This document shows, piece after piece, positions 1 through 64,000 of a DNA stretch of 64,000 nt. Below the pieces are notes generated by a model, which saw only the letters and a list, made by a program, of their open reading frames with translations, was not told where the DNA came from and made no database searches. How positions within the stretch are numbered: the first letter of the stretch is position 1; each line of letters begins with the position of its first letter. This DNA is from an uncultured Acidobacteriota bacterium. GTDB lineage: Bacteria; Acidobacteriota; Thermoanaerobaculia; UBA5066. The stretch spans positions 134,751 to 198,750 of the forward strand of contig CAWCSP010000004.1 in NCBI GenBank assembly GCA_963798215.1, given 5' to 3'. The position numbers and the translations under genes were made by a program.

Positions 1-63
1 CTTGAGGTCCGTCTTGTAGTCGTTCGGGACGAAGGCGGGCAGGGCGGGCGGTGCGGCGCTCAT
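1..63 (-). CDS. korB: 2-oxoacid:ferredoxin oxidoreductase beta subunit (KorB), N-terminal fragment; gene continues beyond the window start
   Basis: Reverse complement of 1-63 reads MSAAPPALPAFVPNDYKTDLK, the typical KorB N-terminus. Its ATG overlaps the korA stop in an ATGA at 60-63. Confidence 0.55.
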   Translation of the reverse strand, partial: MSAAPPALPAFVPNDYKTDLK

Positions 64-1826
64 GCGGCCCCCTTCTTCTGGCTTCCGGGTGCGAAGAACT
101 TCCGGATCTGGTCGTCGACCTCGGAGATCGTGAGGTTCTTGCCGCCGGACCTCTTGAAGATGATCGTGTCGTCGGGGAGCGTCGTGAACGTGCGCAGGTA
201 CTTGTAGAACTGCGCGGCGTACGAGATCTCGATCACGAGGAGCTGCTTGACGCTCCTCTTGAACTCCTCGAACGCCTTCACCGGGAACGGAAAGATCATT
301 TCCGGGATGAACGCGGCCACCTTCTCGCCTCGCGCCTCGGCCATCAGGACCGCTTCCTTGACGGCGCCCTTGGACGAGCCCCAGCAGACGATGCCGAGGT
401 CGGCCTTCTCGGGGCCGTAGCGGCGCACGCGCTGGTATTTGTCGCGGATCGGCTTGAGCTTGCGGTACCGCTTCGCGTTCATCTTCTCGTGCACGATGTG
501 CATCGAGGCGGGACGGCCCAATTCGTCGTGCTCGAGGCCGTTCGTCTGGTAGATGCCGCCCTTCAGGCCCGGAACGCTCATCGGGGAGGTGCCCTCGGGC
601 GTGTCCTTGTAGCGCTGGTAATCCTCGAGCTCGGCGGGCGTCGGGACCGCGCGGTCGATGACCTTGTGAACGAGGCGCGCCGGGTCGAGCGTCTCGCGGC
701 GCTGGCCGACGGACTGGTCCGTCAGGACGATGACCGGGACCTGGAACTCCTCGGCGATGTTGAAGGCCTCGACGGTCGCGTGAAAGCAGTCCTCGACGTC
801 GGAGGCCGCGATCACGACGCGCGGCACGTCGCCGTGGCCCGCGAACACGGCCTGCCAGAGGTCGCCCTGCTCGCTCTTGGTCGGGAGGCCGGTCGACGGG
901 CCGCCGCGCTGGACGTCCACGATCACGCAGGGGACCTCGGCCATCGACGCGAGGCCGATCATCTCGGTCATGAGCGACAGGCCCGGGCCGGACGTCGCCG
1001 TCATGGACTTCACGCCGGCGAAAGACGCGCCGACGACGGCGCCGATCGCCGCGAGCTCGTCCTCGGTCTGGACGACGGAGCCGCCCATTCTCGGGAGCCA
1101 CTCCTCGACGAACTGGAGGACCTCGGTCGAGGGCGTGATCGGGTAGCCCGCGAAGAACCGGCAGCCCGCGTGGAGCGCGCCGAGCGCGGACGCCTCGTTG
1201 CCCGACATGAGGAGCTTCGAGGGGCCGGGCGTGAACGCGATGCCGCGGTCCTTCAGGGTCGCGAGCGTCGCGCCGTGGACCATGCCGGCGTCGAACGCCT
1301 TGAGGGCGAGCTCGCCGACGGCCGCCTTCTTGCGGCCGAACCGCTTCACCACGGCGCGGCGGATCGTCTCCTGGCGGAGTCCGAAGAGCGCCGTGAGGAC
1401 GCCGAGTCCGACGACGTTCTTCGAGCCCTTCGCGCCCGCGTCGCCCGCGAGCTTCGCGAAAGGCACGGAAAGGAAGTGCGCGTTCGGGCCGAGCCCGAGG
1501 TCTTCCTTCGTGCGAAGGACGGCGTCGGCCTCGTCGAAGAGGACGACCGCGTCGGCGGCGGGAAGGACCTCCCCCTTGAACCGGCCGAAGTCGGCCCAGG
1601 AGAAGACGACGAGGACGTCGACGGCGTCCCCCTGTTCATAGATCGCGTCCGGGCTCAGTCGCACCACGCACGAGGATTCGCCGCCCCGGATCTGGGGTCC
1701 GTACGCCTCGGTCTTGATGACGTTGAGTCCGTCGCGTGCGCCGGCCTGGGACAGGATGTCGCCCATGGTGACGATCCCGTCGCCGCCGGCCCCGACCATC
1801 GCGATGGTGAGATCACGTCTCGACAT
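60..1826 (-). CDS. korA: 2-oxoglutarate/2-oxoacid:ferredoxin oxidoreductase alpha subunit with fused N-terminal gamma domain (KorA)
   Basis: 588-aa ORF with TPP/PFOR-like motifs (IAMVGAGGDGIVTMG, GYPITPSTE, GPGLSLMTE). Directly followed on the same strand by korB. Confidence 0.85.
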   Translation of the reverse strand: MSRRDLTIAMVGAGGDGIVTMGDILSQAGARDGLNVIKTEAYGPQIRGGESSCVVRLSPDAIYEQGDAVDVLVVFSWADFGRFKGEVLPAADAVVLFDEADAVLRTKEDLGLGPNAHFLSVPFAKLAGDAGAKGSKNVVGLGVLTALFGLRQETIRRAVVKRFGRKKAAVGELALKAFDAGMVHGATLATLKDRGIAFTPGPSKLLMSGNEASALGALHAGCRFFAGYPITPSTEVLQFVEEWLPRMGGSVVQTEDELAAIGAVVGASFAGVKSMTATSGPGLSLMTEMIGLASMAEVPCVIVDVQRGGPSTGLPTKSEQGDLWQAVFAGHGDVPRVVIAASDVEDCFHATVEAFNIAEEFQVPVIVLTDQSVGQRRETLDPARLVHKVIDRAVPTPAELEDYQRYKDTPEGTSPMSVPGLKGGIYQTNGLEHDELGRPASMHIVHEKMNAKRYRKLKPIRDKYQRVRRYGPEKADLGIVCWGSSKGAVKEAVLMAEARGEKVAAFIPEMIFPFPVKAFEEFKRSVKQLLVIEISYAAQFYKYLRTFTTLPDDTIIFKRSGGKNLTISEVDDQIRKFFAPGSQKKGAA

Positions 1827-1912
1827 GGCGCACAGGGTCTCTCGCGCGCCGCCCGCCGTCCATGATGCGAACGGATCATAGGGTCCCGAGACGCAGTCTC
1901 AGATGAAGCGGA

Positions 1913-2689
1913 TCAGCCCGAAATGAGGCGCGCGAGCGCGTAGGCGGCGCCGGAGGCGAGCGCGCCGACGAGGACGGTCCGCAGGGCCTCGGCGGCCGCC
2001 GGCCGGCCCGTGAGGCGCCCCTTGAAGGCCCCGAAGACGGCGAGAGCGGCGAGGGTCACGGCGACGGAGGCCGCGAGGGCCGTCGTGATCGCGACGGGGA
2101 AGAGGTACGGCGCGAGCGGGATCGCCCCGCCCGCGACGTACGAGCCGCCGATCGTGAGGGCCGAGACGCGCGCCCGCCTCGGGTCGGGCTCGGAAAGGTG
2201 CAGCTCCTCGCGCATCATGAACTCGACCCAGCGGTCGCGGTCCGAACAGACGGCGTCGGCCGCCTTCTCGAGGACGTCGTCCTCGAGGCCCCAGCCCTTG
2301 AAGACTTTGCGGACCTCTTCCTTCTCCTCGGCCGGGACCTCCTCGACCTCCTCGTGCTCGCGGCGCAGCTCCGAACGCCAGGTGTCCGACTCGCTCTTGG
2401 CGGCGAGGTAGCCACCGAGGCCCATCGCGATCGCGCCGGCCGCGAGCTCGGCGACGCCCGCGATGAGGACGACGCGCGAGCTCGCGACGGCCCCCGAGAG
2501 CCCCGCCGCGAGGGCGAACGGGACCGTGAGGCCGTCGGACATCCCGAGGACAACGTCGCGGACGGTCTCGGAGCCCTCGAAATGCGTCTCGACGTGGTGG
2601 TGACGCGGGCGGCCGCGCGAGATGCCCTTCGCGTGCGGCGGCGCCTGCGGCGTGTGCGGCCGGGCCTTCTCCGCCTCGAGCGCGCTCAC
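1913..2689 (-). CDS. VIT1/CCC1-family iron/manganese transporter
   Basis: 258 aa with an N-terminal cytoplasmic region, an acidic EEVEEVPAEEKEE stretch, and C-terminal hydrophobic helices typical of the VIT family. Confidence 0.7.
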   Translation of the reverse strand: MSALEAEKARPHTPQAPPHAKGISRGRPRHHHVETHFEGSETVRDVVLGMSDGLTVPFALAAGLSGAVASSRVVLIAGVAELAAGAIAMGLGGYLAAKSESDTWRSELRREHEEVEEVPAEEKEEVRKVFKGWGLEDDVLEKAADAVCSDRDRWVEFMMREELHLSEPDPRRARVSALTIGGSYVAGGAIPLAPYLFPVAITTALAASVAVTLAALAVFGAFKGRLTGRPAAAEALRTVLVGALASGAAYALARLISG

Positions 2690-3396
2690 GGGTTCGTCTG
2701 CCAGATCTCGAGCCCCTTCACGAGGGCCCGGTCGTCCATCTTGACGAGGGCCACGATGCCCGCGGCGACGTCCTCGGGCTGGATCGCCTTTTTCTCGTCG
2801 AACGTCATCCCCGCCTTCTTGACGAGGTCCGTCGCGACCGTCGACGGGTAGACGACGGACACGCGCACGTCCGACGTGCGGGCTTCGTACATCATCGCCT
2901 CCGAGAGGCCCACGAGGCCGAACTTCGACGCGCAGTACGCGCCGCCGCCCGCGAAGCCGCGGCGCCCGGCGGTGGAGGCGACGTTCACGATGTGCCCGCG
3001 CCGGCGCGATTTCATCCCGGGCAGGACGGCGCGCGACATGAGGAACGGACCGCGGAGGTTCACGGCGATCACGCGGTCGAAGACGAGCGTGTCCATCTTC
3101 TCGACGGGCGCGGTCACGAAGACGCCGGCGTTGTTCACGAGGACGTCGACCACTCCGAGCTGCTGCTCCGCCGCCGCGACGACGCGCGAGACGACGCCCT
3201 CGTCGGAAACGTCGCCCGGCAGGACCGCGGACACCGCGTCGAGCTCCTTGAGCTCCCGGCCGACGTCGACGAGGTTCTTCTTCGTGCGCCCGACCAGGGC
3301 GACCTTCGCCCCCTCGCGGCCGAACGCGAGCGCGACGGCCCGGCCGATCCCGCGCCCGGCGCCCGTGACGAGGACGACCCGGCCTTTCACGTCCAT
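2686..3396 (-). CDS. SDR-family NAD(P)-dependent oxidoreductase
   Basis: True start at MDVKGRVVLVTGAGRGIGRAV (the TGxxxGIG Rossmann motif). NNAG and the YxxxK catalytic motif (YCASK) are present. The ORF-track N-terminal extension is Arg-rich junk. Confidence 0.8.
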   Translation of the reverse strand: MDVKGRVVLVTGAGRGIGRAVALAFGREGAKVALVGRTKKNLVDVGRELKELDAVSAVLPGDVSDEGVVSRVVAAAEQQLGVVDVLVNNAGVFVTAPVEKMDTLVFDRVIAVNLRGPFLMSRAVLPGMKSRRRGHIVNVASTAGRRGFAGGGAYCASKFGLVGLSEAMMYEARTSDVRVSVVYPSTVATDLVKKAGMTFDEKKAIQPEDVAAGIVALVKMDDRALVKGLEIWQTNP

Positions 3397-3481
3397 GCGC
3401 GTCCTCCCGGCTGGAATTCTAGGCCCGGCGTCGCAAGGTGGCGTTGCGGCACGATCCCGCCTGCTACGCTGGCCGGCCCCG

Positions 3482-4792
3482 ATGGCCGACGCGACGCCCC
3501 GCCCCGATCCGCCGCGTTTCGACCCGGCGCGCCGGCGGGCCGTGACGTTCGCTCTCGTCCTCGTGACGTCGCTCTCGTCCTTTGAGTCGACCGTGGTCAC
3601 GACGGCGATGCCGACGATCATCGGCGACCTGCACGGTCTGCCTCTCTATTCATGGGTCTTCTCGGTTTACCTCTTCGGGTCGACGATCACGATGCCGGTG
3701 TACGGGAGGCTCGCGGACGTGCACGGCCGGCGCCGGATGATGCTGCTCGCGATCGCGCTGTTCGCGGGAAGCTCCTCCCTGTGCGCGTTCGCCCGGACGA
3801 TGCCGCAGCTCATCGCCGCGCGCGGCCTGCAGGGTCTCGGCGCGGGCGGCCTCATCCCCCTCGCGCTCACCGTCTCGGGCGATCTGTACTCGATCGAGGA
3901 GCGCGCCCGGATCCAGGGCCTCTTCAGCTCGATCTGGGGCGTCTCGAGCCTGCTCGGTCCGCTCGCGGGCGCGTTCCTTACAGTGACGCTCGGCTGGCGC
4001 TCGATCTTCCTCCTGAACCTGCCACTCGGCCTCCTCGCGGCCTTGATCGTCGCGACGCGGATGATCGAATCCGTCGGAGCGGCGCGCCCCCCGCTGGGTG
4101 CGACCGGGCTCGTCTCTCTCCTCCGGCGGCGCGCGACGGCGTATCCGTACGCCTCGGCGGCTCTCATGGGAATCGCCCTTTACGGCGTCTCGACGTACGT
4201 CCCGCTCTACGTGCAGGGCGCGCGCGGCGGCACCGCGGGCTCCGCCGGCGCGGTCGTGACGCCGCTCATCCTCTTCTGGGCGCTGTCGGCGACGGCCGGC
4301 GGGCGGCTCATCCTCCACACCGGGTTCCGGCGGTCGGCGGTCCTCGGGGCGGGCCTCCTCGTTCTCGGCTTCGCCGGGCTCCTCGCGGCGGCGGCGCTCG
4401 ACGCGCCGACCGCCTGGATCAGCGTGGCGTGCGCCGTCGTGGGATGCGGGCTCGGCCCGACCGCGCTCGCTCAGCTCCTCGCCGTCCAGGAGGACGCGCC
4501 CGCGGAGCAGCGCGGCGTCGCCACGAGCCTCGTGCCCTTCTTCCGCACGGTCGGCGGCTCGCTCGGCGTCGCCGCCATGGGCGGCGTCCTCGCGGCGGGC
4601 CTGAGGTCGCGTCTCGGGTCGTCGCTCGAGTCCGCGAGCCGCGCCCTGTCGGGCGAGATCCCCGCGCCGCCGCTCTTCCGGCTCGCTCTGGAGCATTCGC
4701 TCCTGCCGGTGTTCGGAACGCTCCTCGCGGCCGCCGCCCTCGCGGTCTTCGCGGCGGCGCGGTTTCCGGCCGGACGCCACCGGCCCGGCTGA
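3482..4792 (+). CDS. MFS transporter (DHA2/EmrB-like, ~12-14 TM)
   Basis: Start at MADATPRPD. MFS signature present (GRLADVHGRRRMMLLAIALF), followed by a run of TM helices. The upstream 200 aa of the track ORF is non-protein-like. Confidence 0.75.
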   Translation: MADATPRPDPPRFDPARRRAVTFALVLVTSLSSFESTVVTTAMPTIIGDLHGLPLYSWVFSVYLFGSTITMPVYGRLADVHGRRRMMLLAIALFAGSSSLCAFARTMPQLIAARGLQGLGAGGLIPLALTVSGDLYSIEERARIQGLFSSIWGVSSLLGPLAGAFLTVTLGWRSIFLLNLPLGLLAALIVATRMIESVGAARPPLGATGLVSLLRRRATAYPYASAALMGIALYGVSTYVPLYVQGARGGTAGSAGAVVTPLILFWALSATAGGRLILHTGFRRSAVLGAGLLVLGFAGLLAAAALDAPTAWISVACAVVGCGLGPTALAQLLAVQEDAPAEQRGVATSLVPFFRTVGGSLGVAAMGGVLAAGLRSRLGSSLESASRALSGEIPAPPLFRLALEHSLLPVFGTLLAAAALAVFAAARFPAGRHRPG

Positions 4793-4847
4793 GACGTCGT
4801 CGCGCGTTGCTCGCGGGCCGCCATCTGGGCGAAGATCAGCGGCTCTC

Positions 4848-6566
4848 GTGACACGTTTTCCGCGACGCGCCTTGCTTGCCCTCTCGGCGTGCCTCGCCGC
4901 CTTTCCGGCCGCGGGCGTGGAGCCCCTCCGCGTGACGTCACTCCGCGCGAGCCTCGCCCCCGCGGCGGAGTTCGCCCTCGGCGACCCGGCGGGCGGAGTC
5001 ACGACGGCCGAGTCCCTCGGGTTCCGCCGGATCGCGGTTCCGTCCACGTGGCAGGGGGCCGGCTTCCCGGGGCACGGCGTCGGCTGGTACCGCTTCCGGT
5101 TCACGCTCGAGCCCGACGTCGCCGCGATGCCTCTCGCGTTCATCTGCGCGCAGATCCGGGACGCCGACGAGGTGTTCCTCGACGGCGAGCGCGTCGGCGG
5201 CACCGGCGGGTTCCCGCCCGCATACGACAAGGGGACGCTCGTCCAGCGCCTCTACGAGCTCCCGGCCGTTCTCACGACCCGCCCGGGCGTCCACACGCTC
5301 CTCGTCAGGGTCTACAACGCCGGGCCGCGCGGCGGCGGGATCACCCGGACGCCTTGGCTCGACGGCGTGACCGCGGCGAACCGGACGCGCGTCCTCCACG
5401 AGGCCCCGCTCGCACTCGTGGCCGCCGCGATCTTCTCCCTCGGGCTCTTTGCCCTCTTCGTCTTCGTGCGCGACCGTCGGCAGACCGAGTTCCTCGTCTT
5501 CTTCCTCTTCACGGTCGGCGTCGCCGTCTATCTCGGGACGGGAATCGCCGTGTGGTCGCTCATCGGGATGCCGCTCTCGCCGATCTTCCGCCTGAACCTC
5601 GCGCTCGCGATCTCGATTCCGGCGCTCCTCGCGCTCTTCTTCTACCGTTTCTACCTCTCGCGTCCGCCGCACTGGATCCGGGCCGTCCTCGCCGTAGAAG
5701 GCGCGTGCGCCGTCCTGTGCCTCGCCTGGCCGCGCGTGGACGACCTCTACCGGCTCCTGCCGGTGGGCTACGCCGCGATCGCGGTCGTCTGCGGACACGT
5801 CGCGGTGCTCCTCGTCGCGAAGTGGCGCCGGGGCGTCTCGTACGCACGGCCCGTTTTCGCGGGCTTTCTCGTCGTGTTCGCCGCGACGCTGCATGACATC
5901 GTGCAGGACCTTGCCCCCATTCCCGAGCCGTACCACCTGCAGCTCGTCGGGCCCGCGTTTCTCGTCTTCGCGGTGATCTTCCTGTCGGTGGTCGCGGACC
6001 GCATGGCACGCCTGAGGGTGGCGGCCGCGACGGACCCGCTCACGGGGCTGCCGAACCGCGTGGGCCTCTTCGACCGTATCGCGCTCGAGCTCGCGCGCAC
6101 GAAACGCTCGGGACGCCCGGTGGCGGCGGCCGTGCTCGACCTCGACCGCTTCAAGGAGTTCAACGACCGCCAGGGCCACCTCGCCGGAGACCGCCTCCTG
6201 ATCGGGGTCGGCGAGGTGCTCACGAGCGTCCTGCGCGCCACCGACCTCGCGGTGCGGTTCGGCGGGGAGGAGTTCGTCGTCCTGCTGCCCGAGATCGGTC
6301 GCGAGGAGGCCGTCGCCTGCTCCGAGCGCATCCGGCTCGCGGTCTCGAACGTGCGCGTGCCGGGCGCCGACGCGTGCGTCACGGCCTCGATCGGCCTCGC
6401 GGTGCACGACCCGCAGGAGGGCCCGCCGCCCAGCGCGGCCGCCCTCCTCCGCGAGGCCGACGCGGCGCTCTACCGCGCCAAGGCCCTTGGGCGGGACCGC
6501 GTGTGCACCGCGGAAGGTCCGGTCGCCGGGGAGCGGTTGCGCGCCATCAGCGGCGACTCGGGGTGA
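4848..6566 (+). CDS. Diguanylate cyclase with N-terminal 7TMR-DISM extracellular and 7TM domains (GGDEF)
   Basis: Signal peptide, then a beta-sandwich sensor region (WYRFRF...FLDGERVG), seven predicted TM helices, and a GGDEF domain with the active-site GGEEF motif (RFGGEEFVVLL). Confidence 0.8.
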   Translation: MTRFPRRALLALSACLAAFPAAGVEPLRVTSLRASLAPAAEFALGDPAGGVTTAESLGFRRIAVPSTWQGAGFPGHGVGWYRFRFTLEPDVAAMPLAFICAQIRDADEVFLDGERVGGTGGFPPAYDKGTLVQRLYELPAVLTTRPGVHTLLVRVYNAGPRGGGITRTPWLDGVTAANRTRVLHEAPLALVAAAIFSLGLFALFVFVRDRRQTEFLVFFLFTVGVAVYLGTGIAVWSLIGMPLSPIFRLNLALAISIPALLALFFYRFYLSRPPHWIRAVLAVEGACAVLCLAWPRVDDLYRLLPVGYAAIAVVCGHVAVLLVAKWRRGVSYARPVFAGFLVVFAATLHDIVQDLAPIPEPYHLQLVGPAFLVFAVIFLSVVADRMARLRVAAATDPLTGLPNRVGLFDRIALELARTKRSGRPVAAAVLDLDRFKEFNDRQGHLAGDRLLIGVGEVLTSVLRATDLAVRFGGEEFVVLLPEIGREEAVACSERIRLAVSNVRVPGADACVTASIGLAVHDPQEGPPPSAAALLREADAALYRAKALGRDRVCTAEGPVAGERLRAISGDSG

Positions 6567-6591
6567 CAATAGCGCCGTGAAGGAGCCGACC

Positions 6592-7374
6592 ATGCGCCAC
6601 TCTCCGAGGTTCGCCGTCCTCTTCGCCGCGGCCGCGGTGCTCGCGTCGCCCTCTCGCGCGCAGACGTCGTCCGCCGGCCAGACCGTCGTCGTCCCGTCGC
6701 TGCCCGGCATGCCCAACCAGGAAGTGAAGATCGCGGGCCAGGAGCTCGCGAGCTATGACGCCGTCGGCCCGGAAGTTTCCTACACGGGCCGCGTCGTCCA
6801 GTGGGAGGAGGGCCGCTCGATCACGATGACGTTCGCGGACGGCCTCACGCGCGTGGTGCCCGTCGCCTCGAACATCATCTTTCCGCCGGACCTCCGGCCG
6901 GGCGGCCTCCTGACCGTCCTCGTGAGGCAGACGTCCGACGGGCGCTACAAGGTCACGGGCCTCTCGACGGCGGTGCCGCCGCCGGCGAACGCGCCGCCCA
7001 CGCCCGCGGCGAAAGCCGCGCCCGCGCCCGCCGCTGCGCCGGCCCCGGCGCCGGTCGCGATGCCGGAGCCGCCCCCCCCGGGTCCGAGGGGAAAGACGAT
7101 CGTCGGCGCCTCGTACCTCACGCTGCGCGGGACGATCAAGGCGATTGACAAGGAGACGGTGACGGTCGTCGATGCGAACGGGACCGAGCGCACCGCGAAG
7201 ATCGCCGAAAAGGCCGCCGTGGCCGAGGGGCTCGCGGCCGGAGACACGGTCGTCGTGAGGGTCCCCCTGCAGAAGCCGTTCGACGGAAGGACGGCGGACA
7301 AGGTCGAGCGGCCGAAGCCGCCGAAGACGCCGCCGCCCTCGAAGTTCAGCGAGGCCCAGTCCCCGAAGAACTGA
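6592..7374 (+). CDS. Secreted hypothetical protein, Pro/Ala-rich linker
   Basis: ATG at 6592 preceded by a GAAGGAG RBS. Signal peptide MRHSPRFAVLFAAAAVLASPSRAQ. PAPAAAPAPAP linker. The C-terminal domain resembles that of the next gene. Confidence 0.5.
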   Translation: MRHSPRFAVLFAAAAVLASPSRAQTSSAGQTVVVPSLPGMPNQEVKIAGQELASYDAVGPEVSYTGRVVQWEEGRSITMTFADGLTRVVPVASNIIFPPDLRPGGLLTVLVRQTSDGRYKVTGLSTAVPPPANAPPTPAAKAAPAPAAAPAPAPVAMPEPPPPGPRGKTIVGASYLTLRGTIKAIDKETVTVVDANGTERTAKIAEKAAVAEGLAAGDTVVVRVPLQKPFDGRTADKVERPKPPKTPPPSKFSEAQSPKN

Positions 7375-7961
7375 TGCCGCGAGGGCTCGTCCTTCCCGCG
7401 CTCTTCGTCGCGTGCGCTGCCGTCGCGCGGACGGCGGCGGCCCAGCCCACCGCGGTCCCGACGCCTGCGGGCGCCGGCGCGGTCACGCCGTCCGACCAGA
7501 AGGCCGTGAGACCCGCTCTTCCGGACGAGCGCGCGAACCCGACCCTCGACCTCGGGACCGGTTCGCAGGCGCCGGTGCCGCTCCCTGTGCCCCCCGCTTC
7601 CGCGACGCTCGTCCGGACGCCGGGCCCGGTCGAGGAACCCGGACGTTCCGAGCCCGACACGGGCGAAGCCCCCGCGGCGGCGGGCAGCGTCCACCGGAAG
7701 CCCGGCGTCGCGGGGCGCCCCGTGAGCGTCGCGAAGTCGCCGCCGCTCACAGTCGTCGCATATGAGCCCGGGAAGACGCTCACGCTGCGCCGCGCGGAGG
7801 GGACGACCCTCGCGTATCCCCTCGCGAAGAAGGCCGACGTGCCGAAGGGTCTCGCGCCCGGGCAGTTCGTGACGATCCGCACGCGGACCGAGCACGGGAA
7901 GAAGGTCGTCACGCGGGTGCGCGAGGCGAGCGACACGCCCGTTCTCACGAACGTGAACTGA
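7374..7961 (+). CDS. Secreted hypothetical protein, paralog of the upstream gene
   Basis: TGATG stop/start overlap with the upstream gene. Signal peptide present. The C-terminal ~70 aa (LTLRRAEGTTLAYPLAKKADVPKGLAPGQFVTIRTRTEHGKKVVTRV) parallels the upstream gene's VTVVDANGTERTAKIAEKAAVAEGLAAGDTVVVRV segment. Confidence 0.5.
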   Translation: MPRGLVLPALFVACAAVARTAAAQPTAVPTPAGAGAVTPSDQKAVRPALPDERANPTLDLGTGSQAPVPLPVPPASATLVRTPGPVEEPGRSEPDTGEAPAAAGSVHRKPGVAGRPVSVAKSPPLTVVAYEPGKTLTLRRAEGTTLAYPLAKKADVPKGLAPGQFVTIRTRTEHGKKVVTRVREASDTPVLTNVN

Positions 7962-7974
7962 GCGCGGCGCCCAC

Positions 7975-8664
7975 GTGATCCTGTTCGAGAACGAAGACGT
8001 CCTCGCGCTGGACAAGCCGCCGGGCGTCTCGATGGCGACGTCCTCGCGGCCGGGTTCGGCCCTGGAGGCCGTGCGCCGCCTCCTCGCGGCGTGCGGGGTC
8101 GCGGAACCGCAGCCGCTCCCGCTCCTCGTCCACCGGCTGGACGTCGGGACGAGCGGCGTCGTCCTTCTCGCGAAGAGCGACGCGGCTCACCGGGCGCTCT
8201 CTCGCGCCTTTCAGGAGCGGACGGCGAAGAAGACCTATCGCGCGCTCGTGTGGGGTCACCCCGTCCCGGTGCGCGGCACGATCGACCTCGCGCTCGCCCG
8301 CGACCCGAAGGACGGCCGGAAGATGCGCGTCGCGAAGGACGGGAAGCCCTCGGTCACGGCTTACGAGACGCTGATGCGTGTCCCCTCGCTCGCCGACATG
8401 AGGCTCTCGCCGGAGACGGGGAGGACGCACCAGATCCGTGTCCACCTCTCCGCGAAGGGGCACCCGATCGCCGGTGACGATTTCTACGGCGGCGCGACGC
8501 GCTGGCGAGGCATCCGCGACGCGGCGCTGCGCGCGGCGCTGCAGCGCCTCACGCACCCGCTCCTCCACGCCGAGCGGATCGTGATTCCGGAAATGGGAAT
8601 CGACGTGGACGCGCCTCTGCCGCCGGACTTCGAGGAGATCAGGAGGATTTGCTTAGAAAGGTGA
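7975..8664 (+). CDS. rluA: RluA-family 23S/tRNA pseudouridine synthase
   Basis: GTG start. Catalytic HRLDxxTSG motif (VHRLDVGTSGVVLLAK) and the TGRTHQIRVH motif. The 3' end (ICLER*) is encoded by the left arm of repeat copy A. Confidence 0.8.
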   Translation: MILFENEDVLALDKPPGVSMATSSRPGSALEAVRRLLAACGVAEPQPLPLLVHRLDVGTSGVVLLAKSDAAHRALSRAFQERTAKKTYRALVWGHPVPVRGTIDLALARDPKDGRKMRVAKDGKPSVTAYETLMRVPSLADMRLSPETGRTHQIRVHLSAKGHPIAGDDFYGGATRWRGIRDAALRAALQRLTHPLLHAERIVIPEMGIDVDAPLPPDFEEIRRICLER

Positions 8665-8700
8665 ATGAGAGAGGAGCCCTATTCACCTTCTAAGAAAAGC
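8647..8700. repeat. Palindromic MITE/REP-like element, copy A (54 bp, minimal form)
   Basis: Left arm ATTTGCTTAGAAAGGTGAAT and right arm ATTCACCTTCTAAGAAAAGC form a near-perfect inverted repeat around a 14-bp core. Lies between convergent rluA and lhr. Confidence 0.7.
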
Positions 8701-8747
8701 GGCGATGCCGGAGCGCGGGCGCCACGCGAAAAGCGACGCCCGCCCGA

Positions 8748-11700
8748 TCAGAGGGCCCGCCAGACCAGCTTCCCGAGGTCCCGCGTAAACGCGATCGCTT
8801 CGAGGAGCGGAGCGAGCGGGGCGCTCGCGGCGGGCCGGGCGTTCACGCTCGAAACCGCCAGCCGGCGCGGCCGTCCGAGGGGATCGCGCGAGCGCCGGAC
8901 GAGGTCCTGAAGGGCGCCGAGGGCGGCCCTGAGCGTCCGGTCCGTCGCCGTGGCGGCGGTCTCGAGCGCGCCCGCGCCGTCGAGCGAGAAGAGGACCTCG
9001 CCGCCCGCGAGCGCGACCCAGCCATCGCGCGCGTCGAGCCCCTCGAGGACGGGGTCGGCCGCGCCCGCCACGGCGAGGGCGGGCTCGTCGCCCGACGGGC
9101 GCTCGACCCGGCGCAGGGTCTCGACGGTCTCCTCGTCGGCGTACTGGACCGGACCGCGCCCCTCGAGGAACTCGCCGCGGCGGAGGTCGCCGCGCATCTC
9201 CATGCGCGCGAAGACGGGCGCGACGTCCGGCCAGCGGATGAGAGAGGCGTCCTCGCGCTCGAGCGTCGCGCGCGACACGACGCCCCAGCGAGCGAGAAGA
9301 AGCCGCGCCCACGCCTCGGCGCGCTCGTCCGCTCGCAACGGCTCGCCGGCGACGCCGGGGGAGTCGAGGAGCGACCACCTGCCCGAGGGGAGTGAAGAGG
9401 GAGCCGAGAGAGAAGACCGGGGATTTCTTGGAAGGTGAATAGGGCCCGGGGAAAGTTGCGGGCTCGCGAGGCGCGCGGAGACTCTCCTCTCGGCGTCGCG
9501 CAGCGCCTGCCGGGAGGGCCGCACACCCTCCGGGTGCAGCGCGGCCGCCGCCCCCTGAGACGCAGCTGTCACGCGCCTTCTAAGCAATATCTCTCTGAAT
9601 CCCTGTATTCCGTCGCCCGTGACCAGCCCTGCCAGAACGAGCTCGACGACGGCTCTTGCGAGCGCGGGCTCCACGCCGCGCTCGCCGCGCGCGACGAGGT
9701 CCGACAGGAAGGACGCGCCGGAGACGGCGAGCTTCCCGTAGAGCTCGCGGGCCGCAGGCGAGAGGCCGTTGAGCGCGGCGACGCCCGGGGGCAGGAGAAC
9801 CGCGCCCTCGCCCCGGAAGAAGAACGACAGCCGCGCGGCGCGCGGGTTCTTGACGCCCTCGGCTCGCCAGACGAGGAGTCCGCGCGCCGACAGGACGTCC
9901 AGCGCGTCGGGCTCCGGCGCCGCGAGACGCGCCGGAAGGAGCGAGGCCTCCCACGCGAGCGCGGGCAACGCCAGGCCCCGCAGGAGGCCGACGGCGCGCT
10001 CGGCCGCGTTCGGGCCCGCGAAACGCGCGCCGAGGGCGACGCCCTGGCGCGTCGCGAGGAACGCCCGGTACGCGGCGAGCGGCACCGGGCGGATCTCGTG
10101 CCGGAGGATCCCGAGCGACTTCCGCCGGACGTTCTCGGCGAGGCGCGCGCCCGCCCAGCGCAACGCCCCGTCCGGCGCGCCGAAGCGCGCGCGGACGACA
10201 AGCGCGTCGAGCCGCAGCGCCTCGAGGGCGGCCTCGACCTGCACCGCCGGGACGCCGTAACGCGCGGTGAACTCCGAGACGAGCGCGGGGCCCCTTGTCG
10301 CGAAGAACCGGAGGACGATCCGCTCCAGAGGCGAGGGGGCCGCCGACCCACTCGAGGCGACGCCGTGCACGGGGAAGGGGCGTTGAAGATCTTCTTCGAA
10401 TGCACGTGAGGGCGGTGGGGCGACCGAAGCCGGATCGCCGCGTCGGTCGGCGCCGCCCTTGTCGAGGGTGCGGCCGAGGGCGGAATTCCAAAGGTCCACC
10501 TCCTCCGCGGCGACGAACCTCCATTCACCTTCTAAGCAAAGCGCCATGACGCTCTGCCGCGCCACCAGCTCGTCGAGCCACGTCTTCCCCTCTCCGGAGC
10601 AGCGTTCTTCGATCTCGTCTTTGGTCAGGTCTCCAAGCTCCTGGAAGAACGAGAGAAGCTCGTCCGCCGTCCGCGCCATGCGCTGCGGGACGAGGCGCGA
10701 GGCCTCGGCGCGCGCGGCATCGGCGGCCTCCGGCTTCAGGGCGTCGGGCAGCGTCTCGCCGAGCACCTCGCCGAGAAGCTCGCGGTTCATCGCGAGCGCG
10801 TGGATCCCGCGCTCGGCCTTCGGCGCGTCCCACTCGTACAGGTACGCCGCGACGAAGTTGAAGAGGAGCGACTGCGCGGCCGGCGACGGGAGCTTCCGCG
10901 CGTCGACCGTCCGGCCGACGCCGCCGGAGGCGAGGTCGTCGAGGAGCCGGAAGAGGCGGTCCGTCTCCCAGACGTCGCGCAGGCAGTCGCGGTACGTCTC
11001 GGCGACGATCGGGAAATCCGGGAGGCCGCGCGTCGTCTGGAGGAGGTCGCGCGCGCGCATGCGCTGCAGCCAGAACGGCGTCCGCTTTCCCGACCGGGCG
11101 CGCGGGAGGAGGAGCGCGCGCTGGGCGTTCTCGCGGAAGCGCGCCCCGAAGAGCGCGGAGTTCGGAAGGTCGGCAAGGAGGCGTTCGCGGGCCTCGCCGG
11201 ACGTCAGGCGCGCGAGACGCTCCAGCGGCACCTCGCGCTCGGCGCGCGGGAGGCGCAGGAGGATCCCGTCGTCCGTCGCGACGGCCTCCGCCTCGACGCC
11301 CGTCTGCTCGGAGAGGATGCCGGCCAGCGCGAGCGACCACGGGACGTTCACGCCTTTCCCGAAGAGCGAGCGTACGACGACGCACGGGTCGCCGAGCTCG
11401 TTCGGGAACGTCTCGAAGACGACGAGCGTGTCGGAGGCGACGCCCGGCGACTCGAACGCTTCCCGGCGGATCCCCGCGACGAGCGCAGCGGCCGCGTCGG
11501 GGTCGCAGCCGTAGCGCGCATGCAGGAAGTCCGGCAGCGCGGGGTCGTCGAGGCGCTCCGCGATCGTCCGCTTGAGCCGCCCGACGCGCGCGGCGAGCTT
11601 CGCCGTCCGGCCGAGGCCCTCGCCCCGCCAGAAGGGCATCTTCGCGGGCGCGCCCGCGGCGTCCTCGACGACGACGCGGTCGTGGTGGATGTCGATCGCG

Positions 11701-13328
11701 CGCCAGGCGCGCGAGCCGAGGAGGAAGACGTCGCCCGTCCGCGTCTCGTGGACGAACTCCTCGTCGAGGTCGCCGACGACCGTCCGCCCGTCGCGAAGGA
11801 CGGCCTTGTACGCGCCGCGGTCCCCGATCGTCCCGCCGTCGAGGAGGGCCGCGAGGCGCGCCGCGGGCAGGGCCGAGACGCGGTCCGTCGCGCGGTCCCA
11901 GACGAGCTTGGGAGCGAGCGCGGCGAAGCGCTCCTTCGGGTACTTGCCCGAGAGCATCGCAAGCGTCTCGACGAAGAGCGTCTTCGGGAGCGCGCGGTAC
12001 GGCGCCGCGCGCCGGAACGTCGCGAGGAGCCCGGCGGACGTCGGCGCGTCCGCCCCGCGCCCGACGACCTCGGCGACGATCTGCTGCGCGAGGACGTCGA
12101 GCGGAAACTGGGGCGGGCGCGTCTCCTCGACGTCGCCTTCCCGCATGGCCTCGACCGTCGCGGCGCACTCGAGGACGTCGTCGAAAAAGAGCGGCACGAA
12201 ACGCCCGCGCGAGGCCTGTCCCACGAGGTGGCCGGAGCGGCCCACGCGCTGGAGGGCGCGGGCGACGCCCTTCGGACTGCCGAGCTGGACGACGGAGTCG
12301 ATCTCGCCGACGTCGAGCCCGAGCTCGAGGGAGCCCGTCGCGACGAGGACGCGCAGGGCGCCGGCCTTGAGATCGCGCTCGACCTCCTCGCGCACGGCGC
12401 GCGCGACCGAGCCGTGGTGCGTCGGGACGGACCTGCCGAGCTTCTCCTCCAGCTTCGCGGCGACGCGCTCGGCCTGGCGCCGGTTGTTGCAGAAGACGAG
12501 CGTCGTGCGCCGGAGCGCGGCCTCGGCCGCGATCGCCTCGACCGCCGCTCCCCAGGGCGAGTCGTCGCTCGAGTGATCGGCGTCGCCCTTCGGCGAGAGG
12601 ACGGCGAGGTCGAGCTCCTTTCGTGCCGGGACGACGAGCGCCTCGACCGCGTGCGCGCCGCCCACGAACGCGGCCACCTCCGCGACGGGCTCGACCGTCG
12701 CCGAGAGCGCGACGCGCTGCGGGGGCTTCCCGCCGGCTGCGCGGACGACGTCCTCGAGGCGCTCCAGGGACAGCGCGAGGTGCGCGCCGCGCTTGCCGCC
12801 CGCGACCGAGTGAATCTCGTCGAGGATCACGGTCTTGACCGTCCCGAGGAGGCCCCGGCCCGCACCGGTCAGTAGGAGGTACAGCGACTCGGGCGTCGTG
12901 ATGAGGATGTCGGGCGGCCGCCGCAACTGTTCGCGCCGCGCCGACTGGGGCGTATCGCCCGTCCGGACGGCCGCGGTGACCGAGGGCGCCGGTCCGCCGC
13001 CGGAAGCGGCGAGCGCGCGCGCGACTCCGGCGCGGGGGCGCTCGAGATTGCGCGCGATGTCGTTATCGAGCGCCTTGAGCGGCGAGACGTAGAGAACCGA
13101 CAGGGACGGCTCGCAGTCGCCCGCGAGCTTCCGCCGGACGATCCCGTCGAGCCCGACGAGGAACGCGGCGAGAGTCTTCCCGGTACCGGTCGGCGAGACG
13201 AGAAGGACGTTCGCGCCTGCGGCGATGCGCGGCCACGCGAGCCGCTGCGCGGCGGTGGGCCCGTCCGGGAACTCGGCGCGGAACCACCCGGCAACGGCGG
13301 GATGGAACAGGCCGGCGGCGTCGTCCAC
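8748..13328 (-). CDS. lhr: Lhr-family ATP-dependent DNA helicase (large helicase-related protein)
   Basis: 1526 aa. N-terminal SF2 motifs (GTGKT, DEIH, helicase C). The C-terminal Lhr-CTD signature ends in LLLARWGVVSR...LRRGEFLEGRGPVQYA. The size is typical of Lhr. Confidence 0.85.
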   Translation of the reverse strand: MDDAAGLFHPAVAGWFRAEFPDGPTAAQRLAWPRIAAGANVLLVSPTGTGKTLAAFLVGLDGIVRRKLAGDCEPSLSVLYVSPLKALDNDIARNLERPRAGVARALAASGGGPAPSVTAAVRTGDTPQSARREQLRRPPDILITTPESLYLLLTGAGRGLLGTVKTVILDEIHSVAGGKRGAHLALSLERLEDVVRAAGGKPPQRVALSATVEPVAEVAAFVGGAHAVEALVVPARKELDLAVLSPKGDADHSSDDSPWGAAVEAIAAEAALRRTTLVFCNNRRQAERVAAKLEEKLGRSVPTHHGSVARAVREEVERDLKAGALRVLVATGSLELGLDVGEIDSVVQLGSPKGVARALQRVGRSGHLVGQASRGRFVPLFFDDVLECAATVEAMREGDVEETRPPQFPLDVLAQQIVAEVVGRGADAPTSAGLLATFRRAAPYRALPKTLFVETLAMLSGKYPKERFAALAPKLVWDRATDRVSALPAARLAALLDGGTIGDRGAYKAVLRDGRTVVGDLDEEFVHETRTGDVFLLGSRAWRAIDIHHDRVVVEDAAGAPAKMPFWRGEGLGRTAKLAARVGRLKRTIAERLDDPALPDFLHARYGCDPDAAAALVAGIRREAFESPGVASDTLVVFETFPNELGDPCVVVRSLFGKGVNVPWSLALAGILSEQTGVEAEAVATDDGILLRLPRAEREVPLERLARLTSGEARERLLADLPNSALFGARFRENAQRALLLPRARSGKRTPFWLQRMRARDLLQTTRGLPDFPIVAETYRDCLRDVWETDRLFRLLDDLASGGVGRTVDARKLPSPAAQSLLFNFVAAYLYEWDAPKAERGIHALAMNRELLGEVLGETLPDALKPEAADAARAEASRLVPQRMARTADELLSFFQELGDLTKDEIEERCSGEGKTWLDELVARQSVMALCLEGEWRFVAAEEVDLWNSALGRTLDKGGADRRGDPASVAPPPSRAFEEDLQRPFPVHGVASSGSAAPSPLERIVLRFFATRGPALVSEFTARYGVPAVQVEAALEALRLDALVVRARFGAPDGALRWAGARLAENVRRKSLGILRHEIRPVPLAAYRAFLATRQGVALGARFAGPNAAERAVGLLRGLALPALAWEASLLPARLAAPEPDALDVLSARGLLVWRAEGVKNPRAARLSFFFRGEGAVLLPPGVAALNGLSPAARELYGKLAVSGASFLSDLVARGERGVEPALARAVVELVLAGLVTGDGIQGFREILLRRRVTAASQGAAAALHPEGVRPSRQALRDAERRVSARLASPQLSPGPIHLPRNPRSSLSAPSSLPSGRWSLLDSPGVAGEPLRADERAEAWARLLLARWGVVSRATLEREDASLIRWPDVAPVFARMEMRGDLRRGEFLEGRGPVQYADEETVETLRRVERPSGDEPALAVAGAADPVLEGLDARDGWVALAGGEVLFSLDGAGALETAATATDRTLRAALGALQDLVRRSRDPLGRPRRLAVSSVNARPAASAPLAPLLEAIAFTRDLGKLVWRAL
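9423..9590. repeat. Palindromic element copy B (~168 bp), embedded in-frame in the lhr coding sequence
   Basis: Left arm ATTTCTTGGAAGGTGAATAGGGCCCGGGG and right arm CGCCTTCTAAGCAATAT. The GAAGGTGAAT(A/G)GGGCCCGGGG block is shared with copy F. On the minus strand it translates as ...REILLRRRVTAASQGAAAALHPEGVRPSRQALRDAERRVSARLASPQLSPGPIHLPRNP... in a linker between conserved Lhr-CTD blocks. Confidence 0.6.
10486..10541. repeat. Palindromic element copy C (partial or degenerate, right arm clear), in-frame in lhr
   Basis: Right arm CATTCACCTTCTAAGCAAAGC at 10521-10541. The left arm is degenerate (GGAATTCCAAAGGTCCACC). Translated within Lhr as ...SVMALCLEGEWRFVAAEEVDLWNS... Confidence 0.4.
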
Positions 13329-13341
13329 GGCGGCCGCCGGC

Positions 13342-14514
13342 TCAACGGGGGCCGGCGGCGCCCGAGGGCGTGAGGCGGCCGCAGCCGCGGAGCGCGACGA
13401 GCGACGCGCCTCCCGCGGCGAGCAGGAGGACCGCGCCGGCGAACAGGAGAAGCGGGCCGCGGCGGCCCGTCCGCGGCGCCGGGACGCTCGCCGTGCGTTT
13501 CGGGCGCGTCATGGGCGCCGTGGATTCGGTCAGGCTCGCGCCGGGGCTCGTCGCCGGAGAGGCCGGCACCGGGTGCCGGGACGGAGGGGAAGGCGGCGCG
13601 ACGGCGGGAACCTCGCGCGTCACGACGCCGCGGGGCGGCCGCGCCGCGAGCTCGCGCCGCGCCATGAGCAGGTCGAGGATCATCTGGCCGGCGCTCCCGT
13701 AGCGCTCGTTTGCGTCCTTTTTCAGCGCGCGCGCAACGATCTGCTTCAGGACGTCCGGCACCCGGTCGGGAGCGGGCCAGGGGTCCGCTTCCTTCGTCAT
13801 CATCTTGGCGACCATCTGCGTGACGCTCGCGCCCGAGAACGGATGCACGCCCGCGAGCATCTGGTAGAAGACGATGCCGAACGAGAAGAGGTCCGAGCGC
13901 TCGTCGACCGGGTTCCCGAGCGCCTGCTCGGGCGAGAGGTAATCGAGGGTCCCGACAATCATCCCCTCGCCCGTGTGGCGGCGCGCCGGACCGTCCGCGC
14001 CTTCGAGGAGGATCTTGCTGAGGCCGAAGTCGAGCAGCTTGGCGCGGCCGTCGGGCGCGAGCATCACGTTCGAGGGCGTGATGTCGCGATGGAGGATCCG
14101 GTTCTGGTGCGCGACCTTGAGCCCTTCGAGGACCTGGATCGCGATGTCCACACACTCGAGTACGGCGAGCCGGCGCACGTCCATGACCTCGTCGAGGCCC
14201 TTGCCCTCGAGGTACTCGAGCACGAGGTAGAGGGAGCCCGTCGGGAGGCCCGCATCGCGCTCGTCCGTCACGGCGAGGTCGTGGAGCGTGATGACGTTCG
14301 GGTGGTTCAGCGCCGCGACCGCGCGCGCCTCGTTCACGAAGCGCCCGCGCATCTTGGCGTCCTGCTGGAGCGCGGCGGGAAGCACCTTGATCGCGACGCG
14401 GCGGCCGAGCGCCGGGTCCGTGGCGAGGTAAACCTCCCCCATCCCGCCCTTGCCGAGCAGGCGGACGATCTCGTACCGGCCGATGCTGCGGGGGAGAACG
14501 TCCGCTGCAGCCAC
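13342..14514 (-). CDS. Hanks-type Ser/Thr protein kinase with C-terminal TM anchor
   Basis: GTG start. GKGGMGEVY G-loop, VAIK lysine, HRDITPSN catalytic loop, DFG, SPE, DxFSFG. Pro-rich tail and a TM helix (LLLFAGAVLLLAAGGASLVAL). Ends 13 bp upstream of lhr on the same strand. Confidence 0.75.
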   Translation of the reverse strand: MAAADVLPRSIGRYEIVRLLGKGGMGEVYLATDPALGRRVAIKVLPAALQQDAKMRGRFVNEARAVAALNHPNVITLHDLAVTDERDAGLPTGSLYLVLEYLEGKGLDEVMDVRRLAVLECVDIAIQVLEGLKVAHQNRILHRDITPSNVMLAPDGRAKLLDFGLSKILLEGADGPARRHTGEGMIVGTLDYLSPEQALGNPVDERSDLFSFGIVFYQMLAGVHPFSGASVTQMVAKMMTKEADPWPAPDRVPDVLKQIVARALKKDANERYGSAGQMILDLLMARRELAARPPRGVVTREVPAVAPPSPPSRHPVPASPATSPGASLTESTAPMTRPKRTASVPAPRTGRRGPLLLFAGAVLLLAAGGASLVALRGCGRLTPSGAAGPR

Positions 14515-14540
14515 TCGAAAGGCAAGTATAGGCGGGCGCG

Positions 14541-15107
14541 TCAGGCCGAGGGCTCGTCGCCGAGCGCGATCTCGACGTGGAGCGCGGGCGGATCCGGCCG
14601 GGACGTCTGCGCGAGAGCGGACCGTTCGAAGACGCGGAGCATTTTCTCGTTGTCGGGCAGGACCTCGGCCTCGAACGTCGCGATGCCGCGCCTGCGGGCG
14701 AGCGTCGCGAGCCTCCGGAAGAGGAGCGACCCGAGGCCCTTGCCCTGGAGGTCGTCCGCCACCGTGAACGCGACCTCGGCCCTCCCGGGATCGACGAGGT
14801 CGCGCTCCCAGCGCGCGACGCCGGCGAGGACGCCGTCCACCTCGGCCACGAGCGCGTAGCGGTTCCGGTAGTCGACGTGCGCGAGGTATTCGGCCTTCGA
14901 ACGGTCCTTGTCCGGGACCGCGAAGAAACGGAAATAGAGGCTCTCGGGGGAGAGCCGGTCGTAGAGCTCGAGGAGGCGCGGCCCCTCGTCGCTCAGGATC
15001 GGCCGCAGCCGCACGGGGGTGCCGTCCTTCAACACCGCCTCCGACGCGTCGGCTTCGGGGTAAGGGGCGGGCGCCCCGGGGGAGAACTCCCGGACCGTTC
15101 GAACCAA
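14541..15107 (-). CDS. GNAT-family N-acetyltransferase
   Basis: 188 aa. Acetyl-CoA binding motif (Q/RxxGxG/A) in DLQGKGLGSLLFRRL. TTG start preceded by a GGAGG RBS. Confidence 0.7.
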   Translation of the reverse strand: MVRTVREFSPGAPAPYPEADASEAVLKDGTPVRLRPILSDEGPRLLELYDRLSPESLYFRFFAVPDKDRSKAEYLAHVDYRNRYALVAEVDGVLAGVARWERDLVDPGRAEVAFTVADDLQGKGLGSLLFRRLATLARRRGIATFEAEVLPDNEKMLRVFERSALAQTSRPDPPALHVEIALGDEPSA

Positions 15108-15175
15108 CGCGGACCTCCGAGGACCCGCTCATGATGGTACAGAATCGCGCACCAAGTCCACGGCTGGGGGGCACC

Positions 15176-15574
15176 ATGAAGCTCATCACGACGATCATCC
15201 GGCCGGAGAAGCTCGCGGACGTGAAGGCCGCGCTCTTCCGCGCGGGCGTCACGGGGATTTCGCTCTCTCGCGTGCAGGGCCACGGCGGCGAGCACGACAC
15301 GGTCGAGCAGTACCGCGGGACGACGCTCGTCTTCGAGTTCGTCGAGAAAGTGCGGATCGACATCGCCGTCTCCGAGCCGTTCGTCGAGCCGACGATCGAG
15401 GCGATCGTGACCGCGGCACGGACCGGCGAGGTCGGCGACGGGAAGATCTTCGTCCAGACGCTCGAACGCGTCATCCGCATCCGCACCGGCGAGCAGGATG
15501 TGCAGGCGCTCACGCCGATCTCGGCCGAGGAAGTCCGGGCGCGCGCGCTGCGCGCCGGGAAGGAGGGCGCGTGA
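15176..15574 (+). CDS. glnK: P-II nitrogen regulatory protein (GlnK/GlnB) with short C-terminal extension
   Basis: MKLITTIIRPEKLADVKAAL...RGTTLVFEFVEKVRIDIAV...TGEVGDGKIFV...RIRTGE is the canonical P-II fold, including the T-loop RGTT. Immediately upstream of amtB with a GTGA overlap. Confidence 0.85.
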   Translation: MKLITTIIRPEKLADVKAALFRAGVTGISLSRVQGHGGEHDTVEQYRGTTLVFEFVEKVRIDIAVSEPFVEPTIEAIVTAARTGEVGDGKIFVQTLERVIRIRTGEQDVQALTPISAEEVRARALRAGKEGA

Positions 15575-16881
15575 ACGCTCCGGCCGTCAGCGCGGGCGAC
15601 ACCGCGTGGGTCCTCGGCGCGGCGGCCCTCGTCTTCGTCATGAACCCCGGGCTCGCGTTCTTCTACGCCGGGCTCGTGCGGCGCAAGAACACGCTCAACA
15701 CGCTCATGATGACGTACGTCGCGATGGGCGTCGGCGCCGTCGTCTGGATGATCGCGGGCTATTCGCTCGCGTTCGCGCCCGGCTCCCCGTTCCTCGGCTC
15801 CCTCGCGTGGCTCGGGCTCCGCGGAGTCGGCGGCGCGCCGGAGGCCGCCTACGCCCCCACGATCCCGGCCCTCGCGTTCTTCGCGTTCCAGGGGATGTTC
15901 GCGACGATCACGCCGGCGCTCGTGTCGGGTGCGATCGTCGAGCGGATGAGCTTCCGCGCCTACGTGGCCTTCCTCGCGCTCTGGAGCCTCGTCGTCTACG
16001 CGCCGGTCGCACACTGGGTCTGGGGAGCCGGCGGCTTCCTCCACGCGTGGGGCGCGCTCGACTTCGCGGGCGGGACGGTCGTCCACGTGACCGCCGGGAC
16101 CGCGGCGCTCGTCGCCGCGAGGATCCTCGGCCCGCGGCAGGACTTCAAGCGGATCGCCCTCATCCCGCACAACGTCCCGTACGTCCTCCTCGGCGCCGGC
16201 CTCCTGTGGTTCGGGTGGTTCGGGTTCAACGCGGGCTCGGCGCTCGCGGCCAACGGCACCGCCTCGCTCGCCTTCGTGACGACGAACGCGGGGGCGGCCG
16301 CCGCCGCGCTGACCTGGCTGGCGCTCGAGAGCGCGATCGGCGGGCACGCGACGGCCGTCGGCGCCGCGACGGGCGCCGTCGTCGGCCTCGTCGGGATCAC
16401 GCCGGGCGCCGGTTTCGTCTCGCCGCTCTCGGGCCTCGCGATCGGCGCCCTCACGGCGCTCGCGAGCTTCACGGCCCTGCGCCTGCGCGGCAGGACGTCG
16501 CTCGACGACACGCTCGACGTCTTCGCCTGCCACGGGATCGGGGGGATCACGGGCTCGCTCCTGACGGGCGTGTTCGCCTCGAAGGCCGCGAACCCCGACG
16601 GCGCCGACGGCCTGATTCACGGAAACGTCGCCCTCCTCGGGATCCAGGCCGGGACGGTCGCCGTCGTCTTCCTCTACACGCTGGTCGTCACGTCGGCCGT
16701 CCTCGTCCTCATCAAGGCCGTCACGCCGCTCCGCGTGGATCTCCACGCCGAGCTCGACGGCCTCGACCGCCGCGTGCACGGCGAGGAGGCCTACCGCGGC
16801 GGCAGCGCGGCGGGCGGCCTCGGCGAGAGCGTGATCCTGCTCCATTCGGAGCGGGCCCACGCGAAACCGGACGCGGCCTAG
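15571..16881 (+). CDS. amtB: Ammonium transporter AmtB
   Basis: GTG start after an AGGAGGG RBS. Amt-family signature (FFYAGLVRRKN, DFAGGTVVHVTAG, 11 TM helices). Arrangement is the classic glnK-amtB operon. Confidence 0.9.
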   Translation: MNAPAVSAGDTAWVLGAAALVFVMNPGLAFFYAGLVRRKNTLNTLMMTYVAMGVGAVVWMIAGYSLAFAPGSPFLGSLAWLGLRGVGGAPEAAYAPTIPALAFFAFQGMFATITPALVSGAIVERMSFRAYVAFLALWSLVVYAPVAHWVWGAGGFLHAWGALDFAGGTVVHVTAGTAALVAARILGPRQDFKRIALIPHNVPYVLLGAGLLWFGWFGFNAGSALAANGTASLAFVTTNAGAAAAALTWLALESAIGGHATAVGAATGAVVGLVGITPGAGFVSPLSGLAIGALTALASFTALRLRGRTSLDDTLDVFACHGIGGITGSLLTGVFASKAANPDGADGLIHGNVALLGIQAGTVAVVFLYTLVVTSAVLVLIKAVTPLRVDLHAELDGLDRRVHGEEAYRGGSAAGGLGESVILLHSERAHAKPDAA

Positions 16882-18383
16882 CGCGGAACCGCGACGCGGC
16901 CCGTCAGCTCGGCGAGGTGGCGGAGGCGGGCCGCGACCTCCGGCCGGAAGGCGTCCTTCGGCGCCCGCCAGGTCCAGTTGTCGTGGGCTCGGCCGGGGAC
17001 GTTCATGCGCGCCTCGGAACCGAGCGCGAGGACGTCCTGGAGCGGGACGACCGCGCGGTCCGCGACCGACGCGTACGCGGCGCGGACGAGGACGCCGGCC
17101 GGGTCGCTGCCGTCGACGCCGAAGTAGTCGCGGAAGCGCTCCTGCGCCCAGTCGGGAAGGGAGGCGTACCACGCGAGAGTGGCGTCGTTGTCGTGCGTGC
17201 CCGAGTAGACGACCGAGTTCTGGACGTGGTGGTGCGGGAGGTGCTCGCTGTCCATCTCGCCGAACGCAAACTGGAGAACCTTCATCCCCGGCAGGCCGAG
17301 CGTCGCGAGGAGCTGGCGCACGTCGTCCGTGATCTCTCCGAGGTCCTCGGCGACGATCGCGACGTCGCCGAGCGCGTGCCGGATCGCGAGGAAGAGCATG
17401 AGGCCGGGGCCGGTCTCCCACCGCCCCTCGCGCGCCGAGGCTGCGCCCGCGGGGACCGACCAGTAACCCGCGAACGCGCGGAAGTGGTCGAGCCTCACGA
17501 GGTCGGCGAGGCGGAGGTTCGCGCGGACGCGCTCGATCCACCAGTCGAACGACTCCGCGGCGAGGACGTCCCAGCGGTAGAGGGGATGGCCCCAGAGCTG
17601 CCCGTCCTCGGCGAAGTCGTCGGGCGGGACGCCCGCGACGAACTCGGGCCGGCCGGCGGCATCGACGGCGAAGAGCCGCCGCTGCGACCAGACGTCGGCG
17701 CTGTCGAGCGCGACGTAGATCGGGAGGTCGCCCATGATCGAGATCCCGCGCGCGTTCGCGGCGCGCTTGACCCTCTCCCACTGCCGGAGGAAGAGGAACT
17801 GCGCGAAGGTGTGGTACGCGATCTCGTCCGCGTGCGCGCTGCGGGCCGCGGCGAGCGCGGCCTCGTCCCGCGCCACGAGCGCGGGCTCCCACTCCGTCCA
17901 GGGGGCACCTCCGTGCGCGTCGCGCAGCGCGGCGAAGAGGGCCCAGTCGGGGAGCCAGGTGGCGTGCGCCGGGGAGGTCGCGAAGCGCGCGACGGCGTCC
18001 GTGACGCTCGCGCCGACCGCGCGCGCGTGGGCGAAGGACGCGCGCAGGACCCGCTCCTTGAACGCCCGCACGGCCTCGAAATCCACGCGGTCCTCGGGGA
18101 AGGCGGGCGCCCCCTCGAGGGCCGCGGCGGGGAGGAGCCCCTCCTCGAGGAGCCACTCGGGCGAGACGAGGAGCGGGTCGCCCGCGAACGCGGAGAGGCC
18201 CGCGTACGGCGAGTCGTGCGCGCCGGACGGGACGAGCGGGAGAACCTGCCAGAGCCTCAGGCCCGCGGACGCTGCCCAGTCGAGGTACGCGTCGCTCGCG
18301 GGCCCGAGGTCGCCGATCCCGAAGCGGGACGGGAGGGACGTCGGGTGGAGGAGGAGCCCCGCCTCACGGACCGGTCTCGCCAT
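16878..18383 (-). CDS. malQ: 4-alpha-glucanotransferase (amylomaltase, GH77)
   Basis: 501 aa with GH77 motifs (GIGDLGP, RLDHFRAF, GMKVLQFAF, WGHPLYRWD). Convergent with amtB; the stops overlap in CTAG. Confidence 0.85.
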   Translation of the reverse strand: MARPVREAGLLLHPTSLPSRFGIGDLGPASDAYLDWAASAGLRLWQVLPLVPSGAHDSPYAGLSAFAGDPLLVSPEWLLEEGLLPAAALEGAPAFPEDRVDFEAVRAFKERVLRASFAHARAVGASVTDAVARFATSPAHATWLPDWALFAALRDAHGGAPWTEWEPALVARDEAALAAARSAHADEIAYHTFAQFLFLRQWERVKRAANARGISIMGDLPIYVALDSADVWSQRRLFAVDAAGRPEFVAGVPPDDFAEDGQLWGHPLYRWDVLAAESFDWWIERVRANLRLADLVRLDHFRAFAGYWSVPAGAASAREGRWETGPGLMLFLAIRHALGDVAIVAEDLGEITDDVRQLLATLGLPGMKVLQFAFGEMDSEHLPHHHVQNSVVYSGTHDNDATLAWYASLPDWAQERFRDYFGVDGSDPAGVLVRAAYASVADRAVVPLQDVLALGSEARMNVPGRAHDNWTWRAPKDAFRPEVAARLRHLAELTGRVAVPR

Positions 18384-18413
18384 GGTCCGGCATGCTACCC
18401 CGCGGGGCGCGCC

Positions 18414-19949
18414 TCAGCGGCCGATCGCGGTCTCGCGGTCGAGGATCCGGAGCGTCTTGTCGTAGAGCGCCTCCACCTCCGCGCGGCTGTTCCCGATCGC
18501 GGTCATCCCGAGCTTGCCGTACTGCGAGAGCGCGCCGATGAGGTGGAAGAGGACGCCCGACTCCGAGTTGTGGCTGTAATGGAGCGCGTTGATCGTGACG
18601 ATCTCGATGAGGTCCTCGGGCAGCAGTCCCCGATACGCCTCCGACTGGAGGTTGTCGGTCGCCCGGTAGAACTTCGGCGACCCGCGCGGCGAGAGGAAAA
18701 GGCCGGTCTCCGGGTCGAGCCGCCCTCCGGTGAGGAACTGAAGGGCGAGATACGGGTGCGTCGTGCCCCCCATCCGGAGGTTGATCTCGAGGGCGGAGAG
18801 GCGCCACGGCTCGTCCGCGCGCTCCTTCACGGTGAGGAAGTCGACCCCGAACCGGCTCACGACGCCGCGCGAGGCGAGGACGGCGCCGATCTTCATCGCC
18901 GCCGCGGTGATCTCGCGGCGGTATTCGCCGGAGGCGGGGAAGAGGCAGCCGAGGAAGACCTGCCCGCTCGGCCCGCCGAGGACCTGGTCGTGCGTCGAGA
19001 TCGGGACGACGTCGCCGCGGGGATCCGTGCGGAGCTGGACGGACGGCGACGCCTTGATCGCGCCCTCGAGAAACTCCTCGGCGATGCCGCCCATGCGCCG
19101 GAACTTCGTGTGGAAGTCGTCCCAGGTTTCCCATCCCACCGAGAACTCGAGGCTCGGGAGCCGCTCCCGGACCTTGCTCGCGTCCGGCGGACCGTCCGGG
19201 TACCGGAAGATCGCGTTTCCCTCGCCCGAGAAGCTGTCGTTGAGCTTCACGACGGCCTTGCGGAGCGCGGGGTTCCGGCGCTTGAGGTCGACGAGGGCGG
19301 TCTCGAGGTCCGCGTCGTCCCGCAGGTCCTCGTGGCCTTCCGGGCAAGGGACGCCCGCCTCGCGGAAGACCTTCCGGCTTCCCGACTTCGTCCCGAGGCC
19401 GTTGAGTGCGGGGTCGACGCCGTTCAGCGGGATCCCGAGGAGGACGGCGAGCCTTCTCTCGAACGGGGTCGAGTTGAAGACCGTGAGGTAGGCGCGCGAG
19501 CGGTCGGGGATCCCCGCGCGGATGCGCTCGATGAGGCGCGGACGCTCGAGGATCTTCTCCGTGAGCGAGCGTGGCGAGGCGTCGTGCGCGCAGAGGAGCG
19601 TCAGGCGGCTGCGCGCATGGCTCGCGGGGATCCCGACGAGGAGCTGGAAGTAGTACTCGAGGACGAGGGGGTGGACGGGCTGCGACGTCACGAAGACGAC
19701 TCGCGACCGGGGATTGCGCAACCGGATCAGGAGGAACAGGAGGCGCTCCTCGTAGAAACTCGCCCCGTCCAGCTTCGTCAGCTCGGCCTGGTCCAGCGTC
19801 AGGGAGGGGACGACGACCGACGTGTGCGGATCCTCGTCGCGGCCCGCGATCGCGTCCCAGACCTCCAGGAGGCGCGGCTTGAGCTTCTCGAACTCTTCGA
19901 GCTCGCGTTCGAGGGAAAGGTCGGACGCGAACGGCGGCCTCGGGATCAC
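18414..19949 (-). CDS. ATP-grasp fold protein with large N-terminal pre-ATP-grasp domain (peptide/carboxylate-amine ligase-like)
   Basis: 511 aa. A KLNDSFSGEGNAIF motif resembles the ATP-grasp K-x-GS-G-G phosphate loop. A ...FGVDFLTVKE...SALEINLRMGG segment resembles the Mg/ATP-binding E-x-N region. The functional assignment is tentative. Confidence 0.45.
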   Translation of the reverse strand: MIPRPPFASDLSLERELEEFEKLKPRLLEVWDAIAGRDEDPHTSVVVPSLTLDQAELTKLDGASFYEERLLFLLIRLRNPRSRVVFVTSQPVHPLVLEYYFQLLVGIPASHARSRLTLLCAHDASPRSLTEKILERPRLIERIRAGIPDRSRAYLTVFNSTPFERRLAVLLGIPLNGVDPALNGLGTKSGSRKVFREAGVPCPEGHEDLRDDADLETALVDLKRRNPALRKAVVKLNDSFSGEGNAIFRYPDGPPDASKVRERLPSLEFSVGWETWDDFHTKFRRMGGIAEEFLEGAIKASPSVQLRTDPRGDVVPISTHDQVLGGPSGQVFLGCLFPASGEYRREITAAAMKIGAVLASRGVVSRFGVDFLTVKERADEPWRLSALEINLRMGGTTHPYLALQFLTGGRLDPETGLFLSPRGSPKFYRATDNLQSEAYRGLLPEDLIEIVTINALHYSHNSESGVLFHLIGALSQYGKLGMTAIGNSRAEVEALYDKTLRILDRETAIGR

Positions 19950-19983
19950 TGGCCGGAGATTCTAGGCTTCCGGTCCGAACCGA

Positions 19984-19997
19984 GGCACGGATCTTGT
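19984..19997 (+). promoter_or_regulatory. Candidate sigma-54 (-24/-12) promoter of pilin gene 1
   Basis: aGGCACGgatcTTGTt matches TGGCACG-N4-TTGC with correct spacing. It lies ~37 nt upstream of the TTG start. A PilR-like sigma-54 activator is encoded in the same cluster. Confidence 0.35.
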
Positions 19998-20033
19998 TTA
20001 CGATCGGGCGGGAAACCCGGGAAAGAGGCGCGA

Positions 20034-20531
20034 TTGAAGGCACGGCGGAACGGATCGCGGGGCTTCACGCTGATCGAGCTGCTGATCGTCGTCGCGATCA
20101 TCGGGATCATCGTCGCGATCTCCGTCGTGAACATGATCAACGCGATCCAGCGCGCCAAGCAGAAGCGCTCGATGGCCGACATCCGGAGCCTCTCGTCGGC
20201 GCTCGAGGCGTACGCGGCGGACATGAATACCTACCCGGCCGCGGCGGGGTACACGCTGCCGACGGGCCTCTCGCTCCCGACCGGCTCGTTCGGCGCGGCC
20301 GCAGGGCAGCTGAGCCCGACGTACATCCGCGTCGCGCCCCTCCAGGACGGCTGGAACTCCTGGTACCTCTACGGGACGAGCGCCACGCGGACGGATTACG
20401 CCGTGTGCTCGGCTGGCGCCGACGGCGCTCCGCAGTCGTCCCCGTCCTTCGGTCCGACGACCGATTTCAACGCGGACATCATCCTCGTGGACGGCGCGTT
20501 CGTGCAGTTCCCCGACGGGGCCCAGCGCTGA
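20034..20531 (+). CDS. pilA: Type IV pilin / prepilin-type N-terminal cleavage-methylation protein (PilA-like), paralog 1
   Basis: TTG start after an AAAGAGG RBS. Class III signal ...NGSRG|FTLIELLIVVAIIGIIVAI, with the conserved +5 Glu. 165 aa. Confidence 0.8.
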   Translation: MKARRNGSRGFTLIELLIVVAIIGIIVAISVVNMINAIQRAKQKRSMADIRSLSSALEAYAADMNTYPAAAGYTLPTGLSLPTGSFGAAAGQLSPTYIRVAPLQDGWNSWYLYGTSATRTDYAVCSAGADGAPQSSPSFGPTTDFNADIILVDGAFVQFPDGAQR

Positions 20532-20661
20532 CGAAGTCGGCCGGCAGGTGACAAACGGTGTTCGGTTCGGGCCGATCCCTCCGACAAAATTTAGTCGCAG
20601 GACAGCCTGCCGGGACCGTGGCCCACGTCAAGTCCTCGATACACAACAGGTTCGGCGGGTC

Positions 20662-20675
20662 GGCACGGCTCTTGA
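20662..20675 (+). promoter_or_regulatory. Candidate sigma-54 (-24/-12) promoter of pilin gene 2
   Basis: tcGGCACGgctcTTGAa has GG and GC-like elements at the correct 11-nt spacing, ~27 nt upstream of the ATG. Same architecture as the promoter of paralog 1. Confidence 0.35.
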
Positions 20676-20701
20676 AAGCACGCGAACGGAGGTTGATCCA
20701 A

Positions 20702-21205
20702 ATGAAGAGGAACCGAAAGGGTTTCACGCTCATCGAGCTGCTGATCGTCGTTGCGATCATCGGAATCATCGTCGCGATCGCCATTCCGAACCTGCTCAAC
20801 GCGATCCAGCGCGCCAAGCAGAAGAGGTCCATGGCCGACATGCGCTCGGCCGGTACGGCCGCCGAGGCGTATGCCGTCGACTTCAACCACTACCCTGCGG
20901 CGGCGGGCTACTCGCTTCCGTCGGGCCTGACCGTCCCCACGGGGACGTTTGGTGCCGTGGGTTCGGGCTTCAACAAGCAGGTTGCTCCCACGTACATCCG
21001 CCTCCTTCCGATCACGGACGGCTGGCAGTCGTACTTCCTGTACGGCAACAACGGCGCAGGCAACGCGACGGCCTACGTGATCATGTCGAACGGGAAAGAC
21101 GGCACCGCAGGCACGCTCGTCGGCGGCGAGACGACGAACTTCAACGACGACATCGTCTTCACGAACGGCCAGTTCGTTCAGTACCCCGCGGGCGCGCAGC
21201 GGTAA
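20702..21205 (+). CDS. pilA: Type IV pilin (PilA-like), paralog 2
   Basis: ATG after a GGAGG RBS. MKRNRKG|FTLIELLIVVAIIGIIVAIAIPNLLNAIQRAKQKRSMADMRS. The C-terminus (FVQYPAGAQR) parallels paralog 1 (FVQFPDGAQR). 167 aa. Confidence 0.8.
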   Translation: MKRNRKGFTLIELLIVVAIIGIIVAIAIPNLLNAIQRAKQKRSMADMRSAGTAAEAYAVDFNHYPAAAGYSLPSGLTVPTGTFGAVGSGFNKQVAPTYIRLLPITDGWQSYFLYGNNGAGNATAYVIMSNGKDGTAGTLVGGETTNFNDDIVFTNGQFVQYPAGAQR

Positions 21206-21225
21206 GTCCTCCCGCCTCTCGCCCG

Positions 21226-21259
21226 AAAGAGCCCCCGCGAGGGGGCTCTTTCTCTTTCT
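21226..21259 (+). terminator. Rho-independent terminator after the pilin genes
   Basis: AAGAGCCCCC-GCGA-GGGGGCTCTT GC-rich hairpin followed by TCTCTTTCT. Confidence 0.6.
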
Positions 21260-21292
21260 GGGGACCTTTTCCACGCGTCTAGAATCGCCACG

Positions 21293-23609
21293 GTGAAGCG
21301 CGGACTGGCGACCGGACGGACGGCGCTCCTCGGCGGCGCGCTCGGATTCGCTCTCGCGGCCGCCCTTCTCGGTCCCGGCGCGGCGGCCGGCCTCGTCCCG
21401 GCGCGCGGCGATCTCGCCGACTTCTTCTGGCCCATGAAGGCGTACACGGCCGCGCGCTGGGCGGCCGGCAGCCTCGCGCTCTGGAACCCTCTCTCGGGCT
21501 GCGGCGAGCCCTGGCTGGCGCAGCTCCAGACCGGCGTCCTCAACCCGGGCGATCTCCCGTTCCTCCTCCACGGCGCCGCGGGTCCTCTCGTCGCGATCGC
21601 CCTGCACGTCGCGATCGCGGCCGCCGGGATGGCGGCATGGCTCTCCTCCCTCGGCGTCTCGCGCGCGGGCGCCCTTGCGGGAGCGGCGACGTGGGCGGGC
21701 GGCGGCGCGTTTCTATCCCTCGTGCCGGTCTACAACAACTTCGCGACGGCCGCGTTCCTGCCCTGGCTCTTTCTCGGGGCGCGCCGGTCCGCCCGCGGGT
21801 CGCCGCCCGTTCTGTTCGCGCTCGCGGTCGCGCTCGCCTTCCTGGGCGGCGAGCCCGCCCTCGCGGCGGCCGGGTCCTGCGCCGCGGTGGCCGTCGCGCT
21901 CGCGACGCGCCGCGAGGAGCCGTCCGGCGCCGCGCCCCGGCCCGTGCGCGCGGCGCTCCGGGCGGCGGGCGGCCTCGCGCTCGGCCTCGGCCTCGCCGCT
22001 GCGGCGCTGGGGCCGTTCCTCGTCCTCGTGAGGTCGACGGGGCGCGTCTCCGGCGTGACGAGAGCGGAGGCCCTCGCGCGTCCCGTCGGCCGGGCGGACC
22101 TCGCCGACCTCGTGGTTCCGCCCGCGCCTCCCGACGAGCGGCGCCCCGCGCCGGGCCGCGGCGGATACCTCGTGACGCTCGCGCTCGGGCCCCTCCCCTT
22201 CGTCCTCGCCGCGGCGGCGGGCGCGGGGTTCGCCGCGCGCCCGCGCCTCCTCGCGTGCCTCGCCGTCCTCGCCGCGCTCGGCGTCGTCCTCGCGCTCGGC
22301 GCCCGGGGGGGGCTCGTGCCGCTCCTCTGGGACGGCGGGCTCGCGCGCGGCGTCCGCTTTCCGGCGCGCTGGTTCATCTTCGCGCACTTCGCGCTCGCCG
22401 CGGCCGCCGGCGCCGGATTCGACGGCTGGCGCGACGGGCATCTCTTCGGCTGGCCGAAGCGGGCCTCGCACGAGGCCGCGCCGCCGGCGAAGGGGCCGCT
22501 CCTCGTGTCCGCCGCTCTCGCCGCGGGCGCCCTCGGGTTTCTCGTTCTTCTCGCCGCGGCCGAGCACCGCACGCCCGGGGCCGGCGCGTGGGCGGCATTC
22601 GCCGCCGCGGCCGCGGGCTGCGGCCTCCTGTGGCGCGTCCGCGCGCGCCGAGACGCCCTCGCGACGGCACGGAGGTGCCCTCCTCGTCCTCTGTGTCGCG
22701 CTCCCGCTCCCGCTCGGCGCGCGCGACATCTTCGCCGGCGCGAGCGCGGCCGATCTCGCGCGCCCGCCGCGCGCCGTCGCGGATCTGGCGGGAGAATCCG
22801 CAGGCCGCGTCTTTCCGGTCGTGTCGGACGGAGCGCTCCTCGAGGCGTGGCTCCGGTCGGCCGGCGGGTCGTGGACGCCGGACACCGCGCTTCGCGCCCA
22901 CGAGTCGCTCTCGGGGTACGGGTCGCTTTCCGTCGGGCTCGCCTCGGCCGCCTCGCCGTCCCCCATCGGCAACCCCTGGCGCGCGCGCCTTCTGGGAGCG
23001 GCGCTCTCCGGCGGCGACGCGGGAGCGCTTCTCGGTCTTGCGAACGTTCGCCACATCGTGACGCCCTTCCCGACCTCGATGCCGGGCGCGCGGCTCGAAC
23101 TGCGGGCGGGGGAGGTTCTCCGCTACGGCCTCGAGCACCCGCTCGGGCGCGTGTTCTTCGCGCGGGAGACCGTCCTGCTCGGCGACGACGCGGCGTTCCG
23201 CTCTCTCTCGGAGCGCCCCTTCGACCCGGAGGAGCGCGCGCTCGTCGCGCCGGGAGGCGGCGAAGCGGGCGTGCTTCCGCCGCGCCGCGCGGCGAAGGGT
23301 TTCGCGGTCGCCCACGTGACGCGCGACGAGCCCGAGGCGTTCGAGGTCGGGACGGCGGCGTCCGAGCCGACGACGCTCGTCATGACGCGTTCGTGGGACT
23401 CCGGCTGGGAGGCGCGGCTCGACGGCGCGCGCGTCCCGCTCCGGCGCTGCGATCTCGCGCTGATGGCGGTCGCGATCCCCGCCGGCGAGCACCGGCTCGC
23501 GCTCGCGTACCGTCCTGTCGCGTTCCGCGCCGGCGCCGCCGTCTCCGGCGCGTCCCTCCTCGTCCTTCTCGCGCTCGTCCTCGCGGGCGGGAAGGAGACA
23601 CGCGCGTGA
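21293..23609 (+). pseudogene. YfhO-like GT-C fold membrane glycosyltransferase (candidate pilin glycosyltransferase, TfpO/TfpW-like position). Reading frame switches near 22640-22670.
   Basis: GTG start. N-terminal polytopic region in frame 2 (DFFWPMKAYTAARWAAGSLALWNPL, many TM helices). Around 22650 it continues in frame 0 (GGALLVLCVALPLPLG...) and ends with a YfhO-type C-terminal periplasmic motif (WDSGWEARLDGARVPLRRCDLALMAVAIPAGEHRLALAYRP). Total ~772 aa, typical for YfhO. Requires a single-nucleotide indel to read through. Confidence 0.55.
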
Positions 23610-24778
23610 CGTTTCCGGACGCGTTCCTCCTCGCGGTCTTCGCGGCCGTCGGCGCGATCACGGGCTCGTTCGCGAACGTCTGCATCCACCGGCTCCCGCG
23701 TGGCGAATCCGTCGTCCGCCCGCCGTCGCGCTGCCCTGCGTGCGGGACGGGCATCGCCTTCTACGACAACGTCCCGGTCCTCTCGTGGCTCGTCCTCAGG
23801 GGGCGCTGCCGCGCGTGCGGGGCGGCCATCTCGCCGCGCTACCCGCTCGTCGAGGCGGCGGGCGCCGGAATCTTCGCGGCCGCGGCGCTCCTGTGGGGCC
23901 CGACGCCGGTCGCCGCGGGCGGCGCGCTCCTCACGCTCGCGGGGCTGATTCTCGTCTTCACGGACCTCGAGACGCGGACGCTCCCGGACGAGGTCACGCT
24001 CGGGACCCTCGCCCTCGGCCTTCTCGTCGCCGCCGTGAGGGACCGTACGGGGGCGGAAGCGGGCGCGCCGTTCCTTGCCGCCCACGGCCACCTCGTCGAG
24101 GCCGCGCTCGGCGCCGCGGCGGGGGCGGCGTTCCTGGAGCTCGTCCGCCGCGCGTACGCGGCGCTCCGCGGGCAGGAGGGGATGGGCGGGGGCGACGTGA
24201 AGATGCTCGCGATGGCTGGGGCGTTCACCGGGCCCGCCGGCGTCTTCCTGACGCTCTTTTTTGCGTCCCTCGCCGGGACGCTGGTGGCGGGCGGTGCCTC
24301 TCTCGTGCGACGAGCGCGCTGGGCTGCCGCATTCTCTTTCGCGAAGGACGGGGAACGGGCGGGGACCCTCGCGGAGGCGCACGGCCTTCTCGTGCGCCCG
24401 GACGGCCGGGTGGGCGCTGCGGGCCGGAGGTGGCGCGAGGTGCCGGGCGCCTCCGCGCCCGGCGAGCCCGTCTCCGCCGACCGGCGCGCCGCGGGCCGCC
24501 TCCTCGCCTTCGTGCGCCTCGCCCGCCGCCGCGCGTCGGGCGGGGCGCCGAGCGCCTCCGGCCGGATCATCCTCGACGACGGCGCCGACTTCTTCCGCGT
24601 CCTCGCGGCGCGCGCGGCCGGGACGCCCGCGGGTCTCCTCGTCCTCCTCGCGCGCGCGGACGTGCCGTTCGGCGTCTTCCTCGCGGCGGGCGCCGTCCTC
24701 GCGTTCGTCTTCGGGCGTGTCGCTCTGGAGGCTCTCGTGGGCCCGGGTGCGGACCTTCTCTCGAGGCTCCTGCCGTGA
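23606..24778 (+). CDS. pilD: Prepilin peptidase / N-methyltransferase (A24 family, PilD) with ~100-aa C-terminal loop insertion
   Basis: GTGA overlap with the upstream gene. N-terminal tetracysteine motif CPACG...CRACG. Catalytic GGGDVKMLAMAGAFTG motif present. 390 aa. Confidence 0.85.
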   Translation: MTFPDAFLLAVFAAVGAITGSFANVCIHRLPRGESVVRPPSRCPACGTGIAFYDNVPVLSWLVLRGRCRACGAAISPRYPLVEAAGAGIFAAAALLWGPTPVAAGGALLTLAGLILVFTDLETRTLPDEVTLGTLALGLLVAAVRDRTGAEAGAPFLAAHGHLVEAALGAAAGAAFLELVRRAYAALRGQEGMGGGDVKMLAMAGAFTGPAGVFLTLFFASLAGTLVAGGASLVRRARWAAAFSFAKDGERAGTLAEAHGLLVRPDGRVGAAGRRWREVPGASAPGEPVSADRRAAGRLLAFVRLARRRASGGAPSASGRIILDDGADFFRVLAARAAGTPAGLLVLLARADVPFGVFLAAGAVLAFVFGRVALEALVGPGADLLSRLLP

Positions 24779-26550
24779 CGAGCCGCTCGTTCGAGCGGGA
24801 GGTCCGCAACGTGATCGTGGGCGGGCTCGTCACGCTCCTTTTCCTCGCCGGCACGGCGGCGGTCGTCCTCCGCAACACGACGGCGTGGGGCGTGGCCGAG
24901 ACCGAACGTCGTCTCGCGCGTGAGACGCGCACGGCGGCCGCCGCGTTCGCGGCGACCGCGAGCCCGGCCCGCACGCTCGCCGACGACGTCGGTCCCGGGC
25001 GGGTGCTCGGCGAGAACGGGGCGCGGAGCGCCGCGCTCTACGACGCCCACGGAGCGCGCGTCGCGGACGCACCGTACCTCCCCGGCGCGGGCGAGGCCCC
25101 GGCCCGGCTCGACGCCGCGGACCTCGCGGTGGACGCGGCGCTTCTGCGCGACGGGCCGGCCGGGCCCGTCGTCCTCGCGCCTCTCCCGGGGACGGGCCAG
25201 ATCCTGCGCGTCGCGTGGAACGACCCGGCCGTCGCGGCCGCGCGCCGGAACGCCCGGATCGTCCTCGTCGCGATCCCTGCCGCGGCCACCGTGCTCGTCG
25301 TCCTCGTCGTCCCGTTCCTGAGGCGGCTCATGGCCCCGATCGACGCGATCGCCCAGACGGCGCGCGGTGCCGGCGACCTCGTCCCCGAGGTCGTGGCCCG
25401 CTCCGCGCGCGACGAGGCCGAGGGCGCGGCCGAAACGTTCGCGCGGACCGTCGACACCCTCAAGAAACGCACGGAAGAGCTCGAGGAGCTTCGCAGGACC
25501 GAGCAGCGCCGGGCCGACGCCCTCGCCGTGACGGCCGAAACCCTCGTGCGCTCGCACCCGGGCGGCCTCCTCGTCGTGGACGCGGGGGGCCGTCTCGCCG
25601 AGGCGAATGCTCCCGCGCGCGCGGTCCTCGACCTCCGCCCGGAGGACGTGGGCCGGCCGGCCGCCGACGCGCTGGCTCACGTCCCGGCACTTGCGGCCGC
25701 CGCGGAGCGGGCGCGCGCCGGCGCGCCGACGCTCTCGACGGAGATCGCGGTCGGCGACGGCGCCGACGCACGCGTTTTCGAGCTCATCGGCGTCCCGATC
25801 CTCGACGCCTTGCAGAACGTGCTCGGCGGTGTCCTGTTCGTCGAGGACCGGACCGAGACGCACCGGCTCGAGCGCGAGGTGTCTTCCCGGCGCGAGCTCG
25901 CCGCGCTCGGCGAGATGTCCGCGGGAATCGCGCACGAGTTCCGCAACGCGACGGGGACGATCCTCGGCTGGGCGCGCCTCGCGGCGCGGACGGACGACGC
26001 CGGCGCGCGGGCAAGGCACCTCGCGGCGATCCAGGCCGAGGCCGAGCACGTCGCGCGCGTGACGGGGGACTTCCTCTTTTTCGCGAGGCCCGAGCGGCTC
26101 GAGACGGCCCCGTGCGACCTCGAGGCGCTCGCCCGGGAGATCGCCGCCGAGCAGAGGACACTCACGCCGGGCGTCGACGTGTCGGTCGGCGGGTCCTTCG
26201 AGGCCGCGCTCGCGGACGCGGCGCTCGTGAAGCGCGCGCTCGTGAACCTCGTCAAAAACGCGTGCGAGGCGGCCGCCGACCGCCCGGGCGGGGGCCGCGT
26301 CCTCCTTTCCGGGGAGGGGGCGGCGGCGGGAACCGTCCGCGTCGCCGTCGAGGACGACGGACCCGGCGTGTCGGACGAGGCCGCCGCCAAGCTCTTCGTC
26401 CCGTTCGCCACGACCAAGGAGGCGGGCACGGGCCTCGGGCTCGCGCTCGTCGCGAAGATCGCGGCGCTCCACCGCGGAAGCGTCTCGGCCGGAAGGTCCG
26501 CCGCGCTCGGCGGCGCCCGGTTCGTCCTCTCCCTGCCCGCCGCCGGCTGA
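24775..26550 (+). CDS. Sensor histidine kinase (2 TM, PAS, HisKA, HATPase_c; PilS-like)
   Basis: GTG start overlapping the pilD stop. HisKA H-box (LGEMSAGIAHEFRNATGTILGW). N-box (LVKNACEAA). G-boxes (EDDGPGV, GTGLGLALV). Confidence 0.75.
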   Translation: MTSRSFEREVRNVIVGGLVTLLFLAGTAAVVLRNTTAWGVAETERRLARETRTAAAAFAATASPARTLADDVGPGRVLGENGARSAALYDAHGARVADAPYLPGAGEAPARLDAADLAVDAALLRDGPAGPVVLAPLPGTGQILRVAWNDPAVAAARRNARIVLVAIPAAATVLVVLVVPFLRRLMAPIDAIAQTARGAGDLVPEVVARSARDEAEGAAETFARTVDTLKKRTEELEELRRTEQRRADALAVTAETLVRSHPGGLLVVDAGGRLAEANAPARAVLDLRPEDVGRPAADALAHVPALAAAAERARAGAPTLSTEIAVGDGADARVFELIGVPILDALQNVLGGVLFVEDRTETHRLEREVSSRRELAALGEMSAGIAHEFRNATGTILGWARLAARTDDAGARARHLAAIQAEAEHVARVTGDFLFFARPERLETAPCDLEALAREIAAEQRTLTPGVDVSVGGSFEAALADAALVKRALVNLVKNACEAAADRPGGGRVLLSGEGAAAGTVRVAVEDDGPGVSDEAAAKLFVPFATTKEAGTGLGLALVAKIAALHRGSVSAGRSAALGGARFVLSLPAAG

Positions 26551-26554
26551 GAGC

Positions 26555-27679
26555 TCAGCCCGGCGCGGGCGCCCCGGACGACGGGCGGGCGGCGGTCTTC
26601 GCCCGCTTCTCGACGAGTCCCTTGAACTGGTCCTTGTCGAGCGACTTCTCGTAGGCCTCGTCGGGCTCGACGATGCCGGCGACGACGAGGTCCGCGAGGC
26701 TCTGGTCCATCCCGATCATCCCGGACGTGCGGCCGGTCTGGATGAGCGTCCCGATCATCGCGGTCTTGCCCTCGCGGATGTTGTTCGAGAGCGCGGACGA
26801 CCCGCGGAGCACCTCGAACGCCGCGACGCGCCCGCCGCCCTTCTTCTTGAGGAGGACCTGCGCGACGACGCCCTTGAGGACCTCGGCGAGCACCGTCCGC
26901 ACCTGCTCCTGCTCCTCGGCGGGAAAGCTGTCGATCAGCCGGTCGACGGCCTTCGCGGCGGAATTCGTGTGCAGCGTCCCGAAGACGAGAAGCCCCGTCT
27001 CGGCGGCCTGGAGGGCCATGGACATCGTCTCGAGATCTCGCAGCTCGCCGACGAGGACGACGTCCGGGTCCTCGCGGAGCGCGGCCTTCAGGGCGCCCGC
27101 GAACGTCGGGGTGTCGAACCCGAGCTCGCGATGCGAGATGAGGGACTTGTTCGGTCGGTGGAGGAACTCGACCGGGTCCTCGATCGTGACGATGTGGGAG
27201 GCGCGCGTGCGGTTGATCCAGTCGAGGAGCGCCGCGAGCGTCGTCGACTTGCCCGAGCCCGTCGGCCCGGTCACGAGGACGAGGCCGCGCGGGATCCGCG
27301 CGACGTTCGCGACGAGCGGCGGGAGGCCGAGCTCCTCGATCGCGAGGACGCGCGGCGGGATCATGCGGAGGACGGCTCCGGAGCCGTGCTCCTGGCGGAA
27401 CAGGTTCACGCGGAAGCGCGCGATCTCGCCCATCGCGTACGCGAAGTCCGTGTCGCCCGTATTGCGCCACTCGCGGAGCGGCTTCTCCGGCGCGATCGGG
27501 ACGATCAGGCTCTCGTACTCCTCCTCGGTCAGCGTCCGCCACTTGAGGCGTTCGAGGTCGCCGTCCACGCGCACCATGGGCGGCGAGCCGACGGCGAGGT
27601 GCAGGTCCGACGCCTTCTTGTCGACCATGATCCTGAGGAGCTTGTCGACGCGGTTGACGCCGGCGTGGAGCGAGCTCAT
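26555..27679 (-). CDS. pilT: Type IV pilus twitching-motility retraction ATPase PilT
   Basis: 374 aa. Walker A (GPTGSGKST), Asp box (ITIEDPVEF), Walker B (LVGELRD), His box (GTLHTNSAAKAVDRL), and the AIRNLIRE-like motif (ALSNNIREGK). Confidence 0.9.
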   Translation of the reverse strand: MSSLHAGVNRVDKLLRIMVDKKASDLHLAVGSPPMVRVDGDLERLKWRTLTEEEYESLIVPIAPEKPLREWRNTGDTDFAYAMGEIARFRVNLFRQEHGSGAVLRMIPPRVLAIEELGLPPLVANVARIPRGLVLVTGPTGSGKSTTLAALLDWINRTRASHIVTIEDPVEFLHRPNKSLISHRELGFDTPTFAGALKAALREDPDVVLVGELRDLETMSMALQAAETGLLVFGTLHTNSAAKAVDRLIDSFPAEEQEQVRTVLAEVLKGVVAQVLLKKKGGGRVAAFEVLRGSSALSNNIREGKTAMIGTLIQTGRTSGMIGMDQSLADLVVAGIVEPDEAYEKSLDKDQFKGLVEKRAKTAARPSSGAPAPG

Positions 27680-30198
27680 TCGAGGGCCTGCCTTTCCTCG
27701 GCGACCATCTTCTCGAACGGCTCCTTCTTGACGGCCTTCTCCATCGCGAGCTCCGGGTCCACCTTCCCCTCCTCGCAGAGCTTCAGGAGGGACTGGTCCA
27801 TCGTGCACATCCCGGCGAGCTGGCCGGTCTGGAGCGCGGACGGGATCTGGTGCGTCTTGCCCTCGCGGATCAGCGCCGCGACCGCGGCCGTCGTCCGGAG
27901 GATCTCGAACGCGGCGATGCGCCCTTCGAAGCCGCGCCGCGGGAGGAGCGCCTGCGAGATGACGGCCTTCAGGGAGTCCGCGAGCATGACGCGGATCTGT
28001 CCCTGCTGGCCGGGCGGGAACGAGCTGATGACGCGGTCGACGGTCGCGGGCGCGTTCGTCGTGTGGAGCGTCCCGAGGACGAGGTGGCCCGTCTCGGACG
28101 CCGTGATCGCGAGGGAGATCGTCTCGAGGTCGCGCATCTCGCCCACGAGGATGACGTCGGGGTCCTCGCGCAGCGCGGCCTTGAGGGCGCGCGCGAAGGA
28201 GGCCGTGTGGTGCGGCACCTGCCGCTGGTTCACGAGCGCCTCCTTGTTCGCGTGGACGAACTCGACCGGGTCCTCGACCGTGATGATGTGGCAGGGCCGC
28301 GTCTCGTTGATCCGGTCGATGAGCGCCGCGAGCGTCGTGGACTTGCCGCAGCCCGACGGCCCCGTCACGAGGACGAGCCCCTGGGTGAGCTTCATGATGT
28401 CCGCGACGGTCGCGGGCGGGAGGCCGATCTCCTCGATCGTCGGGACCGTCCTCGGGACGACGCGGAAGCACGCGTCGAACCCCCCGCGCTGCGAGAAGAA
28501 GTTCGCGCGGAACCGGCCGAGGCCGGGGAGCTTCAGGCAGACGTCGATCTGGCGCTCCCGCTCGAGGCGCTTCCAGTCGTCCTCCGGGAGGACTTCCCGG
28601 ATGAGCTGCGAGGCGCGGGCGCGCGTCATGACGGGGGCGTCCACGGGCTCGAGCGCGCCCTGCTGCCGCCGGTGCGGGACGAACCCGGTCGCGAGGTGGA
28701 GGTCCGAGGCGCCCCTCTTGACCGTGTCCGCGAGGTACTCGACGAGCCGGGCCGAGTCGTTCCCCGCGAGGTCGACCGTCTGGACCTCGGCCTCGACCTC
28801 GGGCAGCGCGTCGCGCGCCTCGGTCCCCTTGAGGACGCCGACGAGCCGGCGGGCCTTCTCGCGCACCTTGCCGTCGAGAGCGGGCATCTGGGACACGCGC
28901 GAGCAGATCCCCGCGATCTGGGTCTGCATCTTCTCGTCGGTCGCGAGCTTCGCCATCGCGTCGAGGATCTCCATCTGGACGTCCGGCTGCGTGACGGCGG
29001 CCTTGAACGCGTCGAGGAGCGGCTGCGCGGCCCGGGGGTCGCCGAGGTCGCCGAGCGCGGACGCGGCCGGGATCGCGAGCTCCGGGTCGCGGATGGCCGA
29101 AAGGAGGCGCGCGAGGACGGCGTCGTCGCCCTTGCCGAGGCGGCCGAGCGTCTCGACCGCGCGCGTCCTCACCCAGATGTCCTTGTCGTCGACGAGGGAG
29201 ATCCAGATCGGAAGCGCCTTGGCGTCGGCGAGGGCGAGCGTCATTTCGGAAGCCGCTTTGGCGAGTGCGGGATCGGCGTCGCGCGTGAGCTTCAGGAGCG
29301 CGTTCACGAAGCCGGGGAGGCCGTCCCGGGCGGTCTCGACGGCGCGGTCGCGCACCCAGACGAACGAGCCGCGGAAGTGCTCGAGGATCCGCCGGGCGAG
29401 GAGGTCAGGCGCGTAGGGCAGGAGGAGGCCGACCGTGCCGGTCCTCACCAGCGCGTTCCCGTCCGCGAGGAGCGGGACGATCTCGGACGTGTGGTCCTGC
29501 TTGGCCGAGAGGAGGAGCTTCTTGAGCGCCGCGAAAGACGCCTCCATGACGCGCCCGCCGGCGGTCCGGGCCATCTGGAGGACGTCGGGGAAGTAGCTCT
29601 CGTTCGGGTTCTTCTCGAGGACCGCGAGGGCCGAGAACCGGATCTCCTCGTTCTCGTCCTGCAGGAGCGGAACCGCGAGGCTCGCCGCGACGTCCGCGCT
29701 CCCCTCGAAGGACATCTCGCTGACGGCCTTCAGGGCCCGGGCGCGCACCGCCGGGTTCGAGGCGGTCAGGACGCGCCGCGCGATGTCGAACGCCGTCTGC
29801 GCCGGCAGCTCGCGCGCGAGCTCGAGGGCCGCGAGGCGGGCGAAGTCGTCTCCGCGCGACGCGATCTCCTGGAGGAACGGCGGGAGCTGGGGGCCCGCGA
29901 GGTCCTTCAGGAAACGCATGACGGCCCGCCGCACGGCCTCCGACCGCGTCTTGAGCATCGGCACGAGCGCCTCGAGTCCCGCCCGGTCGTGCCGCCTCTT
30001 GAGGATCGCGAGACCGGCGGCGCGGATCTCGGGGACCTGGTCGACGGCGGTCCACGCGACCCATTCGACGTCCGGCTTCGAGAGCGACTGGAACTTCTCG
30101 AGGAGGCCGTTCCGCTGTTCCTCGCTCGACCATTTGTGCTCGCGGAGCTGCGCGACGAACGCCGGCTCGGATCGAAGAGAGCGCAGCTTCTCTAACAC
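27676..30198 (-). CDS. PilT/PilU-family ATPase with ~470-aa N-terminal HEAT/PBS-lyase-type repeat domain (fusion)
   Basis: 840 aa, GTG start. Residues ~1-470 form repeated alpha-helical HEAT-like units (e.g. DKDIWVRTRAVETLGRLG, DPELAIPAASALGDLGDPRAAQPLLDAFK). The C-terminus carries a full PilT ATPase core (GPSGCGKST, ITVEDPVEF, LVGEMRD, GTLHT). No PilB-type tetracysteine motif. ATGA overlap with pilT. Confidence 0.8.
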   Translation of the reverse strand: MLEKLRSLRSEPAFVAQLREHKWSSEEQRNGLLEKFQSLSKPDVEWVAWTAVDQVPEIRAAGLAILKRRHDRAGLEALVPMLKTRSEAVRRAVMRFLKDLAGPQLPPFLQEIASRGDDFARLAALELARELPAQTAFDIARRVLTASNPAVRARALKAVSEMSFEGSADVAASLAVPLLQDENEEIRFSALAVLEKNPNESYFPDVLQMARTAGGRVMEASFAALKKLLLSAKQDHTSEIVPLLADGNALVRTGTVGLLLPYAPDLLARRILEHFRGSFVWVRDRAVETARDGLPGFVNALLKLTRDADPALAKAASEMTLALADAKALPIWISLVDDKDIWVRTRAVETLGRLGKGDDAVLARLLSAIRDPELAIPAASALGDLGDPRAAQPLLDAFKAAVTQPDVQMEILDAMAKLATDEKMQTQIAGICSRVSQMPALDGKVREKARRLVGVLKGTEARDALPEVEAEVQTVDLAGNDSARLVEYLADTVKRGASDLHLATGFVPHRRQQGALEPVDAPVMTRARASQLIREVLPEDDWKRLERERQIDVCLKLPGLGRFRANFFSQRGGFDACFRVVPRTVPTIEEIGLPPATVADIMKLTQGLVLVTGPSGCGKSTTLAALIDRINETRPCHIITVEDPVEFVHANKEALVNQRQVPHHTASFARALKAALREDPDVILVGEMRDLETISLAITASETGHLVLGTLHTTNAPATVDRVISSFPPGQQGQIRVMLADSLKAVISQALLPRRGFEGRIAAFEILRTTAAVAALIREGKTHQIPSALQTGQLAGMCTMDQSLLKLCEEGKVDPELAMEKAVKKEPFEKMVAEERQALE

Positions 30199-30385
30199 GT
30201 CGTCCCGCTCTCCATGCTCCCGCTATCGTAGCCGACGCCCGCCGCCCGCCGGCGGGCGGCACCGGCGGGCGTTCCCTTGTGTAACGAAAAGTGTCAGCTG
30301 GCCGAGGCTCCGCCGCCGGGCCTGGCGCGGGCCTCCCGGAACAGACCTTTGTGAGACAATGAGTTGCGATCCGAAGTCCGGCTCC

Positions 30386-30399
30386 GGCACGAACCTCGC
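30386..30399 (+). promoter_or_regulatory. Weak candidate sigma-54 promoter upstream of the minor-pilin operon
   Basis: cGGCACGaaccTCGCg has GG/GC at the canonical spacing, but the -12 element is TCGC rather than TTGC, and it is very close to the start codon. Confidence 0.2.
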
Positions 30400-30419
30400 G
30401 TAGAAGGGAGCGGGAATCC

Positions 30420-31211
30420 ATGGCGATGAGCGTCCGAAGGACCTGTTTCCGGCGTGCACACGGACCGTCCGCGCGGGCGGCGGGACGCGGCTTCTCGCTC
30501 GTCGAGCTCCTCGTCGTCATCGCGATCCTCGGGATCCTCGCGATCGTCGGCGGCCGGTCGATCCTCAGGGCGTGGCAGCGCCAGGAGCTCTCGAGCGCGG
30601 CGATGGACGTCAAGGTCCTCTTCCAGCGAGCGCTTCCCGAGATGCAGCGCCGCGGCATCACGACCTTCGTCCAGGTCGGCCCGCTCGTGAACAACGCCTC
30701 CGTCCGCTACATCCCGATCTACCTGATCGGAGACGCGAACGGGGACGGCCAGGTCACGGCCGGCTTCGCGAACCCGGCGCCGGTTGGCGGCGACCTCCTG
30801 ATCGACGAGTACGACGTCATCGTGCTCGGCAAGACCGGCGTGAAGGGCGTGACGGGCGCGTCCCAGAACTTCTGCCTCTCCGTCGACGACATCACGCAGG
30901 TCCAGTCCAGCCGCTGGCTGACGGCCTCCGTCGCCTGCTCCTCGCCCCTGGTTCCACCGTTCTGCGACTCGAACGACTGGACGGTTGGGCGGGCGCTCCA
31001 GTGCGACTTCCAGGGGCGCGCGATCGACACCGGCACCGGCCTCCAGCTCGCCGGGCCGGCGGAGCTCGTCCTGACGCACGTGGGCGTCGTGAGCGGGGCC
31101 TTCCAGCCGCCGACGCGGTACGTCCTCAGCATCAACCCGGTCTGGAGCGTCAGGATCCAGAAACAGGTCAAGGACGTCTCGAACACCTGGGTGGACCAGC
31201 TCGGTGGGTGA
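30420..31211 (+). CDS. Minor pilin / pseudopilin (FimT/GspH-like), prepilin-type N-terminal domain
   Basis: ...AAGRG|FSLVELLVVIAILGILAIVG class III signal with Glu+5. 263 aa. Confidence 0.7.
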   Translation: MAMSVRRTCFRRAHGPSARAAGRGFSLVELLVVIAILGILAIVGGRSILRAWQRQELSSAAMDVKVLFQRALPEMQRRGITTFVQVGPLVNNASVRYIPIYLIGDANGDGQVTAGFANPAPVGGDLLIDEYDVIVLGKTGVKGVTGASQNFCLSVDDITQVQSSRWLTASVACSSPLVPPFCDSNDWTVGRALQCDFQGRAIDTGTGLQLAGPAELVLTHVGVVSGAFQPPTRYVLSINPVWSVRIQKQVKDVSNTWVDQLGG

Positions 31212-31215
31212 CACG

Positions 31216-31764
31216 ATGAGACGGCGCACGCGCGGCTCGAGCTTCGTCGAGGTCCTCCTCGCGATGACGATCATGGCGCTCGTCCTCGTCGGGATCCTCC
31301 AGATGTTCTCGGTGTCCCTCGTGATCAACAAGGGATCGGCCGCGCGCACGCAGATGCTCTTCAAGTGCCAGCAGGTCGTCGAGAACATCCGGTACTTCTA
31401 CTTCCTGCAGCGCAGCAGCATTCCGACGCCGGCGATCCTGACGGACACCGGCCACCTGGCGTCCGGCCCGATGGCGGTCCCCGGCACGCTTCCGGTCCCG
31501 CTGAAATGGGACGTGGACCAGACTTTCCTGCCGTACGTGGCCACGGACGCGACCTGGGCCTACTGGGGACCGACGGGGGCCAACGTCGTCGAGCAGGAGA
31601 ACGCCCCGTACAAGCTCTCGTACACGATGCAGCAGGACCTCGTCCAGAACGTCTGGGTGGTCACGGTCTCCGCGATCCCGACGGACGTCGCGACGGCGAC
31701 GCGCTACTTCGGCATCGGCCTCCAGAGCGGCAAGAGGGTGGACTATGTGGCGCAGTTCCAGTAG
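31216..31764 (+). CDS. Minor pilin (PilV/GspI-like)
   Basis: MRRRTRGSS|FVEVLLAMTIMALVLVGILQMF prepilin-like N-terminus. Start placed at the ATG just after the upstream stop. Confidence 0.6.
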   Translation: MRRRTRGSSFVEVLLAMTIMALVLVGILQMFSVSLVINKGSAARTQMLFKCQQVVENIRYFYFLQRSSIPTPAILTDTGHLASGPMAVPGTLPVPLKWDVDQTFLPYVATDATWAYWGPTGANVVEQENAPYKLSYTMQQDLVQNVWVVTVSAIPTDVATATRYFGIGLQSGKRVDYVAQFQ

Positions 31765-33055
31765 GCGCCGCGCGCGCCCGCGGGGATTCACGCTCCTCGA
31801 GGCGATGGTGTCGCTGCTGCTCCTCGTGATCGTCCTGACCGTCGCGATGTCGATGCTCTTCCAGATGCGCGCCTTCGCCGAGCGGCAGCAGTTCTACATG
31901 CTCCCGCGCCAGACGGCGCGCCGGGCCACGGACTACCTCTCGTACTACATCGCCTCGGCGACGGACCTGAACGAGTGGACGACCCCGCGCACGAGCCCGA
32001 ACGCGCTCGTCATGTACTACAACGTCGGCGCGCCCGGCGTCCCGGTCCAGGCCTCGTACGACAACCTCGACGGGACCGAGGCGGGCAACGCCGTCACGGT
32101 GCCGAACGTCTCGACGAAGTTCGGAGACCTCGGGACGGACGTCATCACGCTGTTCGCGCCGACGAACCCGGCGAAGTACCTCGCGGCGCCGACGTTCGGG
32201 GGCCTCGGCTCGAACATCGACTTCTATTTCAATTTCCGCCAGGGCTGCGCGACGAACGACACCGATAACCTCGCCGCGTTCAAGACGGCGACGGGCTTCG
32301 ACGGCACGCAGAGCGCGCTCCTCATGCTCTCGGACATCAAGGGGGACTGGATCTACTTCCAGATCCCGGCCTCGGGCTACAAGGCGGACGGCCTCTGCTC
32401 GGACGTGACGACGTACAAGAACATCCACGTGGTCGCCGACACGCAGTCGGCCGCGCTCCCGGCGCCGCCGAACGGAACGACCGGCCTCGTCGATCCGGTC
32501 TCCCTCGTCACGGGCGTCCAGGTCATCTCGTTCCGCGTCCTGACGGATCCCACGGACAACGTCCCGAAGCTCCAGCAGAAGCTGGGCCTCTTCGACCCCG
32601 CCACGGACAACCCGGGGACCGCCTTCGTCAACGTGATGGAGAACGTCGAGGACCTGCAGATCACATACGTGTACGCCCTCGAGCCCGTCCTGGGCGCCGG
32701 GACGTTCTGGAACACCGCGACCAACGACCTCCGCACGACCGGCGCGGCGACGGGCGTGCCGCCGCAGGCCGGGCCCACGGCCGCGCCCGGCGGGACGGAC
32801 ATCACGAACGTGATCGGGATCCGCTTCTCGGTCACCGCCCGCTCGCCGCGGCTCGGCCTCGGGGCCCAGGGCCTGACGGACGTGCGCAGCACGGAAAACC
32901 TCGCGACGACGACGAGCCAGCACTTCCGGCCGGCCTCGGAGAACCACCCGGTCTCGATGAACCCGATCTCCCCGGCGCAGCCGGCGTACGACCTCTTCGA
33001 CCACTACCGCGCGACGGCCATGCTCATGCTGCGCAACCGGACGCTGGGGAGCTGA
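31745..33055 (+). CDS. pilW: Type IV pilus assembly protein PilW-like minor pilin
   Basis: ...[32 protein letters not shown]. 436 aa, a size typical for PilW. Overlaps the upstream gene. Confidence 0.7.
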
Positions 33056-33057
33056 CG

Positions 33058-33723
33058 ATGAACGAACGCGGCAGCGCCCTCGTCTCGGTCATCCTCGTCC
33101 TCCTCGTCCTCACGATCGTGGGCGTCGGGATCGCGTACTTCACGTCGATGGAGGACCGCCTCTCGGGCAACACCCGCATCGCGAAGGCGGCCTTCTACGC
33201 CGCGGACGCGGGCCTCCGCCGGGCCGAGCTCGCCCTGAGCGACACGGCGGGGCTCAAGAGCGCGTGCACGCCGATCACGCTCACGCAGATTCTCAGCACG
33301 GGCGCGACCCCGACGCTGAGCGTGCCGGGCGGCGGCAACCCCGCGATCCCGCTCGACCTCACGGGAGCGGCGTTCACGCAGGCGGACTGTCTTCCGGCCA
33401 CGGACCAGATCAACTACCTCGGCATTCCGGTCCCGGTGGTCGCCGCGACGCCGGTCGTCGACCGTGCGACGTACTCGATCTACGTGCGGAACAACATCGA
33501 CGACGCGTCCGGCTCGGCGACGCTCGACAGCGACAGCATGATCAACATCGTGTCGGTCGGAACGATCCAGCTCGTGGCCGGCACCTCGGTCACGCGCATC
33601 CTCGAGGAGCAGCTGCTCCTGTCGCCGGGCGGCTCGTTCGGCGGCACGCAGAAGGGCCTCGAGGCGGGGGGCACCAACGCCGTGCAGAGCGGACAGAGGG
33701 GCCTGAACGCGGGGAACCCATGA
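33058..33723 (+). CDS. pilX: PilX-like minor pilin (PilX N-terminal domain)
   Basis: [38 protein letters not shown] matches the PilX_N consensus (MxxxRGxALVxxLLxLxVLTxxG). Confidence 0.7.
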
Positions 33724-36700
33724 CGACGAAGCGGCTTCCCTTCCGCATTCCCGGGTGGCTCCGGCGCGCCTGCGCCGTCTTCCTGCTCGGCGTGATGGCC
33801 TTCGGCGGCGCCGGGTCCGCGCGGGCGGCCGCGACCGAAGGGTACGACCCTCTCCGGCAGATCACGGCCCAGGTCCTCCGCGCGAACCTCCTGATCCTGC
33901 AGGACCTCAGCGGGTCGATGAAGTGGGATCTCTACCAGGACCAGCTTCTCGAGGCAGAAGACTCGACCGGCCGCCTCGTCTGGATGAGCACGTGCGTCGG
34001 GCCCAACCCGGGGCCGACGCCGACGCCGACGGCGACGCCGACGCCGACGGTGACCCCGACGGTGACGCCGACGGCCACGAACACGGCGACGGCCACGCCG
34101 ACGGCCACGAGCACGTTCACGGTGACGCCGACGGCCACGACCACGAACACGCCGACCCAGACGTACACGGTGACGCCGACCACGACGCCGACGCCCACGG
34201 ACACGGCCACGGTGACGCCGACGGCGACGCCGACGGCGACGTTCACGGCCACGCCGACCGTCACGAACACGCCGACGAATACGCCGACGACGACGGCGAC
34301 CCCCACGCCCACGGACACGAAGACGATCACGCCGACGCCGACGCCGACGGTCACGCCGACGGTCACGCCGACGGTCACGATCACGCCGACGGTGACGAAC
34401 ACGCCGACGGTCACGAAGACCTTCACGCCGACGATCACGCCGACGATCACGCCCACGCCGACGGTCACGCCCACGGTCACGATCACGCCGACGAAGACGC
34501 CGACGGTCACGCCGACGAAGACGCCGACGGTGACGAAGACGCCGACGAAGACGCCCACGCGGACGCCCACGATCCCGCCGACGAGCACCTACACGGCCAC
34601 GGTGACGCCGACGGCGACGAAGACGCCGACGATCACGCCGACGGTGACGCCGACGAGTGACGCCGACGATCACGCCGACGGCGACGATCACGCCGACGAT
34701 CACGCCGACGGCGACGCCGACGATCACGCCGACGCGGACGCCGACGTCGACGAACACGCCGACGGTCACGCCGACGTTCACGCCGACGATCACGCCGACG
34801 AGGACGCCGACGGTGACGCCCACGGTGACGCCGACGATCACGCCGACGCCGACGATCACGCCGACGGCGACGCCGACGCCGACGAAGACGTTCACGCCGA
34901 CGATCACGCCGACGGCGACGGTGACGCCGACGGTGACGCCGACGGCGACGAGGACGTTCACGCCGACGTTCACGGCGACGAAGACGTTCACGCCGACGAC
35001 GACTCCGACGATCACGCCGACGATCACGAACACGGCGACGCCTTCCCCGACGGTGACGCCGACGGCCACGAAGACGTCGACGCCGACCGTGCCGTCGCCG
35101 ACGCCGACGGCGACCGTGACACCTACCAAGACGCCCACCGCAACCGTGACGCCGACGGAGAAGGTCGATCTGGAGCTGCCGCGGAACCCGCTCGTCAGGC
35201 CCGGCGGAGCGCTCGAGGAGCGCTGGGCATCCGCCCAGCCGCTCGCGACGCCGGCGCCGAAGTGGGGCCTCCCGCAGCCGGTCGCCGTCGTCGCGATGGG
35301 CGGCGGGGCGGCCGCCCAGTTCGGCATCGCCGCGCTGCTCGTGCAGGCGACGCCGACGCCGACGCCGTGGCCGACGGACCCGTCGACCGGCCTTCCGGAC
35401 GCGGGCTGCCACCAGTGGCGCTACACGCTCCACTGGGACCGCCCGTCGCGCCTCGCGACGCTCAAGAACGCCCTCGGCAACTCCGTGACGATCTACAAGA
35501 ACTTCACGGCGCCGGGCGGCGGAGCGCAGGCCGACTGGCCGGACCCGATCGTGCACAGCATCGACTGGACCGGGGCGCCGAACGCCGGGCGCGTGGAACT
35601 ACGCGTCGCCGCCCGCGGCCGCGGGAACGACGTTCGCCTACGACCACGACTGCGACGACCCGGTCAAGGGCCCGGCATGCGGTTCGCTCCCGCAGGTGGG
35701 CCCCGACGAGAAGCCCGGCATCTGGTACGAGGCCGGCTACGTCGCGCGCGTCCTCGTCGGTGGCCCCTCGTGGGACTACCCGAACCACTACGGTTCCCCT
35801 GGGCCGCCCCGGATCTCCGCGGCCACGGACCCGCAGGGCGTCGTCGTCGACTGGCAGTGGACGCTGAACTACGGCTACGGCCCGAACAACGAGGTCATCT
35901 ACGGCCTCGACCCCGGACCGCCCCTGCCTGTCTACGACATGACGACCGACGTGGGCGGCGCGTTTACGGGCTTCGACGGCGGGTCGATCCCCGGAATCAC
36001 GGGCACGCCGCTCGACTTCCCGAGCACATGGTTGACGTTGGGCGGGCTCGCGATCGGCGATCCGCCGGCCACCGGTCCCGGCACCGGCGGCGCCAACCAG
36101 CCCACGTGGAGTACATCCCTGCCGGCGGACGTCGTCGGGATCACGCGGAACCAGGTCAACTGGGGCCTCATGACGTTCCAGGACAAGTCCGCGCTCCCGA
36201 ACCCGCTGGCCTGCACGGACGACGTCTCGAACTACGACGTCAAGGTGCCGATCGTGTCGGACGACTCGGGCGACGTCTCCGCGATCGAGGACTACCTGCG
36301 CCTGAAGTACCAGTCTGGCGGCCCGCATCCGGGCCTGTCCGCGAGCGGCGGCACGCCCACGAAGCGCGCGATCAAGCTCGCGGGCGACAGCATCACGACC
36401 TCGTGGAACGCCGACCCGAAGAAACAGTGCCTCCGGCCGTGGGGCATCATCCTCTGCACGGACGGGCAGTCGAACACGTGCAACACGGGCAGCCCGTCGG
36501 CCGACGACGTATGGGGAGCGAACGGAAACCCGGCCTGCGAGGCCGACATCGCCGGGAGCGACTATCTGAACTACCCGCCGGGGGCCGCGGAGGCCGTCTA
36601 CAACCTGAGGCTGCAGTTCGGCGCGGGTGACATCATCAAGCCGCGCACGTACGCGATCGGGATCGCGCCCGAGGTCGGCCGCTGCGAGCTGGACCGCATC

Positions 36701-39153
36701 GCGTATCGCGGGCGTTCGGACGCGCGTGCCCCCCGGGGCGACGCGGGCTTCCTCCTCTACGACCCCAATGTCCCCCCCACCACGTGCGCCCTCGTGGGTG
36801 ACGCGGACCTGCCGCACATCGACCCGCCCACGCTCGACGAGAGCGCCGCGACGCCGGACCGGTTGCGACAGGACAACGGCGGTGCGGGCCCGTACGACTC
36901 CACCAAGCCCGACTACGCCTTCTTCGCCCTCGACACGACTTCGATCGTGAACGCGTTCCTGCAGATCGTGGCCGCGACCGCCGCCGGCGACTACTCGACG
37001 AGCGCGCCCGTCTCGGGCGGAGGCGTCTCGCTGGGCTCGATCGTCCTCCTGCCGTCCACGGAGTACCCGAGCTGGAAGGGCCACCTCCGGGCCTACGACA
37101 CGTCGAGCGGGACGAACGTCCTCAAGTGGGACGCCGCGGACGTCCTCAACAACCCGACACAGCCCTGGCAGCCCACGCCGGACAAGCGCGCCATCTACAC
37201 GTGGGACCCCGCGACCGGGACGCTGATCCCGGTGACCGCGGCAAACCTCGCGTCCCTGGTGGGGCTGGCCGGAGGGGACCCCGCGTTCACGGCGAACGTC
37301 GTGGACTTCATCCGCGGCTTCGACGGGACGCTCACGAACACGCCGCGCTTCAAGGCGGGGACGAACGCGTGCGACTCGACCGGATGGCTGCTCGGCCCCG
37401 TCGTCAACTCGACGCCGGCCGTCGTCGGCGGGCCGTACCAGTACAAGCAGTTCGGAAACGTCGCCGACCACCGGCCGTTCGAGGCCGTGTACGCGGCGCG
37501 CCGGCCGCTCGCGTGGGCAGGCTCGGACGACGGGCTGCTTCACGCCTTCGACTTCAACGACGGGACCGAGGTGATCGCGCTCCTGCCGCCGAACCTGCTC
37601 GCGAACGAGATCAAGCTCTACGCGAACTACGTCGCCGGGATCCCGATGAACGAGTACGTCACCGGCCAGGTGAGCCCGCTGGACCAGCACATCTGGGGCG
37701 TCGCGAACTCCCTCCGCTTCACGGACGTCTACTCTTCCGGGTTGGCCAGATGGTACCGCGGCCGGCTACAAGACGGTCGGGCTTCCTGACGGAAGGGCCC
37801 GGCGGCGACCTCATCGCCGCGATCGACGTCACGCACGTCTTCCCGGGGTACCCCACGGCGACGCCCCCGGTCCCCAACGACCCGAACTACGACTCGTCGA
37901 ACCCGGTCACGATCCTCTGGACGAAGAACTCCTCCGACTACACCGGCCTCTTCGGAAGCTGGAGCGTCCCGGCGGTCGCGGCCGACAACTTCTCGACGAA
38001 CCGGATGTTCTTCGGCGCGGGCATCAACCCGGCCAGCCTCCTGACGGCCTCCGTGGACGCGACCGCGTTCGTCGTCGACCCGACGGACGGGACCCTCAAC
38101 CACGCCGTCACGCTCACGAAGGTCGCGTCGCCCTCACCGCTCGTGGGCCAGCAGTCGTTCGCGGACGGCGTGTTCTTCCAGACCAAGGCGCCCGGCTACC
38201 TCCCGGACAACATCGCGGACCTCAGCCTCACGGCGGACCTCAACGGCCAGATCTGGTTCAACTGGAAGAACGGGGGGGCCGACTTCTCCGGAGCGCTGAG
38301 CTCGGCGGTCGGCATCGACCTCAACTCCGCGTCCGGCACGGTGAACGTCTTCACCACGGACTCGAACGGCATCACGACGGTGACGTCCGGCGCCGCCGGG
38401 CCGGCGTCTCCGCAGCCCGACTATTACTCTCCCGCGGCGACGGGTCAGGGGACGTCGGGCTGCCAGATCTACGCGATGGCGAGCGGAAGCCTCTACGAGA
38501 CGAGCCCGACCGTGTCGGGCTGGAACGTGAACCGCAGCGGCTCTCCGCCGTCCCCCTACGACTCCTCGCTGCCGGTATTCACGCCGTACCTCTACGTCGG
38601 CGTCGGCCCGAACAAGATCGGGGACCTCGCGTTCGGAGCGGCCCCGCTCGGCAAGGACCCGAACCAGCAGTACATCCTGAAACAGCGCATCGGCGGGGAG
38701 GTCCCGGACGCGATTCCGCTCCCGCCGGGCGATCCGGCGCTGGCGACCGGCCAGACGAAGCTCGGGCCGCGCACGCAGGTCACGTCCTCTCCGATCATGG
38801 TCGTGGACAGCACGGGCACGGGAGCGGAGAACGCGATCTTCCTGCTGTACGACCCGGACACGGGCTGCAACGGGACGTCGTACGTCGTGATCCTCACCTT
38901 CCAGTCCGGCACGGCGTGCACCGCGCCCACGATCGGGCCCGCGTCCGGCTCGCCCAACACGACGGGAATCGTGGTCCTGGGCGCCGGCCCCGGCGCCGCC
39001 AGCGGCATCACGTTCACGAACACGGGTCTCGTCGCCGCGCAGAGCGGCGTCGGTCCGACCGCGAGCGCGAGCCTCGTGTCCATCGGCATCGACATCAAGG
39101 CGCTCGCCGGGGTGCCGACCTTCCAGCCGGTCTGGTGGAGGGACGTGAAGTAA
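33720..39153 (+). pseudogene. pilY1: PilY1-like type IV pilus tip adhesin with ~385-aa Thr-Pro tandem-repeat linker. Coding sequence is split over four frame segments (about 3 frameshifts).
   Basis: ATG at 33720 (TGATG overlap with pilX), signal peptide. A TPTx repeat runs in frame 0 to ~34653 and continues in frame 1 from 34657, with an extra A in ACGCCGACG[A]GTGACG. Around 35585 it switches to frame 2 (...[12 protein letters not shown]...). This segment carries a vWA-like ILCTDGQSN motif and the PilY1 beta-propeller signature AGSDDGLLHAFDFNDGTEV. Around 37760 it switches to frame 1 (...GPGGDLIAAIDVTHVFPGYP..., the PilY1 C-terminus), ending at 39153. Confidence 0.7.
34005..35158 (+). repeat. 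Codon-periodic tandem repeat (ACG CCG ACG NNN)n encoding a (T-P-T-x)n linker inside pilY1
   Basis: ~1.15 kb of imperfect 12-nt units ([16 protein letters not shown]...). The same DNA read out of frame gives the D/H/A-rich pseudo-ORF. Confidence 0.8.
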
Positions 39154-39186
39154 TCGCGCCGGGCCGGTCCCGATAAGATCCCGCGC

Positions 39187-40434
39187 ATGGACGCGGGACC
39201 GGCCCGCCGGCGCTCCGCCGGCTTCTCCCTGGCGGAGCTGCTGCTCACGCTCGCCCTTCTCGCCCTCGTCGTGTGGGTCGTCCTGCGCATCGTGGACCGC
39301 GGGACGCGGATCCGGGACGCGGCGCCGCCCATGACGGGCCCCGAGGCGGTCCTCGACGCGGCCTTCCGGATGGTCCTGAAGGACGTGCAGGCTGCCGGAA
39401 CCGGCGGCCTCCCCGCGCGCGACGCGTTCCGGCCGGTCGCGGACAACACTCCGGCGGCGGGCCGCGCCGCGTATCGGACGGTCCGGGGCGAAGCAGTTGC
39501 GGTCCGGCCCGGCACGGACCAGCTCGGCCTGAGGGGCGTCATCCGGTCTCCACTGGTGCCCCTGGAGCCACGCGTCCCCGGGACGGACGAGCCCGTATCC
39601 ACCCGCATGCGCGAGCGCCCGGACGCCGTGCCCGTCCGAGCCCCCTCCGGCGCCGGGACGGCGGCGGCGCGCGCCCGCCTCGCGGAAGTCTCCGCGTCGG
39701 GGAAGGCGTTCTTCCTCGTGGGCGACACCGCGGGACTGTGGGCCGTTGCGCGGGTCGCGTCGTCCGCGCCGGGCCCGGGCGAGGGCCCGCTCGACCTCGT
39801 CCTCGACTTCACGGACCCCGACGCGCGCGCCCTGAACGGGGACGGCGGACCCGACGCCTGCGCGCACCTCGGGGACGCCGCCTCCGGCGGCGTCTTCGAC
39901 GATCTCGTCTGGTTCGTCGCGGAAGGGCCCGCGGGCGTCCCGCCCGACTACGTGAGAGGGAGCGATCCGGACTCGCTCCGCCATCCTCATCCGTACCTCG
40001 CCGTCGGCGTCGCGGCCGGAAACGGCCGGTGGGAGATCCGGGAAGCCGGCGAGGACGTCGAGGACCTGCAGGTGGCCTGGGGGTTCGCGGGCGCGACGCC
40101 CGGCCTCGAGTGGCGCGGCGACGCGCCGAAAAGCGCGGTCCCGGGCCCGGACGATCTCGCGGACCTTCCCGGACGCCCCAGACTCGAGGCGCTCCGGATC
40201 GCCCTCGTCGCCCGGTCGCCCCTGCGCTTGCCGCGCAGCAGCGGATCGCCCGCGCCGGAATTCACGGTCCCGCTGAACGGGCCCGCGCCGGGCTCGGTGT
40301 TCGGGGGGGCGCCGATCGGATGGGACGCAGAACCGCGACGCCGGATTCGTTTCGACCGCGAGGTGCGCGAGGAGCTCGTCAAGCTGCCCGCGCTCGCCGG
40401 GGCGCGGCTGGGACGCGCCGCCCACGGGGTGTAA
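39187..40434 (+). CDS. Pilin-like protein with prepilin-type N-terminus (minor pilin, 415 aa)
   Basis: MDAGPARRRSAG|FSLAELLLTLALLALVVWVVL. Follows pilY1, as pilE/fimU-like genes often do. Confidence 0.6.
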   Translation: MDAGPARRRSAGFSLAELLLTLALLALVVWVVLRIVDRGTRIRDAAPPMTGPEAVLDAAFRMVLKDVQAAGTGGLPARDAFRPVADNTPAAGRAAYRTVRGEAVAVRPGTDQLGLRGVIRSPLVPLEPRVPGTDEPVSTRMRERPDAVPVRAPSGAGTAAARARLAEVSASGKAFFLVGDTAGLWAVARVASSAPGPGEGPLDLVLDFTDPDARALNGDGGPDACAHLGDAASGGVFDDLVWFVAEGPAGVPPDYVRGSDPDSLRHPHPYLAVGVAAGNGRWEIREAGEDVEDLQVAWGFAGATPGLEWRGDAPKSAVPGPDDLADLPGRPRLEALRIALVARSPLRLPRSSGSPAPEFTVPLNGPAPGSVFGGAPIGWDAEPRRRIRFDREVREELVKLPALAGARLGRAAHGV

Positions 40435-40468
40435 AATCCGTCGTGCGGATCGTGCGGAGGGAGGGCCC

Positions 40469-41359
40469 ATGCGTCGGCTTCTGATGATCGCCACGGCGGT
40501 CTTCGCGGGTGTTGCGGCCGTCGCCGGGGCCGACGAGATCTGGCTCAAGGACGGACACTCGATCACGACGAAAAAGCCGGTCGTCACGAAAGGGGCGAAC
40601 GCCCTCATCACGACGGTGGACGGCGTGCTCCTCTCGGTTCCGCTCTCGGAGATCGACCAGGCGAAGACGGCCGAGGAAAGGGCGCGCGCGACGATCCCGA
40701 CGCCGGAGCCGACCCCGAACCTCATGAAGGCCATGACACCCGCCGACGCCGCGCGCCAGAATAGCGGCCGCAAGTCCGTCGTCACGCTGACGGACGACTC
40801 CGTGGCGCACGGCTTCGGCGACGAGACGGCCGAACAGAAGCCCGGCGATGTCGAAGGGCGCGTCGAGGTCACGAACACGACCGCGACGCGCACGAAGGAC
40901 GGGTATGCCTTCACGGGCAGCGTCCTGAATGCCGGGGGCGGTCCCGTCAGCGCGGTGTCCGTGACGATCGAATTCGTCGGGAAGGACGGGAAGACGTTCT
41001 CCTCCACGTACGCGAACGTCGCGAAGGATTCGCTCGGGCCCGGCGAGAAGTCCGCGTTCACCGCGAGCGCACCGCTCGAGGGCGAGGCCGCGTCGTTCCG
41101 CTACCAGGCGCGCTGGCAGAGCGTCACCCCGGTCCGGAAGGCGGACGACAAGGGGCAGCCGGGCGCCAAGGGGAACGCGGCAGCCGAAGCCGAGCCGACG
41201 CCCGTGCCGACGCCGTCGCCCGTGCCCACGCTCGTGCCGATCCCGCGCCCCGACGTGGCGCCCCCGCCGGCGGCCGCTCCGATCGGCAACCCGGCGAACG
41301 GCGTGTTCCTGCCGCCGCCCGACGTCCCGCAGACGACGGCGAAGCCGCCGTCCTCGTGA
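40469..41359 (+). CDS. Secreted hypothetical protein with Pro-rich C-terminus
   Basis: Signal peptide MRRLLMIATAVFAGVAAVAGA. Coding-like composition. C-terminal PTPVPTPSPVPTLVPIPRP. Confidence 0.5.
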   Translation: MRRLLMIATAVFAGVAAVAGADEIWLKDGHSITTKKPVVTKGANALITTVDGVLLSVPLSEIDQAKTAEERARATIPTPEPTPNLMKAMTPADAARQNSGRKSVVTLTDDSVAHGFGDETAEQKPGDVEGRVEVTNTTATRTKDGYAFTGSVLNAGGGPVSAVSVTIEFVGKDGKTFSSTYANVAKDSLGPGEKSAFTASAPLEGEAASFRYQARWQSVTPVRKADDKGQPGAKGNAAAEAEPTPVPTPSPVPTLVPIPRPDVAPPPAAAPIGNPANGVFLPPPDVPQTTAKPPSS

Positions 41360-41381
41360 CCGCGCGGCCGGCCGGCCCCGC

Positions 41382-42743
41382 ATGAGCGCGGAGATCCTGC
41401 TCGTCGAGGACCGCGAGTCGCTGCGCGCGATGCTCGCCGAGACGCTCGCGAACGAGGGCTACACCGTCGAGCCCGTCGCGACGGGCGAGGAGGCGGTGCG
41501 CCGGCTCGGCGAGGGGCGCCGCTACGGCCTCATCCTCACGGACCTCAAGATGCCGGGCGCCGACGGCATCGCCGTCCTGAAGGCGGCGGTCGCCGCGGAC
41601 CCGTCCGTCCCCGTCGTCGTCCTCACGGGCTTCGGGACGGTCGAGACCGCGGTCACGGCGATGAAGTGCGGCGCCGCCGACTTCCTCAGCAAGCCCGTCG
41701 ACCCGGACCTGCTGCTCCTCCTCGTCGAGCGGCACGTGCGCGCGCGCCGCTCGGCGGTCGCCCGCGTCCTGCTCGCCGAGGAGGCCGGGCTCACCGGCAT
41801 GCCGCGGATCGTCGGCTCCTCGCGCGCGCTCGCCGAGGCCCTCGAGCGCGTCCGCCACGCCGCGCCGTCCGACGTCACGGTCCTCCTGACCGGGGAGTCG
41901 GGCACCGGCAAGGAGCTCTTCGCCCGCGCCCTCCACGCCCTGTCGCCGCGCGCGCCCGGACCGTTCGTTGCCGTGAACGTCGCGGCGCTTCCGGAAAGCC
42001 TCGTCGAGAACGAGCTCTTCGGCCACGAGCGCGGCGCCTACACGGGCGCGACGGACCGCCGCGCGGGACGCTTCGAGCTCGCGGACGGGGGGACGCTCTT
42101 TCTCGACGAGATCGGGGATCTCCCGCCGGCGGCCCAGACGAAGCTCCTGCGCGTCGTCGAGGAGCGGACGTTCCTGCGCGTCGGCGGGACGGTGCCGATC
42201 AGCGTGGACGTGCGGCTCGTCGCGGCGACGAACCGCGACCTCGGTCAGCGCGTGAAGGCCGGCGCCTTCCGCGAGGACCTGTTCTACCGTCTCGACGTGT
42301 TCCCGGTGCACCTTCCGCCGCTGCGCTCGCGGCCGGAGGACATCCCGGCGCTCGCGAAGAGCTTCGCGGCCGCCGCCGCCCGGCAGATCAAGAAGAGGGA
42401 GCCGGCGCTCTCGCCCGGCGCCATCGAGAGGCTCGTCGCGCACGACTGGCCCGGGAACGTGAGGGAGCTGCGCAACGTGATGGAGCGCGCCGTGCTGCTC
42501 GCCCCGGGAGAGGTCGTGCGTCCCGCCGACGTCGTCGTGGGCCTTCCGGGCGAGAGCGCGCCCCCGCACCCGACACTCGACGGGACGCTCGAGGAGACCG
42601 CGGAACGCTGGAAGCGCGCCGGCGAGGCCGCCCGCATCCGGCGCGCGCTGGACGAGACCGGCGGGGACAAGACCCGCGCCGCGGAGGACCTCGGCGTGAA
42701 CGTCCGGCGCCTCGTCCAGCGGATGAAGGAGCTCGGGCTCTAG
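41382..42743 (+). CDS. pilR: Sigma-54-dependent response regulator (NtrC family; PilR-like)
   Basis: Receiver domain (DLKMPG, D54-like). AAA+ sigma-54 interaction domain with GESGTGKE Walker A and the [17 protein letters not shown]-like motif. C-terminal HTH. Confidence 0.85.
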
Positions 42744-44110
42744 CGGGAGGGCGCGGACTCGAGCGCGGCGCCGAGGTCGGCGTCCTCCTCTTCCGCGACG
42801 CTGCGCAGGTCGAGGAGGACGCGGCCGTCCTCGATCCGCGCGACGACGGGGAGCGCGCCGGCGCGCAGGGCCGCGGCGAGCGCGTCGGCGGAGAGGCCGG
42901 GGCGGCGGAGCGCGACGGCCGCCGAGGGCAGCGTCGACTCCGCGCCGGCGCCGCCTCCCGCGACCGCCGTCGACGCCACGGCCTCCGCCTCGAAGCCCGA
43001 CGAGCGCGCCCGCGCGGCCAGCTTTTCTGCACGGATTCGCAGGGAGTCCAATGAAGCCCCGAGCATCCGGAAGAACGGGACCTCGCCGCTCCGGTCCGAG
43101 AGGTGGAGGTCGAGCGTGGCGGCGAGGGCGCCGAGGACGAGCTTGTCCGGGCGCAGCGCGCGCGCGAGCGGGTTTTTCGCGGCCCTCGCGACGAGGTCCG
43201 CCCGGCCGATGAGGATCCCCGCCTGCGGGCCGCCGAGCACCTTGTCGCCCGAGAAGCACACGAGGTCGGCCCCGGCGTCGAGAGCCTCGAGCGGCACGGG
43301 CTCGTCCGCGAGTCCCGGCTCCTCGAAGCGGCGCGGCGCGCCCGCGCCGGCGTCGTAGACGAGCGGAATGCCGCGCGAGCGCGTGAGCGCGGCGAGCGCC
43401 GCGAGGGGAACCTCCTCCGTGAAGCCGACGATGCGGTAGTTGGACGGTCGCACCTTGAGGACAACCGCGGCGCCCGCGTCGAGCGCCTCGAGATAGTCCG
43501 CCTCCGCCGTCCTGTTCGTCGTCCCGACCTCGAGGAGCGACGCCCCGCTCCTGGCGAGGATCGACGGGACGCGGAAGTCGCCGCCGATCGCGACGAGCTC
43601 GCCGCGCGACACGGCCACGGGCCTGCCGTTCGCGAGCGTGTCGAGGGCGAGGAGGAGCGCCGCCGCCGCGTTGTTCACGGCGAGGGCGTCGACGCCCGGC
43701 CGGCCCTTCGCGAAGAGCTCGAGGAGCAGGGGGCGGACGTGCTCGCCGCGCCGCCCGCGCCCGCCGGTCGCGAGGTCGAGCTCGAGCGTCGAGAACCCCG
43801 CGGCGCGTGCGGCGGCCTCGACGGCGGCCGTCGCGAGCGGGGCGCGGCCGAGGTTCGTGTGGAGGAGGACGCCCGTGGCGTTCAGGACGCGCACGGGTCC
43901 CGCCGCGGGACGGGCCGCGAGGCGCTCCCCGGCATCACGGAGGATCTCCTCCTCGGCGGAGCCGGCGGGCGCCCCGCGCCAGCGCGCGGCGGCCTCGCGC
44001 AGGGCGGTCTTCGCGCGCTCGCGGCCGTGCCGCCCGGCCAGGGCGCGCCCGGCGGGGGTGTCGAGGAGGCGGTCCATCGCGGGCGGCCGCGGGCCGGAGT
44101 CCATGGTCAC
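42740..44110 (-). CDS. selA: L-seryl-tRNA(Sec) selenium transferase
   Basis: 456 aa with SelA signatures (NATGVLLHTNLGRAPL, FSGDKVLGGPQAGILIG containing the PLP-lysine). Confidence 0.8.
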   Translation of the reverse strand: MTMDSGPRPPAMDRLLDTPAGRALAGRHGRERAKTALREAAARWRGAPAGSAEEEILRDAGERLAARPAAGPVRVLNATGVLLHTNLGRAPLATAAVEAAARAAGFSTLELDLATGGRGRRGEHVRPLLLELFAKGRPGVDALAVNNAAAALLLALDTLANGRPVAVSRGELVAIGGDFRVPSILARSGASLLEVGTTNRTAEADYLEALDAGAAVVLKVRPSNYRIVGFTEEVPLAALAALTRSRGIPLVYDAGAGAPRRFEEPGLADEPVPLEALDAGADLVCFSGDKVLGGPQAGILIGRADLVARAAKNPLARALRPDKLVLGALAATLDLHLSDRSGEVPFFRMLGASLDSLRIRAEKLAARARSSGFEAEAVASTAVAGGGAGAESTLPSAAVALRRPGLSADALAAALRAGALPVVARIEDGRVLLDLRSVAEEEDADLGAALESAPSR

Positions 44111-44133
44111 GGAATGTAGACTACTTCGTGGCC

Positions 44134-44772
44134 ATGCCGGTTTCGATCGAGCGCGACCTCGACATTCTCGAGAAGGGCCTCACCTTGCTCAAGGTCGAGT
44201 ACGAGCGCTTCTTCGCGGGTGGCCTGAAGACGCCTCCCGCCGCGTCCCGCCGGAGGCTCGACGAGCACCTGCGGCGAGTCGGGAACGTCGAGCTCGACCG
44301 GGCCGCCGAGAAGTTCCGGCTCCAGGCGCTCGAGAGCCGCTACACGGCGATGAAGGAGCTCTGGGACAAGCGTCTGGCCGCGAAGGAAGAGGGGAGGAGC
44401 CTCCTCCGCGTGACGCGGACCGCCTCGGCCCCCCCGCCGGCCCCCCCGGCGCCGCCGCCGGCCGCGGCGCCGCCGCCAGCCCGCCGGTCGAAGACGGTGT
44501 CCTCCGACGGGGAGGCCTCGACCTCCGTAAAAGCGATCGGACGGGGCGACATGAGGTCGCTCTTCGACCGTTTCTGCGCGGCGCGTGTGGCGGCCGGGGA
44601 GGACGTGTCGAAGCTCCGTTACGAGCGATTCGAGGACCTGGTGAAGAAACAGGCTGCCGAGATCCGAAGGGCGACGGGCGCGACGCGTCTCGCGTTCGAG
44701 GTCCAGACGCGCGACGGGAAGGTCCGCCTCGTCGGCCGACCGCTGTCCGCGCCCGCGAAAGGGAACCCATGA
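44134..44772 (+). CDS. Hypothetical protein (alpha-helical, Pro/Ala-rich linker)
   Basis: Coding-like composition and codon bias. ATGA overlap with the next gene. Confidence 0.45.
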   Translation: MPVSIERDLDILEKGLTLLKVEYERFFAGGLKTPPAASRRRLDEHLRRVGNVELDRAAEKFRLQALESRYTAMKELWDKRLAAKEEGRSLLRVTRTASAPPPAPPAPPPAAAPPPARRSKTVSSDGEASTSVKAIGRGDMRSLFDRFCAARVAAGEDVSKLRYERFEDLVKKQAAEIRRATGATRLAFEVQTRDGKVRLVGRPLSAPAKGNP

Positions 44773-45740
44773 CGACTGCCCGAAGCCTCCGCTCCGCCGC
44801 CGTTCTCTTCCTTCTGGCGCTCGGCCTGCCTGCGGCGGCCAAGGACGTCTACAAAGGGTTTCTCGATCCCGGCAACCCGCAGCACCGGGCGACGCTCGAC
44901 ATCCTCGCACGCCTCGAGAAGACGCCGAACGACGCGTCGCTCCACAACGACCTCGGCTGCCTGATCGCGCGGGACGGCTTCTGGCGCGACGCCCTGCGCG
45001 AGTTCGAGACCGCCGAGAAGCTCGACAAGAAGGACGGCCGCGCGCCGTACAACGCGGGCCTCGTCCAGATGACGCGCGGCGAGTGGGGCTCGGCGCGGTC
45101 GGCGTTCAAGAAGTCCGTCGACCGCGACCCGGGAAACTGGCCCGGGTGGTGGATGCTCGGCTTTGCCGAGGAAAAGCTCGGGAACGCGGATTCCGCGGTC
45201 AAGGCCTACGCGCACTCGCTGCGGGTGGACACGTCGCTCTTCGACGTGAAGCGCAATCCGTATGCGGTGCAGTCGCGCCTGAAGGCGCGCGTGTTGCTCG
45301 TGACGTACGACGCGCGCATCGCCCGCGCGGCGCTGCCCCTGACCGAGCAGCTCGCCCAGCCCGAGATCCTGACGGCGTTCCAGTCCGGCCACGTCTCCGT
45401 CGCGACGGCGCCCGGCTCCGTCGTCCCCGAAGACCCGCGCGTGCACGCGGCCGTCCCGGTGGGACCGGGCGGCGGCCCGGCGGGTCCTGCCGTGGCGGCG
45501 CCGGCCGGGGGCGGCGCGGTCGTGACGTCCGTTCCTCCCGTGAGCTCGAGCCGCCCGTCTCCTCCAGCGCCCGCGTCCGGGGCCGTCCGGCCCGCGGGCT
45601 CCGGCGGCCTCGAGGAAGCGCCGCCGTGGTTCCCGCAGACGTCGCCCGCCGGCCCCGCCCCGCCGAAGGCGCCTCAGGCTCCGAGCACGACGAATCCCGG
45701 CAGTACGCCTCCGCCGGCTCCGGGCCCCGGCGTCGGCTGA
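44769..45740 (+). CDS. Secreted TPR-repeat protein with Pro-rich C-terminal tail
   Basis: Signal peptide, then TPR-like helices (ASLHNDLGCLIARDGFWRDALREFETAEKLD..., GWWMLGFAEEKLGNADSAVKAYAHSL). Confidence 0.6.
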   Translation: MTTARSLRSAAVLFLLALGLPAAAKDVYKGFLDPGNPQHRATLDILARLEKTPNDASLHNDLGCLIARDGFWRDALREFETAEKLDKKDGRAPYNAGLVQMTRGEWGSARSAFKKSVDRDPGNWPGWWMLGFAEEKLGNADSAVKAYAHSLRVDTSLFDVKRNPYAVQSRLKARVLLVTYDARIARAALPLTEQLAQPEILTAFQSGHVSVATAPGSVVPEDPRVHAAVPVGPGGGPAGPAVAAPAGGGAVVTSVPPVSSSRPSPPAPASGAVRPAGSGGLEEAPPWFPQTSPAGPAPPKAPQAPSTTNPGSTPPPAPGPGVG

Positions 45741-45747
45741 GATCCCG

Positions 45748-47088
45748 TCAGCCCTTCCACTTCGGGACGAACAGGGTGGGAGAGCCCGCGCCGCCGCCAG
45801 CGGCCGGGATGAACTTGAGGTCGTCCCCGACCGCCCCGATCCCGCGCAGGAGGTCCGACAGCCGGCCCGAGAGCAGCGTTTCGGAGATGGCGTCGGTCGC
45901 CCGCCCTTTCTCGACCCAGTAGCCCGCGGCGTGCAGACGGAAGCGGTCGGCCGCGACGTCCACCTGCGGCCGCGAGAGGAGCACGGCCGCGTAGAAGCCC
46001 CGGACGAGGGCACGGAGGAGGTCGAGGGGCGGGACGCCCGACGACGGGTCCGCGAAGAAGTTCGTGACGCCGATCGCGGGCGGCTCGGAGAACGCGCGGC
46101 GGAACGCGTTGCCCGTCGGCCGGGTTCCCAGCCGATGGGCGGCCGCGGCGTCCGTGAGACGCGCGGCGAGACGGCCCCGTTCGAGAAGGACCGTGCGGCC
46201 CTGCGGCGTGCCCTCGCCGTCGTACGTCGTCCGCACGGGCCCTCCGGGCGCGCCCGCGGCGTCCACGAGCGTGAGGGCCGGCGACGCGAGGGCGTCGCGG
46301 CCGTCGCGCGTGCGTCGCGCGAGGAGCCCGTCCTCGTCCTCCCCGAAGAACGCCGGCGCGAGACGCGCGAGGACGGGAGCGGCGACGAAGGGATCGAGCA
46401 GGAGGTCGAAGCGTCCCGGGTCGAGCGGCCGGCCCCGTAGCGGGAGGAGGACGCGGTCGACCGCGTGGTGCGCGAGACGTGCGAGGGCAAGCTCCTCGGG
46501 GCGGGCGGCGGCCGCGACGACGCGGGCGGACGCGCGGCCGACTCCGGTTCGCGCCGCGACGGTCGCGACGAGCGTCGCGGCAGCGCTTCCGAAGGAGACG
46601 TCGCGTCCCGCCGTCGTCGCGACGCGCTCCGTCCGCGCGCCGAGGGCGAGGGCCGCCTCGCCGAGGACGACCGCGCCGTCGCTCGCGGCTGCGAGAGCGC
46701 GACGGAAGGCGACGAGGAGGCCGCGCGCCGCGATCTCGTCGGGGCGCGGAGGCGCCCCGAGCGGGGCGGGCGGCGCCACGCCCTCCGGTGCGGGCAGCTC
46801 CCGCGCGCCGCGCCGCGCGCGGGAACGTGCGAGAAGGAGGCGCGCTTCCGCGGGCAGGCGCCGGGCGCTGCCGGCTCCGGACGCCGCGAACGAGACGCGG
46901 CCCGCCCGGAAGAGGCGCACGGCGAACCCGCGCTCGGTCGAGACGCTCGCGAGGAGGCCGCGCTCGTCCTCGGCGAGCTCGAGGGACACCCCGCGCCGCT
47001 CGTAGACCTCGCCGCCCTCGCCGTCGTGCGCCCACGCCGACGCCGCGGCGAGCAGCTCCTCGAAGAGGCCGTCGCCGGGCGCGGTCAC
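45748..47088 (-). CDS. pmbA: Metalloprotease PmbA/TldE (TldD/PmbA family)
   Basis: GTG start in a GTGA overlap with the tldD stop. TldD/PmbA family C-terminal domain. Paired with the HEXXxH-bearing TldD. Confidence 0.7.
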   Translation of the reverse strand: MTAPGDGLFEELLAAASAWAHDGEGGEVYERRGVSLELAEDERGLLASVSTERGFAVRLFRAGRVSFAASGAGSARRLPAEARLLLARSRARRGARELPAPEGVAPPAPLGAPPRPDEIAARGLLVAFRRALAAASDGAVVLGEAALALGARTERVATTAGRDVSFGSAAATLVATVAARTGVGRASARVVAAAARPEELALARLAHHAVDRVLLPLRGRPLDPGRFDLLLDPFVAAPVLARLAPAFFGEDEDGLLARRTRDGRDALASPALTLVDAAGAPGGPVRTTYDGEGTPQGRTVLLERGRLAARLTDAAAAHRLGTRPTGNAFRRAFSEPPAIGVTNFFADPSSGVPPLDLLRALVRGFYAAVLLSRPQVDVAADRFRLHAAGYWVEKGRATDAISETLLSGRLSDLLRGIGAVGDDLKFIPAAGGGAGSPTLFVPKWKG

Positions 47089-48440
47089 GCCCGCCCCGGG
47101 ACGGCCGTCAGGCCGCGCAGGAGGATCGCCGGCGAGGCGCCGCCCACGGGCAGCGGCTCGCCGCGCTTGACGCAGAGGCCGAGCCCGCTCGCGGGCGCGG
47201 AGACGTCTCCCGTCTCGCCCCAGAGGTTGCGCAGGGCGGTGAGGACGTCGGAGGTCAGCAGGAACGGGGCGACCGGGGCGCCGAGGCGCCCCCGGCGGAC
47301 GACGTTGGCGCTCTCGACGAACAGGGAGAACCGCCCGGATTCGGGATCGGCGTGGCCCGCCGAGATCTCGCGGACGTAAACACCGGCGTCGCAGGCATCG
47401 AGGAGCTCGTCGCGGCTCGCGCGGCCGGCGGACACGAGGAGGACCGAGAGGCGCGGGCGCGGCGGCCGGCGGTAGTCGCCGCAGCGCCCGTGGCCGTTCG
47501 AGTCGGCGCCCGCCGTGCGGCGGTCCGTGAGGACGCCCGCGACGCGGCCGTCCTCGAGGAGCGGCACGGCGCGCGCGGGCGTGCCTTCGTCGTCCGCGAG
47601 GTACGAGCCCGGCAGGTCGCGGCGCGTCGGATCGCACGTGACGAAAGTCCCCGGTGGCGCGACGGCGGCGCGCGGGACGCGGGCGAGAACCGACGTGCGC
47701 TCGCCGCCCTCGGCCTCGAGCGGGTGGCCGACGGCCTCGTGCCAGAAGACGGACGCGGCCTCCGGCGAGAGGACGGCGTCGACCTTTCCCCCGGGCGCGC
47801 GATGCGCGGGCACGGGGCGCGTCGCGTCCGCGAGGGCCTTCGCAAACGCGTCGCATGCGGCGGGAAAAGGCGCCGAGGACTGGAACGCGAACGAGCGGCT
47901 CGAATCCGGGCGCCGGAGGACGCCCGTCGCCTCGAGCCGCGTCGCCTCGCCGCACGGAACGAAGGCGCGGGCCGTCACGACGGCGCGCGAGACCGTCACG
48001 CGCGCGATCGCGAGCGTGAGCGAGAAGCCCCGCGGGTCGGGGAGGGCGCGCGCGAGCGCGGCCTGGAGCTGCGTCGCGCGGCCCTCCTCGTCGGGACCGG
48101 ACGGTCCGAGATCCTCGGCCGTCCGCCGGGCGGCCTTCGCCTTGAAGAACGGTGTGCCGCCCGCGCGGCGCGAGGCCTCACGCACGGCCTCCCGGAGGGA
48201 CTCGGGGCCGTCGCCGTCGGACGCGACGAGAAGCGAGTCCTTCCCGCGCGTCACGCGCACGGCGGTTCCGCTCTCCTCGACGATCGACGGGGACTGGAGA
48301 CCCGCCTCGGTCGCGCTCCACGTGATCGCGCGGCGGCGCTCGCGGAAGGCCTCGCCCCCCTCGCCGCGGCGGAGCATCCCCGAGACGATGCGAACCGCGT
48401 CCTCCGCGTCCTCGCGGAAGACCGTGACGTCGTTGCTCAA
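47085..48440 (-). CDS. tldD: Zinc metalloprotease TldD
   Basis: 451 aa with the HEAVGH zinc motif and a TldD/PmbA fold. Immediately upstream of pmbA on the same strand. Confidence 0.85.
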   Translation of the reverse strand: MSNDVTVFREDAEDAVRIVSGMLRRGEGGEAFRERRRAITWSATEAGLQSPSIVEESGTAVRVTRGKDSLLVASDGDGPESLREAVREASRRAGGTPFFKAKAARRTAEDLGPSGPDEEGRATQLQAALARALPDPRGFSLTLAIARVTVSRAVVTARAFVPCGEATRLEATGVLRRPDSSRSFAFQSSAPFPAACDAFAKALADATRPVPAHRAPGGKVDAVLSPEAASVFWHEAVGHPLEAEGGERTSVLARVPRAAVAPPGTFVTCDPTRRDLPGSYLADDEGTPARAVPLLEDGRVAGVLTDRRTAGADSNGHGRCGDYRRPPRPRLSVLLVSAGRASRDELLDACDAGVYVREISAGHADPESGRFSLFVESANVVRRGRLGAPVAPFLLTSDVLTALRNLWGETGDVSAPASGLGLCVKRGEPLPVGGASPAILLRGLTAVPGRA

Positions 48441-48490
48441 CGAGGGGGATTGTAGGAGCGCGCGCGGCGTGGGATATCCTCGAATGTCCT

Positions 48491-48769
48491 ATGGCCTTGT
48501 CAGACGCCCGGCTGGCCGCACAGGCCGCCTACGTGGCGCGCCGCATCCTCGCCGAGGGGCTCGTGAAGACGGCCGCGGCCGCGGAGCTGCGGCGCGCGCT
48601 CGAGACGGTCCTCGTGGACGACCGGGACCGTGAGCGCGCCCTCGACGAGGAGGTCAAGAAGCTGCTCGCGCAGAACGCGGCGACGATTCGGGGCGCGGGC
48701 GTGGACTACGCGGAGATGTTCCGGAAGGCGAAGAAGATGCTCGCCGACAAGAAGAAGATCCCGCTGTGA
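48491..48769 (+). CDS. Small hypothetical protein (92 aa, helical, Lys-rich C-terminus)
   Basis: Clean ORF with coding-like composition. No recognisable motif. Confidence 0.4.
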
Positions 48770-48776
48770 GGAGCGC

Positions 48777-50339
48777 ATGACCCGGTCCATCGACGAACGC
48801 CTCGAGTTCCTCGAGTCCCTCCGGGAGAAGTCGCGGCTCGGCGGCGGCCCCGAGCGCCGCGAGAGGCAGCACAAGGCTGGAAAGCTCACGGCGCGCGAGC
48901 GCGTCGAGCTCCTCGGAGACCCCGGCTCGTTCGACGAGATCGACCCGTTCGTCGTCCACCGCGCCCGCGACTTCGGCATGGACGACGCCGCGAACGAGAT
49001 CCCGGGCGACGGCGTCGTCGCGGGCTCCGTCCGCGTCGAGGGCCGGCCCGTTTTCGTCTTCGCGCAGGACTTCACGGTCTTCGGCGGGTCCCTCTCCGAG
49101 ACGAACGCCGCGAAGATCTGCAAGCTCATGGACATCGCGATGAAGGTCGGCGCGCCCGTCGTCGGGCTCAACGACTCGGGCGGCGCGCGCATCCAGGAGG
49201 GCGTCGTCTCCCTCGGCGGCTACGCGGACATCTTCCTGCGCAACACGCTCGCCTCGGGCGTCGTCCCGCAGATCAGCGCGATCCTCGGCCCCTGTGCGGG
49301 CGGCGCCGTCTACTCGCCCGCGATCACGGATTTCGTCCTGATGGCGCGGGGGACGAGCTCGATGTTCGTCACGGGGCCCGACGTGATCAAGACGGTCACG
49401 CACGAGGACGTCACGAAGGAGGCGCTCGGCGGCGCGGACACGCACGCCTCCGTCTCGGGTGTCGCGCACGTCGTCGCGGATTCGGACGCGGACTGCCTCC
49501 ACAAGATCCGCGCGCTCCTCGGCTTTTTCCCGTCGAACAACCAGGAGGACCCGCCGAAGCGCGAGAACGGGGATCCCGTCGACCGCGAGGACCCCGAGCT
49601 CGACCGCGTCGTCCCGGCGAACGCGAACCAGCCTTACGACATGATCGGGCTGATCAAGCGCGTCGTGGACGAGGGCGAGCTCTTCGAGATCCACGCGGAC
49701 TACGCGAAGAACATCGTCGTCGGCTTCGCGCGGCTCGGCGGCAAGCCCGTCGGGATCGTCGCGAACCAGCCGGACCACCTCGCGGGCGTCCTCGACATCG
49801 ACGCGTCCGTCAAGGGCGCGCGCTTCGTGAGATTCTGCGACGCGTTCAACATCCCGCTCGTCACGTTCGAGGACGTTCCCGGCTTCCTCCCCGGCACGAA
49901 GCAGGAGTTCGGCGGGATCATCCGGCACGGCGCCAAGCTCCTCTATGCGTTTGCCGAGGCGACCGTTCCGAAGCTCACCGTCATCACGCGCAAGGCCTAC
50001 GGCGGCGCCTACTGCGTCATGTCGTCCAAGCACATCCGGACGGACTTCAACTACGCGTGGCCGACGGCCGAGATCGCCGTCATGGGCGCCGAGGGCGCCG
50101 TCAACATCCTGTACAGCCGCGAGCTCAAGGCCGCGAAAGACCCGGCCGCGGCGCGCAAGGTCAAGATCTCCGAGTACGAGGACGCGTTCGCGAACCCGTA
50201 CGTCGCGGCCCGGCGCGGCTATGTCGACGACGTGATCGCGCCGCGGACGACGCGCCCGCGCCTCATCCGCGCGCTGGACCTGCTGGCCAACAAGCGAGAC
50301 GTCATGCCTCCAAAGAAGCACGGGAATATCCCTCTATGA
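48777..50339 (+). CDS. pccB: Acyl-CoA carboxylase carboxyltransferase subunit (propionyl-CoA carboxylase beta / methylmalonyl-CoA carboxyltransferase)
   Basis: ATG after a GAGGAG RBS. 520 aa with carboxyltransferase N and C signatures ([37 protein letters not shown]). Confidence 0.9.
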
Positions 50340-50371
50340 GCCGGGAGGCGATGCGCGTGGGGCAGGGTGTT

Positions 50372-50476
50372 GATTTCTTCGAGTATGAGAAATCGCGCGG
50401 TGCAGGCGATGCCGACGCGCAGCCGGCACGAGCACGGCTCCGGCTTCCCCCTCCGACCCCTTCTAAGAAATCTCCC
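50372..50476. repeat. Palindromic element copy D (~105 bp) in the pccB-accC intergenic region
   Basis: Left arm GATTTCTTCGAGTATGAGAAATC (divergent) and right arm CCCCTTCTAAGAAATCTCC. Confidence 0.5.
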
Positions 50477-50493
50477 GGTCTCAATTTCTTCTC

Positions 50494-51987
50494 ATGAACG
50501 CGCCCCGTCTCCTCATCGCGAACCGCGGCGAGATCGCCGTGAGGATCATCCGGGCCTGCCGCGACCTCGGGATCTCGCCGGTCGCGGTCTATTCCGAGGC
50601 CGATCGCGGGTCGCTCCACGTGCGCCTCGCGGACCACGCCGTCGCGATCGGGCCGCCCCCGGCGCGCGAGAGCTATCTCGTCCCGGAAAAGCTCATCGCG
50701 GCCGCGCGGAAGACCGGAGCGTCGCTCGTCCACCCCGGCTTCGGCTTCCTCTCCGAGAACGCCGCGTTCGCGCAGGCCGTGATCGACGCCGGGCTCACGT
50801 GGGTCGGGCCGCGCCCGTTCTCGATCGGGGCGATGGGCAGCAAGACGGAGTCCCGCCAGCGGATGCTCGCGGCGGGCGTCCCCGTCGTCCCGGGCATGAC
50901 GACGCCCGCGGCCTCGGCCGCTGAGATCGCGGCGTTCGGCCGGGAGAACGGCTTCCCGCTTCTCCTCAAGGCGGCGGCCGGCGGCGGCGGCAAGGGCATG
51001 CGCGTCGTCAGGGCCGAGTCCGAGGTCGCCGAGGCGTTCGCGCGGACGCAGAGCGAGGCGAAGTCGTACTTCGCCGACGACCGCGTCTACGCGGAGCTTT
51101 TCGTCGAGCACCCCCGCCACATCGAGGTCCAGATCCTCGGCGACGCGACGGGCAAGGTCCTCGCGATCGGCGAGCGCGAGTGCTCGCTCCAGCGGCGGCA
51201 CCAGAAGGTTCTCGAGGAGTGCCCGTCGGCGGCCGTCTCGCCCGAGCTCCGGGCGAAGATGGAAGCGGTCGCGGTCGCGGCCGCCAGGGCCGTCGAATAC
51301 GTCTCGGCCGGCACCGTCGAGTTCCTCCTCGCGAAGGACGGACGGTTCTTCTTCCTCGAGATGAACACCCGCATCCAGGTCGAGCACCCCGTCACAGAGT
51401 CCGTGTACGGAGTCGACCTCGTGGCCGAGATGATCCGGATCGCGCTCGGCAGGCCGATGTCCTTCGCTGAGAAGCCCGCGGCGCGCGGCCACGCGATCGA
51501 GTGCCGCGTCTACGCGGAGGACCCGGGTCACGCGTTCGCGCCGTCGCCGGGCCGCATCACGGCCCTGCGCTGGCCCGGCGGCCCCGGCATCCGCGTGGAT
51601 GCGGGACTGACCGCCGGGGACGTGGTCCCCCTCGACTACGACCCGATGGTCGCGAAGATCACGGCCTGGGGCACGAACCGCGACGAGGCGCGTCGCCGGA
51701 TGCTCCGAGCGCTCGCCGAGACGCGGATCCAGGGGATCCAGACGTCCGTGCCGTTCTTCGTTTCCCTCCTGAACGACCCGCGCGTCGTGAACAACGACGT
51801 TTCGACGCAGTTTCTCGACACGTACCGGTTCGTGCCGCCCGCCCCGGAGGAAGGCCAGCAGGACCTCGCCCTCGCGGCGGCCGTCCTCGAGGCGCTCGAG
51901 CAGACGCAGACCGTCCGCCCCCGGACGAAGGGAGCGGCCCCGGCGCCGTGGCGGACCGCGCGGCCGACGCACGGAGTGCGAGGATGA
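50494..51987 (+). CDS. accC: Biotin carboxylase subunit of acetyl/acyl-CoA carboxylase
   Basis: 497 aa. ATP-grasp biotin carboxylase motifs ([28 protein letters not shown]). Confidence 0.9.
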
Positions 51988-52057
51988 ACCGGAGAGCCGA
52001 GGGACGCCCGAGGCTCGGAAGTCCCTGCGGGCTCCGAGTCGCCAGACGAGGATCTCG

Positions 52058-52585
52058 ATGAAATACCACGCCCGGTTCGCCGGGGCCGGACCCTCCGGCG
52101 TCGCCCTGAGAGTCGAGGCGCCCTCCCCGTCCTACGAGATCGAGACGGAAGGCCGCACGCTCGCGGGCAACGCCCGGCGGCTCGGCGAGGGCGTGTGGTC
52201 CCTCGTGACGGCCGACGGCCGCCAGGCCGAGGTCCGGATCGAGCGGACGCCCGACGGCGGGATGCGGGTGCGCATCGGCGCCGTCACGTTCGAGTTCGAC
52301 CTGCTCGACGAGCTCACGGCGCGCGCCCTCCTCGCGACGGGCGGGCGCGCCGTGTGCAAGGCCAAGCACGTCGCCGCCGCGATGCCGGGCCGCGTCCTGC
52401 GCGTCCTCGTCGCCGCGGGGGACGCGGTCACGGCGGGGCAGCCCCTCGTCGTCCTCGAGGCGATGAAGATGGAGAACGAGGTGAAGTCTCCCCAGGACGG
52501 CGTCGTGTCCGCCGTCGCCGTGGCGGCGGGGCAGCCCGTCAACGCGGGCGAGGTCCTCGTCCGTTTCGCGGCCGACCCGGCCTGA
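52058..52585 (+). CDS. Biotin carboxyl carrier protein / biotin-lipoyl attachment domain protein
   Basis: C-terminal biotinyl domain with the [10 protein letters not shown] motif (biotinyl-lysine AMKM). Confidence 0.8.
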
Positions 52586-52632
52586 CCTCCCGGAGGTTCA
52601 CGGAGAGGGCCGGATCGCTTAATCTCCGCTCC

Positions 52633-53820
52633 ATGAAGACGCTCCTCCGCACGACCTTCGCGCTTCTCTTCGTCATGGGGCTCTCGTGCCGCGCCGCCCA
52701 GACCGCCTCGCCGCCCACGGCGACGGCGAAGCCCGCCGCCGCGAAGCCGGAGGGCCTGACCGAGTGGGCCGACGGCCTGTTCGCGTGGGGTGCGGGGAAG
52801 ACGACGCTCGAGGAGATCACGACCCTCAAGATCCCGGGCACGCGGATCTACCTCGCGAAGCGGACATACGCGGCCGACCCCCGGATGAACGACCAGGCCC
52901 ACCTCTTCGTCGAGGAGGGCGGCAAGATCCTCGTCGGCGACGTCTTCTACGACGAGGACCGCGCGAAGAATCCCTCGCCCGTCCGCACGGACGCCGACCT
53001 CGAGAGCATGCGCTCAAAGGTCCGGCAGTTCCTGATCGGCGGCTTCAGCCTCGTCCTCGACCCCGCCTCCGACCGGAAGAACTGGAAGGGCGTGACCGTG
53101 AAGATGGACACGGGCTACGGGATCACCCCGATGGCCGCGTTCATCAAGGCGGACGACGGGACGCTGCTCGTCATCGGCCGGTTCTGGGACCGCAACCGCT
53201 CGATCGCCGAGCAGCGGCGAGAGGGCATCAAGCTCGCGGGCGCCCCGATGACGGGTCCCGCGGACGCGAGGGTGACGGTCGTCGAGTACTCGGACATGGA
53301 GTGCGGCTTCTGCAAGAAGCGCACGGCGGACTTCGACGCCCTCGTCGCGAAGATGTCGAAGGAGCTGACGATCAAGCGGTACATCAAGCTGTTCCCGCTC
53401 ACGACCGCGCATCCGTGGGCCTACCGCGCGGCATCGGCGGGACGATGCTTCTTCGACCTCAAGGGCGCCTCGGCGTTCTTCCGGTGGAAGTCGGCGGTGT
53501 ACGCGAGGCAGGACGAGCTTTCCGTGCCGGGCGTCGACTCGTTCGCGATGGACTTCGCCTACGCGAACGAGATCCCGGACGCACAGTTCCGCGCCTGTTA
53601 CCTGCAGGCGAAGTCGAACGACAAGATCCACGCCGACCTCACCGAAGGCTGGGCCCTGCGCGTGCGCTCGACGCCGACCTACTACATCGACGGCGTCTAC
53701 GTTTCGTGGTTCTCGGACAACATCATGGAGGAGTTCCTTCGCACGACGTACCTCGGCGGCAAGGGACTCCCATTGCCCGCGGCGCCCACGGCGGTGCCGG
53801 CAGGCGCCGCGAAGCACTGA
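52633..53820 (+). CDS. Secreted DsbA-family thiol:disulfide oxidoreductase (thioredoxin fold, CGFC active site)
   Basis: Lipoprotein-like signal (MKTLLRTTFALLFVMGLSC). VVEYSDMECGFCKK CxxC motif in a DsbA-like context. Confidence 0.7.
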   Translation: MKTLLRTTFALLFVMGLSCRAAQTASPPTATAKPAAAKPEGLTEWADGLFAWGAGKTTLEEITTLKIPGTRIYLAKRTYAADPRMNDQAHLFVEEGGKILVGDVFYDEDRAKNPSPVRTDADLESMRSKVRQFLIGGFSLVLDPASDRKNWKGVTVKMDTGYGITPMAAFIKADDGTLLVIGRFWDRNRSIAEQRREGIKLAGAPMTGPADARVTVVEYSDMECGFCKKRTADFDALVAKMSKELTIKRYIKLFPLTTAHPWAYRAASAGRCFFDLKGASAFFRWKSAVYARQDELSVPGVDSFAMDFAYANEIPDAQFRACYLQAKSNDKIHADLTEGWALRVRSTPTYYIDGVYVSWFSDNIMEEFLRTTYLGGKGLPLPAAPTAVPAGAAKH

Positions 53821-53843
53821 GGTGGAGAAAGAGTAAGGGGAAG

Positions 53844-53937
53844 ATTTTCTTAGAAAGGTGTGCGAAGCCGGAGCGGGTGCTTCGCCGGCGCTCGCGAGCA
53901 CCGCCGGTGCGCCGCCCTCTTCACCTTCTAAGAAGTC
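53844..53937. repeat. Palindromic element copy E (94 bp) between convergent genes
   Basis: Left arm ATTTTCTTAGAAAGGTG and right arm CTTCACCTTCTAAGAAGTC, with a GC-rich palindromic interior. Confidence 0.65.
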
Positions 53938-53955
53938 TCTCTCTCCTTCTCCTTC

Positions 53956-55899
53956 CTAATTCTTGAAGGGCACCTGGACGGCGATCCAGGTCTTCACGTT
54001 CACGCCGTTCTTCGTCGCGGGCTTCCAGCGCCACTCATCGAGCGCGTGAACGCTCGCGGCGCCGAGGCCGACGCTCGGGGTCACGTCCCTCAGGATCTCG
54101 ACCTTGGCCGGCCTGCCGGTCTCGTCGACGAGGACGCGCAGGAGGACCGTGCCCGAGACCCGCTGCTGCCTGGCCATCGGCGGGATGACGGGGCTGACCT
54201 GGCGTGTCGGGGCGGGCGGCGTGTCGCAGACGTCGACATCGACGAAGTCCCCCTCCTTCACGGGCGCCGCGGGCGGCGCAGCGGCGCCCGCCGCTGCCTG
54301 GGCTTCCTCGCGCCGCTTCGCGGCGGCCTCGCGGGCCAGACGCGTGGCCTCCTCGCGGTCCGAGCGGTTGCGGGCGGCGCGGGCCGCGTCCTCGCTCTCG
54401 CGCGCCTTCCGTGCCTCCTCGGACACCTGCTCGATGTCGGCCAGCTTCTTCTTCGCGGCGGAGTCCTGCTGCTTGGCCGCGCGCGCTTCCTGTTTCTTGA
54501 GCTCCTCGTCGAGCCTTTTCTGGACCGCGGCCTGGAAGAGCGGGTCGTCTTTGCCGACGACGACGGGCTCGAGCGTGGGGACCGGCGTCGGCGGCGCCGC
54601 GGTCGGCCGGGGCGTGGGCGCGGGCGCGGGGGCGGGCGCGGGAGCGTGCGGACGCAGCGCGAGGAACGCGCCGGCACCGAGGACGGCGGCCGACCCGAGT
54701 GCCACGGCCCAGACCGGGACTCCGCCCAGCGGCTTCTTCGGCGCGCCGGTCATCGTCCGCACCGGCGCGGCGCCCTTCGCGGGCGCGGGCCGGACGGGAG
54801 CGGGCGGGACGACCGGTCCCGGGCTGGAAGGCATGCGGCGCGAGCCGGTGGACGAATCCACCTTGCGGGCGGGCGGGGCCGGGTCGGGCCTCTTCGTGCC
54901 GCCGCTCGACTCGAGGCGGCGGCGGCCGGTCGTTTCGGCCGCCGCGAGCGCGGCGGGGTCGAACTGCTCCTCGGCGGCGAGCTCCGATTTCTCCCGCTGG
55001 ATCGCGCGCTCGAAGTTCTTCTGAAGGAAGAACGCGAGGTTGAACGTCGACGGCGCGTACGGACCCCCGAACAGGAGGGCCGAGAGGTCGCGCCGGTAGT
55101 TCGCGACGCTGCGGTCGCGCGTCGCCGGGTCCGGGTGGAGGGCGCGGCGCAGGAGGCGCCGGATGTCCTCGGGCACGGGCGAGCCGTCCACCGCGAGCGT
55201 GGACGTTTCGACCGCCTCGAGGGCGACGCCCGGGAGCGGCGGCTTGCCCGTGAGCGCTTCGAAGAGGATGGCGCCCACGCTGTAGAGGTCGCCCCCCGCG
55301 CCCGGCCTGCCGGACGCGAGGACCTCCGGGGCGATGTAGGGCGCGAAGGCCTGCCGCGCGCGCGGCACCGAGAGCGACGGGAGAAGCCCCGCCCCGAGAC
55401 CGAATCCGAAGACGCGGGCCTCGCCCTCGTTCGAGATGGAGACGAACGCCGGGATGAGGAAGCCGTGGGGGGCGCCCGTGTAGCGCTCGACCGCGGCGCC
55501 CGCCTCGAGCGCGGTCAGGAGGCGTTCGGCGATCAGGAGGCCGTGCTCGGCGGGCAAGACGGCGCCGAGCACGCGCGCCGCGAGAAGCGTGTCGAGCGTG
55601 CGGCCCTCGACGTACTCGACCGCGAGGAACGGCGTGTCGTCGATGACGCCGAGGACCGTGCCCTTCGCGACCGCGGCGCCCTGGACGTCGTCGATGAGGT
55701 GGACGGCCGTTTCCATCGCGGCGTGGAGAGCGGCCCGGTCGACGGCGGCCGACGTGAACGTGCGGAACAGGTGGAACGGCCGCAGCCGGGGCGCTCCGGC
55801 GGTCCCGCCGCGCCACACCTCTCCGAGCGGATCGCTTCCGATCGCGCGCGTGAGGACGTACGGCCCGAAGGACCGCGGGCTGGATGCGGACGCGCTCAT
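53956..55899 (-). CDS. TonB C-terminal domain protein with large N-terminal cytoplasmic pseudokinase (degenerate Ser/Thr kinase-like) domain
   Basis: 647 aa. The N-terminal ~300 aa is kinase-like, with conserved APE (YIAPEVL) and DxYSxG (DLYSVGAILFEALTG). The catalytic HRD is HGF and the DFG is FGFG, so it is predicted inactive. A TM helix follows (VWAVALGSAAVLGAGAFLAL), then an AP/Pro-rich spacer and a charged coiled region. The C-terminus is a TonB_C domain (VSGTVLLRVLVDETGRPAKVEILRDV...VKTWIAVQVPFKN). Confidence 0.65.
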   Translation of the reverse strand: MSASASSPRSFGPYVLTRAIGSDPLGEVWRGGTAGAPRLRPFHLFRTFTSAAVDRAALHAAMETAVHLIDDVQGAAVAKGTVLGVIDDTPFLAVEYVEGRTLDTLLAARVLGAVLPAEHGLLIAERLLTALEAGAAVERYTGAPHGFLIPAFVSISNEGEARVFGFGLGAGLLPSLSVPRARQAFAPYIAPEVLASGRPGAGGDLYSVGAILFEALTGKPPLPGVALEAVETSTLAVDGSPVPEDIRRLLRRALHPDPATRDRSVANYRRDLSALLFGGPYAPSTFNLAFFLQKNFERAIQREKSELAAEEQFDPAALAAAETTGRRRLESSGGTKRPDPAPPARKVDSSTGSRRMPSSPGPVVPPAPVRPAPAKGAAPVRTMTGAPKKPLGGVPVWAVALGSAAVLGAGAFLALRPHAPAPAPAPAPTPRPTAAPPTPVPTLEPVVVGKDDPLFQAAVQKRLDEELKKQEARAAKQQDSAAKKKLADIEQVSEEARKARESEDAARAARNRSDREEATRLAREAAAKRREEAQAAAGAAAPPAAPVKEGDFVDVDVCDTPPAPTRQVSPVIPPMARQQRVSGTVLLRVLVDETGRPAKVEILRDVTPSVGLGAASVHALDEWRWKPATKNGVNVKTWIAVQVPFKN

Positions 55900-55947
55900 G
55901 GGATTCCGGTCGGTGCGCCTCAGTCTAGCAGCCGCAAGACGCCGCCG

Positions 55948-57018
55948 TCAGGGAGCGGCGCGGTCCTCGCGTGCGGCCCGCTTCGCCTCGTGGTACCGGG
56001 CCGCGTTGCGCTGCTGGTCCTCGTAGTCCCGCGAAAAGAGGTGCGATCCGTCGCCCGCGGCGACGAAGTAGCGGTAGTCGACGTCGGCGGGCGAGACGGC
56101 CGCGCGCAGGGACGCGAGCCCGGGGCTGCAGATGGGCCCGGGCGGCAGGCCGGCACGCACGTAGGTGTTGTACGGCTCGTCCAGCGTGAGGTCCGACCGG
56201 GCGAGCGTGCCCCGCCAGAGCCCGAGACGCTTCAGCGCGTAGATCGTCGTCGGGTCGCACTGCAGAAGCATCCCGGCCTTGAGCCGGTTGCAATAGACGC
56301 CCGCGACGATCGGTCGCTCGGCGGGGAGGGCGGTTTCCTTCTCGACGAGGGAGGCGAGCGTCGTCGCCTCGAGGACGCCGAGGTTCATCGCCTTCGCCTT
56401 CTCCGCGAAGTCGGGCGGGGCGCGGCGCGCGAACTGGCGCGTCATCGCGGAGAGGATCTCGCGCGCCGTCATCGAACGCGTGACCGTGTACGTGTCGGGG
56501 AAGAGAAAACCCTCGAGCGTCGGGGCGCCCGCAGGGACGCCCTCGAATTCCGCCGGGCGCGTGAAGAGGAAGTCGTAGTCCTTCTGCGCCGCGAAGCCCT
56601 GGGACGAAAAGAGCGAGAAGATCTCTTCGGCCGTGAAGCCCTCGGGCACCGTGATTCGATACGTCACGACGTCGCCCGCGACGAGCGAGAGCACGATCTG
56701 GTCGGGGGCGCGAGGCCCCGCGAAGCGGTACTCGCCGGCCTTGAGCGTCTTGCCGCGATGCAGCACCTTGAGCGCGACCATGCCGAGCCGCCAGTCCCTG
56801 AGGACTCCGAGGCCCTCGAGGCGAGTGAACACGGCGGCCGAGGGCGTCCGCGGCGCGATCGAGACGATGACCTCGTCGCCTTCGTAGCCCTTGTACGGGG
56901 CGCGGATGCCATAGAGGATCAGGCAGAAGCCGACCGCTCCGGCGAGCAGGACGAAGAGCGCGACCCACACGAGGAGCGGGAAGAGGTGGCGCTCGTGGAT
57001 CGCGGAGCGGCGGGTCAC
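55948..57018 (-). CDS. mltG: Endolytic murein transglycosylase MltG (YceG family)
   Basis: N-terminal TM helix, then YceG-like domain motifs (LQCDPTTIYAL, EPYNTYVRAGLPPGPICSPG). Confidence 0.85.
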   Translation of the reverse strand: MTRRSAIHERHLFPLLVWVALFVLLAGAVGFCLILYGIRAPYKGYEGDEVIVSIAPRTPSAAVFTRLEGLGVLRDWRLGMVALKVLHRGKTLKAGEYRFAGPRAPDQIVLSLVAGDVVTYRITVPEGFTAEEIFSLFSSQGFAAQKDYDFLFTRPAEFEGVPAGAPTLEGFLFPDTYTVTRSMTAREILSAMTRQFARRAPPDFAEKAKAMNLGVLEATTLASLVEKETALPAERPIVAGVYCNRLKAGMLLQCDPTTIYALKRLGLWRGTLARSDLTLDEPYNTYVRAGLPPGPICSPGLASLRAAVSPADVDYRYFVAAGDGSHLFSRDYEDQQRNAARYHEAKRAAREDRAAP

Positions 57019-57028
57019 CGCCGCCTCT

Positions 57029-57460
57029 TCACGCGACGTCTCCCGCGTGCGCGGAGAGCCAGTCGCGGAGAAGGACCGCCGCGGCCTCGGCGTCGCGCGC
57101 GGCGTCCCGGCGGCCCCGCGGGAGCCCGGCGGCGCGAAGGTCCCGCTCGGCGTCCGCCGAGGTCAGACCCTCGCCGTGGAGGTCGACCGGGAGCCCGGAC
57201 GCGGCCTCGAGCCGGCGCGCGAAGTTCCGCGCGCGCCGAGCAAGGAGGCCCTCCCGGCCGTCGAGGTGGCGTGGAAGCCCGACGACGATGCGGGTCGCAT
57301 CGCGTTCCTTCGCGGAGGTGGCGACCTCCGCGGCCGCCTGCGCGTCGCTCGCGCGGGCGACGGCGCCCACCGGCACGACGACGCGACCGGTCTCGTCCGA
57401 CACCGCGAGGCCGATGCGCTTTTCGCCGAAGTCGACCGCGAGGACGCGCACGAGTCTCAT
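57029..57460 (-). CDS. ruvX: Holliday-junction resolvase-like RNase RuvX (YqgF)
   Basis: MRLVRVLAVDFGEKRIGLAVSD is the canonical YqgF N-terminus with the catalytic Asp. The ruvX-mltG arrangement is a conserved gene pair. Confidence 0.85.
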   Translation of the reverse strand: MRLVRVLAVDFGEKRIGLAVSDETGRVVVPVGAVARASDAQAAAEVATSAKERDATRIVVGLPRHLDGREGLLARRARNFARRLEAASGLPVDLHGEGLTSADAERDLRAAGLPRGRRDAARDAEAAAVLLRDWLSAHAGDVA

Positions 57461-57543
57461 CGTAGGAGGGCGCCTCGGTGAAGTCCACTCCGGATACAAT
57501 TGCAGACCTTCGGCGGCTCCCGCCGCCCCGGAGCTTCATCACG

Positions 57544-58725
57544 ATGAGCCAAGACGTCTTCATCCTCGCCGCCGCCCGCACGCCGATCGGGTCCTTCCTC
57601 GGCTCGCTCTCCACGCTCTCCGCGCACGCCCTGGGCGCCGTCGCGATCCGCACCGCCGTCGAGCGTTCCGAGGTCCCGGCCGCGCGCGTCGAACACGTCT
57701 GGATGGGCAACGTTCTCCTGGCCGGCCAGGGCCAGGCGCCCGCGCGCCAGGCCTCGCTCGCGGCAGGCCTTCCGAAGAGCACCGGCTGCATCACGCTCCA
57801 CAAGGTCTGCGGCTCGGGCATGCGCGCCGTCATGGACGCGGCGAATGCGCTGCGGACGGGCGAGTTCGAGGTGGCCGTCGCGGGCGGCATGGAGTCCATG
57901 TCGAACGCGCCGTACCTCCTGCCGAAGGGGCGTCTCGGCCTCCGGATGGGCCACGGCCAGCTCCTCGACTCGATGATCTCGGACGGCCTGTGGGACCCGT
58001 ACAAGAACATCCACATGGGCGTCTGCGCGGAGATGTGCGCCGAGAAGTACGCGTTCACGCGCGAGGCCCAGGACGCCTTCGCGCTCGAGAGCTACCAGCG
58101 CGCGCGCCGCGCGAACGAATCGGGCGACTTCAACGCCGAGTTCGCGGCCGTCACGGTCGAGGGCAAGAAGGGCCCGACCGTCGTGGACCGCGACGAGGAG
58201 CCGTTTGCGACGCCGCCCGAGAAGCTCGAGAAGATGGGGTCGCTGAAGCCGGCGTTCCAGAAGGAGGGCACGGTGACGGCGGCGAACGCCTCGAAGATCA
58301 ACGACGGGGCGTGCGCGCTCGTCCTCGCGGGCGACAAGGCCGCCGCGGGTGGCAAGCCCGTCGCACGTCTCGTGTCGCAGGCGTCCTTCGCGCAGGAGCC
58401 CGAGTGGTTCACGACGGCGCCGATCGCCGCCGCGAAGAAAGCCGCCGAACGCGCCGGCGTCCCGCTCTCGTCGATCGACCTCTTCGAGGTGAACGAGGCG
58501 TTCGCGGTCGTCGCGATGGCGTTCATCAAGGACCTCGACCTCGACCCGAACAAGGTGAACGTGAACGGCGGCGCGGTCGCGCTCGGCCATCCGATCGGGG
58601 CCTCCGGCGCCCGGATCATCACGACGCTCGTGCACTCCCTGAAGGCGCGGAAGAAGAAGTACGGGCTGGCGTCCATCTGCATCGGGGGCGGCGAAGCGAC
58701 CGCTGTGGTCGTCGAAGCCCTCTGA
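57544..58725 (+). CDS. Acetyl-CoA C-acetyltransferase (thiolase II)
   Basis: 393 aa. Thiolase motifs: active-site Cys in VCGSGMRAV, NVNGGAVALGHPIGASGARI, ICIGGGEATAVVVE. Confidence 0.9.
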   Translation: MSQDVFILAAARTPIGSFLGSLSTLSAHALGAVAIRTAVERSEVPAARVEHVWMGNVLLAGQGQAPARQASLAAGLPKSTGCITLHKVCGSGMRAVMDAANALRTGEFEVAVAGGMESMSNAPYLLPKGRLGLRMGHGQLLDSMISDGLWDPYKNIHMGVCAEMCAEKYAFTREAQDAFALESYQRARRANESGDFNAEFAAVTVEGKKGPTVVDRDEEPFATPPEKLEKMGSLKPAFQKEGTVTAANASKINDGACALVLAGDKAAAGGKPVARLVSQASFAQEPEWFTTAPIAAAKKAAERAGVPLSSIDLFEVNEAFAVVAMAFIKDLDLDPNKVNVNGGAVALGHPIGASGARIITTLVHSLKARKKKYGLASICIGGGEATAVVVEAL

Positions 58726-58740
58726 CGCCATAATCGGGCC

Positions 58741-59453
58741 GTGATCGACAAGGTCGTGCGTGCGGGGAGCCCGGCGGAAGCGGCGGCGAAGGCCGTCGCC
58801 GACGTGCCGTCGGGCGCGACTCTCGTCGTCGGCGGCTTCGGCCTCTGCGGCATCCCCGAGAACCTCATCCTCGCGCTCGCGTCCTCGGGCGTGAAGGACC
58901 TCACCTGCGTCTCGAACAACTGCGGCGTCGACGACTGGGGCCTGGGGCTCCTCCTCGGGAAAAAGATGATCCGGAAGATGCTCTCGTCCTACGTCGGCGA
59001 GAACGCGGAGTTCGAGCGCCAGTACCTCTCGGGCGAGCTCGAGCTCGAGTTCTGCCCCCAGGGCACGCTCGCCGAGCGGATGCGCGCCGGCGGGGCCGGG
59101 ATCCCGGGCTTCTACACGCCGACCGGCGTGGGGACGATCGTCGCCGAGGGCAAGGAGACGAAAGTCTTCGACGGGAAGGAATATCTCCTGGAGCGGGGCA
59201 TCGTGGGGGACTTCGCCCTCGTCGCCGCGTGGAAGGGCGACCGGCTCGGCAACCTCGTCTACCGCAAGACCGCGCGCAACTTCAATCCGATGGCGGCGAC
59301 GGCGGGGAAGATCACGATCGCCGAGATCGAGCACCTCGTCGAGCCGGGGGAGCTCGACCCCGACGCGATCGACACGCCGGGCGTGTTCGTGCAGCGGGTC
59401 GTCGTGGCGCCGCGCGTCAAGCGCGTCGAGCGGCGCACCGTGAGGAAGGGCTG

Positions 59454-59454
<1 letters not shown>
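58741..59454 (+). CDS. scoA: 3-oxoacid CoA-transferase subunit A
   Basis: GTG start. CoA-transferase family I alpha motifs ([25 protein letters not shown]). Confidence 0.85.
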
Positions 59455-60116
<662 letters not shown>

Positions 60117-60167
60117 GGGGCGCGCCGATTGCTCTTGCGCGACACGTGCGACGTTTCGGCACGGGCG

Positions 60168-60280
60168 ACGGTCTGCAAATTTCTTCGAAGGTGAATGGGG
60201 CCCGGGGCGCGCCGGTGCGCCGCATCCGCGCCGGGGCGGCGCACCACGCCGAGACGCTCCTTCACCCTTCTAAGAAAATC
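60168..60280. repeat. Palindromic element copy F (113 bp) in the 5' region of lptD
   Basis: Left arm AATTTCTTCGAAGGTGAATGGGGCCCGGGG and right arm CTCCTTCACCCTTCTAAGAAAATC. The interior is related to copy B. Confidence 0.65.
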
Positions 60281-60295
60281 CACCGTTCCCGCCTG

Positions 60296-62530
60296 TTGCG
60301 CGTGTTGCTCGTGTGGATCGCCGTCGCGGCCTGCACGGGAGCAAAACTCTCCCTCTCCCAGTCCTCGTTCGACACCGACCCCTTCGCCGCGCGGTTCAAG
60401 GAGAAGGGCGGATTCGAGCCGAAGTTCAAGGTTCCGGAGAAGGGAGGGACGATCACGATCCGGATCGACGCGGGCGACGAGGGCGGCGCGCAGGGCAAGC
60501 AGACGATCGTCGACGAGGACCTCTTCACCGCCGAGGCGCCGCCCGGTAAGTTCGTGCGGGTCGAGTACCAGGACATCCGGCTCACCGCGCGGCGCGTCAC
60601 CGGGAGCTACAAGCGTCACACGGTCGTTGCGGAAGGCGACGTCCTCCTCGTACAGGGGGCCTCGCAGATGTCGGGCGCGCGGCTGGACCTCGACCTGAAC
60701 GACAAGGTCGGCGTCCTCCTCGACGGCAGGGTCGACCTCGAGGGCGGCCTGCACCTCACGGGCGCCCTGCTCGCGAAGGTCGGGCCGAAGAGCTTCACGA
60801 TCACGGAAGGCACCGTGACCGCGTGCGAGGGCGACGACCCCGCGTGGAAGTTCGTCGTGAAGAGCGGCCGCGTGACGCTCGAGGACTACGCGCGGCTGAA
60901 GAACGCGACGTTCAAGATCGGCGGCATCCCGCTCCTCTGGACGCCGTACATCCTCTGGCCCGCGCTGCGCGACCGCGCGTCGGGGTTCCTCGTCCCCGGA
61001 CTCGGTTACAACTCCACGCGCGGCGGCTACTTCGGCATGTCGTACTACTGGGCGATCGACCGCTCGTGGGACGCGACGTTCTCGGGCGACTTCTACACGG
61101 AGAAGTACTACGGCCTCGGCGCGGAGGTGCGCGGGCAGCCGTCGCTCGGCACGAAGTTCGAGGGGACGTACTACACGATCTGGGACCCGACGGTCGATCA
61201 GTGGCGCTGGCAGACGGTGGGCCGGCTCGTCGCGGACGACATCGCCCCGCAGGTCCGCGGCGTCGTGACGTGGCTGGACTTCTCGGACCCCACGTTCTTC
61301 CAGGAGTTCAACCGCAACTTCGCGCTCGGGTCGACGCAGTCGATCAAGAGCGAGGGGTTCCTGACCTGGGGCCCGGACCCGTGGGCCCTCAACCTGCGTC
61401 TATCGCGCGAGCAGGCGATCGGGTTCGCCGACGGCAGCTCGGTCGTGAGCGAGCGCCTGCCCGCCCTCGAGGTGCGGCTGCGGCCGACGCCGGTCCTCGG
61501 CCAGAACGTCTTCGTCGAGTTCACCGGGCAGGGGGGGATGCTCCACGTCGACCGCGGAGAGGGCCAGCCGTCGGGCACGTACGACCGCTTCGACCTCTTC
61601 CCGCAGATCAGCGCGCCGCTCTCGATCGCGCCGTGGCTCTCGCTCAACGCCTCCGTCGGCGGGCGCGTCACGACGTACGGCATGTCCCTGTCCCCGGACG
61701 GCACGACGCTCCTGCCCGAGCGGTACACGCGCGAGGCGCTCGTGACGGATCTTCAGGTCACGGGGCCGTCCTTCTCCCGCCTTTTCGACTGGTCGATCGG
61801 CCCGTTCCGGAAGTGGAAGCACGTCATCGAGCCGCGCGCCGAGTGGAGCTATCTCGCGGGCCGGGACGACTTCGCCTCGACGCCGCTCTTCGACGAGATC
61901 GACTCGCTGATCCCGACGAACTCGCTCCGCTACTCGCTTCTCCAGCACCTTCTCGCCAAGGGAGAGACGGGCGGCTCCCGCGAGATCGCGTCGTTCGAGA
62001 TCGCGCGCTACTACTACTTCCGCCTTCCGGGCGAGGGCACGGCCTACGGCCCGACCCCCGGCGTCCAGCGCACCTCGCCGACGGACTTCATCCTCCGGGT
62101 GAACGCGGCGCAGGGGCTCAACTTCGACAGCCGGGTCACGCTGGACTCGCACTTCTCCCAGGTGACCGCCGCGAGCGTGACGGCGATCCTCACGGGCGGC
62201 GAGCGCTCGCTCGCGCTCTCGCTCTTCGACAGCCATCCGGTCGTGCTCCCTCCCGCGGTCGACCCGGGCGCGTCCGCGCAGCTCCGGATCTCGGGCGGGG
62301 TGCCGATCCTCCCGAAGCGCCTCCGGTTCGACGTCGAGGCGAACTACGACCTCACGCTGGGCAAGATGCTCGAATCCCGCTCGCTGTTGACCCTTCAGGC
62401 ATCGTGTTTCAAGATCCTCGTCGAATACCGCGATCTGCGCACCGGAACGGCGCCCTCGCGGGATTACCGGATCGCCCTGACTCTCAGGAACGTCGGGAGC
62501 TTCCTGGATTTCACCGGCAGCCTGCCCTGA
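60296..62530 (+). CDS. lptD: LPS-assembly outer-membrane protein LptD (OstA N-terminal domain and beta-barrel)
   Basis: Start uncertain; TTG/GTG candidates at 60296-60311 just after repeat F, before a signal-peptide-like LRVLLVWIAVAACTGA. The OstA-like N-domain contains ...GDVLLVQGASQMSGARLDLDLND.... The large C-terminal barrel has the characteristic aromatic-rich strands. Confidence 0.7.
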   Translation: MRVLLVWIAVAACTGAKLSLSQSSFDTDPFAARFKEKGGFEPKFKVPEKGGTITIRIDAGDEGGAQGKQTIVDEDLFTAEAPPGKFVRVEYQDIRLTARRVTGSYKRHTVVAEGDVLLVQGASQMSGARLDLDLNDKVGVLLDGRVDLEGGLHLTGALLAKVGPKSFTITEGTVTACEGDDPAWKFVVKSGRVTLEDYARLKNATFKIGGIPLLWTPYILWPALRDRASGFLVPGLGYNSTRGGYFGMSYYWAIDRSWDATFSGDFYTEKYYGLGAEVRGQPSLGTKFEGTYYTIWDPTVDQWRWQTVGRLVADDIAPQVRGVVTWLDFSDPTFFQEFNRNFALGSTQSIKSEGFLTWGPDPWALNLRLSREQAIGFADGSSVVSERLPALEVRLRPTPVLGQNVFVEFTGQGGMLHVDRGEGQPSGTYDRFDLFPQISAPLSIAPWLSLNASVGGRVTTYGMSLSPDGTTLLPERYTREALVTDLQVTGPSFSRLFDWSIGPFRKWKHVIEPRAEWSYLAGRDDFASTPLFDEIDSLIPTNSLRYSLLQHLLAKGETGGSREIASFEIARYYYFRLPGEGTAYGPTPGVQRTSPTDFILRVNAAQGLNFDSRVTLDSHFSQVTAASVTAILTGGERSLALSLFDSHPVVLPPAVDPGASAQLRISGGVPILPKRLRFDVEANYDLTLGKMLESRSLLTLQASCFKILVEYRDLRTGTAPSRDYRIALTLRNVGSFLDFTGSLP

Positions 62531-62735
62531 CGAGAGATCGGCGACTCCGGGGACACTTCCCGACAGAGCGCCTCTCCCGGCGTCCAAAAAACCGTACAGG
62601 AGACTCGCCATCCACCGCTTCCGGATTTCCCTGGCCCTCGCGGGCGTCGTCACGGCCGCCCTGGGAGCCCTTCCCCTGGCTGGCCAGACATCCAGCCCGG
62701 TTTCCTCCGTTCCGGCCTCCTGCTCGGCGCCCGTC

Positions 62736-63929
62736 GTGATCGACCCGTCCTCCCTCCCGTACGCCTCGCCCGGGATCGACACGCGCTCGATGACGTACGA
62801 CGCCCAGGTCCCGGCTTTCCCGTGCGACGGGAAGCTCGTGCTCCCGACCGGCGGCCAGGTGCGGCCGTCGAAGATCGTCTGGTTCTCGTTCACGCCCGCG
62901 GCGTCCGACACCTACCGGATCGACACCCTCGGATCGACGCCCGCGGACTACGACACCATCCTCGGCGTCTACACCGGCGGCTGCGGGTCGCTCGCTCCCG
63001 TGTCCGGCGTCTGCGGAAAGAGCGGATTCAACCCGGACGACGTGCCCGGCTCCCTCCAGTCGTCGGTGAGGCTCAACCTCGAGGCCGGGACGACGTACAC
63101 GATCGCGGTCGGTTCGATCGGCAGCGTCAACTCCTACACCGGCCTGGTGGACGCCCCGGCTGGCGGCATCCTCAAGCTCGACGTCGCCCGCGTCGCTGCG
63201 TCCTACCCGTATACGTACGTCGTGCCGTCGGTCGTCCACTCGGGCGGCGCCACGAGCGACATCTTCGTCACGAACCTCGAGAACTCGGACGCGCAGTTCG
63301 TCGCGCAGTATCTCTCCCACGGAAGCGACGGCGACCAGACGATGCCGTCCCGGCAGGTGCAGCCGCCAGCGCAGATCGTCCCGGCGGGCGGGACGCGCCT
63401 GTACACGGACGTCGTCGGGCTCCTCGGATTCGCCGACGACTGGGGGGCGCTCCTGCTGCAGTCGACCCGCCGGCTCGCCCCGGGCGGCCGCACTTGGGCG
63501 CCGGCCGCGGGAGGCGGCACGGTCGGCCCGTACACGGCCGCCGTCGAGGTCTCGCCCGGCCTCGCCTCGCCGGAAGCGCTCGCGACGGGGGAGACGGGCC
63601 GGTTCACCGGAGTCCGCGAGGACGCGGCGGCGCGGACGAACCTCGTCTTCGTGAATCTCTCGACCGTGCCCTGCGTCCTCAAGGCCGAGGTCCTCGACGC
63701 CGTGGGCGCCGTGCTCGGAGCGGCCAGGACGGTGTCGGTGCCGCCCTTCACGGCGATGCAGAAACAGGGCCTCAAGAACACGTTCGCGACCTCCGCGGAC
63801 GTCCGGGACGCGTCTGTCGCCGTCCAGAACGTGACGGCCGGCTGCTCGGTCGTCGGCGTCGCGTACGTCTTCGACGGGAACACGACGCCCGGGACGAACG
63901 ACTCCTACGCGGTCCCCCTCCGCAAGTAA
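62736..63929 (+). CDS. Secreted hypothetical protein (Gly/Thr/Ser-rich beta-type); true start probably upstream at ~62610-62631 with a non-canonical initiator
   Basis: Listed ORF starts at GTG 62736. The same frame is open upstream and encodes a signal-peptide-like IHRFRISLALAGVVTAALGALPLAGQTSS after an AGGAGA RBS at ~62597. No ATG/GTG/TTG is present there; only ATC/ATT/CTG. Confidence 0.45.
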   Translation: MIDPSSLPYASPGIDTRSMTYDAQVPAFPCDGKLVLPTGGQVRPSKIVWFSFTPAASDTYRIDTLGSTPADYDTILGVYTGGCGSLAPVSGVCGKSGFNPDDVPGSLQSSVRLNLEAGTTYTIAVGSIGSVNSYTGLVDAPAGGILKLDVARVAASYPYTYVVPSVVHSGGATSDIFVTNLENSDAQFVAQYLSHGSDGDQTMPSRQVQPPAQIVPAGGTRLYTDVVGLLGFADDWGALLLQSTRRLAPGGRTWAPAAGGGTVGPYTAAVEVSPGLASPEALATGETGRFTGVREDAAARTNLVFVNLSTVPCVLKAEVLDAVGAVLGAARTVSVPPFTAMQKQGLKNTFATSADVRDASVAVQNVTAGCSVVGVAYVFDGNTTPGTNDSYAVPLRK

Positions 63930-64000
63930 CGCCGCCCGGTTCGGCTCTTCCGGTACACTGCCTCCTTCGTGCAGACGGTGATCCTCGGAGCGGGCGGCAT

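Follow-up and report, generated by a model that had tools for sequence, protein, structure and literature searches.

A paired repeat motif read in frame within the lhr helicase gene of a Thermoanaerobaculia lineage

The lhr gene and the repeat family in the window

The window (the whole 64-kb stretch of DNA that was analyzed, 72% GC) carries a large open reading frame (ORF) that was assigned by using the ORF list, its translation, Pfam, and its match to Mycobacterium smegmatis (Msm) Lhr:

8748-13328, minus strand: lhr gene, 1526 aa, intact and uninterrupted

DEAD, Helicase_C, WH_Lhr, DEAD_assoc, and WH2/WH3/WH4_Lhr domains were found in the 1526-aa ORF by using Pfam (only WH3 fell below the cut-off). 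The protein has the architecture that characterizes Lhr, namely an Lhr-Core followed by a C-terminal domain of winged-helix modules (WH2-WH4), and residues 842-1467 of Msm Lhr (7LHL) were aligned to it (C-terminal domain E = 9e-43). By domain content and homology, this ORF is identified as Lhr, a DNA-repair helicase. A preliminary description of the locus had placed repeat elements in frame and free of stop codons within the intact 1526-aa ORF; the ORF list and the translation agree with this, and the translations that it quoted were exact. The stop-free C-terminal region of lhr was also present in the orthologs of L002-L006, L017, and L023. As the description had cautioned, stop-free passage is weak evidence (p about 0.38 for 56 codons at 72% GC, from base composition).

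The repeat family in the window is real and non-random. CCTTCTAAGCAA with at most 2 mismatches was matched 11 times in the window compared to 0.65 matches expected, a count that was reached by 0 of 100 shuffles. The family was detected by pattern search and mismatch scans; owing to the shortness of its arms, it escaped a general repeat finder applied to the entire window. Its motif is an AT-rich sequence of approximately 17-20 nt, T-TTTCTT(A/C)GAAGGTGAAT-Gggg, with the arms arranged as convergent (inverted) pairs. Within lhr, the 17-mer core TTTCTTAGAAGGTGAAT was located at 9424-9440 (1 mismatch), 10523-10539 (1 mismatch), and 9571-9587 (4 mismatches); outside lhr it was located at 8681-8697 (0 mismatches), 53919-53935 (2 mismatches), and 60180-60196 (1 mismatch). 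Four of the six elements are intergenic, in a small fraction of the DNA, and the remaining two both lie within lhr. The intergenic copies (strand not applicable) are as follows:

8647-8700: copy A, a pair of approximately 54 bp with the convergent rluA-like gene and lhr on either side
50373-50471: copy D, a pair of approximately 97 bp upstream of the gene starting at 50495, with no stop-free coding frame spanning the pair
53845-53937: copy E, a pair of approximately 90 bp, from pattern and frame scans
60179-60279: copy F, a pair of approximately 98 bp upstream of a putative lipoprotein gene, with no coding frame common to both flanks

The lhr arms form pair B (9571-9587 and 9424-9440) and pair C (10523-10539 and a degenerate arm at 10389-10406). 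In coding order, the features of the two pairs are as follows:

10515-10547, minus strand: arm C5' (core 10523-10539), mRNA sense TTGCTTAGAAGGTGAAT, peptide MALCLEGEWRF, 1 mismatch to the 17-mer
10476-10520, minus strand: C inter-arm segment, RFVAAEEVDLWNSAL, ancestral Lhr coding sequence
10344-10475, minus strand: C insertion, clade-specific, 41-44 aa (GRTLDK...VASSGS) at the WH2/WH3 junction, containing arm C3'
10389-10406, minus strand: arm C3' (degenerate), CGT GCA TTC GAA GAA GAT (RAFEED), plus strand TCTTCTTCGAATGCACG, with an A/T-codon patch at 10374-10421
9564-9614, minus strand: arm B5' (core 9571-9587), mRNA sense TTGCTTAGAAGGCGCGT, peptide DGIQGFREILLRRRVTA, on ancestral codons
9468-9521, minus strand: interior of B, RPSRQALRDAERRVSARL, ancestral Lhr sequence that reads PSRPALRAAEARVASRLG in arm-free sister-clade orthologs
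9387-9452, minus strand: arm B3' (core 9424-9440) with a pyrimidine tract, peptide SPGPIHLPRNPRSSLSAPSSLP, the inserted part of B, 1 mismatch

Codons ending in A or T make up 8.3% of all lhr codons, and stretches with at least 4 of 7 such codons were found only at 10515-10547, 10374-10421, 9564-9614, and 9393-9458. Given that these four patches coincide with the four repeat arms, they provide an independent check on the arms in lhr. Arm B5' has CGC in place of the TGA of the canonical arm and also lacks GGTGA. Arm B3' and the left arm of copy F are alike over approximately 30 nt, beyond the core and including GGGCCCGGGG.

The limits given in the preliminary description were revised for both pairs. 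Copy B, placed at 9423-9590, does have arms at both ends, but its purine- and pyrimidine-rich flanks extend the element to about 9385-9612. For copy C, the arm at 10523-10539 was retained, whereas the left limit at 10486 was not (the residues encoded by 10486-10502 are conserved but the DNA is not conserved in relatives), and the true partner, the degenerate arm at 10389-10406, had been overlooked. The placement of element B between conserved blocks was supported: it probably lies in an interdomain loop and aligns to loop aa 1251-1276 of the Msm Lhr C-terminal domain, which is disordered in the cryo-EM structure (PMC8053096). An AF2 model of the C-terminal domain was of low confidence overall (mean pLDDT 53.5) because its alignment held only 12 sequences, and only its locally confident WH2 part was used, in which arm C5' falls in the WH2 beta-hairpin rather than in a loop (pLDDT 85-88). 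C-terminal-domain residues 151-186 (the C insertion) had a pLDDT < 50 and are predicted to be disordered.

Ancestral and inserted sequence among relatives

Sampling comprised the one 64-kb window, flanks of approximately 20 kb from nine MAGs, and approximately 50 metagenome contigs. The clade I set consisted of nine Thermoanaerobaculia genomes (L001/L012, L002-L007, L017, and L023) with 60-81% aa identity. Element density was approximately 1 per 10-30 kb across approximately 250 kb of clade I DNA, and the window had approximately 11 half-sites per 64 kb, with fewer in other clade I flanks.

The arms sit at identical codons in 9/9 clade I genomes and are therefore ancient. No arms were found in approximately 247 kb of loci from the sister clade (approximately 53% identity), and Msm Lhr is also arm-free. 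On these alignments, all four lhr arms are placed in the common ancestor of the clade I lineage, before at least nine species-level lineages diverged. Unlike the positions in lhr, the intergenic copies vary between relatives, and L007 and L023 lack copy A at the orthologous site.

The preliminary description had proposed insertion in the manner of Rickettsia palindromic elements (RPEs), with a clean indel of approximately 56 aa at the element ends. Ortholog alignment instead gave an indel of 41 aa next to C and one of about 14-35 aa downstream in B, and this extra sequence holds only the downstream arms. The alignments to sister-clade and Msm Lhr are ungapped over the two upstream arms, over the interior of B, and over part of the C interior. 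Insertion across copy C was thus contradicted by arm-free orthologs (sister clade, 7LHL) that are homologous without an indel (ALCLEGEWRFVAAEE vs RVRVAGEERLVAAEE). Arm C5' aligns in this way over ancestral codons, and RFVAAEEVDLWNSAL has gap-free homologs in the sister clade (RLVAAEERPLWEAL) and in Msm Lhr (WWAAVEDIGLL). Across the upstream boundary and interior of B there was likewise no indel (FREILLRRR vs LRELLRAKR, and RPSRQALRDAERRVSARL vs PSRPALRAAEARVASRLG). Arm B5' itself reads ATT CTT CTT AGA AGG CGC in clade I and CTC CTC CGG GCG AAG CGC in the same columns of the sister clade, and was aligned to RAVLSGPRR of Msm Lhr.

The extra sequence has its own history within the clade. The C insertion is missing from the sister clade and Msm Lhr, and from L004 and L005 by secondary loss; the extra residues of arm B3' are missing from the sister clade and from L003. 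Insertions holding the downstream arms underwent three independent secondary losses among clade I lineages. The interior of B is deleted in L005 and L012. Lineages that lost the 3' arm kept the 5' arm, and, taking lhr and murE together, conserved solo arms lacking a partner persist in L003, L004, L005, and L159-L161.

The preliminary description had named homology across the element boundaries in arm-free orthologs, with no indel, as the observation that would count against insertion, and this is largely what was found. The part of its proposal that stands is that the downstream arms lie in lineage-specific extra residues and that the family occurs in frame elsewhere; the part that does not concerns the upstream arms and the interior of B, which are ancestral. 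Given that only half of the lhr arms look like insertions, the elements are only partly like the in-frame palindromic elements of Rickettsia.

Constraint on the arms and the family beyond lhr

In arm C5', TTA GAA GGT GAA is identical in 7/9 clade I genomes (the exceptions being TTC for TTA in L023 and GAG for the last GAA in L006), neighboring synonymous sites vary, and the arm was the top window for codon identity among the windows scored. In arm C3', xTC GAA GAA is invariant across every insertion-bearing clade I genome, with a codon identity of 0.97 and 65% A/T third positions. The rare A/T-ending codons are 70-78% conserved within arms compared to 14-37% elsewhere, and arm windows came first when codon identity and A/T third positions were scored jointly. 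This conservation of rare codons points to nucleotide-level purifying selection on the arms.

The center of TTC-NNN-GAA is variable (TTA, TGA, TAA, TTC, TTG), with no compensating change in the partner arm, and the folding energies predicted for B (window and two relatives) were not better than those of shuffled sequences (z = 0.38, -1.45, and 0.79). Nothing was matched at the Rfam gathering threshold. As judged from these comparisons, the constraint acts on sequence rather than on pairing. This bears on an RNA-level element, which might form hairpins in lhr mRNA or intergenic transcripts, pause ribosomes at domain boundaries through the Shine-Dalgarno-like GAAGGUGA of the upstream arm, or provide sRNA targets. 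The paired arms are able to base-pair, GAAGGTGA is one base away from GGAGGTGA, and the change from TTA to TTC in C5' of L023 improves pairing with C3'. Besides the folding, central-base, and Rfam results, the retention of 5' arms where the 3' arm was lost and the missing GGTGA of B5' argue against such an element, which we consider very improbable. A sub-threshold Rfam CRISPR-DR match at 9688-9727 (E = 0.59) was dismissed as chance.

Inverted repeats that bound 130-150-bp segments within a coding region could also be the recombinase sites of an intragenic inverton that flips the enclosed segment and recodes Lhr. Flipping of B or C gives 2 stop codons in the window, flipping of B gives 2 in L023, a single orientation was found in all aligned clade I assemblies, and the interior is collinear with arm-free orthologs. 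A switch would not fit into intergenic copies whose interior spans 14 nt. This reading was rejected based upon the stop codons and the single orientation, and it has next to no probability in our estimation.

Beyond lhr, in-frame copies of the family were found in similar metagenomic contigs in murE, uvrD/pcrA, dnaX, and the gene of a rhodanese protein. Of the 120 metagenome matches, about 70 on lower-GC contigs were set aside as chance 16-mer matches; selecting the contigs by exact motif match biases the logo within the 17-mer. Intragenic status was determined by using a GC3 frame test calibrated on the lhr arms of the window, and 7 of 37 evaluable copies (about 19%) were in frame in ORFs, with most others intergenic. 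The murE arm GGT TTC TTC TTA GAA GGT GAA was found in Thermoanaerobaculia MurE whether or not insertions were present. Outgroup murE reads TTC TCT CTC GAG GGG (FSLEGH) at the same site, so the arm overlies an ancestral motif, as do the lhr upstream arms.

Arms were almost always found in convergent pairs with a preferred spacing (pair sizes 45-290 bp, mode about 96 bp, preferred about 92-101 bp). The information content of the arm is limited to about 20 nt, and the interiors of copies are GC-rich and unrelated (similarity 0.62 vs 0.60 for shuffles). No direct repeats indicative of a target-site duplication were seen in the listed flanks of any of 28 complete pairs, and reading of the arm lists by eye revealed no arm pair 0.4-3 kb apart that enclosed a transposase-like ORF. 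No trans-acting factor, transposase, or RAYT gene was noticed beside any copy within the approximately 20-kb flanks and short contigs. An extended arm consensus (GACCGGGGA, GA/TC tracts) was apparent in some copies and was not general. A likeness of GAAGGTGAAT to IS5 ends with a TTAG target duplication was dropped given that the flanks are inverted rather than direct. The reverse arm presumably resembles the 3' end of 16S rRNA. A literature search with the motif string returned unrelated primers only, and the literature search found no acidobacterial description of the repeat family.

These properties can be set against two simpler accounts. In the first, the ancestor of the clade acquired two complete elements of RPE- or MITE-like selfish DNA by transposition into lhr loops, and these remain undecayed and functionless, with the ancestral resemblance an alignment artifact. 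The inverted ends, the preferred size, the mostly intergenic locations, and the differences in intergenic copies between relatives are consistent with this, as are the downstream arms that do sit in inserted sequence. In-frame fusions are known from RPEs (PMC10969869), and the in-frame share of evaluable copies can be compared to the about 10% of prokaryotic MITEs that are not intergenic (PMC11602168). This account is opposed by the upstream arms and interiors, which have gap-free counterparts in sister-clade and M. smegmatis Lhr, by the murE arm on ancestral FSLEG, and by the conservation of rare A/T-ending arm codons far above background at 60-81% aa identity. The sample also held no target-site duplication, shared interiors, or autonomous element, and we regard selfish DNA as an unlikely explanation.

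In the second account, the motif is an immobile genomic signal, resembling DNA uptake sequences (DUS) or the binding sites of a chromosome-organizing protein, that accumulated in situ through point substitutions driven by selection or biased fixation, and the nearby indels reflect ordinary turnover of disordered linkers. Upstream arms that arose in situ (twice in lhr and in murE) where the amino acids were already compatible argue for it, as do the deeply conserved arm positions, the conservation of about 20 nt only with unrelated interiors of variable length, the persistence of solo arms, and hosts that include the genome-maintenance genes lhr, uvrD/pcrA, and dnaX. Neisserial uptake sequences form inverted intergenic pairs and are biased toward repair genes. 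The low density (about one element per 10-30 kb), the location of 4/6 window elements in intergenic DNA and of both coding ones in one gene, the pairing of nearly all arms at a preferred spacing, and the likeness of arm B3' and copy F past the core all count against it. No sign of a cognate binding protein or of competence was seen, and origin wholly in place likewise seems improbable to us.

A proposed account and its relation to known systems

Within the relatives sampled, the family is conserved only in its motif of approximately 17-20 nt and belongs to one Thermoanaerobaculia lineage, and by translation the lhr arms are read through within full-length Lhr. The account that we propose is of an ancient paired motif with two origins, the arms of which were kept as recognition sites; we consider it about evenly poised between right and wrong. 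The downstream arms would have arrived with extra DNA that lengthened interdomain loops (by 41 aa at the WH2/WH3 junction and by about 20 aa in the B loop), which would be the RPE-like part. Transposition may have brought them in, or the motif may have evolved after ordinary linker indels. The upstream arms would have been overwritten on existing codons by substitution only, with protein length unchanged. The conversion of approximately 12/24 nt toward the consensus is much for selection alone, and a templated process may have been involved. The motif would serve for sequence-specific recognition, most probably by a putative DNA-binding protein whose target combines the dyad TTC-N3-GAA with GGTGAAT. 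Nucleotide-level purifying selection would maintain it, and it would be tolerated in the few stop-free frames (FLEGE, LLRRR, IHLLRK, and FEE).

That the 17-nt core TTTCTT(A/C)GAAGGTGAAT is a functional genomic signal (a protein binding site or a signal of the uptake/segregation type), beyond a selfish repeat end, is a possibility that we hold tentatively. If this were true, the motif could be written into essential genes by substitution (lhr WH2, the lhr linker, and murE FSLEG), synonymous sites would have been held over class-level evolutionary time, and the 'palindromic elements' would be pairs of such sites. Half of the arms appear to be built over ancestral codons, once in a folded beta-hairpin, and rare A/T-ending codons are kept across species in two unrelated genes. 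This is a pattern that selfish insertion alone does not readily explain and that points to an unrecognized sequence-specific system. For annotation, such A/T-rich patches should not be taken as recent insertions, pseudogenization, or assembly errors.

Like MITEs, the acidobacterial copies have terminal inverted repeats, a small size (45-290 bp), and a non-coding, mostly intergenic character; unlike MITEs, they had no target-site duplication, interior homology, or parent IS in the sample. REP/BIME/REPIN sequences share the short motif, inverted pairs, poorly conserved spacers, location mostly at gene ends and between convergent genes, and roughly hundreds of copies per genome. However, the acidobacterial arm forms no stable hairpin by itself, just the TTC-N3-GAA dyad, and its motif has no GTAG or CGTC tag; no RAYT was seen in the approximately 20-kb flanks and short contigs. 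The acidobacterial arms also occur inside coding sequence (7/37 evaluable copies and both lhr pairs) and are conserved there. DUS/USS are similar in that the motif arises in place in permissive coding frames, is conserved at orthologous positions across species, forms inverted pairs downstream of genes, and is present in DNA-repair genes. The acidobacterial motif differs in being much sparser, strongly intergenic, and paired at a preferred spacing.

RPEs are palindromic repeats that form in-frame fusions and are translated as an extra peptide in places that the protein tolerates (PMC10969869). Both families consist of short palindromic repeats that are intergenic and also in frame in unrelated housekeeping genes, here lhr, murE, uvrD/pcrA, and dnaX, and the acidobacterial downstream arms similarly add 41 and about 20 residues to Lhr interdomain loops. 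The acidobacterial family differs in its host, an unrelated lineage of 72% GC, and in its unrelated sequence, and about 20 nt per end are conserved here compared to a whole RPE of approximately 100-150 bp with a conserved peptide. Furthermore, the upstream arms and interiors in lhr are ancestral coding sequence rather than inserted, and the acidobacterial arms are nucleotide-constrained over deep divergence. To our knowledge, the textbook case of in-frame palindromic repeats is found only in Rickettsia. A comparable family in an uncultured acidobacterial class that is free-living and GC-rich means that the phenomenon is not restricted to reductive AT-rich genomes.

Repeat family in the window and in metagenome contigs

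Within the window (72% GC), the 12-mer CCTTCTAAGCAA was matched 11 times at ≤ 2 mismatches, against 0.65 matches expected from shuffles. The 17-mer TTTCTTAGAAGGTGAAT or its complement was found with 0–2 mismatches at 8681, 9424, 10523, 53919, and 60180, and with 4 mismatches at 9571, 50454, and 60261. Six elements (convergent pairs of these AT-rich arms) were present, two inside the Lhr helicase gene lhr (copies B and C) and four intergenic:

8647–8700, copy A, intergenic pair
50373–50471, copy D, intergenic pair
53845–53937, copy E, intergenic pair
60179–60279, copy F, intergenic pair

The lhr gene (8748–13328, minus strand) is an uninterrupted ORF of 1526 aa with the full Lhr set in Pfam (DEAD, Helicase_C, WH_Lhr, DEAD_assoc, WH2_Lhr, a weak WH3_Lhr, and WH4_Lhr), and its C-terminal 717 aa were matched by residues 842–1467 of Mycobacterium smegmatis Lhr (PDB 7LHL; E = 9e-43). 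Codons ending in A/T make up 8.3% of lhr. A composition scan that did not use the motif recovered only four patches with ≥ 4/7 A/T-ending codons, coinciding with four arms in two convergent pairs (5′ and 3′ denote upstream and downstream in the lhr mRNA):

10515–10547, minus strand, arm C5′ patch (core 10523–10539)
10374–10421, minus strand, arm C3′ patch with a degenerate arm at 10389–10406, read RAFEED
9564–9614, minus strand, arm B5′ patch (17-mer at 9571, 4 mismatches)
9393–9458, minus strand, arm B3′ patch (17-mer at 9424)

The preliminary description was right to read copies B and C in frame in an intact ORF, and the peptides that it quoted were exact. It had recognised three of the four arms; the partner of C5′ is 10389–10406 and not the stretch at 10486, and the span of element C was corrected to 10389–10539.

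The six copies have their ends in common and nothing else, and a match of ~30 nt was seen between arm B3′ and copy F. Copy A was not found at the orthologous intergenic spot in two arm-bearing relatives (L007 and L023), which indicates that intergenic copies turn over. The upstream rluA-like gene (ORF 7975–8664, plus strand) takes its last ~6 codons and its TGA stop from copy A; the C-terminus reads ...EEIRRICLER and the stop (8662–8664) lies within AAGGTGA. In L007, this gene ends without the element and its two convergent genes nearly abut. Beyond the rluA cluster, arms sharing a similar left flank (GCTGCGCTCGCC..TTTCTTCGAAGGGT) were found in two distant arm-bearing genomes, L007 (13228–13392) and L012 (17293–17309, equivalent to L001 16580–16596); searching the window at ≤ 4 mismatches gave no counterpart. 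The reverse arm ATTCACCTTCTAAGAAA (all arms, e.g., 8681–8697) may resemble the 16S rRNA 3′ end and spacer start (GATCACCTCCTTTCTAAGGA), and the forward arm holds a Shine-Dalgarno-like GAAGGTGA; the window carries no rRNA gene.

Metagenome contigs scanned for exact matches to TTCTTMGAAGGTGAAT gave at least 120 loci. Among the matches listed, the wider motif was present in ~50 loci on contigs of ≥ 62% GC, roughly half of them with a convergent partner ≤ 400 nt away at ≤ 5 mismatches; complete pairs were 45–290 bp long, clustered at 90–101 bp, and showed no visible target-site duplication. Information in a logo of 75 arms was confined to about T + 17-mer + G(ggg), and the interiors of the 90–101-bp class were no more alike than shuffled controls (0.62 vs 0.60). 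A frame test based on GC3 and stop codons, calibrated on the window, classed the copies among the matches listed as intergenic (30), in-frame intragenic (7), or uninformative (12). Intragenic copies use only frames without the motif's TAG, TGA, and TAA.

Proteins hosting in-frame copies
MurE: in-frame pair, peptide FFLEGEE...PFTFEED
UvrD/PcrA: in frame, linker between UvrD_C and Tudor domain, peptide ILLEGGE...SPSKN
DnaX: in frame, after domain III, peptide NSPSKK
Rhodanese protein: in-frame intragenic host

Elsewhere in the window, ~1.1 kb of 12/18-nt periodic repeats (33945–35100) is translated as a Thr-Pro repeat (TPTxTPTx...). Near 34630–34660, TPT passes from one to the other of two overlapping plus-strand ORFs (33264–35867 and 34657–36630), suggesting that the repeat contains a frameshift or an assembly error. 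Tandemly duplicated genes are suggested by two further sets of direct repeats in tandem (26763–27314 vs 27854–28408, spacing ~1094 nt; 20060–20374 vs 20719–21045, spacing ~660 nt), which are 73–88% identical.

Arm ancestry in lhr and murE

Orthologues were collected by searching proteins and scanning GTDB species representatives. The window fell within Thermoanaerobaculia (Acidobacteriota), and the 36 Lhr loci obtained form two groups. Clade I comprises loci with 60–81% aa identity in the C-terminal domain (L001=L012, L002, L003, L004, L005, L006, L007, L017, and L023), and the sister clade II (~53% identity) includes MAGs labelled Holophagales and Thermoanaerobaculia. The motif was at identical codons in every clade I genome, and no arm was found in the clade II loci (~247 kb scanned in total).

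Insertion of whole elements, as first proposed, had led to the expectation of a clean indel at the element ends relative to arm-free orthologues. None was seen: repeat-free orthologues have homologous residues across "copy C" and the greater part of "copy B," and only the downstream portions differ in length. In the clade I codon alignment, arm C5′ reads (Y)TT TYC TTA GAA GGT GAA, with TTA GAA GGT GAA invariant in seven of nine species (exceptions L023, TTC, and L006, GAG); clade II has GTC GCG GGC GAG GAG in these columns. The length between the conserved flanks is equal in both clades (...SVMALCLEGEWRFVAAEE vs ...SVLRVRIAGEERLVAAEE), and M. smegmatis Lhr is also ungapped here. Arm B5′ (GAG ATT CTT CTT AGA AGG CGC, EILLRRR) is aligned without indel to GAG CTC CTC CGG GCG AAG CGC (ELLRAKR) in clade II, and the middle of copy B, encoding RPSRQALRDAERRVSARL, is kept as PSRPALRAAEARVASRLG in that arm-free clade. 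The genuine length differences are a 41–44-aa segment adjoining C (10344–10475), which carries arm C3′, and an additional 14–35 residues where B ends downstream (9387–9452), consisting of arm B3′ and a TCT-rich tract read as poly-Ser.

Neighbour-joining of clade I (547 ungapped columns) gave (WIN,L023)+((L005,L003),(L004,(L017,(L006,L002)))), where WIN is the window. On this topology, the absence of the C insertion from L004 and L005 and of B3′ from L003 represents three independent secondary deletions, and the clade I ancestor therefore already had all four arms. Upstream arms were lost in no clade I lineage. By this comparison, the lhr arms are ancient rather than recent. In L001/L012 (7508–11410), lhr was called as several fragments with a tblastn frame change near site C, and Lhr is likewise truncated or frameshifted in database relatives P0016, P0017, and P0020; these are probably long-read assembly errors, not biology.

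The same pattern was found in murE, where the 17-mer is in frame at these positions:

L159, 3777–3793
L160, 3777–3793
L161, ~3777
L066, 2435–2607

All Thermoanaerobaculia-named MurE orthologues (65–100% identity) have GFFLEGEEG. Two insertions are variably present in them, an Ala-rich one that follows this motif and, farther along, one reading PFTFEE(D/N).... The downstream arm is missing from three short forms, whose DNA nevertheless reads GGT TTC TTC TTA/TTG GAA GGT GAA GAG GG. At the arm site, an outgroup (L162, 62% identity) has the GC-rich TTC TCT CTC GAG GGG CAC (FSLEGH), E. coli MurE has FSMEGH, and the alignment with solved MurE proteins runs through this site. Given the outgroup motif and the arm in the short forms, the upstream arm covers a motif that is ancestral, and it is conserved independently.

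Nucleotide-level constraint and structural context

Across clade I (8–9 sequences), the same codon was used in 64% of same-amino-acid pairs and 17% of third positions were A/T. The top-ranked of all five-codon windows scored were LCLEG and ALCLE (100% codon identity, 58–78% A/T third positions) and FEEDL (97% and 65%). For three reference species, an A/T-ending codon was kept in other species in 70–78% of cases inside arms vs 14–37% outside, and codons neighbouring the arms varied freely. These codon patterns point to selection on the DNA or RNA sequence of the arms, not the peptide. A purine-rich patch ~50 nt upstream of C5′ (10578–10628, EIEERCSGEGK) also has many A/T-ending codons; its counterpart in L002/L017/L006/L005/L003 (GAA AGA TCT GCT GAA GAG GG) is almost invariant, and the patch may represent another nucleotide element under constraint.

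The middle triplet of TTC-NNN-GAA varies (TTA, TGA, TAA, TTC, TTG), and neither within lhr nor in intergenic pairs does the partner arm show a compensatory substitution; by reading of the pair list, intergenic pairs with differing centres outnumber those with agreeing ones. Predicted folds of B were no more stable than shuffles. For both reasons, this does not look like selection for arm-arm pairing. No known RNA family matched the element.

By HMMER alignment, B lies opposite M. smegmatis Lhr residues ~1248–1290; in the cryo-EM structure of that C-terminal domain, aa 1251–1276 form a disordered surface loop (PMC8053096). An AlphaFold2 model of the C-terminal domain (12-sequence alignment) was poor overall (mean pLDDT 53.5), with WH2 confidently modelled (pLDDT 77–88) and the C insertion (residues 151–186) and most of B below 50. 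The loop placement proposed earlier would accordingly suit B and the C insertion; C5′ is predicted to encode a strand-turn-strand of the WH2 wing (C-terminal-domain residues 118–131), in a folded, ancestral domain.

Origin of the arms and comparison with palindromic elements

Pure insertion of a Rickettsia palindromic element (RPE) or MITE would account for a ~20-nt motif in mostly convergent pairs with unrelated interiors, for the mostly intergenic location with turnover, and for coding downstream arms that came with deletable loop sequence, but is a misfit for upstream arms that cover ancestral codons at unchanged length in three independent places, for synonymous sites held over deep divergence, and for the lack of arm covariation. 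These last features, and the missing interior homology, are what would be expected of a motif that is purely a signal and evolves in situ; such a motif is hard to reconcile, however, with how sparse the elements are, how strongly they favour intergenic sites, their pairing at a preferred spacing, and the B3′–copy F match. Since neither fits all the facts, a hybrid is favoured, namely a REP/MITE-like palindromic repeat with a ~17-nt core as putative sequence-specific recognition site. The TTC-N3-GAA dyad suggests recognition by a dimeric DNA-binding protein. Under the hybrid reading, downstream arms would have entered lhr loops together with extra DNA and upstream arms would have been selected in place, all four presumably now being fixed, translated parts of Lhr. 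About 12 of 24 nt changed toward consensus at the upstream arms, which may have been made either by stepwise selection or by some templated conversion. Inversion switching of the element was excluded for the window.

The RPE-like behaviour originally described, in frame and probably in loops, applies to one half of every element and to the family overall, and fails for a clean end-to-end indel and a recent age. The main point of interest is that arms in lhr and murE apparently arose in place and are conserved at synonymous sites; the family is new, and among in-frame palindromic repeats it is an unusual variant.

Follow-up and report, generated by a model that had tools for sequence, protein, structure and literature searches.

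Pilus locus and gene order

The stretch of DNA analysed here, referred to as the window, comprises 64,000 nucleotides from an uncultured Acidobacteriota bacterium and carries a type IV pilus gene cluster in which a YfhO-like gene is located between two pilin genes and the prepilin peptidase gene pilD (Table 1). Pilin gene 2 is intact in the window, and a 2-nt deletion shifts its frame in the sister assembly L001. A consensus scan of positions 19900-21500 found two terminator-like sites while 1.3 would be expected by chance. As this count is near chance, the call of the hairpin preceding the YfhO-like gene relies only on the strength of its stem. At the other end of the gene, the sequence GTGA at positions 23606-23609 constitutes a stop/start overlap with pilD, as the original prediction had described, and a second GTGA (24775-24778) joins pilD to the sensor kinase gene. 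Through these overlaps pilD and the sensor kinase gene are predicted to be translationally coupled to the YfhO-like gene.

Table 1. Features of the pilus gene cluster and their positions in the window.
Feature	Position	Strand	Basis or remark
Pilin gene 1 (165 aa; prepilin N-terminal methylation motif and T2SSG-type domain)	20034..20531	+	Pfam N_methyl and T2SSG on the identical L001 gene
Pilin gene 2 (about 168 aa; GFTLIELLIVV prepilin motif)	20699..21205	+	NCBIfam GspG / PilA / IV_pilin_GFxxxE
Terminator-like hairpin (12-bp stem with 8 G-C pairs, then TCTTTCT)	21225..21252	+	Putative, consensus scan; between pilin gene 2 and the YfhO-like gene
YfhO-like GT-C gene, 5' part	21293..22642	+	Frame pos%3=2; predicted transmembrane glycosyltransferase module; the invariant D40 of the first periplasmic loop falls here
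Extra-base site CGCGCG[C]GCC	22643..22646	+	DNA alignments with L001 and 9 relatives
YfhO-like GT-C gene, 3' part	22644..23609	+	Frame pos%3=0; Pfam, AlphaFold model, GTGA overlap
pilD, prepilin peptidase (390 aa)	23606..24778	+	Pfam A24_N_bact and Peptidase_A24
PAS / HisKA / HATPase sensor kinase	24775..26550	+	Overlaps the pilD stop (GTGA)
PilT-type retraction ATPase (T2SSE)	26555..27679	-	
T2SSE pilus ATPase (840 aa, long N-terminal extension)	27676..30198	-	NCBI names cluster members of identical length 'PilT/PilU family type 4a pilus ATPase'
Four minor-pilin-like genes (N_methyl, PilX_N)	30426..33723	+	Pfam on the same genes in L001 and L059
PilY1-like adhesin gene (Thr/Pro-rich region of roughly 600 aa)	33720..39153	+	Some homologs carry PF05567 Neisseria_PilC

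The order pilin-pilin-YfhO-PilD-sensor kinase, followed by the PilT and PilB-like ATPase genes on the opposite strand, was observed in every sufficiently flanked locus among 56 genome loci, the identities of which extended down to 46%. The pilD gene lay directly 3' of the YfhO-like gene in all loci having flank, and the upstream position of pilin gene 1 was kept in most. The same gene order was found at 28% identity in locus L114 (hhalign probability 99.6%, E 1.5e-24), and distant metagenome loci also showed the pilin-YfhO-PilD order down to 26-28% identity. When the search was reversed, all PilD relatives with at least 50% identity and an upstream flank were preceded by a YfhO-like gene; at 39-50% identity most PilD relatives had no such gene, so the YfhO-like gene is accessory. 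The original prediction was made on the understanding that orthologs at loci unrelated to pili would speak against it, and the pilus position was kept both in the flanked loci among the 56 and in the metagenome loci.

Reading frame, family and fold of the YfhO-like gene

The coding signal of the YfhO-like gene, recognised by GC3 periodicity and a sensible protein, runs from the GTG start at 21293 in frame 2 to about 22643-22676 and thereafter in frame 0 up to the TGA at 23607-23609. The original prediction had located such a switch around 22640-22670 and ascribed it to a +1/-2 indel. The gene is 2317 nt long in the window and 2316 nt in L001, in which the ortholog is intact (771 aa) and 99.1% identical over the gene in the DNA alignment. 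The surplus base was placed at 22643 in the alignment with L001 and at 22646 in those with L002 and seven further relatives, and the length at this site was equal in nine out of nine relatives. The window being longer by one base than L001 and all these relatives, the lesion is a +1 insertion, and it is unique to the window among 10 close sequences. The site falls in a loop-coding stretch whose sequence varies among the relatives while its length remains constant.

Past the shift, frame 2 reads as Arg-rich out-of-frame text, while frame 0 matches the ortholog at 98% identity. Frame 2 remains open through this text into pilD, and therefore the literal open reading frame (21293-24778) is a 1161-aa chimera in which the GT-C module is followed by junk and then by PilD. 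Reading the region as two separate genes was rejected, because the junction offers no sensible start in frame 0 and every homolog is a single protein. The repaired protein comprises 771 aa, in good agreement with the polytopic protein of about 772 aa and YfhO-type C-terminal domain that had been proposed. The transmembrane module is completed by the 3' part of the gene, which supplies its last helices and goes on to encode a beta-rich periplasmic domain and a final transmembrane helix.

A Pfam scan of the repaired protein had been suggested at the outset and it supported the family assignment. The repaired window protein and P0001 scored 33-33.5 bits against PF09586 (gathering cut-off 28.5), the match being limited to the C-terminal 62 residues (690-751 of the repaired protein; profile positions 774-835 of 835), and no match to Wzy_C was obtained at E up to 1. 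PF09586 exceeded the gathering cut-off in all 30 aligned family members (best E 4.2e-16); there are 218 homologs of 740-860 aa, and among the matches listed it was precomputed on 119 of 120. NCBIfam gave weak matches to PgfM1 and PgfM2.

The AlphaFold model of the repaired protein (pLDDT 85.5, pTM 0.90) consists of helices over residues 2-480, a beta-rich domain (482-740) and a last helix (742-764), i.e., about 13 modelled transmembrane helices, the last two of which flank a large extracytoplasmic domain, and it has the transmembrane fold expected of a GT-C enzyme. None of the PDB chains was matched when all of them were searched with a sequence profile of the family. At the level of structure, the top Foldseek matches in the PDB were all GT-C enzymes: AftD (6w98, E 3.9e-8, probability 1.0), followed by EmbB/C (E about 1e-2), PglB, ArnT, AftA, STT3 and Pmt4. 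Although no structures matched the model better than those of the mycobacterial arabinosyltransferases AftD and EmbA-C, sequence identities of 12-15% and TM-scores of 0.24-0.43 over much larger proteins indicate kinship at the fold level only. In the 30-sequence alignment D40, E72-P73-W74, E187-P188 and R355/P357/A358/R359/W360 are invariant. The first-loop motif G39-D40-L-A-D43-F-F-W-P just after TM1, in which at least 90% of the 30 sequences keep D43, presents the acidic residues followed by hydrophobic residues that are typical of the first extracytoplasmic loop of GT-C enzymes, and these residues have a putative catalytic role. D40 is also retained in the 28%-identical protein of L114 (RDIPVFHLP). 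Judged by its sequence and structural model, the region 21293-23609 is one gene encoding a YfhO-family GT-C glycosyltransferase.

Origin of the frame switch

Three readings of the frame switch had been offered in advance: a pseudogene, a phase-variable switch and an assembly indel. The circumstantial evidence favours the last, most probably as an error in the consensus of a metagenome assembled from long (Nanopore-type) reads and not a property of the organism. The PilY1-like gene of the window contains at least four more frame breaks (34656, 35584, 37739-40 and 37782), through which its homologs read straight. Comparison of 38 kb of the window with the sister contig L001 (99.4-99.7% identical) revealed nine indel events, all of 1-2 nt. 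None of them is common to the two assemblies, each breaks a gene in one assembly only (five in the window, four different ones in the sister), and no in-frame indels were seen. The breaks of the sister contig (ENA ERZ25039489 contig_34464) correspond to window positions 21058, 28759, 35659 and 44784. Moreover, frameshift-like junctions occurred in the gene cluster of eight of the 16 loci from Flye 'contig_N' assemblies, 15 of which are MFD Nanopore-only MAGs, compared with none of 36 short-read loci, and L046, L048 and L053 have breaks in the YfhO-like gene itself, at positions other than that of the window. The MFD genomes were assembled from Nanopore reads only, with one round of Medaka polishing (PMC12313526). 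The 262-aa fragment of the window's YfhO-like gene is recorded once, on a contig of 3.67 Mb, which is of long-read scale; from this scale and from the relatives we infer that the assembly of the window is also Nanopore-only.

A real, very recent null allele of the pilus glycosyltransferase, which might arise as surface-exposed pilus genes decay or turn over at the strain level (e.g., under phage pressure), is an unlikely alternative that nevertheless accounts for several observations. The deposited assembly has the shift, its gene caller recorded the 262-aa fragment, and the extra base is situated outside a homopolymer, the classic context of long-read errors. In addition, all five frameshifts of the window fall in the YfhO-like and PilY1-like genes, whereas about 45 kb of other window genes show none, and these two genes are the most diverged from the sister strain (pS 0.016 and 0.029 versus 0.003-0.008 in the flanks). 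Their confinement to two pilus-related genes with raised pS makes it conceivable that pilus genes really decay or turn over at the strain level. Within the YfhO-like gene the SNPs crowd around the indel, with eight of 21 differences in 22635-22673. However, this explanation needs the window to have acquired five frameshifts independently and a nearly identical sister four others, without a single in-frame indel. The pN/pS is 0.33-0.34 (0.34 for the YfhO-like gene) instead of about 1, and downstream of the shift we found three nonsynonymous and seven synonymous changes and no secondary lesions. The cluster is free of frameshifts in all 36 short-read assemblies, whereas half of the Nanopore-only assemblies show breaks in it at scattered positions, and the literal chimera would compromise the expression of PilD as well.

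Surface glycosylation genes are phase-variable in some pathogens, and the shift site lies within an alternating (CG)4 run, which could suggest a regulated frame switch, acting either as a phase-variable ON/OFF tract or as a site of programmed +1 frameshifting or transcriptional slippage. We regard such regulation as extremely improbable. The change amounts to one nucleotide and not to a repeat unit; (CG)4 is common, occurring 51 times in the window and six times in the YfhO-like gene; and Tandem Repeats Finder detected no array at the site. None of nine close relatives and none of 218 homologs needs a frameshift, and there is no conserved recoding signal. Phase variation was rejected for want of a long simple-sequence tract at 22643-22646, and programmed ribosomal frameshifting was rejected because the full-length homologs are all single open reading frames and the extra base is absent from all nine relatives. 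Thus, with no repeat tract and a shift that is not conserved, neither process is supported. Single-base frame breaks arise every 8-10 kb in the pilus region of Nanopore-only metagenome genomes of about 75% G+C, and such breaks should be read as pseudogenes or phase switches only where the reads support them.

Possible role in the glycosylation of pilus proteins

The explanation that we favour as a whole, with a probability of about 0.6, is that the gene encodes a pilus-operon YfhO-family GT-C glycosyltransferase for pilus proteins and that its frame switch is most likely a long-read consensus error. Across a group of soil Acidobacteria the YfhO-like gene is located between the pilin genes and the prepilin peptidase gene, so its product probably adds a sugar to pilus proteins, and the match to the GT-C fold together with the preserved gene order makes this glycosylation plausible. 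The donor would be a polyprenyl-phosphate-sugar made by genes elsewhere in the genome. The enzyme would take the sugar at the periplasmic face of the inner membrane and attach it to Ser/Thr of pilus proteins ahead of their assembly. Membrane-anchored pilins may serve as acceptors, and/or the PilY1-like adhesin encoded 10 kb downstream, a possible candidate, may be modified on its long Thr/Pro-rich stalk.

Pfam analysis of the predicted genes found no donor-pathway genes (GT2 polyprenyl-phosphate glycosyltransferase, GtrA-type flippase or sugar-nucleotide enzymes) in the 64 kb, and Pfam scans of the annotated loci L001, L058 and L059 also detected no GT2 or GtrA-like gene; donor genes may sit elsewhere in the genome. 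The C-terminal Ser/Thr that the original prediction had attributed to the pilins did not withstand the alignment of 16 orthologs, in which the pilins end in ...PDGAQR or ...PAGAQR (...YPAGAQR in pilin 2). A conserved acceptor signature in the pilins was likewise rejected, as the alignment showed conserved Thr-containing loops (LPTG-T, TTxFN) and nothing diagnostic.

TfpO/PilO and PglL are O-oligosaccharyltransferases of the Wzy_C (O-antigen-ligase) type, and the acceptor of TfpO is a C-terminal Ser. The TfpO gene of Pseudomonas aeruginosa group I, whose product modifies pilin, lies right after pilA, and TfpO and the neisserial PglL act in the periplasm on lipid-linked glycans (bioRxiv 10.1101/2020.04.19.049825). 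TfpW, the pilin D-arabinofuranosyl transferase of P. aeruginosa group IV, is a GT-C enzyme encoded directly 3' of pilA; it has 646 aa and 11 transmembrane helices, with a core that resembles ArnT and a periplasmic TPR domain at the C-terminus, and D-Araf biosynthesis genes are linked to it (bioRxiv 10.1101/2020.04.19.049825). The parallel with tfpO/tfpW drawn in the original prediction stands as regards the position immediately after the pilin genes and the GT-C fold, but not as a relationship. In contrast to TfpW, the YfhO-like protein has about 13 helices, a beta-rich domain and a terminal transmembrane helix, and the Pfam scan of the repaired protein revealed no TPR family match, so that the likeness concerns position and fold class and not family membership; no DprE1/DprE2-like genes were seen in the 64-kb window. 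It differs from TfpO and PglL in having no Wzy_C, and the pilins here end without Ser/Thr. Membership in either group was therefore rejected.

With the YfhO family (B. subtilis YfhO, PgtC2, PgfM1 and PgfM2) the protein shares the PF09586 match, the helix and domain architecture and the GT-C fold. B. subtilis YfhO has about 13 transmembrane helices and a large extracytoplasmic domain before the last one (PMC5836110). Nevertheless, the transmembrane module is too diverged here for the family model to match, the host is a Gram-negative-type Acidobacteriota and not a Firmicute, and the context is a type IV pilus operon. Whereas the Bacillus and Streptococcus systems encode a GT2 partner (CsbB, GtrB, PgfS) within the same operon, none is present in the operon or the 64-kb window. 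The streptococcal PgtC2 and PgfM1 O-glycosylate extracytoplasmic Ser/Thr-rich protein regions via Und-P-sugars (bioRxiv 10.1101/2024.05.05.592596), which fits the action on pilus proteins proposed here.

The characterised YfhO proteins of Bacillus and Listeria, on the other hand, modify teichoic acids and not proteins (PMC5836110), and the enzyme could be a genuine GT-C glycosyltransferase with a non-pilus substrate (LPS, exopolysaccharide or other envelope proteins) that owes its place in the operon to co-regulation or history only. The operon without linked donor genes or acceptor signatures, the terminator-like hairpin that parts the gene from the pilin genes and a second YfhO-like paralog near the L065 locus would all agree with this. 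We consider it improbable, given that the tight overlap with pilD and a gene order kept to 26-28% identity are hard to explain without a shared function, and that the streptococcal members of the family are established protein O-glycosyltransferases.

We propose tentatively, at slightly less than even odds, that the YfhO-like gene represents a third independent class of pilus-dedicated glycosyltransferases, after the Wzy_C-type TfpO/PglL and the ArnT/TPR-type TfpW. This class would be conserved in the pilin-pilD operon of Thermoanaerobaculia-like Acidobacteriota and deeper lineages and would O-glycosylate pilins and/or the mucin-like Thr/Pro stalk (roughly 500 residues) of the PilY1-like tip adhesin. 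In the literature searched, the pairing of YfhO with pilins or type IV pili, and of GT-C enzymes with pilin glycosylation, surfaced only as incidental co-mentions. If the glycosylation of pilus proteins is confirmed, a YfhO-type enzyme would join the short list of pilin-linked glycosyltransferases, protein O-glycosylation by the YfhO family would reach beyond Firmicutes to an uncultured soil phylum, and a testable handle would be gained on the construction and masking of pili in Acidobacteria, the mucin-like PilY1 stalk included. Synteny alone does not single out the acceptor. In full-length homologs of the PilY1-like adhesin, the Thr/Pro-rich region measures 450-550 aa.

Reading frame of the YfhO-like gene

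In the window, whose G+C content is about 75%, translation in frame 2 (position modulo 3) from the GTG at 21293 gave a hydrophobic polytopic protein, and sensible translation shifted to frame 0 near 22640-22670, ending at the TGA at 23607-23609. A GC3-periodicity profile together with a seven-state Viterbi frame scan located the frame change around 22676; the outgoing frame has no stop codon. Downstream of the switch, frame 2 was Arg-rich out-of-frame text open into pilD, which is read in frame 2 as well; taken literally, the sequence therefore holds a chimeric ORF of 1161 aa. This ORF (21293-24778) joins the GT-C glycosyltransferase module to PilD and may be listed by gene callers as a fusion protein. 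The YfhO-like stop and the pilD start overlap in a GTGA (23606-23609), and a second GTGA links pilD with the sensor kinase.

When the conceptually repaired protein was used as query, 218 relatives were retrieved; the best 120 of them were 653-860 aa long (nearly all 740-860). The closest among the matches listed was P0001 (771 aa, 98% identical), encoded on the sister contig (ENA ERZ25039489 contig_34464). The 22.3 kb fetched around it (L001) was 99.68% identical to the window, and across the YfhO-like gene the two differed by 20 substitutions and one window-only extra base, placed at 22643. Compared with the close relative L002 and seven other relatives, the window shows the L002-type allele CGCGTCCGCGCG-GCC with a single base added. 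Length at this site was equal in all nine relatives, and the encoded loop differed in sequence. Removal of the extra base gave a 771-aa ORF free of other lesions. The coordinates, the size estimate of about 772 aa and the +1 diagnosis of the original prediction were correct.

Features of the pilus locus in window coordinates
Feature	Position	Strand	Remark
ATP-grasp / PGM1_C-type ligase gene	18414-19949	-	divergent from pilin 1
Pilin 1	20034-20531	+	
Pilin 2	20699-21205	+	variable loop at 21040-21080
Terminator-like hairpin	21225-21252		strong
YfhO-like gene	21293-23609	+	
pilD	23606-24778	+	390 aa
PAS histidine kinase gene		+	
PilT gene		-	
Pilus ATPase gene	27676-30198	-	840 aa
Four minor-pilin-like genes			beyond the ATPase genes
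PilY1-like gene	33720-39153		
Prepilin-motif gene			after the PilY1-like gene
selA (selenocysteine synthase)	42740-44110	-	

Origin of the frame break

The frameshift was what made this locus look unusual, and a pseudogene, a phase switch or an assembly indel had been offered as its cause. We consider a consensus or sequencing error the most likely explanation (probability about 0.75), as several independent lines of evidence point this way. Beyond this break, at least four others occur in the window, each within the PilY1-like gene (34656, 35584, 37739-40 and 37782), and homologs, including P0121/P0122 of the sister contig, are uninterrupted across these positions. In the 38 kb shared with the sister contig, nine indel events of 1-2 nt were observed, none in-frame and none shared; five disrupted a gene of the window alone, and the other four disrupted pilin 2, the PilB-like ATPase, the PilY1-like gene and a TPR gene of the sister alone. 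In addition, the window-sister substitutions in the YfhO-like gene gave a pN/pS of 0.34, which indicates purifying selection, and 3 nonsynonymous and 7 synonymous changes fell downstream of the shift. The 262-aa fragment of the window is recorded on one 3.67-Mb NCBI/ENA contig, the scale of a long-read assembly. Moreover, of 16 loci named in the Flye style ('contig_N'), 15 of which are MFD MAGs, 8 had frameshift-like junctions in this gene cluster, as against 0 of 36 short-read loci, and the YfhO-like gene itself was broken at other positions in three of the 16. The MFD genomes were assembled from Nanopore reads only and polished in a single Medaka round (PMC12313526).

A real recent null allele, the pseudogene of the original prediction, would fit an extra base lying outside a homopolymer and window breaks confined to two fast-evolving pilus genes (YfhO-like and PilY1-like); next to the reciprocal indels and the purifying selection noted above, we regard it as unlikely. 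Phase variation and programmed frameshifting are, even taken jointly, highly improbable, because the shift site has no repeat tract, a +1 change is not a change of repeat unit and the shift is not conserved in relatives.

The breaks of the sister contig (L001/L059; 99.4-99.7% identical to the window) match window positions 21058-59, 28759-65, 35659 and 44784, at each of which the window is intact, the errors being reciprocal. In the comparison of 20000-39200 with its flanks, the pS values against the sister strain were 0.016 for the YfhO-like gene, 0.029 for the PilY1-like gene and 0.003 for flanking housekeeping genes, a several-fold rise, and SNPs were clustered beside each indel. Recombination is one possible cause; others are a consensus mixed from several strains and diversifying turnover among the surface pilus genes. 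The PilY1-like gene has a vWA-like DxSxS start and a region of Thr/Pro repeats about 600 aa long; its C-terminal part matched PF05567 in some homologs, and intact homologs measure 1200-1900 aa.

Protein identity and linkage to pilus genes

Pfam YfhO (PF09586) matched the repaired protein above the gathering cut-off, though over its last 62 residues only, and matched 30 of 30 aligned homologs. NCBIfam matches at the C-terminus were weak and pointed to PgfM1 and PgfM2, which glycosylate proteins in streptococci. The AlphaFold model, for which 30 homologs were used (pLDDT 85.5, pTM 0.90), has roughly 13 transmembrane helices, then a beta-rich domain (482-740) and one last helix (742-764), an arrangement that agrees with the description of B. 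subtilis YfhO (PMC5836110). Strong Foldseek hits among PDB structures were GT-C glycosyltransferases only, AftD being the top match (E 3.9e-8), followed by EmbB/C, PglB, ArnT, AftA, STT3 and Pmt4. In the homolog alignment, the segment G-D-L-A-D-F-F-W-P just past the first helix contained an invariant D40 and a nearly invariant D43; E72-P73-W74, E187-P188 and R355/P357/A358/R359/W360 were also invariant. Together, these results support a YfhO-like GT-C glycosyltransferase, as originally proposed, for which we infer catalysis.

Scanning a single genome from each species yielded 56 loci, almost all of them labelled as Thermoanaerobaculia, Holophagales or Acidobacteriota MAGs; two contigs belong to one MAG labelled Acidithiobacillales. 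Every locus with enough flank had the order ATP-grasp (-), pilin, pilin, YfhO, PilD, HisK (+), PilT, PilB-like (-), and PilD was immediately 3' of the YfhO-like gene down to 46% identity. In the reverse test, a PilD profile search in metagenomes, each PilD relative with at least 50% identity and upstream flank was preceded by the YfhO-like gene. At 39-50% identity, most PilD-HisK pairs were without it, which implies that the gene is accessory and not core machinery. Two more distant loci retained it, and the distant metagenome locus L114 kept the order pilin, YfhO-like, PilD, PAS-HisK at 28% identity, its YfhO-like protein matching Pfam YfhO at 30.9 bits (hhalign probability 99.6%, E 1.5e-24). 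A function related to pili is argued for chiefly by this deep and tight adjacency; orthologous loci unrelated to pili would have spoken against the original prediction, and the loci with flank kept the pilin-YfhO-PilD order.

The ATP-grasp / PGM1_C-type ligase gene keeps its place in most related loci (74-94% identity), an indication that it is a further conserved partner of the pilus operon. One metagenome locus, L065, carries a second, diverged YfhO-like paralog (9158-11365, minus strand; 27-37% identity) just past the pilD-kinase pair, on the opposite strand. The Peptidase_A24 match of PilD stops near residue 228 and is followed, before the last helices, by some 110-160 additional conserved residues, missing in PilD relatives without an upstream YfhO-like gene (e.g., L114, 265 aa). 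The 840-aa T2SSE protein, whose N-terminal extension measures about 450 aa, is the assembly ATPase candidate and is placed by the sources in the PilT/PilU family; the window genes scanned included no PilC platform gene and no PilMNOPQ genes. The presence of selA indicates that the organism is probably a selenoprotein user.

Possible acceptors and related systems

By analogy with characterised relatives, the enzyme's sugar donor would be a polyprenyl-phosphate-sugar, used on the outer side of the inner membrane. One candidate acceptor would be the pilins, which stay anchored in the membrane through the N-terminal helix until they are assembled; here TfpW, a GT-C enzyme whose gene directly follows pilA, provides a precedent (bioRxiv 10.1101/2020.04.19.049825). 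The other could be the PilY1-like adhesin, whose full-length homologs contain a Thr/Pro-rich region of 450-550 residues, the kind of region glycosylated by the YfhO-family enzymes PgtC2 and PgfM1, which act on Ser/Thr-rich extracytoplasmic regions in streptococci (bioRxiv 10.1101/2024.05.05.592596). We count as weak points of this mechanism that no GT2, GtrA or sugar-nucleotide genes were found in the 64 kb and that the pilins end in ...GAQR, lacking the C-terminal Ser/Thr originally predicted. The gene is real and conserved, and it is a reasonable candidate for a pilus-protein glycosyltransferase from a family not previously tied to pili; the literature searched does not describe any pilus operon with a YfhO-type gene.

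The protein passes the sequence test of the YfhO family, to which its mode of working may be likened, but differs in its diverged transmembrane module, the lack of an operon-linked GT2 partner and the new pilus context. TfpO is defined by a Wzy_C domain and a C-terminal Ser acceptor. The proposed likeness to TfpO and TfpW held for the position after the pilin genes and the general logic only: the protein has neither the TPR domain that defines TfpW nor Wzy_C, and the pilins have no C-terminal Ser acceptor, so that membership in both was rejected.

Pilin 2 has a strain-specific variable loop, in the window ...NNGAGNATAY..., with an N-x-T sequon missing in the closest relatives L002 and L003. 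The 2-nt deletion of the sister contig sits in this same loop.

Follow-up and report, generated by a model that had tools for sequence, protein, structure and literature searches.

A PilT-class ATPase fused to an N-terminal HEAT-repeat solenoid and encoded ahead of a second PilT in uncultured soil Acidobacteria

The retraction ATPases of type IV pili (T4P) are commonly portrayed as bare hexamers of two-domain subunits. Known PilT proteins, including those of Pseudomonas aeruginosa (3JVU/3JVV) and Geobacter (6OJX), comprise ~345–390 amino acids, and the PilT/PilU systems of Pseudomonas, Vibrio, Neisseria, and Myxococcus place two such ATPases side by side. The accessory retraction motor PilU acts through direct contact with PilT (PMC6762196; PMC13584747). 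In PilB, GspE, and MshE, an accessory domain (GSPII/MshEN) and a flexible linker precede the N2D and CTD. Myxococcus xanthus encodes tandem PilT paralogs, MXAN_6705 and MXAN_6706, whose consecutive locus tags suggest adjacency; the N-terminus of MXAN_6705 is extended, and motility is partly impaired when MXAN_6706 is deleted (PMC13584747). Set against these systems, HEAT-PilT is a natural exception, a retraction-type ATPase that carries a large, putative docking arm and is genetically locked to a second PilT with a complementarily degenerated His box. It bears on how retraction motors find or hold the pilus base and on how PilT/PilU-like pairs cooperate. Our literature searches found no paper on a HEAT-PilT fusion.

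HEAT-PilT was recognized in a 64,000-nucleotide stretch of DNA (hereafter, the window) from an uncultured Acidobacteriota bacterium (Table 1). The original prediction of a PilT-family ATPase fused to HEAT repeats was borne out: a single unbroken gene encodes the 840-amino-acid protein on the minus strand. Codon-position GC contents of 0.72/0.45/0.97 are typical of real genes in the 72% GC window, and GGAGAG lies 9–14 nt upstream of the GTG start. The proposed search of other genomes located the fusion widely, in 28 species-level metagenome-assembled genomes (MAGs) of Thermoanaerobaculia/Acidobacteriota (29 matching contigs; the genome scan used a single N-terminal query sequence, which reaches close relatives only). 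Metagenomic proteins with the fusion form at least 35 distinct clusters at 50% identity. Homologues span the full length, with 55–96% identity. HEAT-PilT is a real, conserved gene of uncultured soil Acidobacteria that is not rare and defines a diverse family. More generally, N-terminal accessory domains (HEAT, WD40, or a second PilT domain) recur on PilT-type ATPases in metagenomes, where single-chain PilT–PilT tandem fusions also exist; we found no description of such accessory domains in the literature searched.

Table 1. Coordinates of HEAT-PilT features and neighboring genes within the window (residue numbers refer to the fusion protein)
Feature	Position	Strand	Remarks
Type IV pilin-like gene (N_methyl + T2SSG)	20049..20531	+	
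Prepilin peptidase PilD (A24_N_bact + Peptidase_A24)	23600..24778	+	True start probably further downstream
PAS histidine kinase	24802..26550	+	Convergent with pilT; stop codons 4 nt apart
Partner PilT (374 aa)	26555..27679	-	49% identical to fusion ATPase core
Partner His box ETG-L-LVFGTLHT	26966..27001	-	Leu for first His; second His kept
HEAT-PilT fusion gene	27676..30198	-	840 aa + stop; GTG start at 30198
ATGA stop/start overlap, fusion gene/partner pilT	27676..27679	-	Context gaATGAgc
PilT-class ATPase core (N2D + CTD), residues 485-840	27679..28746	-	TIGR01420
His box ETGHLVLGTLHT, residues 702-713	28060..28095	-	Both histidines present in this copy
Walker B DPDVILVGEMRD, residues 679-690	28129..28164	-	Catalytic Glu = E687
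Asp box EDPVE, residues 642-646	28261..28275	-	
Walker A GPSGCGKST, residues 613-621	28336..28362	-	
Flexible acidic linker, residues 466-484	28747..28803	-	No secondary structure, lower pLDDT
HEAT solenoid, residues 9-465	28804..30174	-	29 helices, ~14 hairpins; bacterial HEAT_2/PBS-lyase type
Divergent intergenic region, common to fusion gene and minor-pilin operon	30199..30419		No sigma-70-like match
Divergent operon: three N-methyl-motif (minor pilin-like) proteins + PilX_N protein	30420..33723	+	

The ATPase core belongs to the PilT family. The NCBIfam model TIGR01420 (pilT_fam) scored 432.7 bits (cutoff 319.1), matching residues 485–825 to model positions 2–341 of 343, and Pfam T2SSE covered residues 488–754. 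Among solved structures, the best match was P. aeruginosa PilT (3jvu), to which the N2D and CTD align over residues 485–830 (E = 1.5e-95). All four motifs were found where the original prediction had placed them, namely Walker A, the Asp box, an atypical Walker B that includes the catalytic Glu, and a two-histidine His box. The Walker A motif differs from that of known PilT proteins in its Cys (GCGKST), a residue typical of Thermoanaerobaculia-type fusion members and replaced by Ser in several distant ones. Near the C-terminus, the AIRNLIRE motif reads AVAALIRE, with five of eight positions identical and ALIRE as its remnant. The claimed lack of PilB features also held, with the PilB and GspE models both scoring far below their cutoffs (PilB model TIGR02538, 145.6 against 675.65; TIGR02533, 140.2 against 630.25). 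Pfam revealed no T2SSE_N/MshEN domain (PF05157) in the fusion protein, and the seven cysteines (432, 554, 577, 617, 636, 798, and 808) form no CxxC pair and no Zn tetracysteine motif. Regarding the suggestion of a PilU-like accessory motor, the core scored 324.7 bits with PilT (3jvu) and 219.7 bits with PilU (9n32); given this PilT-like sequence, "PilU-like" can describe a possible role only, not family membership.

What sets the protein apart from every standard T4P ATPase architecture, as had been proposed, is the ~484 residues that precede the N2D. Whereas PilT/PilU family members consist of two domains and PilU lacks a structured N-terminal domain, HEAT-PilT has a solenoid and linker at this location. 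Pfam HEAT_2 matched at 87.5 bits (cutoff 27.7), and the AlphaFold2 model of residues 1–485 (pLDDT 90.3, pTM 0.72) comprised 29 helices arranged as an α–α hairpin solenoid. Residues 9–465 are thus confidently modeled as an all-α HEAT solenoid of the bacterial PBS-lyase/alphaRep type. The HEAT/PBS-lyase assignment made earlier stands on both grounds, but the ~12 repeat units originally counted should be revised to the ~14 hairpins of the model. Bacterial PBS-lyase-type HEAT proteins (CpcE/CpcF, NblB, and Escherichia coli YibA) and the derived alphaRep designs are 13–29% identical to the arm; unlike in these proteins, the repeats of HEAT-PilT are joined to a motor ATPase, and nothing suggests bilin-lyase function. 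The arm occupies the position of the adaptor domain in PilB, GspE, and MshE, although it is a HEAT solenoid rather than GSPII/MshEN and its core falls in the PilT clade without the tetracysteine Zn site. The N-terminal extension of MXAN_6705 is predicted to be disordered rather than a folded solenoid.

The linker is the least conserved stretch of the fusion protein (1.67 bits) and has a pI of 4.05. Its predicted lack of structure and low conservation, together with a pTM that drops from 0.72 for the arm alone to 0.54 for the full-length protein, fit a flexible tether. Low dN/dS values for the HEAT domain (0.11–0.17) and the ATPase domain (0.09–0.14) indicate purifying selection on both. A search for a conserved patch along the arm revealed near-uniform conservation, with the "VR..A" helices just slightly higher. 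Because conservation is so evenly spread, there is no obvious binding patch and no site can be named.

Beyond the fusion itself, we examined the gene that follows it. The fusion TGA overlaps the ATG of the partner pilT, in line with the anticipated coupling of the two genes in one operon. The partner scored 437.9 bits with TIGR01420 and is a PilT as expected; the label "canonical" does not apply, since loss of the first His-box His makes it atypical. In eight of eight divergent lineages (32–62% identity), a short PilT of 354–390 amino acids directly follows the fusion gene and starts −14 to +52 nt from its stop, and the genes flanking the pair vary among these lineages. A neighbor-joining tree without support values placed the fusion cores in one clade and the partners apart, with the same branching order. 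P0235, an unlabeled PilT placed among the partners, sits directly after an 824-amino-acid HEAT-PilT. The fixed pairing with a short PilT and the matching branching order are newly found here, as are the complementary His boxes described below. By adjacency and branching order, fusion and partner are a long-standing, coinherited gene pair. With the fusion gene always directly ahead of a second PilT, the two proteins are probably a paired retraction motor. This arrangement resembles that of PilT and PilU, but in the opposite gene order: the extended protein comes first.

The His boxes of the two proteins differ in which residue is lost. The first His-box position is non-His in eight of nine partner lineages (L, L, L, F, V, M, T, and I), and the preceding Thr is also altered in some (ESG, EKG); the second His is kept in all partners. 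Fusion proteins retain ETGH in 41/41 clusters and lack the second, γ-phosphate-contacting His in 17/41, with N, Q, P, or M instead; S or N appears at this position in some rows of the fusion-family alignment. Fisher tests against other PilT-like domains gave p = 2.8e-9 and 9.4e-5, values that are not corrected for phylogeny. At the sequence level, the His boxes of fusion and partner are degenerate in complementary ways, a pattern not described for PilT/PilU in the literature searched. McCallum et al. report that, at the closed interface of PilT, T221 touches H230 from the adjacent chain, and the H222A variant of P. aeruginosa PilT retracts more slowly and falls off the machine more often (PMC10187167).

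We slightly favor a model in which HEAT-PilT is a PilT-class retraction-type T4P ATPase that has a HEAT docking arm built in and cooperates with its partner PilT. A PilT-class ATPase would have acquired a HEAT solenoid of ~465 residues, joined to its N-terminus by a flexible acidic linker of ~20 residues, and the fusion gene and short pilT would be cotranscribed and translationally coupled. Given that every catalytic motif is kept in this genome's core, the fusion would be expected, by homology, to hydrolyze ATP as a PilT-type hexamer. Its HEAT arms may offer docking surfaces to other proteins and so keep or place the motor pair at the pilus base or at a regulator, providing a built-in adaptor that retraction ATPases normally go without. 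Fusion and partner may share one machine, in the manner of PilT and PilU, and the partner, given its altered His box, may depend on the fusion protein.

The complementary His boxes could also be read as two halves of a single ring. Fusion (F) and partner (P) subunits would alternate in an obligate mixed hexamer, F3P3, with competent interfaces only where the Thr-His of F (ETGH) meets the second His of P, and with three HEAT arms projecting from the ring. Such a motor would draw on the T221–H230 interchain contact of PilT, its 1:1 synthesis would be favored by translational coupling, and the PilT–PilT tandem fusions of metagenomes may offer a single-chain parallel, if they are orthologs of the HEAT-PilT pair. 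Two observations weigh against it: degeneration is minimal in the window's own pair, where only the first His of the partner is lost, and experiments with Vibrio cholerae PilT/PilU argue against heterohexamers (PMC6762196). We regard a mixed hexamer as a tentative reading, on the unlikely side, and its full form, an obligate asymmetric retraction motor in which the Thr-His contact that closes the ATP site persists only at every second interface and three arms attach the ring to a regulator or to the pilus base, as marginally more doubtful. If F3P3 is correct, the pair would establish a new class of motor for type IV filaments and be the first naturally occurring heterohexamer among PilT-like ATPases. 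Either a mixed ring or a tethering arm would supply a concrete, testable model of motor recruitment and of the division of labor between paralogous motors, one that would cover the abundant, uncultured soil lineage Thermoanaerobaculia.

Rather than anchoring the motor, the HEAT domain might switch it, through autoinhibition that a ligand protein relieves or by receiving a second-messenger effector. The flexible tether would let the arm fold back, and loss of the second His in many members suggests that some are weak enzymes and possible regulators; the catalytic motifs are, however, complete in this genome. The pair has GGDEF/EAL or GGDEF genes beside it at two distant loci, and GAF or histidine-kinase genes at two further ones, but these signaling neighbors are not conserved across lineages. 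To our knowledge, HEAT_2 repeats have no nucleotide-binding role. We find a regulatory arm improbable, and the docking to c-di-GMP or an effector raised in the original prediction is not supported, its sole hint being the GGDEF/EAL genes at the two distant loci.

The genomic neighborhood bears on whether the pair serves a type IVa pilus at all. In the window, pilin, PilD, and histidine kinase genes lie downstream of the pair, minor pilins and a PilX_N protein are encoded divergently upstream (an arrangement also present in a second locus, L001), and a sigma-54 response regulator is located nearby. A promoter and terminator scan of positions 26300–30600 returned nothing above shuffled expectation. 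Pfam searches of the other large open reading frames tested in the window identified no PilB, PilC, or PilMNOPQ genes, and PilB-like matches (P0104–P0108) traced to accessions that differ from the Thermoanaerobaculia MAGs. Outside Thermoanaerobaculia, the pair adjoins no pilus genes, so that the T4P link there amounts to family membership only. Such separation, the missing PilB gene in the window, and an N-terminal adaptor position that mimics extension ATPases would suit a pair that serves an unrelated process or a type IV filament of a different kind, or a fusion acting in extension. pilT genes are, however, commonly unlinked to other pil genes. The subthreshold PilB and GspE scores next to a PilT score above cutoff, the lack of a Zn tetracysteine motif, and the pilin/minor-pilin/PilD setting in the window and L001 likewise argue against such roles, leaving them very improbable.

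Finally, a frameshift or misassembly fusing separate HEAT and pilT genes is effectively refuted, as independent assemblies of many samples preserve the 840-amino-acid frame, fusion length is 814–980 amino acids across at least 35 clusters, third-position GC is 0.97 over the whole open reading frame, and the database entries resembling stand-alone HEAT proteins (P0095, P0103, P0096, P0066, and P0093) end in out-of-frame Arg/Ala/Pro-rich sequence. We rejected these HEAT-only entries as stand-alone homologues, since they are frameshifted gene calls. A separate N-terminal open reading frame, named at the outset as the outcome that would overturn the fusion, was likewise not observed: among the related loci listed, tblastn showed one uninterrupted 840-amino-acid frame in all except L032 and L036, two long-read MAGs with several frameshifts, and the other loci have an intact stop-to-stop frame of ~849 codons; the alternative outcome of an N-terminus without a HEAT-like solenoid was countered by the AlphaFold2 model.

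At about 72% GC, the window commonly shows open frames on all six strands, and real genes were therefore picked by third-position GC. The fusion ORF, an unbroken 840-amino-acid translation from a GTG start with GGAGAG 9–14 nt upstream, has codon-position GC values of 0.72/0.45/0.97, a pattern that marks genuine coding sequence in this window. In Pfam, its N-terminal half matches HEAT_2 in four stretches (87.5 bits, cutoff 27.7) as well as HEAT and HEAT_PBS, and T2SSE covers residues 488–754. NCBIfam assigns residues 485–825 to the PilT/PilU family (432.7 bits, cutoff 319.1), and its PilB and GspE models score far under their cutoffs. The next gene starts with an ATG that overlaps the fusion TGA (gaATGAgc); its 374-amino-acid product, the partner, reaches 437.9 bits against the PilT family model. 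Pfam, NCBIfam, and the sequence itself thus confirm the original prediction of a PilT core behind an N-terminal HEAT array with an overlap into pilT. Every motif it quoted is found in the fusion, and the PilB-type features it reported as missing are indeed absent, with no GSPII/MshEN domain in Pfam and no CxxC pair among the seven cysteines. Every Thermoanaerobaculia-type fusion protein, like some distant ones, has Cys where Walker A normally has Ser (GPSGCGKST); the partner keeps the normal form, GPTGSGKST.

An AlphaFold2 model built from a 33-sequence alignment has a mean pLDDT of 84.3 over the full chain; residues 1–485 alone reach a pLDDT of 90.3 and a pTM of 0.72. Residues 9–465 are predicted to form 29 helices in about 14 hairpins, with no strands, and an unstructured stretch (residues 466–484) precedes the PilT fold. 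This all-helical model bears out the anticipated HEAT/PBS-lyase nature of the N-terminus, with the arm predicted to be a bacterial PBS-lyase-type HEAT solenoid; none of its matches indicated a specific function. The full-length pTM is 0.54, under that of the arm alone, which fits two flexibly connected bodies. The linker itself is acidic (pI 4.05), and no other part of the protein is less conserved (1.67 bits, compared with 2.68 in the arm and 3.33 in the ATPase).

A word-indexed search retrieved ~100 full-length relatives (837–843 amino acids, 55–96% identical), whose named sources are Thermoanaerobaculia or Acidobacteriota MAGs and whose only database label is the automatic "PilT/PilU family type 4a pilus ATPase." The 29 contigs recovered by scanning genomes with the N-terminal arm (70–96% identity) belong to 28 species-level MAGs, every one of them Thermoanaerobaculia or Acidobacteriota; CAWIUK010000010.1 is the closest to the window. 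The architecture is shared by more distant proteins (32–43% identity), and phmmer, run exhaustively against 1.84 billion cluster representatives, added at least 35 clusters with end-to-end alignments (query ~13–835; 33–42% identity; 814–980 amino acids). All family members come from uncultured organisms. In the literature searched, neither the HEAT-PilT fusion nor its pairing with a second PilT is described. The ATPase and this type of repeat are familiar, as is the notion of retraction motors working in pairs, but not their combination here: a folded adaptor arm fused to a motor of the retraction class, an invariant partner, and complementary His boxes.

Across eight divergent lineages (loci L001, L002/3, L004/5, L006, L008, L040, L041, and L046; 32–62% identical to the window protein), a PilT gene encoding 354–390 amino acids lies at −14 to +52 nt after the fusion gene in every case, and the rest of the neighborhood differs. 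The window fusion core and its partner share 49% identity. In a neighbor-joining tree without support values, fusion cores form one clade, partners group apart, and the branching order of the lineages agrees between the two groups. An unlabeled 390-amino-acid PilT (P0235) fell among the partners in this tree; as a successful check of the pair picture, its gene lies directly behind that of an 824-amino-acid HEAT-PilT, with a 4-nt overlap.

The partner differs from textbook PilT in its His box, ETG-L-LVFGTLHT (ETGLLVFGTLHT), where Leu stands for the first His. This His is replaced in eight of nine partner lineages (L, L, L, F, V, M, T, I), some of which also change the preceding Thr (ESG, EKG), and the second His is kept in every partner examined. 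Within the exhaustive search set, 131 of 136 PilT-like domains have His at the first position and 5 do not. The fusion proteins vary at the opposite position, making the two His boxes complementary: ETGH is kept in 41/41, and the second His is N, Q, P, or M in 17/41. Fisher tests on these contrasts, uncorrected for shared ancestry, gave p = 2.8e-9 and 9.4e-5. In the window copy, the fusion has both His residues, and the only loss is the first His of the partner. At L041, two short PilT genes come after a fusion gene of the 919-amino-acid HEAT-PilT subfamily; the first of the two keeps ETGH, and the His-box rule may be limited to the ~830-amino-acid subfamily. The survey of His boxes in related proteins also took in P0127, P0129, P0132, P0134, P0138, P0141, P0142, P0144, P0145, and others; the residue at issue is kept in the window copy. 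In Pseudomonas aeruginosa PilT, H222A reduces twitching, slows retraction, and raises loss from the machine; H229A eliminates twitching and reduces ATPase activity (PMC10187167). The second His of PilB contacts the gamma-phosphate (bioRxiv 10.1101/082750).

These data firmly establish the protein as a PilT-class ATPase bearing a folded, flexibly tethered HEAT arm, as a member of a conserved family, and as obligately paired at the gene level with a His-box-variant PilT, with which it shares a pilus locus in the window's clade. We lean toward a reading in which fusion and partner would jointly serve as a two-component motor for retraction, comparable in function to PilT/PilU, in which PilU acts via direct PilT contact (PMC6762196). 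The HEAT arm would then act as a docking surface in the place that adaptor domains occupy in extension ATPases. Assembly into a mixed F3P3 ring of fusion and partner appears unlikely: residues that touch across chains are lost in complementary fashion and single-chain PilT-PilT fusions occur naturally, but Vibrio cholerae data speak against PilT/PilU hetero-hexamers (PMC6762196) and His-box degeneration is minimal in the window genome. A purely regulatory arm is less probable still, and a non-T4aP role for the pair ranks lower again.

The window pair sits within a pilus locus whose layout recurs on a 2.18-Mb contig carrying a relative at 62% identity; no PilB, PilC, or PilMNOPQ genes were found within the 64-kb window. 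The stop codons of the histidine kinase and pilT lie 4 nt apart, leaving no intergenic room for terminators, and the terminator scan detected none at that spot. The YfhO-like reading frame shifts between about 22378 and 22692, with homologue residues 28–351 in one frame and 436–720 in another; the L001 homologue is a single 739-amino-acid gene, and the window may hold a pseudogene, an indel introduced in assembly, or an insertion that has diverged. Three well-supported ORFs in the locus (GC3 0.92–0.98) lack a Pfam match. One of them, encoding 697 amino acids, comes after the minor-pilin/PilX_N operon, a position often taken by a PilY1-like protein. In two distant lineages, the pair is directly adjoined by c-di-GMP turnover genes (PAS-GGDEF-EAL, REC-GAF-GGDEF); the window 7TMR-DISM GGDEF protein is about 21 kb away, and the family as a whole does not conserve such neighbors.

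Coordinates of the fusion/partner pair, its motifs, and surrounding genes
Feature	Location (nt)	Strand	Residues	Placement
Fusion (HEAT-PilT)	27676–30198	−
Partner (PilT)	26555–27679	−
Walker A GPSGCGKST	28336–28362		fusion 613–621
EDPVE motif			fusion 642–646
DPDVILVGEMRD motif			fusion 679–690
ETGHLVLGTLHT motif			fusion 702–713
Partner His box	26966–27001	−	partner 227–238
Three N-methyl-motif proteins and PilX_N protein	30420–33723			divergent, upstream of pair
Pilin-like gene	20049–20531			convergent, downstream of pair
YfhO-like membrane protein	21293–23609	+		convergent, downstream of pair
Prepilin peptidase PilD				convergent, downstream of pair
PAS histidine kinase	ends 26550	+		convergent, downstream of pair
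Sigma-54 response regulator	41382–42743
ORF without Pfam match	35696–37789	+
ORF without Pfam match	33932–34588	−
ORF without Pfam match	40469–41359	+
7TMR-DISM GGDEF protein	4848–6566
c-di-GMP turnover genes, L002	13603–15891			beside pair
c-di-GMP turnover genes, L003	7678–12126			beside pair
c-di-GMP turnover genes, L004	12030–14438			beside pair
Two short PilT genes after the fusion gene, L041	8781–10929

An artifactual fusion, the least probable reading, was rejected on the intact frame across loci, the out-of-frame origin of "HEAT-only" proteins, and low dN/dS in both halves. Checking for a separate N-terminal ORF or frameshift, which would have undone the original prediction, tblastn found a single continuous frame at all loci shown except in two long-read MAGs with multiple frameshifts; other loci have an intact stop-to-stop ORF of ~849 codons. 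The seemingly "HEAT-only" database proteins are gene calls in the wrong frame. Against eight close relatives, dN/dS is 0.11–0.17 for the arm and 0.09–0.14 for the ATPase, and purifying selection acts on both.

Metagenomes often contain PilT-like ATPases with N-terminal extensions of other kinds (P0193, P0163, P0176, and many others). P0193 (937 amino acids) carries a seven-blade WD40 propeller; other extensions, of 120–570 residues, are unassigned. Tandem PilT-like domains occur in single polypeptides of 708–1024 amino acids (P0122, P0123, P0124, P0126, P0128, P0130, P0140, and P0148), several with degenerate motifs in the first domain (such as LTGH, and GNRGSGRSC in P0148), and P0123 also has an N-terminal DUF4388.

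Follow-up and report, generated by a model that had tools for sequence, protein, structure and literature searches.

Type IV pilus tip proteins determine the adhesion targets of cells and participate in sensing. In the PilY1 proteins that have been studied, those of Pseudomonas aeruginosa and Myxococcus xanthus, it is the C-terminal β-propeller, not the N-terminus, that is directed toward the minor pilins; in P. aeruginosa, a calcium-binding loop of the propeller controls extension and retraction. Soils and sediments harbor abundant Acidobacteriota, whose surface biology has, to our knowledge, scarcely been described. A literature search recovered no earlier account of a PilY1 with Thr-rich or glycosylated linkers, nor of pili in the Thermoanaerobaculia. 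Here we describe a PilY1-family protein encoded in a 64,000-nucleotide stretch of DNA (hereafter the window) of an uncultured member of the Acidobacteriota, and compare it with the closest described systems.

The first of these systems is the PilY1/PilC group itself, which includes P. aeruginosa PilY1 (PDB: 3HX6), the PilC proteins of Neisseria and Kingella, and the M. xanthus PilY1 paralogues. The window protein shares with them a β-propeller of the PF05567/3HX6 type, a predicted N-terminal vWA-type domain with DxSGS...T...D motifs, a predicted signal peptide for secretion, and a gene located after those for minor pilins and PilX. The sequence similarity is detectable at the profile level only. 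Unlike these proteins, it is 1809 residues long, contains an (x-Thr)n tract and an adjoining module of about 80 residues in the connection between β1 and α1 of the vWA domain, and has a second insertion of about 225 residues between α1 and β2.

The tract itself has parallels elsewhere. The Pro-Thr boxes of Cellulomonas fimi CenA and Cex, and similar PT linkers of secreted glycoside hydrolases, are extended extracytoplasmic segments to which the native host attaches O-glycans. Like the tract, they are Pro-rich and carry Thr at every second residue, but the boxes span about 20 residues and join two domains, whereas the tract extends for about 380 residues within a single domain and only about 40% of its x positions are Pro. 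By analogy only, the PTS domains of mucins are also long, Pro/Thr-rich, low-complexity regions for which an extended shape and dense O-glycosylation are expected; however, they are eukaryotic and lack the strict two-residue alternation.

Two further systems concern the modifying enzymes. In streptococci, YfhO-family GT-C enzymes, namely PgtC2 of S. pyogenes and PgfM1/M2 of S. mutans, O-glycosylate Ser/Thr-rich disordered regions, including those of the adhesins Cnm and WapA (PMC12041528). The resemblance to the window lies in a YfhO GT-C being encoded with surface-structure genes, its candidate substrate being an adhesin segment of low complexity and rich in Thr. The streptococcal systems are Gram-positive and their GtrB/PgfS partners have been identified, whereas the putative system of the window belongs to a diderm acidobacterium and shows no partner genes within this stretch. 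In P. aeruginosa, the pilin glycosylation genes for TfpO/PilO and the GT-C enzyme TfpW lie beside pilA, and the substrates are major pilins (bioRxiv 10.1101/2020.04.19.049825). In the window too, a polytopic glycosyltransferase gene lies immediately 3' of major pilin genes, but its product belongs to the YfhO family rather than to TfpW or Wzy_C, and PilY1 is not among the substrates known in P. aeruginosa.

Our joint explanation of the locus, to which we assign a probability of roughly 0.6, is that the native pilY1 gene is intact and encodes a lineage-wide (x-Thr)n loop in the vWA domain, which is putatively O-glycosylated and lies near the binding site.

A PilY1-family gene in a Thermoanaerobaculia pilus supercluster

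The region 33720..39153 (forward strand, like all features given below) is a gene for a PilY1-family type IV pilus protein with a signal peptide and a vWA domain, both predicted, and a C-terminal β-propeller, as the preliminary description had proposed, and the cluster that hosts it is a pilus supercluster of the Thermoanaerobaculia (Acidobacteriota). The length of 1809 residues is obtained once four frame corrections are made. The identification draws on reading frames, homologues and profile-level similarity to PF05567 and 3HX6. A family profile comprising the window protein and 34 relatives (n=35) matches the PilY1 C-terminal domain (PDB: 3HX6) with E=4.6e-17, PF05567 is matched by 22 of these 35 proteins (best E=3.3e-12), and the structure model of a relative devoid of the tract (P0050) has 3HX6 as its best PDB match (E=9.6e-12). 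In Pfam searches, the window protein on its own did not reach PF05567 or match any other family, and the separate ORF pieces of the gene gave no matches either. The propeller occupies 37037..39150, as delimited from the 3HX6 profile match, PF05567 in relatives and the P0050 model; an invariant YDPDxGCNG motif lies at 38848-38874. At the opposite end, residues 1-36 (33720..33827) constitute a predicted Sec-type signal peptide, recognized by eye from the sequence, with the boundary between SARA and AATEG.

The genomic context is equally characteristic of type IV pili. Three minor-pilin-like genes with N_methyl domains (30420-31211, 31204-31764 and 31745-33055) are directly followed by pilX (PilX_N; 33058-33723), whose stop codon overlaps the ATG of pilY1 (ATGA). 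Downstream of pilY1 is a pilin-like N_methyl gene (39187..40434) that is syntenic in relatives. The window additionally encodes pilins, the prepilin peptidase PilD, PilT-like and PilB-like ATPases, and a sigma54 response regulator. The synteny of the pilus genes around pilY1 is retained in a sister strain (L001) and in two further loci (L080 and L082).

Frame breaks in pilY1

The region had been presented as one intact ORF, a claim that we had to abandon: it measures 5434 nt (3n+1), corresponds to no entry in the ORF list, and is interrupted by four frame breaks, one of them within the tract. A GC3 phase plot, together with the translations, traces the coding frame from 0 to 1 at 34656, from 1 to 2 at about 35584-35587, from 2 to 0 at 37739-40 and from 0 to 1 at 37782. 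The first break is an extra A inside the tract (ACG AGTG ACG), and the second is one extra base in GCCGGGCGC (35584..35587). The third is a 2-nt deletion (37739..37740) relative to the sister strain, which has SSVSWPDG where the window has SS-GWPDG, and the fourth is an extra C (GTCGGGCTTCC versus GTCGGGTTCC). None of the four occurs in the sister strain, an independent assembly that is 99.4% identical to the window (ANI). Without correction, a translation begun at the 33720 ATG enters a D/H-rich frame at residue 313 and ends at 35867. We rejected this frame as coding, since it lacks conservation and arises only past the private extra A. The Thr/Pro frame, favored from the outset, is the true one: the intact homologues P0034, P0046 and P0023 keep it, as do about 28 loci.

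Frame breaks in pilY1 affected 7 of 14 loci from Flye-named assemblies and 1 of the 41 loci from short-read assemblies (Fisher p=1e-4), some Flye-type assemblies having 6-8 breaks per gene. As the shifts of the window are absent from the sister strain, and such shifts are almost confined to long-read MAGs of the Flye type, they are probably consensus errors in an intact native gene. The opposing possibility is a genuine pseudogene, in which the four breaks are real mutations and the strain has lost its PilY1. It could draw on the distribution of the five frameshifting indels private to the window in the 37.9 kb compared, four of which fall in pilY1 (binomial p=0.002), on the peak of SNP density relative to the sister strain in the same gene, and on the sister strain having a break of its own there. 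However, each break is confined to one assembly, and private breaks also affect the YfhO-family gene of the window and, in the sister strain, pilB and a pilin gene. Their association with Flye-type assemblies, the undisturbed GC3 periodicity in every shifted segment, the complete lack of in-frame stops in the repaired gene and its pN/pS of 0.32 also argue against decay, which we regard as improbable.

Since three of the four shifts read as +1 insertions, we considered whether the breaks might reflect programmed frameshifting or phase variation. This alternative was rejected as scarcely credible because the site at 34656 has no slippery homopolymer or heptamer and the break sites are shared with neither the sister strain nor any other locus; moreover, intact homologues translate straight across them. 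Accepting consensus errors as the probable source, pilY1 in these bacteria is a hotspot of frameshift errors in long-read MAGs. Gene callers also place spurious antisense 'VGV' ORFs inside the tract, and these, in combination with the frameshift errors, leave the family largely mis-annotated in public data.

A threonine-alternating insertion within the predicted vWA domain

The tract spans 34014..35157 (381 codons), in good agreement with the approximately 385 residues at 34005-35158 reported in the preliminary description, and Tandem Repeats Finder delineates an array with a 12-nt period at 34013-35114 (score 381; 91.5 copies with 72% matches). Thr makes up 50% and Pro 21.5% of the residues of the tract; one register has Thr at 177 of its 190 alternate positions, and Pro takes up 39% of the x positions; 92% of the Thr codons are ACG and 87% of the Pro codons CCG. 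The 'TPTx' unit originally used to describe it is a fair shorthand, as Pro-Pro spacing peaks at lag 4, but the basic period is two, and the tract is strictly (x-Thr)n.

The regularity of this pattern raises the possibility that the unglycosylated (x-Thr)n chain is itself a binding or mechanical element, either an extended strand with an all-Thr face contacting ordered surfaces (minerals, polysaccharide or ice-like water), or an entropic spring. Four homologous proteins maintain Thr at 94-98% of alternate positions in one register over 280-370 residues, the x positions are enriched in V/A/I/F with K/R exceeding D/E (15 versus 2), and the tract is under purifying selection (pN/pS 0.33), all of which would suit such a role. 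Yet Pro-Thr boxes with the same alternation are classical glycosylated linkers, slippage of 6-nt units could by itself preserve the register, and these operons show a consistent linkage with GT-C genes. We therefore hold a bare Thr chain to be unlikely, if somewhat less so than the pseudogene, and favor the putatively glycosylated loop.

The location of the tract follows from the motifs of the vWA domain. The N-terminal segment (33828..34013) contains strand β1 and the MIDAS motif D62-L-S64-G-S66 (33903-33917), and terminates with a conserved Cys (STCVG). Beyond the tract is a conserved module of about 80 residues (35158..35400; LPRNPL...PVAVVA...ATPTPTP), present in tract-bearing homologues only, and then the remainder of the vWA domain (35401..37010), with a conserved Cys (AGCHQW), helix α1 (35446-35475), strand β2 (36155-36178), the MIDAS Thr motif GGTPT (36347-36361) and β4/TDG (36449-36475). 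The MIDAS residues DxSxS...T...D thus occur in canonical order and are conserved in the family, with D62-L-S-G-S66 (in DLSGSM) upstream of the tract, and GGTPT (residues 876-880) and CTDG (912-915, in CTDGQSN) downstream. In the tract-free relatives P0048-P0051, identical anchors are joined by a short loop, about 45 residues separating the MIDAS DxSGS from α1 where the window protein has the tract. The anchors lie 3-90 nt apart in 9 loci, whereas about 28 loci have a Thr tract between them and a distance of 680-1740 nt; the tract occurs at the same site, with a length of 124-446 residues, in about 28 of 38 loci of the Thermoanaerobaculia and Holophagae. The insertion, which immediately follows the MIDAS DxSGS loop and precedes helix α1, occurs throughout the lineage with its length and register preserved, substitutions at x positions being the main kind of change.

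Structural comparisons bear on the topology of this insertion. The P0050 model displays the expected order of vWA strands and helices, with a confident strand at residues 38-44 equivalent to β1. Foldseek searches with a model of the vWA region of the window protein (pLDDT only 59.6) returned almost exclusively vWA domains, the best being C2a (E=5.9e-4), along with factor B, PTMP1, TEM8, SpaC, collagen VI and integrin I, and a profile search gave a weak match to factor B. Pfam searches of the vWA regions detected no VWA family at E<=10. In an AlphaFold2 model of a tract-trimmed construct, residues 1-153, comprising the β1 strand and the post-tract module, have pLDDT of about 30 and no resolved fold. 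The loop topology is accordingly predicted from the logic of the motifs and from the model of the relative.

These observations bear directly on the proposal that the tract is a slippage-prone, length-variable spacer between an N-terminal domain and the vWA domain, keeping the adhesin away from the pilus tip. The domain order it assumed is contradicted by the MIDAS motif upstream of the tract. Situated between the MIDAS strand and α1 of a single vWA domain, which both of its ends re-enter, the tract should be a loop anchored at both ends rather than an interdomain spacer; the propeller orientation in studied PilY1 proteins likewise disfavors projection from the tip. Variation by slippage is suggested by the 6/12-nt periodicity of the DNA, the range of 124-446 residues among distant species and the occurrence of indels in multiples of two residues. 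However, the sister strain has the same tract length as the window, apart from the single inserted A, and a more distant homologue (L002; 83% protein identity) is collinear, with 375 residues against 381 and gaps of two, four or six residues only. Three other species (L005, L007 and L009) have equal anchor distances. Moreover, the units are degenerate, and the longest exact repeat is about 33 nt, none reaching 36 nt. A stable length with such small indels argues against slippage-driven variation, and the variable spacer appears distinctly less probable than either the pseudogene or the bare Thr chain.

A candidate glycosyltransferase and its implications

The GT-C transferase that had been noticed in the same locus is indeed present. 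It is a membrane glycosyltransferase of the YfhO family (PF09586; 33.4 bits against a cut-off of 28.5, E=2.3e-8), encoded at 21293..23609 with a window-private +1 frameshift at 22643. The gene directly follows two pilin genes (20055-20531 and 20723-21205), precedes pilD (23606-24778), and its synteny with the pilin genes, pilD and the PilY1 operon is conserved. Among the 120 matches listed for its product (about 740-860 residues), all but one contain PF09586, and several are named YfhO. Co-occurrence of this gene with the tract was assessed from the context of three tract-bearing and two tract-free genomes; the 79 loci with 8-kb flanks stop short of it, and tblastn searches for YfhO in them gave nothing useful. 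Tract-free relatives have other GT-C-like genes (DUF2298 and PMT_2) right after pilY1, so the glycosyltransferase link is not specific to the tract; the genomic context of one of them (P0048), available without DNA, showed no GT-C gene. No gene for a partner GT-A enzyme or flippase was seen within the window.

The presence of a YfhO GT-C in the pilus supercluster and the streptococcal precedent for this family, taken with the composition of the tract, make its O-glycosylation plausible, with the YfhO enzyme as the candidate catalyst; this enzyme may alternatively act on the adjacent major pilins. In the mechanism we propose, the tract would be an extended, disordered loop whose base is closed by the vWA fold, and possibly by the conserved pair of flanking Cys residues. 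It would be densely O-glycosylated in the periplasm by a GT-C enzyme dependent on polyprenyl-phosphate sugars, for which the YfhO-family protein of the supercluster is the candidate. At the distal pilus end, a mucin-like, protease-resistant brush would thereby stand beside the metal-dependent binding site, and this brush would modulate or add to adhesion and not serve as a stalk. More tentatively, this might constitute a conserved module of the Thermoanaerobaculia and Holophagae, in which a register-locked (x-Thr)n loop of about 300-450 residues on the MIDAS face of the vWA domain is converted into a mucin-like brush by YfhO.

Should the mechanism be true, type IV pilus tip proteins would gain their first mucin-like element, and diderm phyla their first example of YfhO-type protein O-glycosylation; the tract and the YfhO enzyme offer a concrete candidate pair of substrate and enzyme. 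The conservation of a very long Thr-alternating loop by the metal site of PilY1, together with linked GT-C genes, would indicate glycan-mediated pilus adhesion in the Acidobacteriota.

The PilY1 gene and its reading frame

The gene at 33720-39153 (+) is PilY1-like, as the preliminary description had proposed. The profile of its family matches the C-terminal domain of Pseudomonas aeruginosa PilY1 (PDB: 3HX6; E=4.6e-17), PF05567 is matched by 22 of 35 family members, and 3HX6 is the best PDB match for the AF2 model (pLDDT 75.7) of P0050, a relative without the Thr/Pro tract considered below. Three minor-pilin-like genes, followed by pilX, lie upstream, and the pilX stop and pilY1 start overlap as ATGA. 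The wider window contains two pilin genes and genes for a YfhO-family protein, PilD, a histidine kinase, PilT-like and PilB-like ATPases and a sigma54 response regulator; this pilus gene order is kept in three related loci (L081, L080, L082). Homologues are mostly limited to Thermoanaerobaculia and other Acidobacteriota MAGs.

The two major-pilin-like genes (20055-20531 and 20723-21205; N_methyl and T2SSG) are in tandem, with near-identical N-termini and the C-terminal pattern ...FVQ(F/Y)P(D/A)GAQR in both; a 2-nt difference at 21058-59 in L081 alters the end of the second. The PilB-like ATPase (entry 27676-30198 (-) / 26555-27679 (-)) has an N-terminal HEAT-repeat region (PF13646), unusual among pilus ATPases, and is called in L080 as a single 1222-aa ORF, fused with the neighbouring PilT-like ATPase.

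The gene had been taken as one intact ORF, but its 5434 nt (3n+1) hold no ORF of that extent, and the GC3 phase plot displays a strong coding signal that switches phase without a gene boundary. Translations and alignment to a near-identical relative located four breaks: an extra A at 34656, within the tract (frame 0 to 1); one surplus base in GCCGGGCGC at ~35584-35587 (frame 1 to 2); a 2-nt deletion at 37739-40 (frame 2 to 0); and an extra C at 37782 (frame 0 to 1). Translation of the uncorrected sequence from the ATG enters a D/H-rich frame at residue 313; with the four lesions removed, the protein runs to 1809 aa with a lone stop at the end.

The evidence points to consensus errors. All four breaks are missing from L001 and L081, loci of one ENA assembly with Flye-style contig names and 99.4-99.7% identity to window 11291-49152; that assembly has private breaks of its own, one each in pilY1 (C missing at window 35659), the PilB-like gene and a pilin gene. 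A fifth window-private break, a +1 frameshift at 22643, falls in the YfhO-family gene, whose L081 copy (P0052, 98% identical) is an intact 771-aa ORF. In a survey that covered L001, L080 and 78 loci of GTDB species representatives, pilY1 frame switches were seen in 7/14 Flye-named long-read loci versus 1/41 short-read loci (Fisher p=1e-4), some Flye-named loci having 6-8 per gene. Furthermore, pN/pS between the window and L001 in the repaired frame is 0.32, and 0.33 in the tract alone. Given that the two assemblies carry different private breaks, and that switches concentrate in Flye-named loci, we regard a true pseudogene, with breaks genuine in the window strain, as improbable, even though four of the five window-private frameshifting indels sit in pilY1 (p=0.002) and SNP density against L001 peaks there. 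We read this clustering as strain heterogeneity degrading the consensus of a fast-evolving gene.

At ~35940-35975 (repaired residues 742-752), within the region of top SNP density, the window differs from L001 (TADTTGAQTGFPGG) at 5 of 11 residues, which may mark a variable surface patch; pN/pS is 0.45 for residues 600-900. A one-base difference from L001 at 44784, between or within short ORFs at 44119-44736 (no Pfam hit) and 44868-45461 (TPR), may be a further frameshift in one of the two assemblies.

The Thr/Pro tract and the vWA domain

The tandem repeat noted earlier is genuine and correctly located: Tandem Repeats Finder returned a period-12 array at 34013-35114 (91.5 copies, 72% matches, score 381), and translation in the Thr/Pro frame gives a tract of 381 residues at 34014-35157, 50% Thr and 21.5% Pro, in a window of ~72% G+C. 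Its description as (TPTx)n is passable shorthand for a degenerate Pro-Thr box, but the base period is two residues rather than four. Within one register, 177 of 190 alternate positions are Thr, a single-register alternation also seen at 94-98% in three intact homologues; of the intervening positions 39% are Pro, with a preferred spacing of four. Public gene calls in L001 place two antisense 'VGV-rich' ORFs within the tract (8240-8896 and 8897-9634; window ~33932-35420, minus strand); these are shadow-frame artefacts displacing the true gene in annotation.

Rather than separating an N-domain from the adhesin, as had been suggested, the tract lies within one domain. The MIDAS motif D62-L-S-G-S66 precedes it and the remaining elements, GGTPT and CTDG, follow ~800 residues further on, whereas in the tract-free relatives P0048-P0051 only ~45 residues join 'LLIVLDISGSM' to the helix alpha1 motif (W.Y....). 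Between these two anchors the gap is 3-90 nt in nine loci and 680-1740 nt in about 28, the latter containing, at this precise site, 124-446 aa of Thr-alternating sequence. Nearly every match to the model of the window's region after the tract is a vWA domain (complement C2a at 5.9e-4, besides those of factor B, TEM8, SpaC, collagen VI and integrin I), and in the P0050 model strand beta1 is confidently placed at the DxSGS motif. Motif order, the short link in relatives, the anchor gaps and these models together indicate that the tract is an insertion in the vWA beta1-alpha1 connection, topologically a loop. Conserved cysteines flank it (STCVG ... AGCHQW). Our confidence in the vWA fold itself is moderate, because the AF2 model of the window construct does not resolve the N-terminal strand and no VWA family was seen in a Pfam search of the vWA regions. 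The tract is followed by an ~80-aa module (35158-35400; LPRNPL...PVAVVA...GIAALL...ATPTPTP) whose conservation is confined to homologues that carry the tract; P0034, P0046 and P0023 have part of it in duplicate (LPRNPL / LPREPH).

The suggested variation in length was not borne out. Tract length in L001 equals that of the window; L002, 83% identical elsewhere, is collinear (381 versus 375 aa), its gaps all of 2, 4 or 6 residues; and L005, L007 and L009 keep identical anchor spacing at 73-80% identity. As the DNA units are also degenerate (longest exact repeat ~33 nt), a slippage-driven variable spacer does not fit these data.

Candidate glycosylation genes of the pilus locus

A GT-C gene does occur in the locus, as previously indicated: it is of the YfhO family (PF09586; 21293-23609), directly 3' of the pilin genes and 5' of pilD, a position also kept in another genome despite just 46% PilY1 identity. 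In streptococci, enzymes of the YfhO family attach glycans to disordered, Ser/Thr-rich extracytoplasmic regions, adhesins among their targets (PMC12041528), and Pseudomonas pilins are glycosylated by GT-C enzymes encoded beside pilA (bioRxiv 10.1101/2020.04.19.049825). In tract-free relatives the pilY1 operon contains or adjoins a UbiA gene and GT-C-like genes of other kinds (DUF2298, PMT_2). In the tract-free Thermoanaerobaculia loci L083 (13331-18918) and L084 (12340-20335), pilY1 is followed by DUF2298, PMT_2 and methyltransferase genes; the UbiA prenyltransferase gene lies among the minor pilin genes in L084 and just upstream of them in L083. This gene content hints at a polyprenyl-phosphate-sugar glycosylation system linked to the pilus operon.

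The conserved YfhO synteny, both precedents and the GT-C-like genes of tract-free relatives make glycosylation of pilus components plausible in the class Thermoanaerobaculia. None of this points to the tract in particular, and as candidate substrates the major pilins do just as well. The literature on Thr-rich or glycosylated PilY1 linkers and on Thermoanaerobaculia pili yielded no earlier account of such a protein, and the tract-bearing gene, apparently undescribed, is a real, conserved variant of PilY1.
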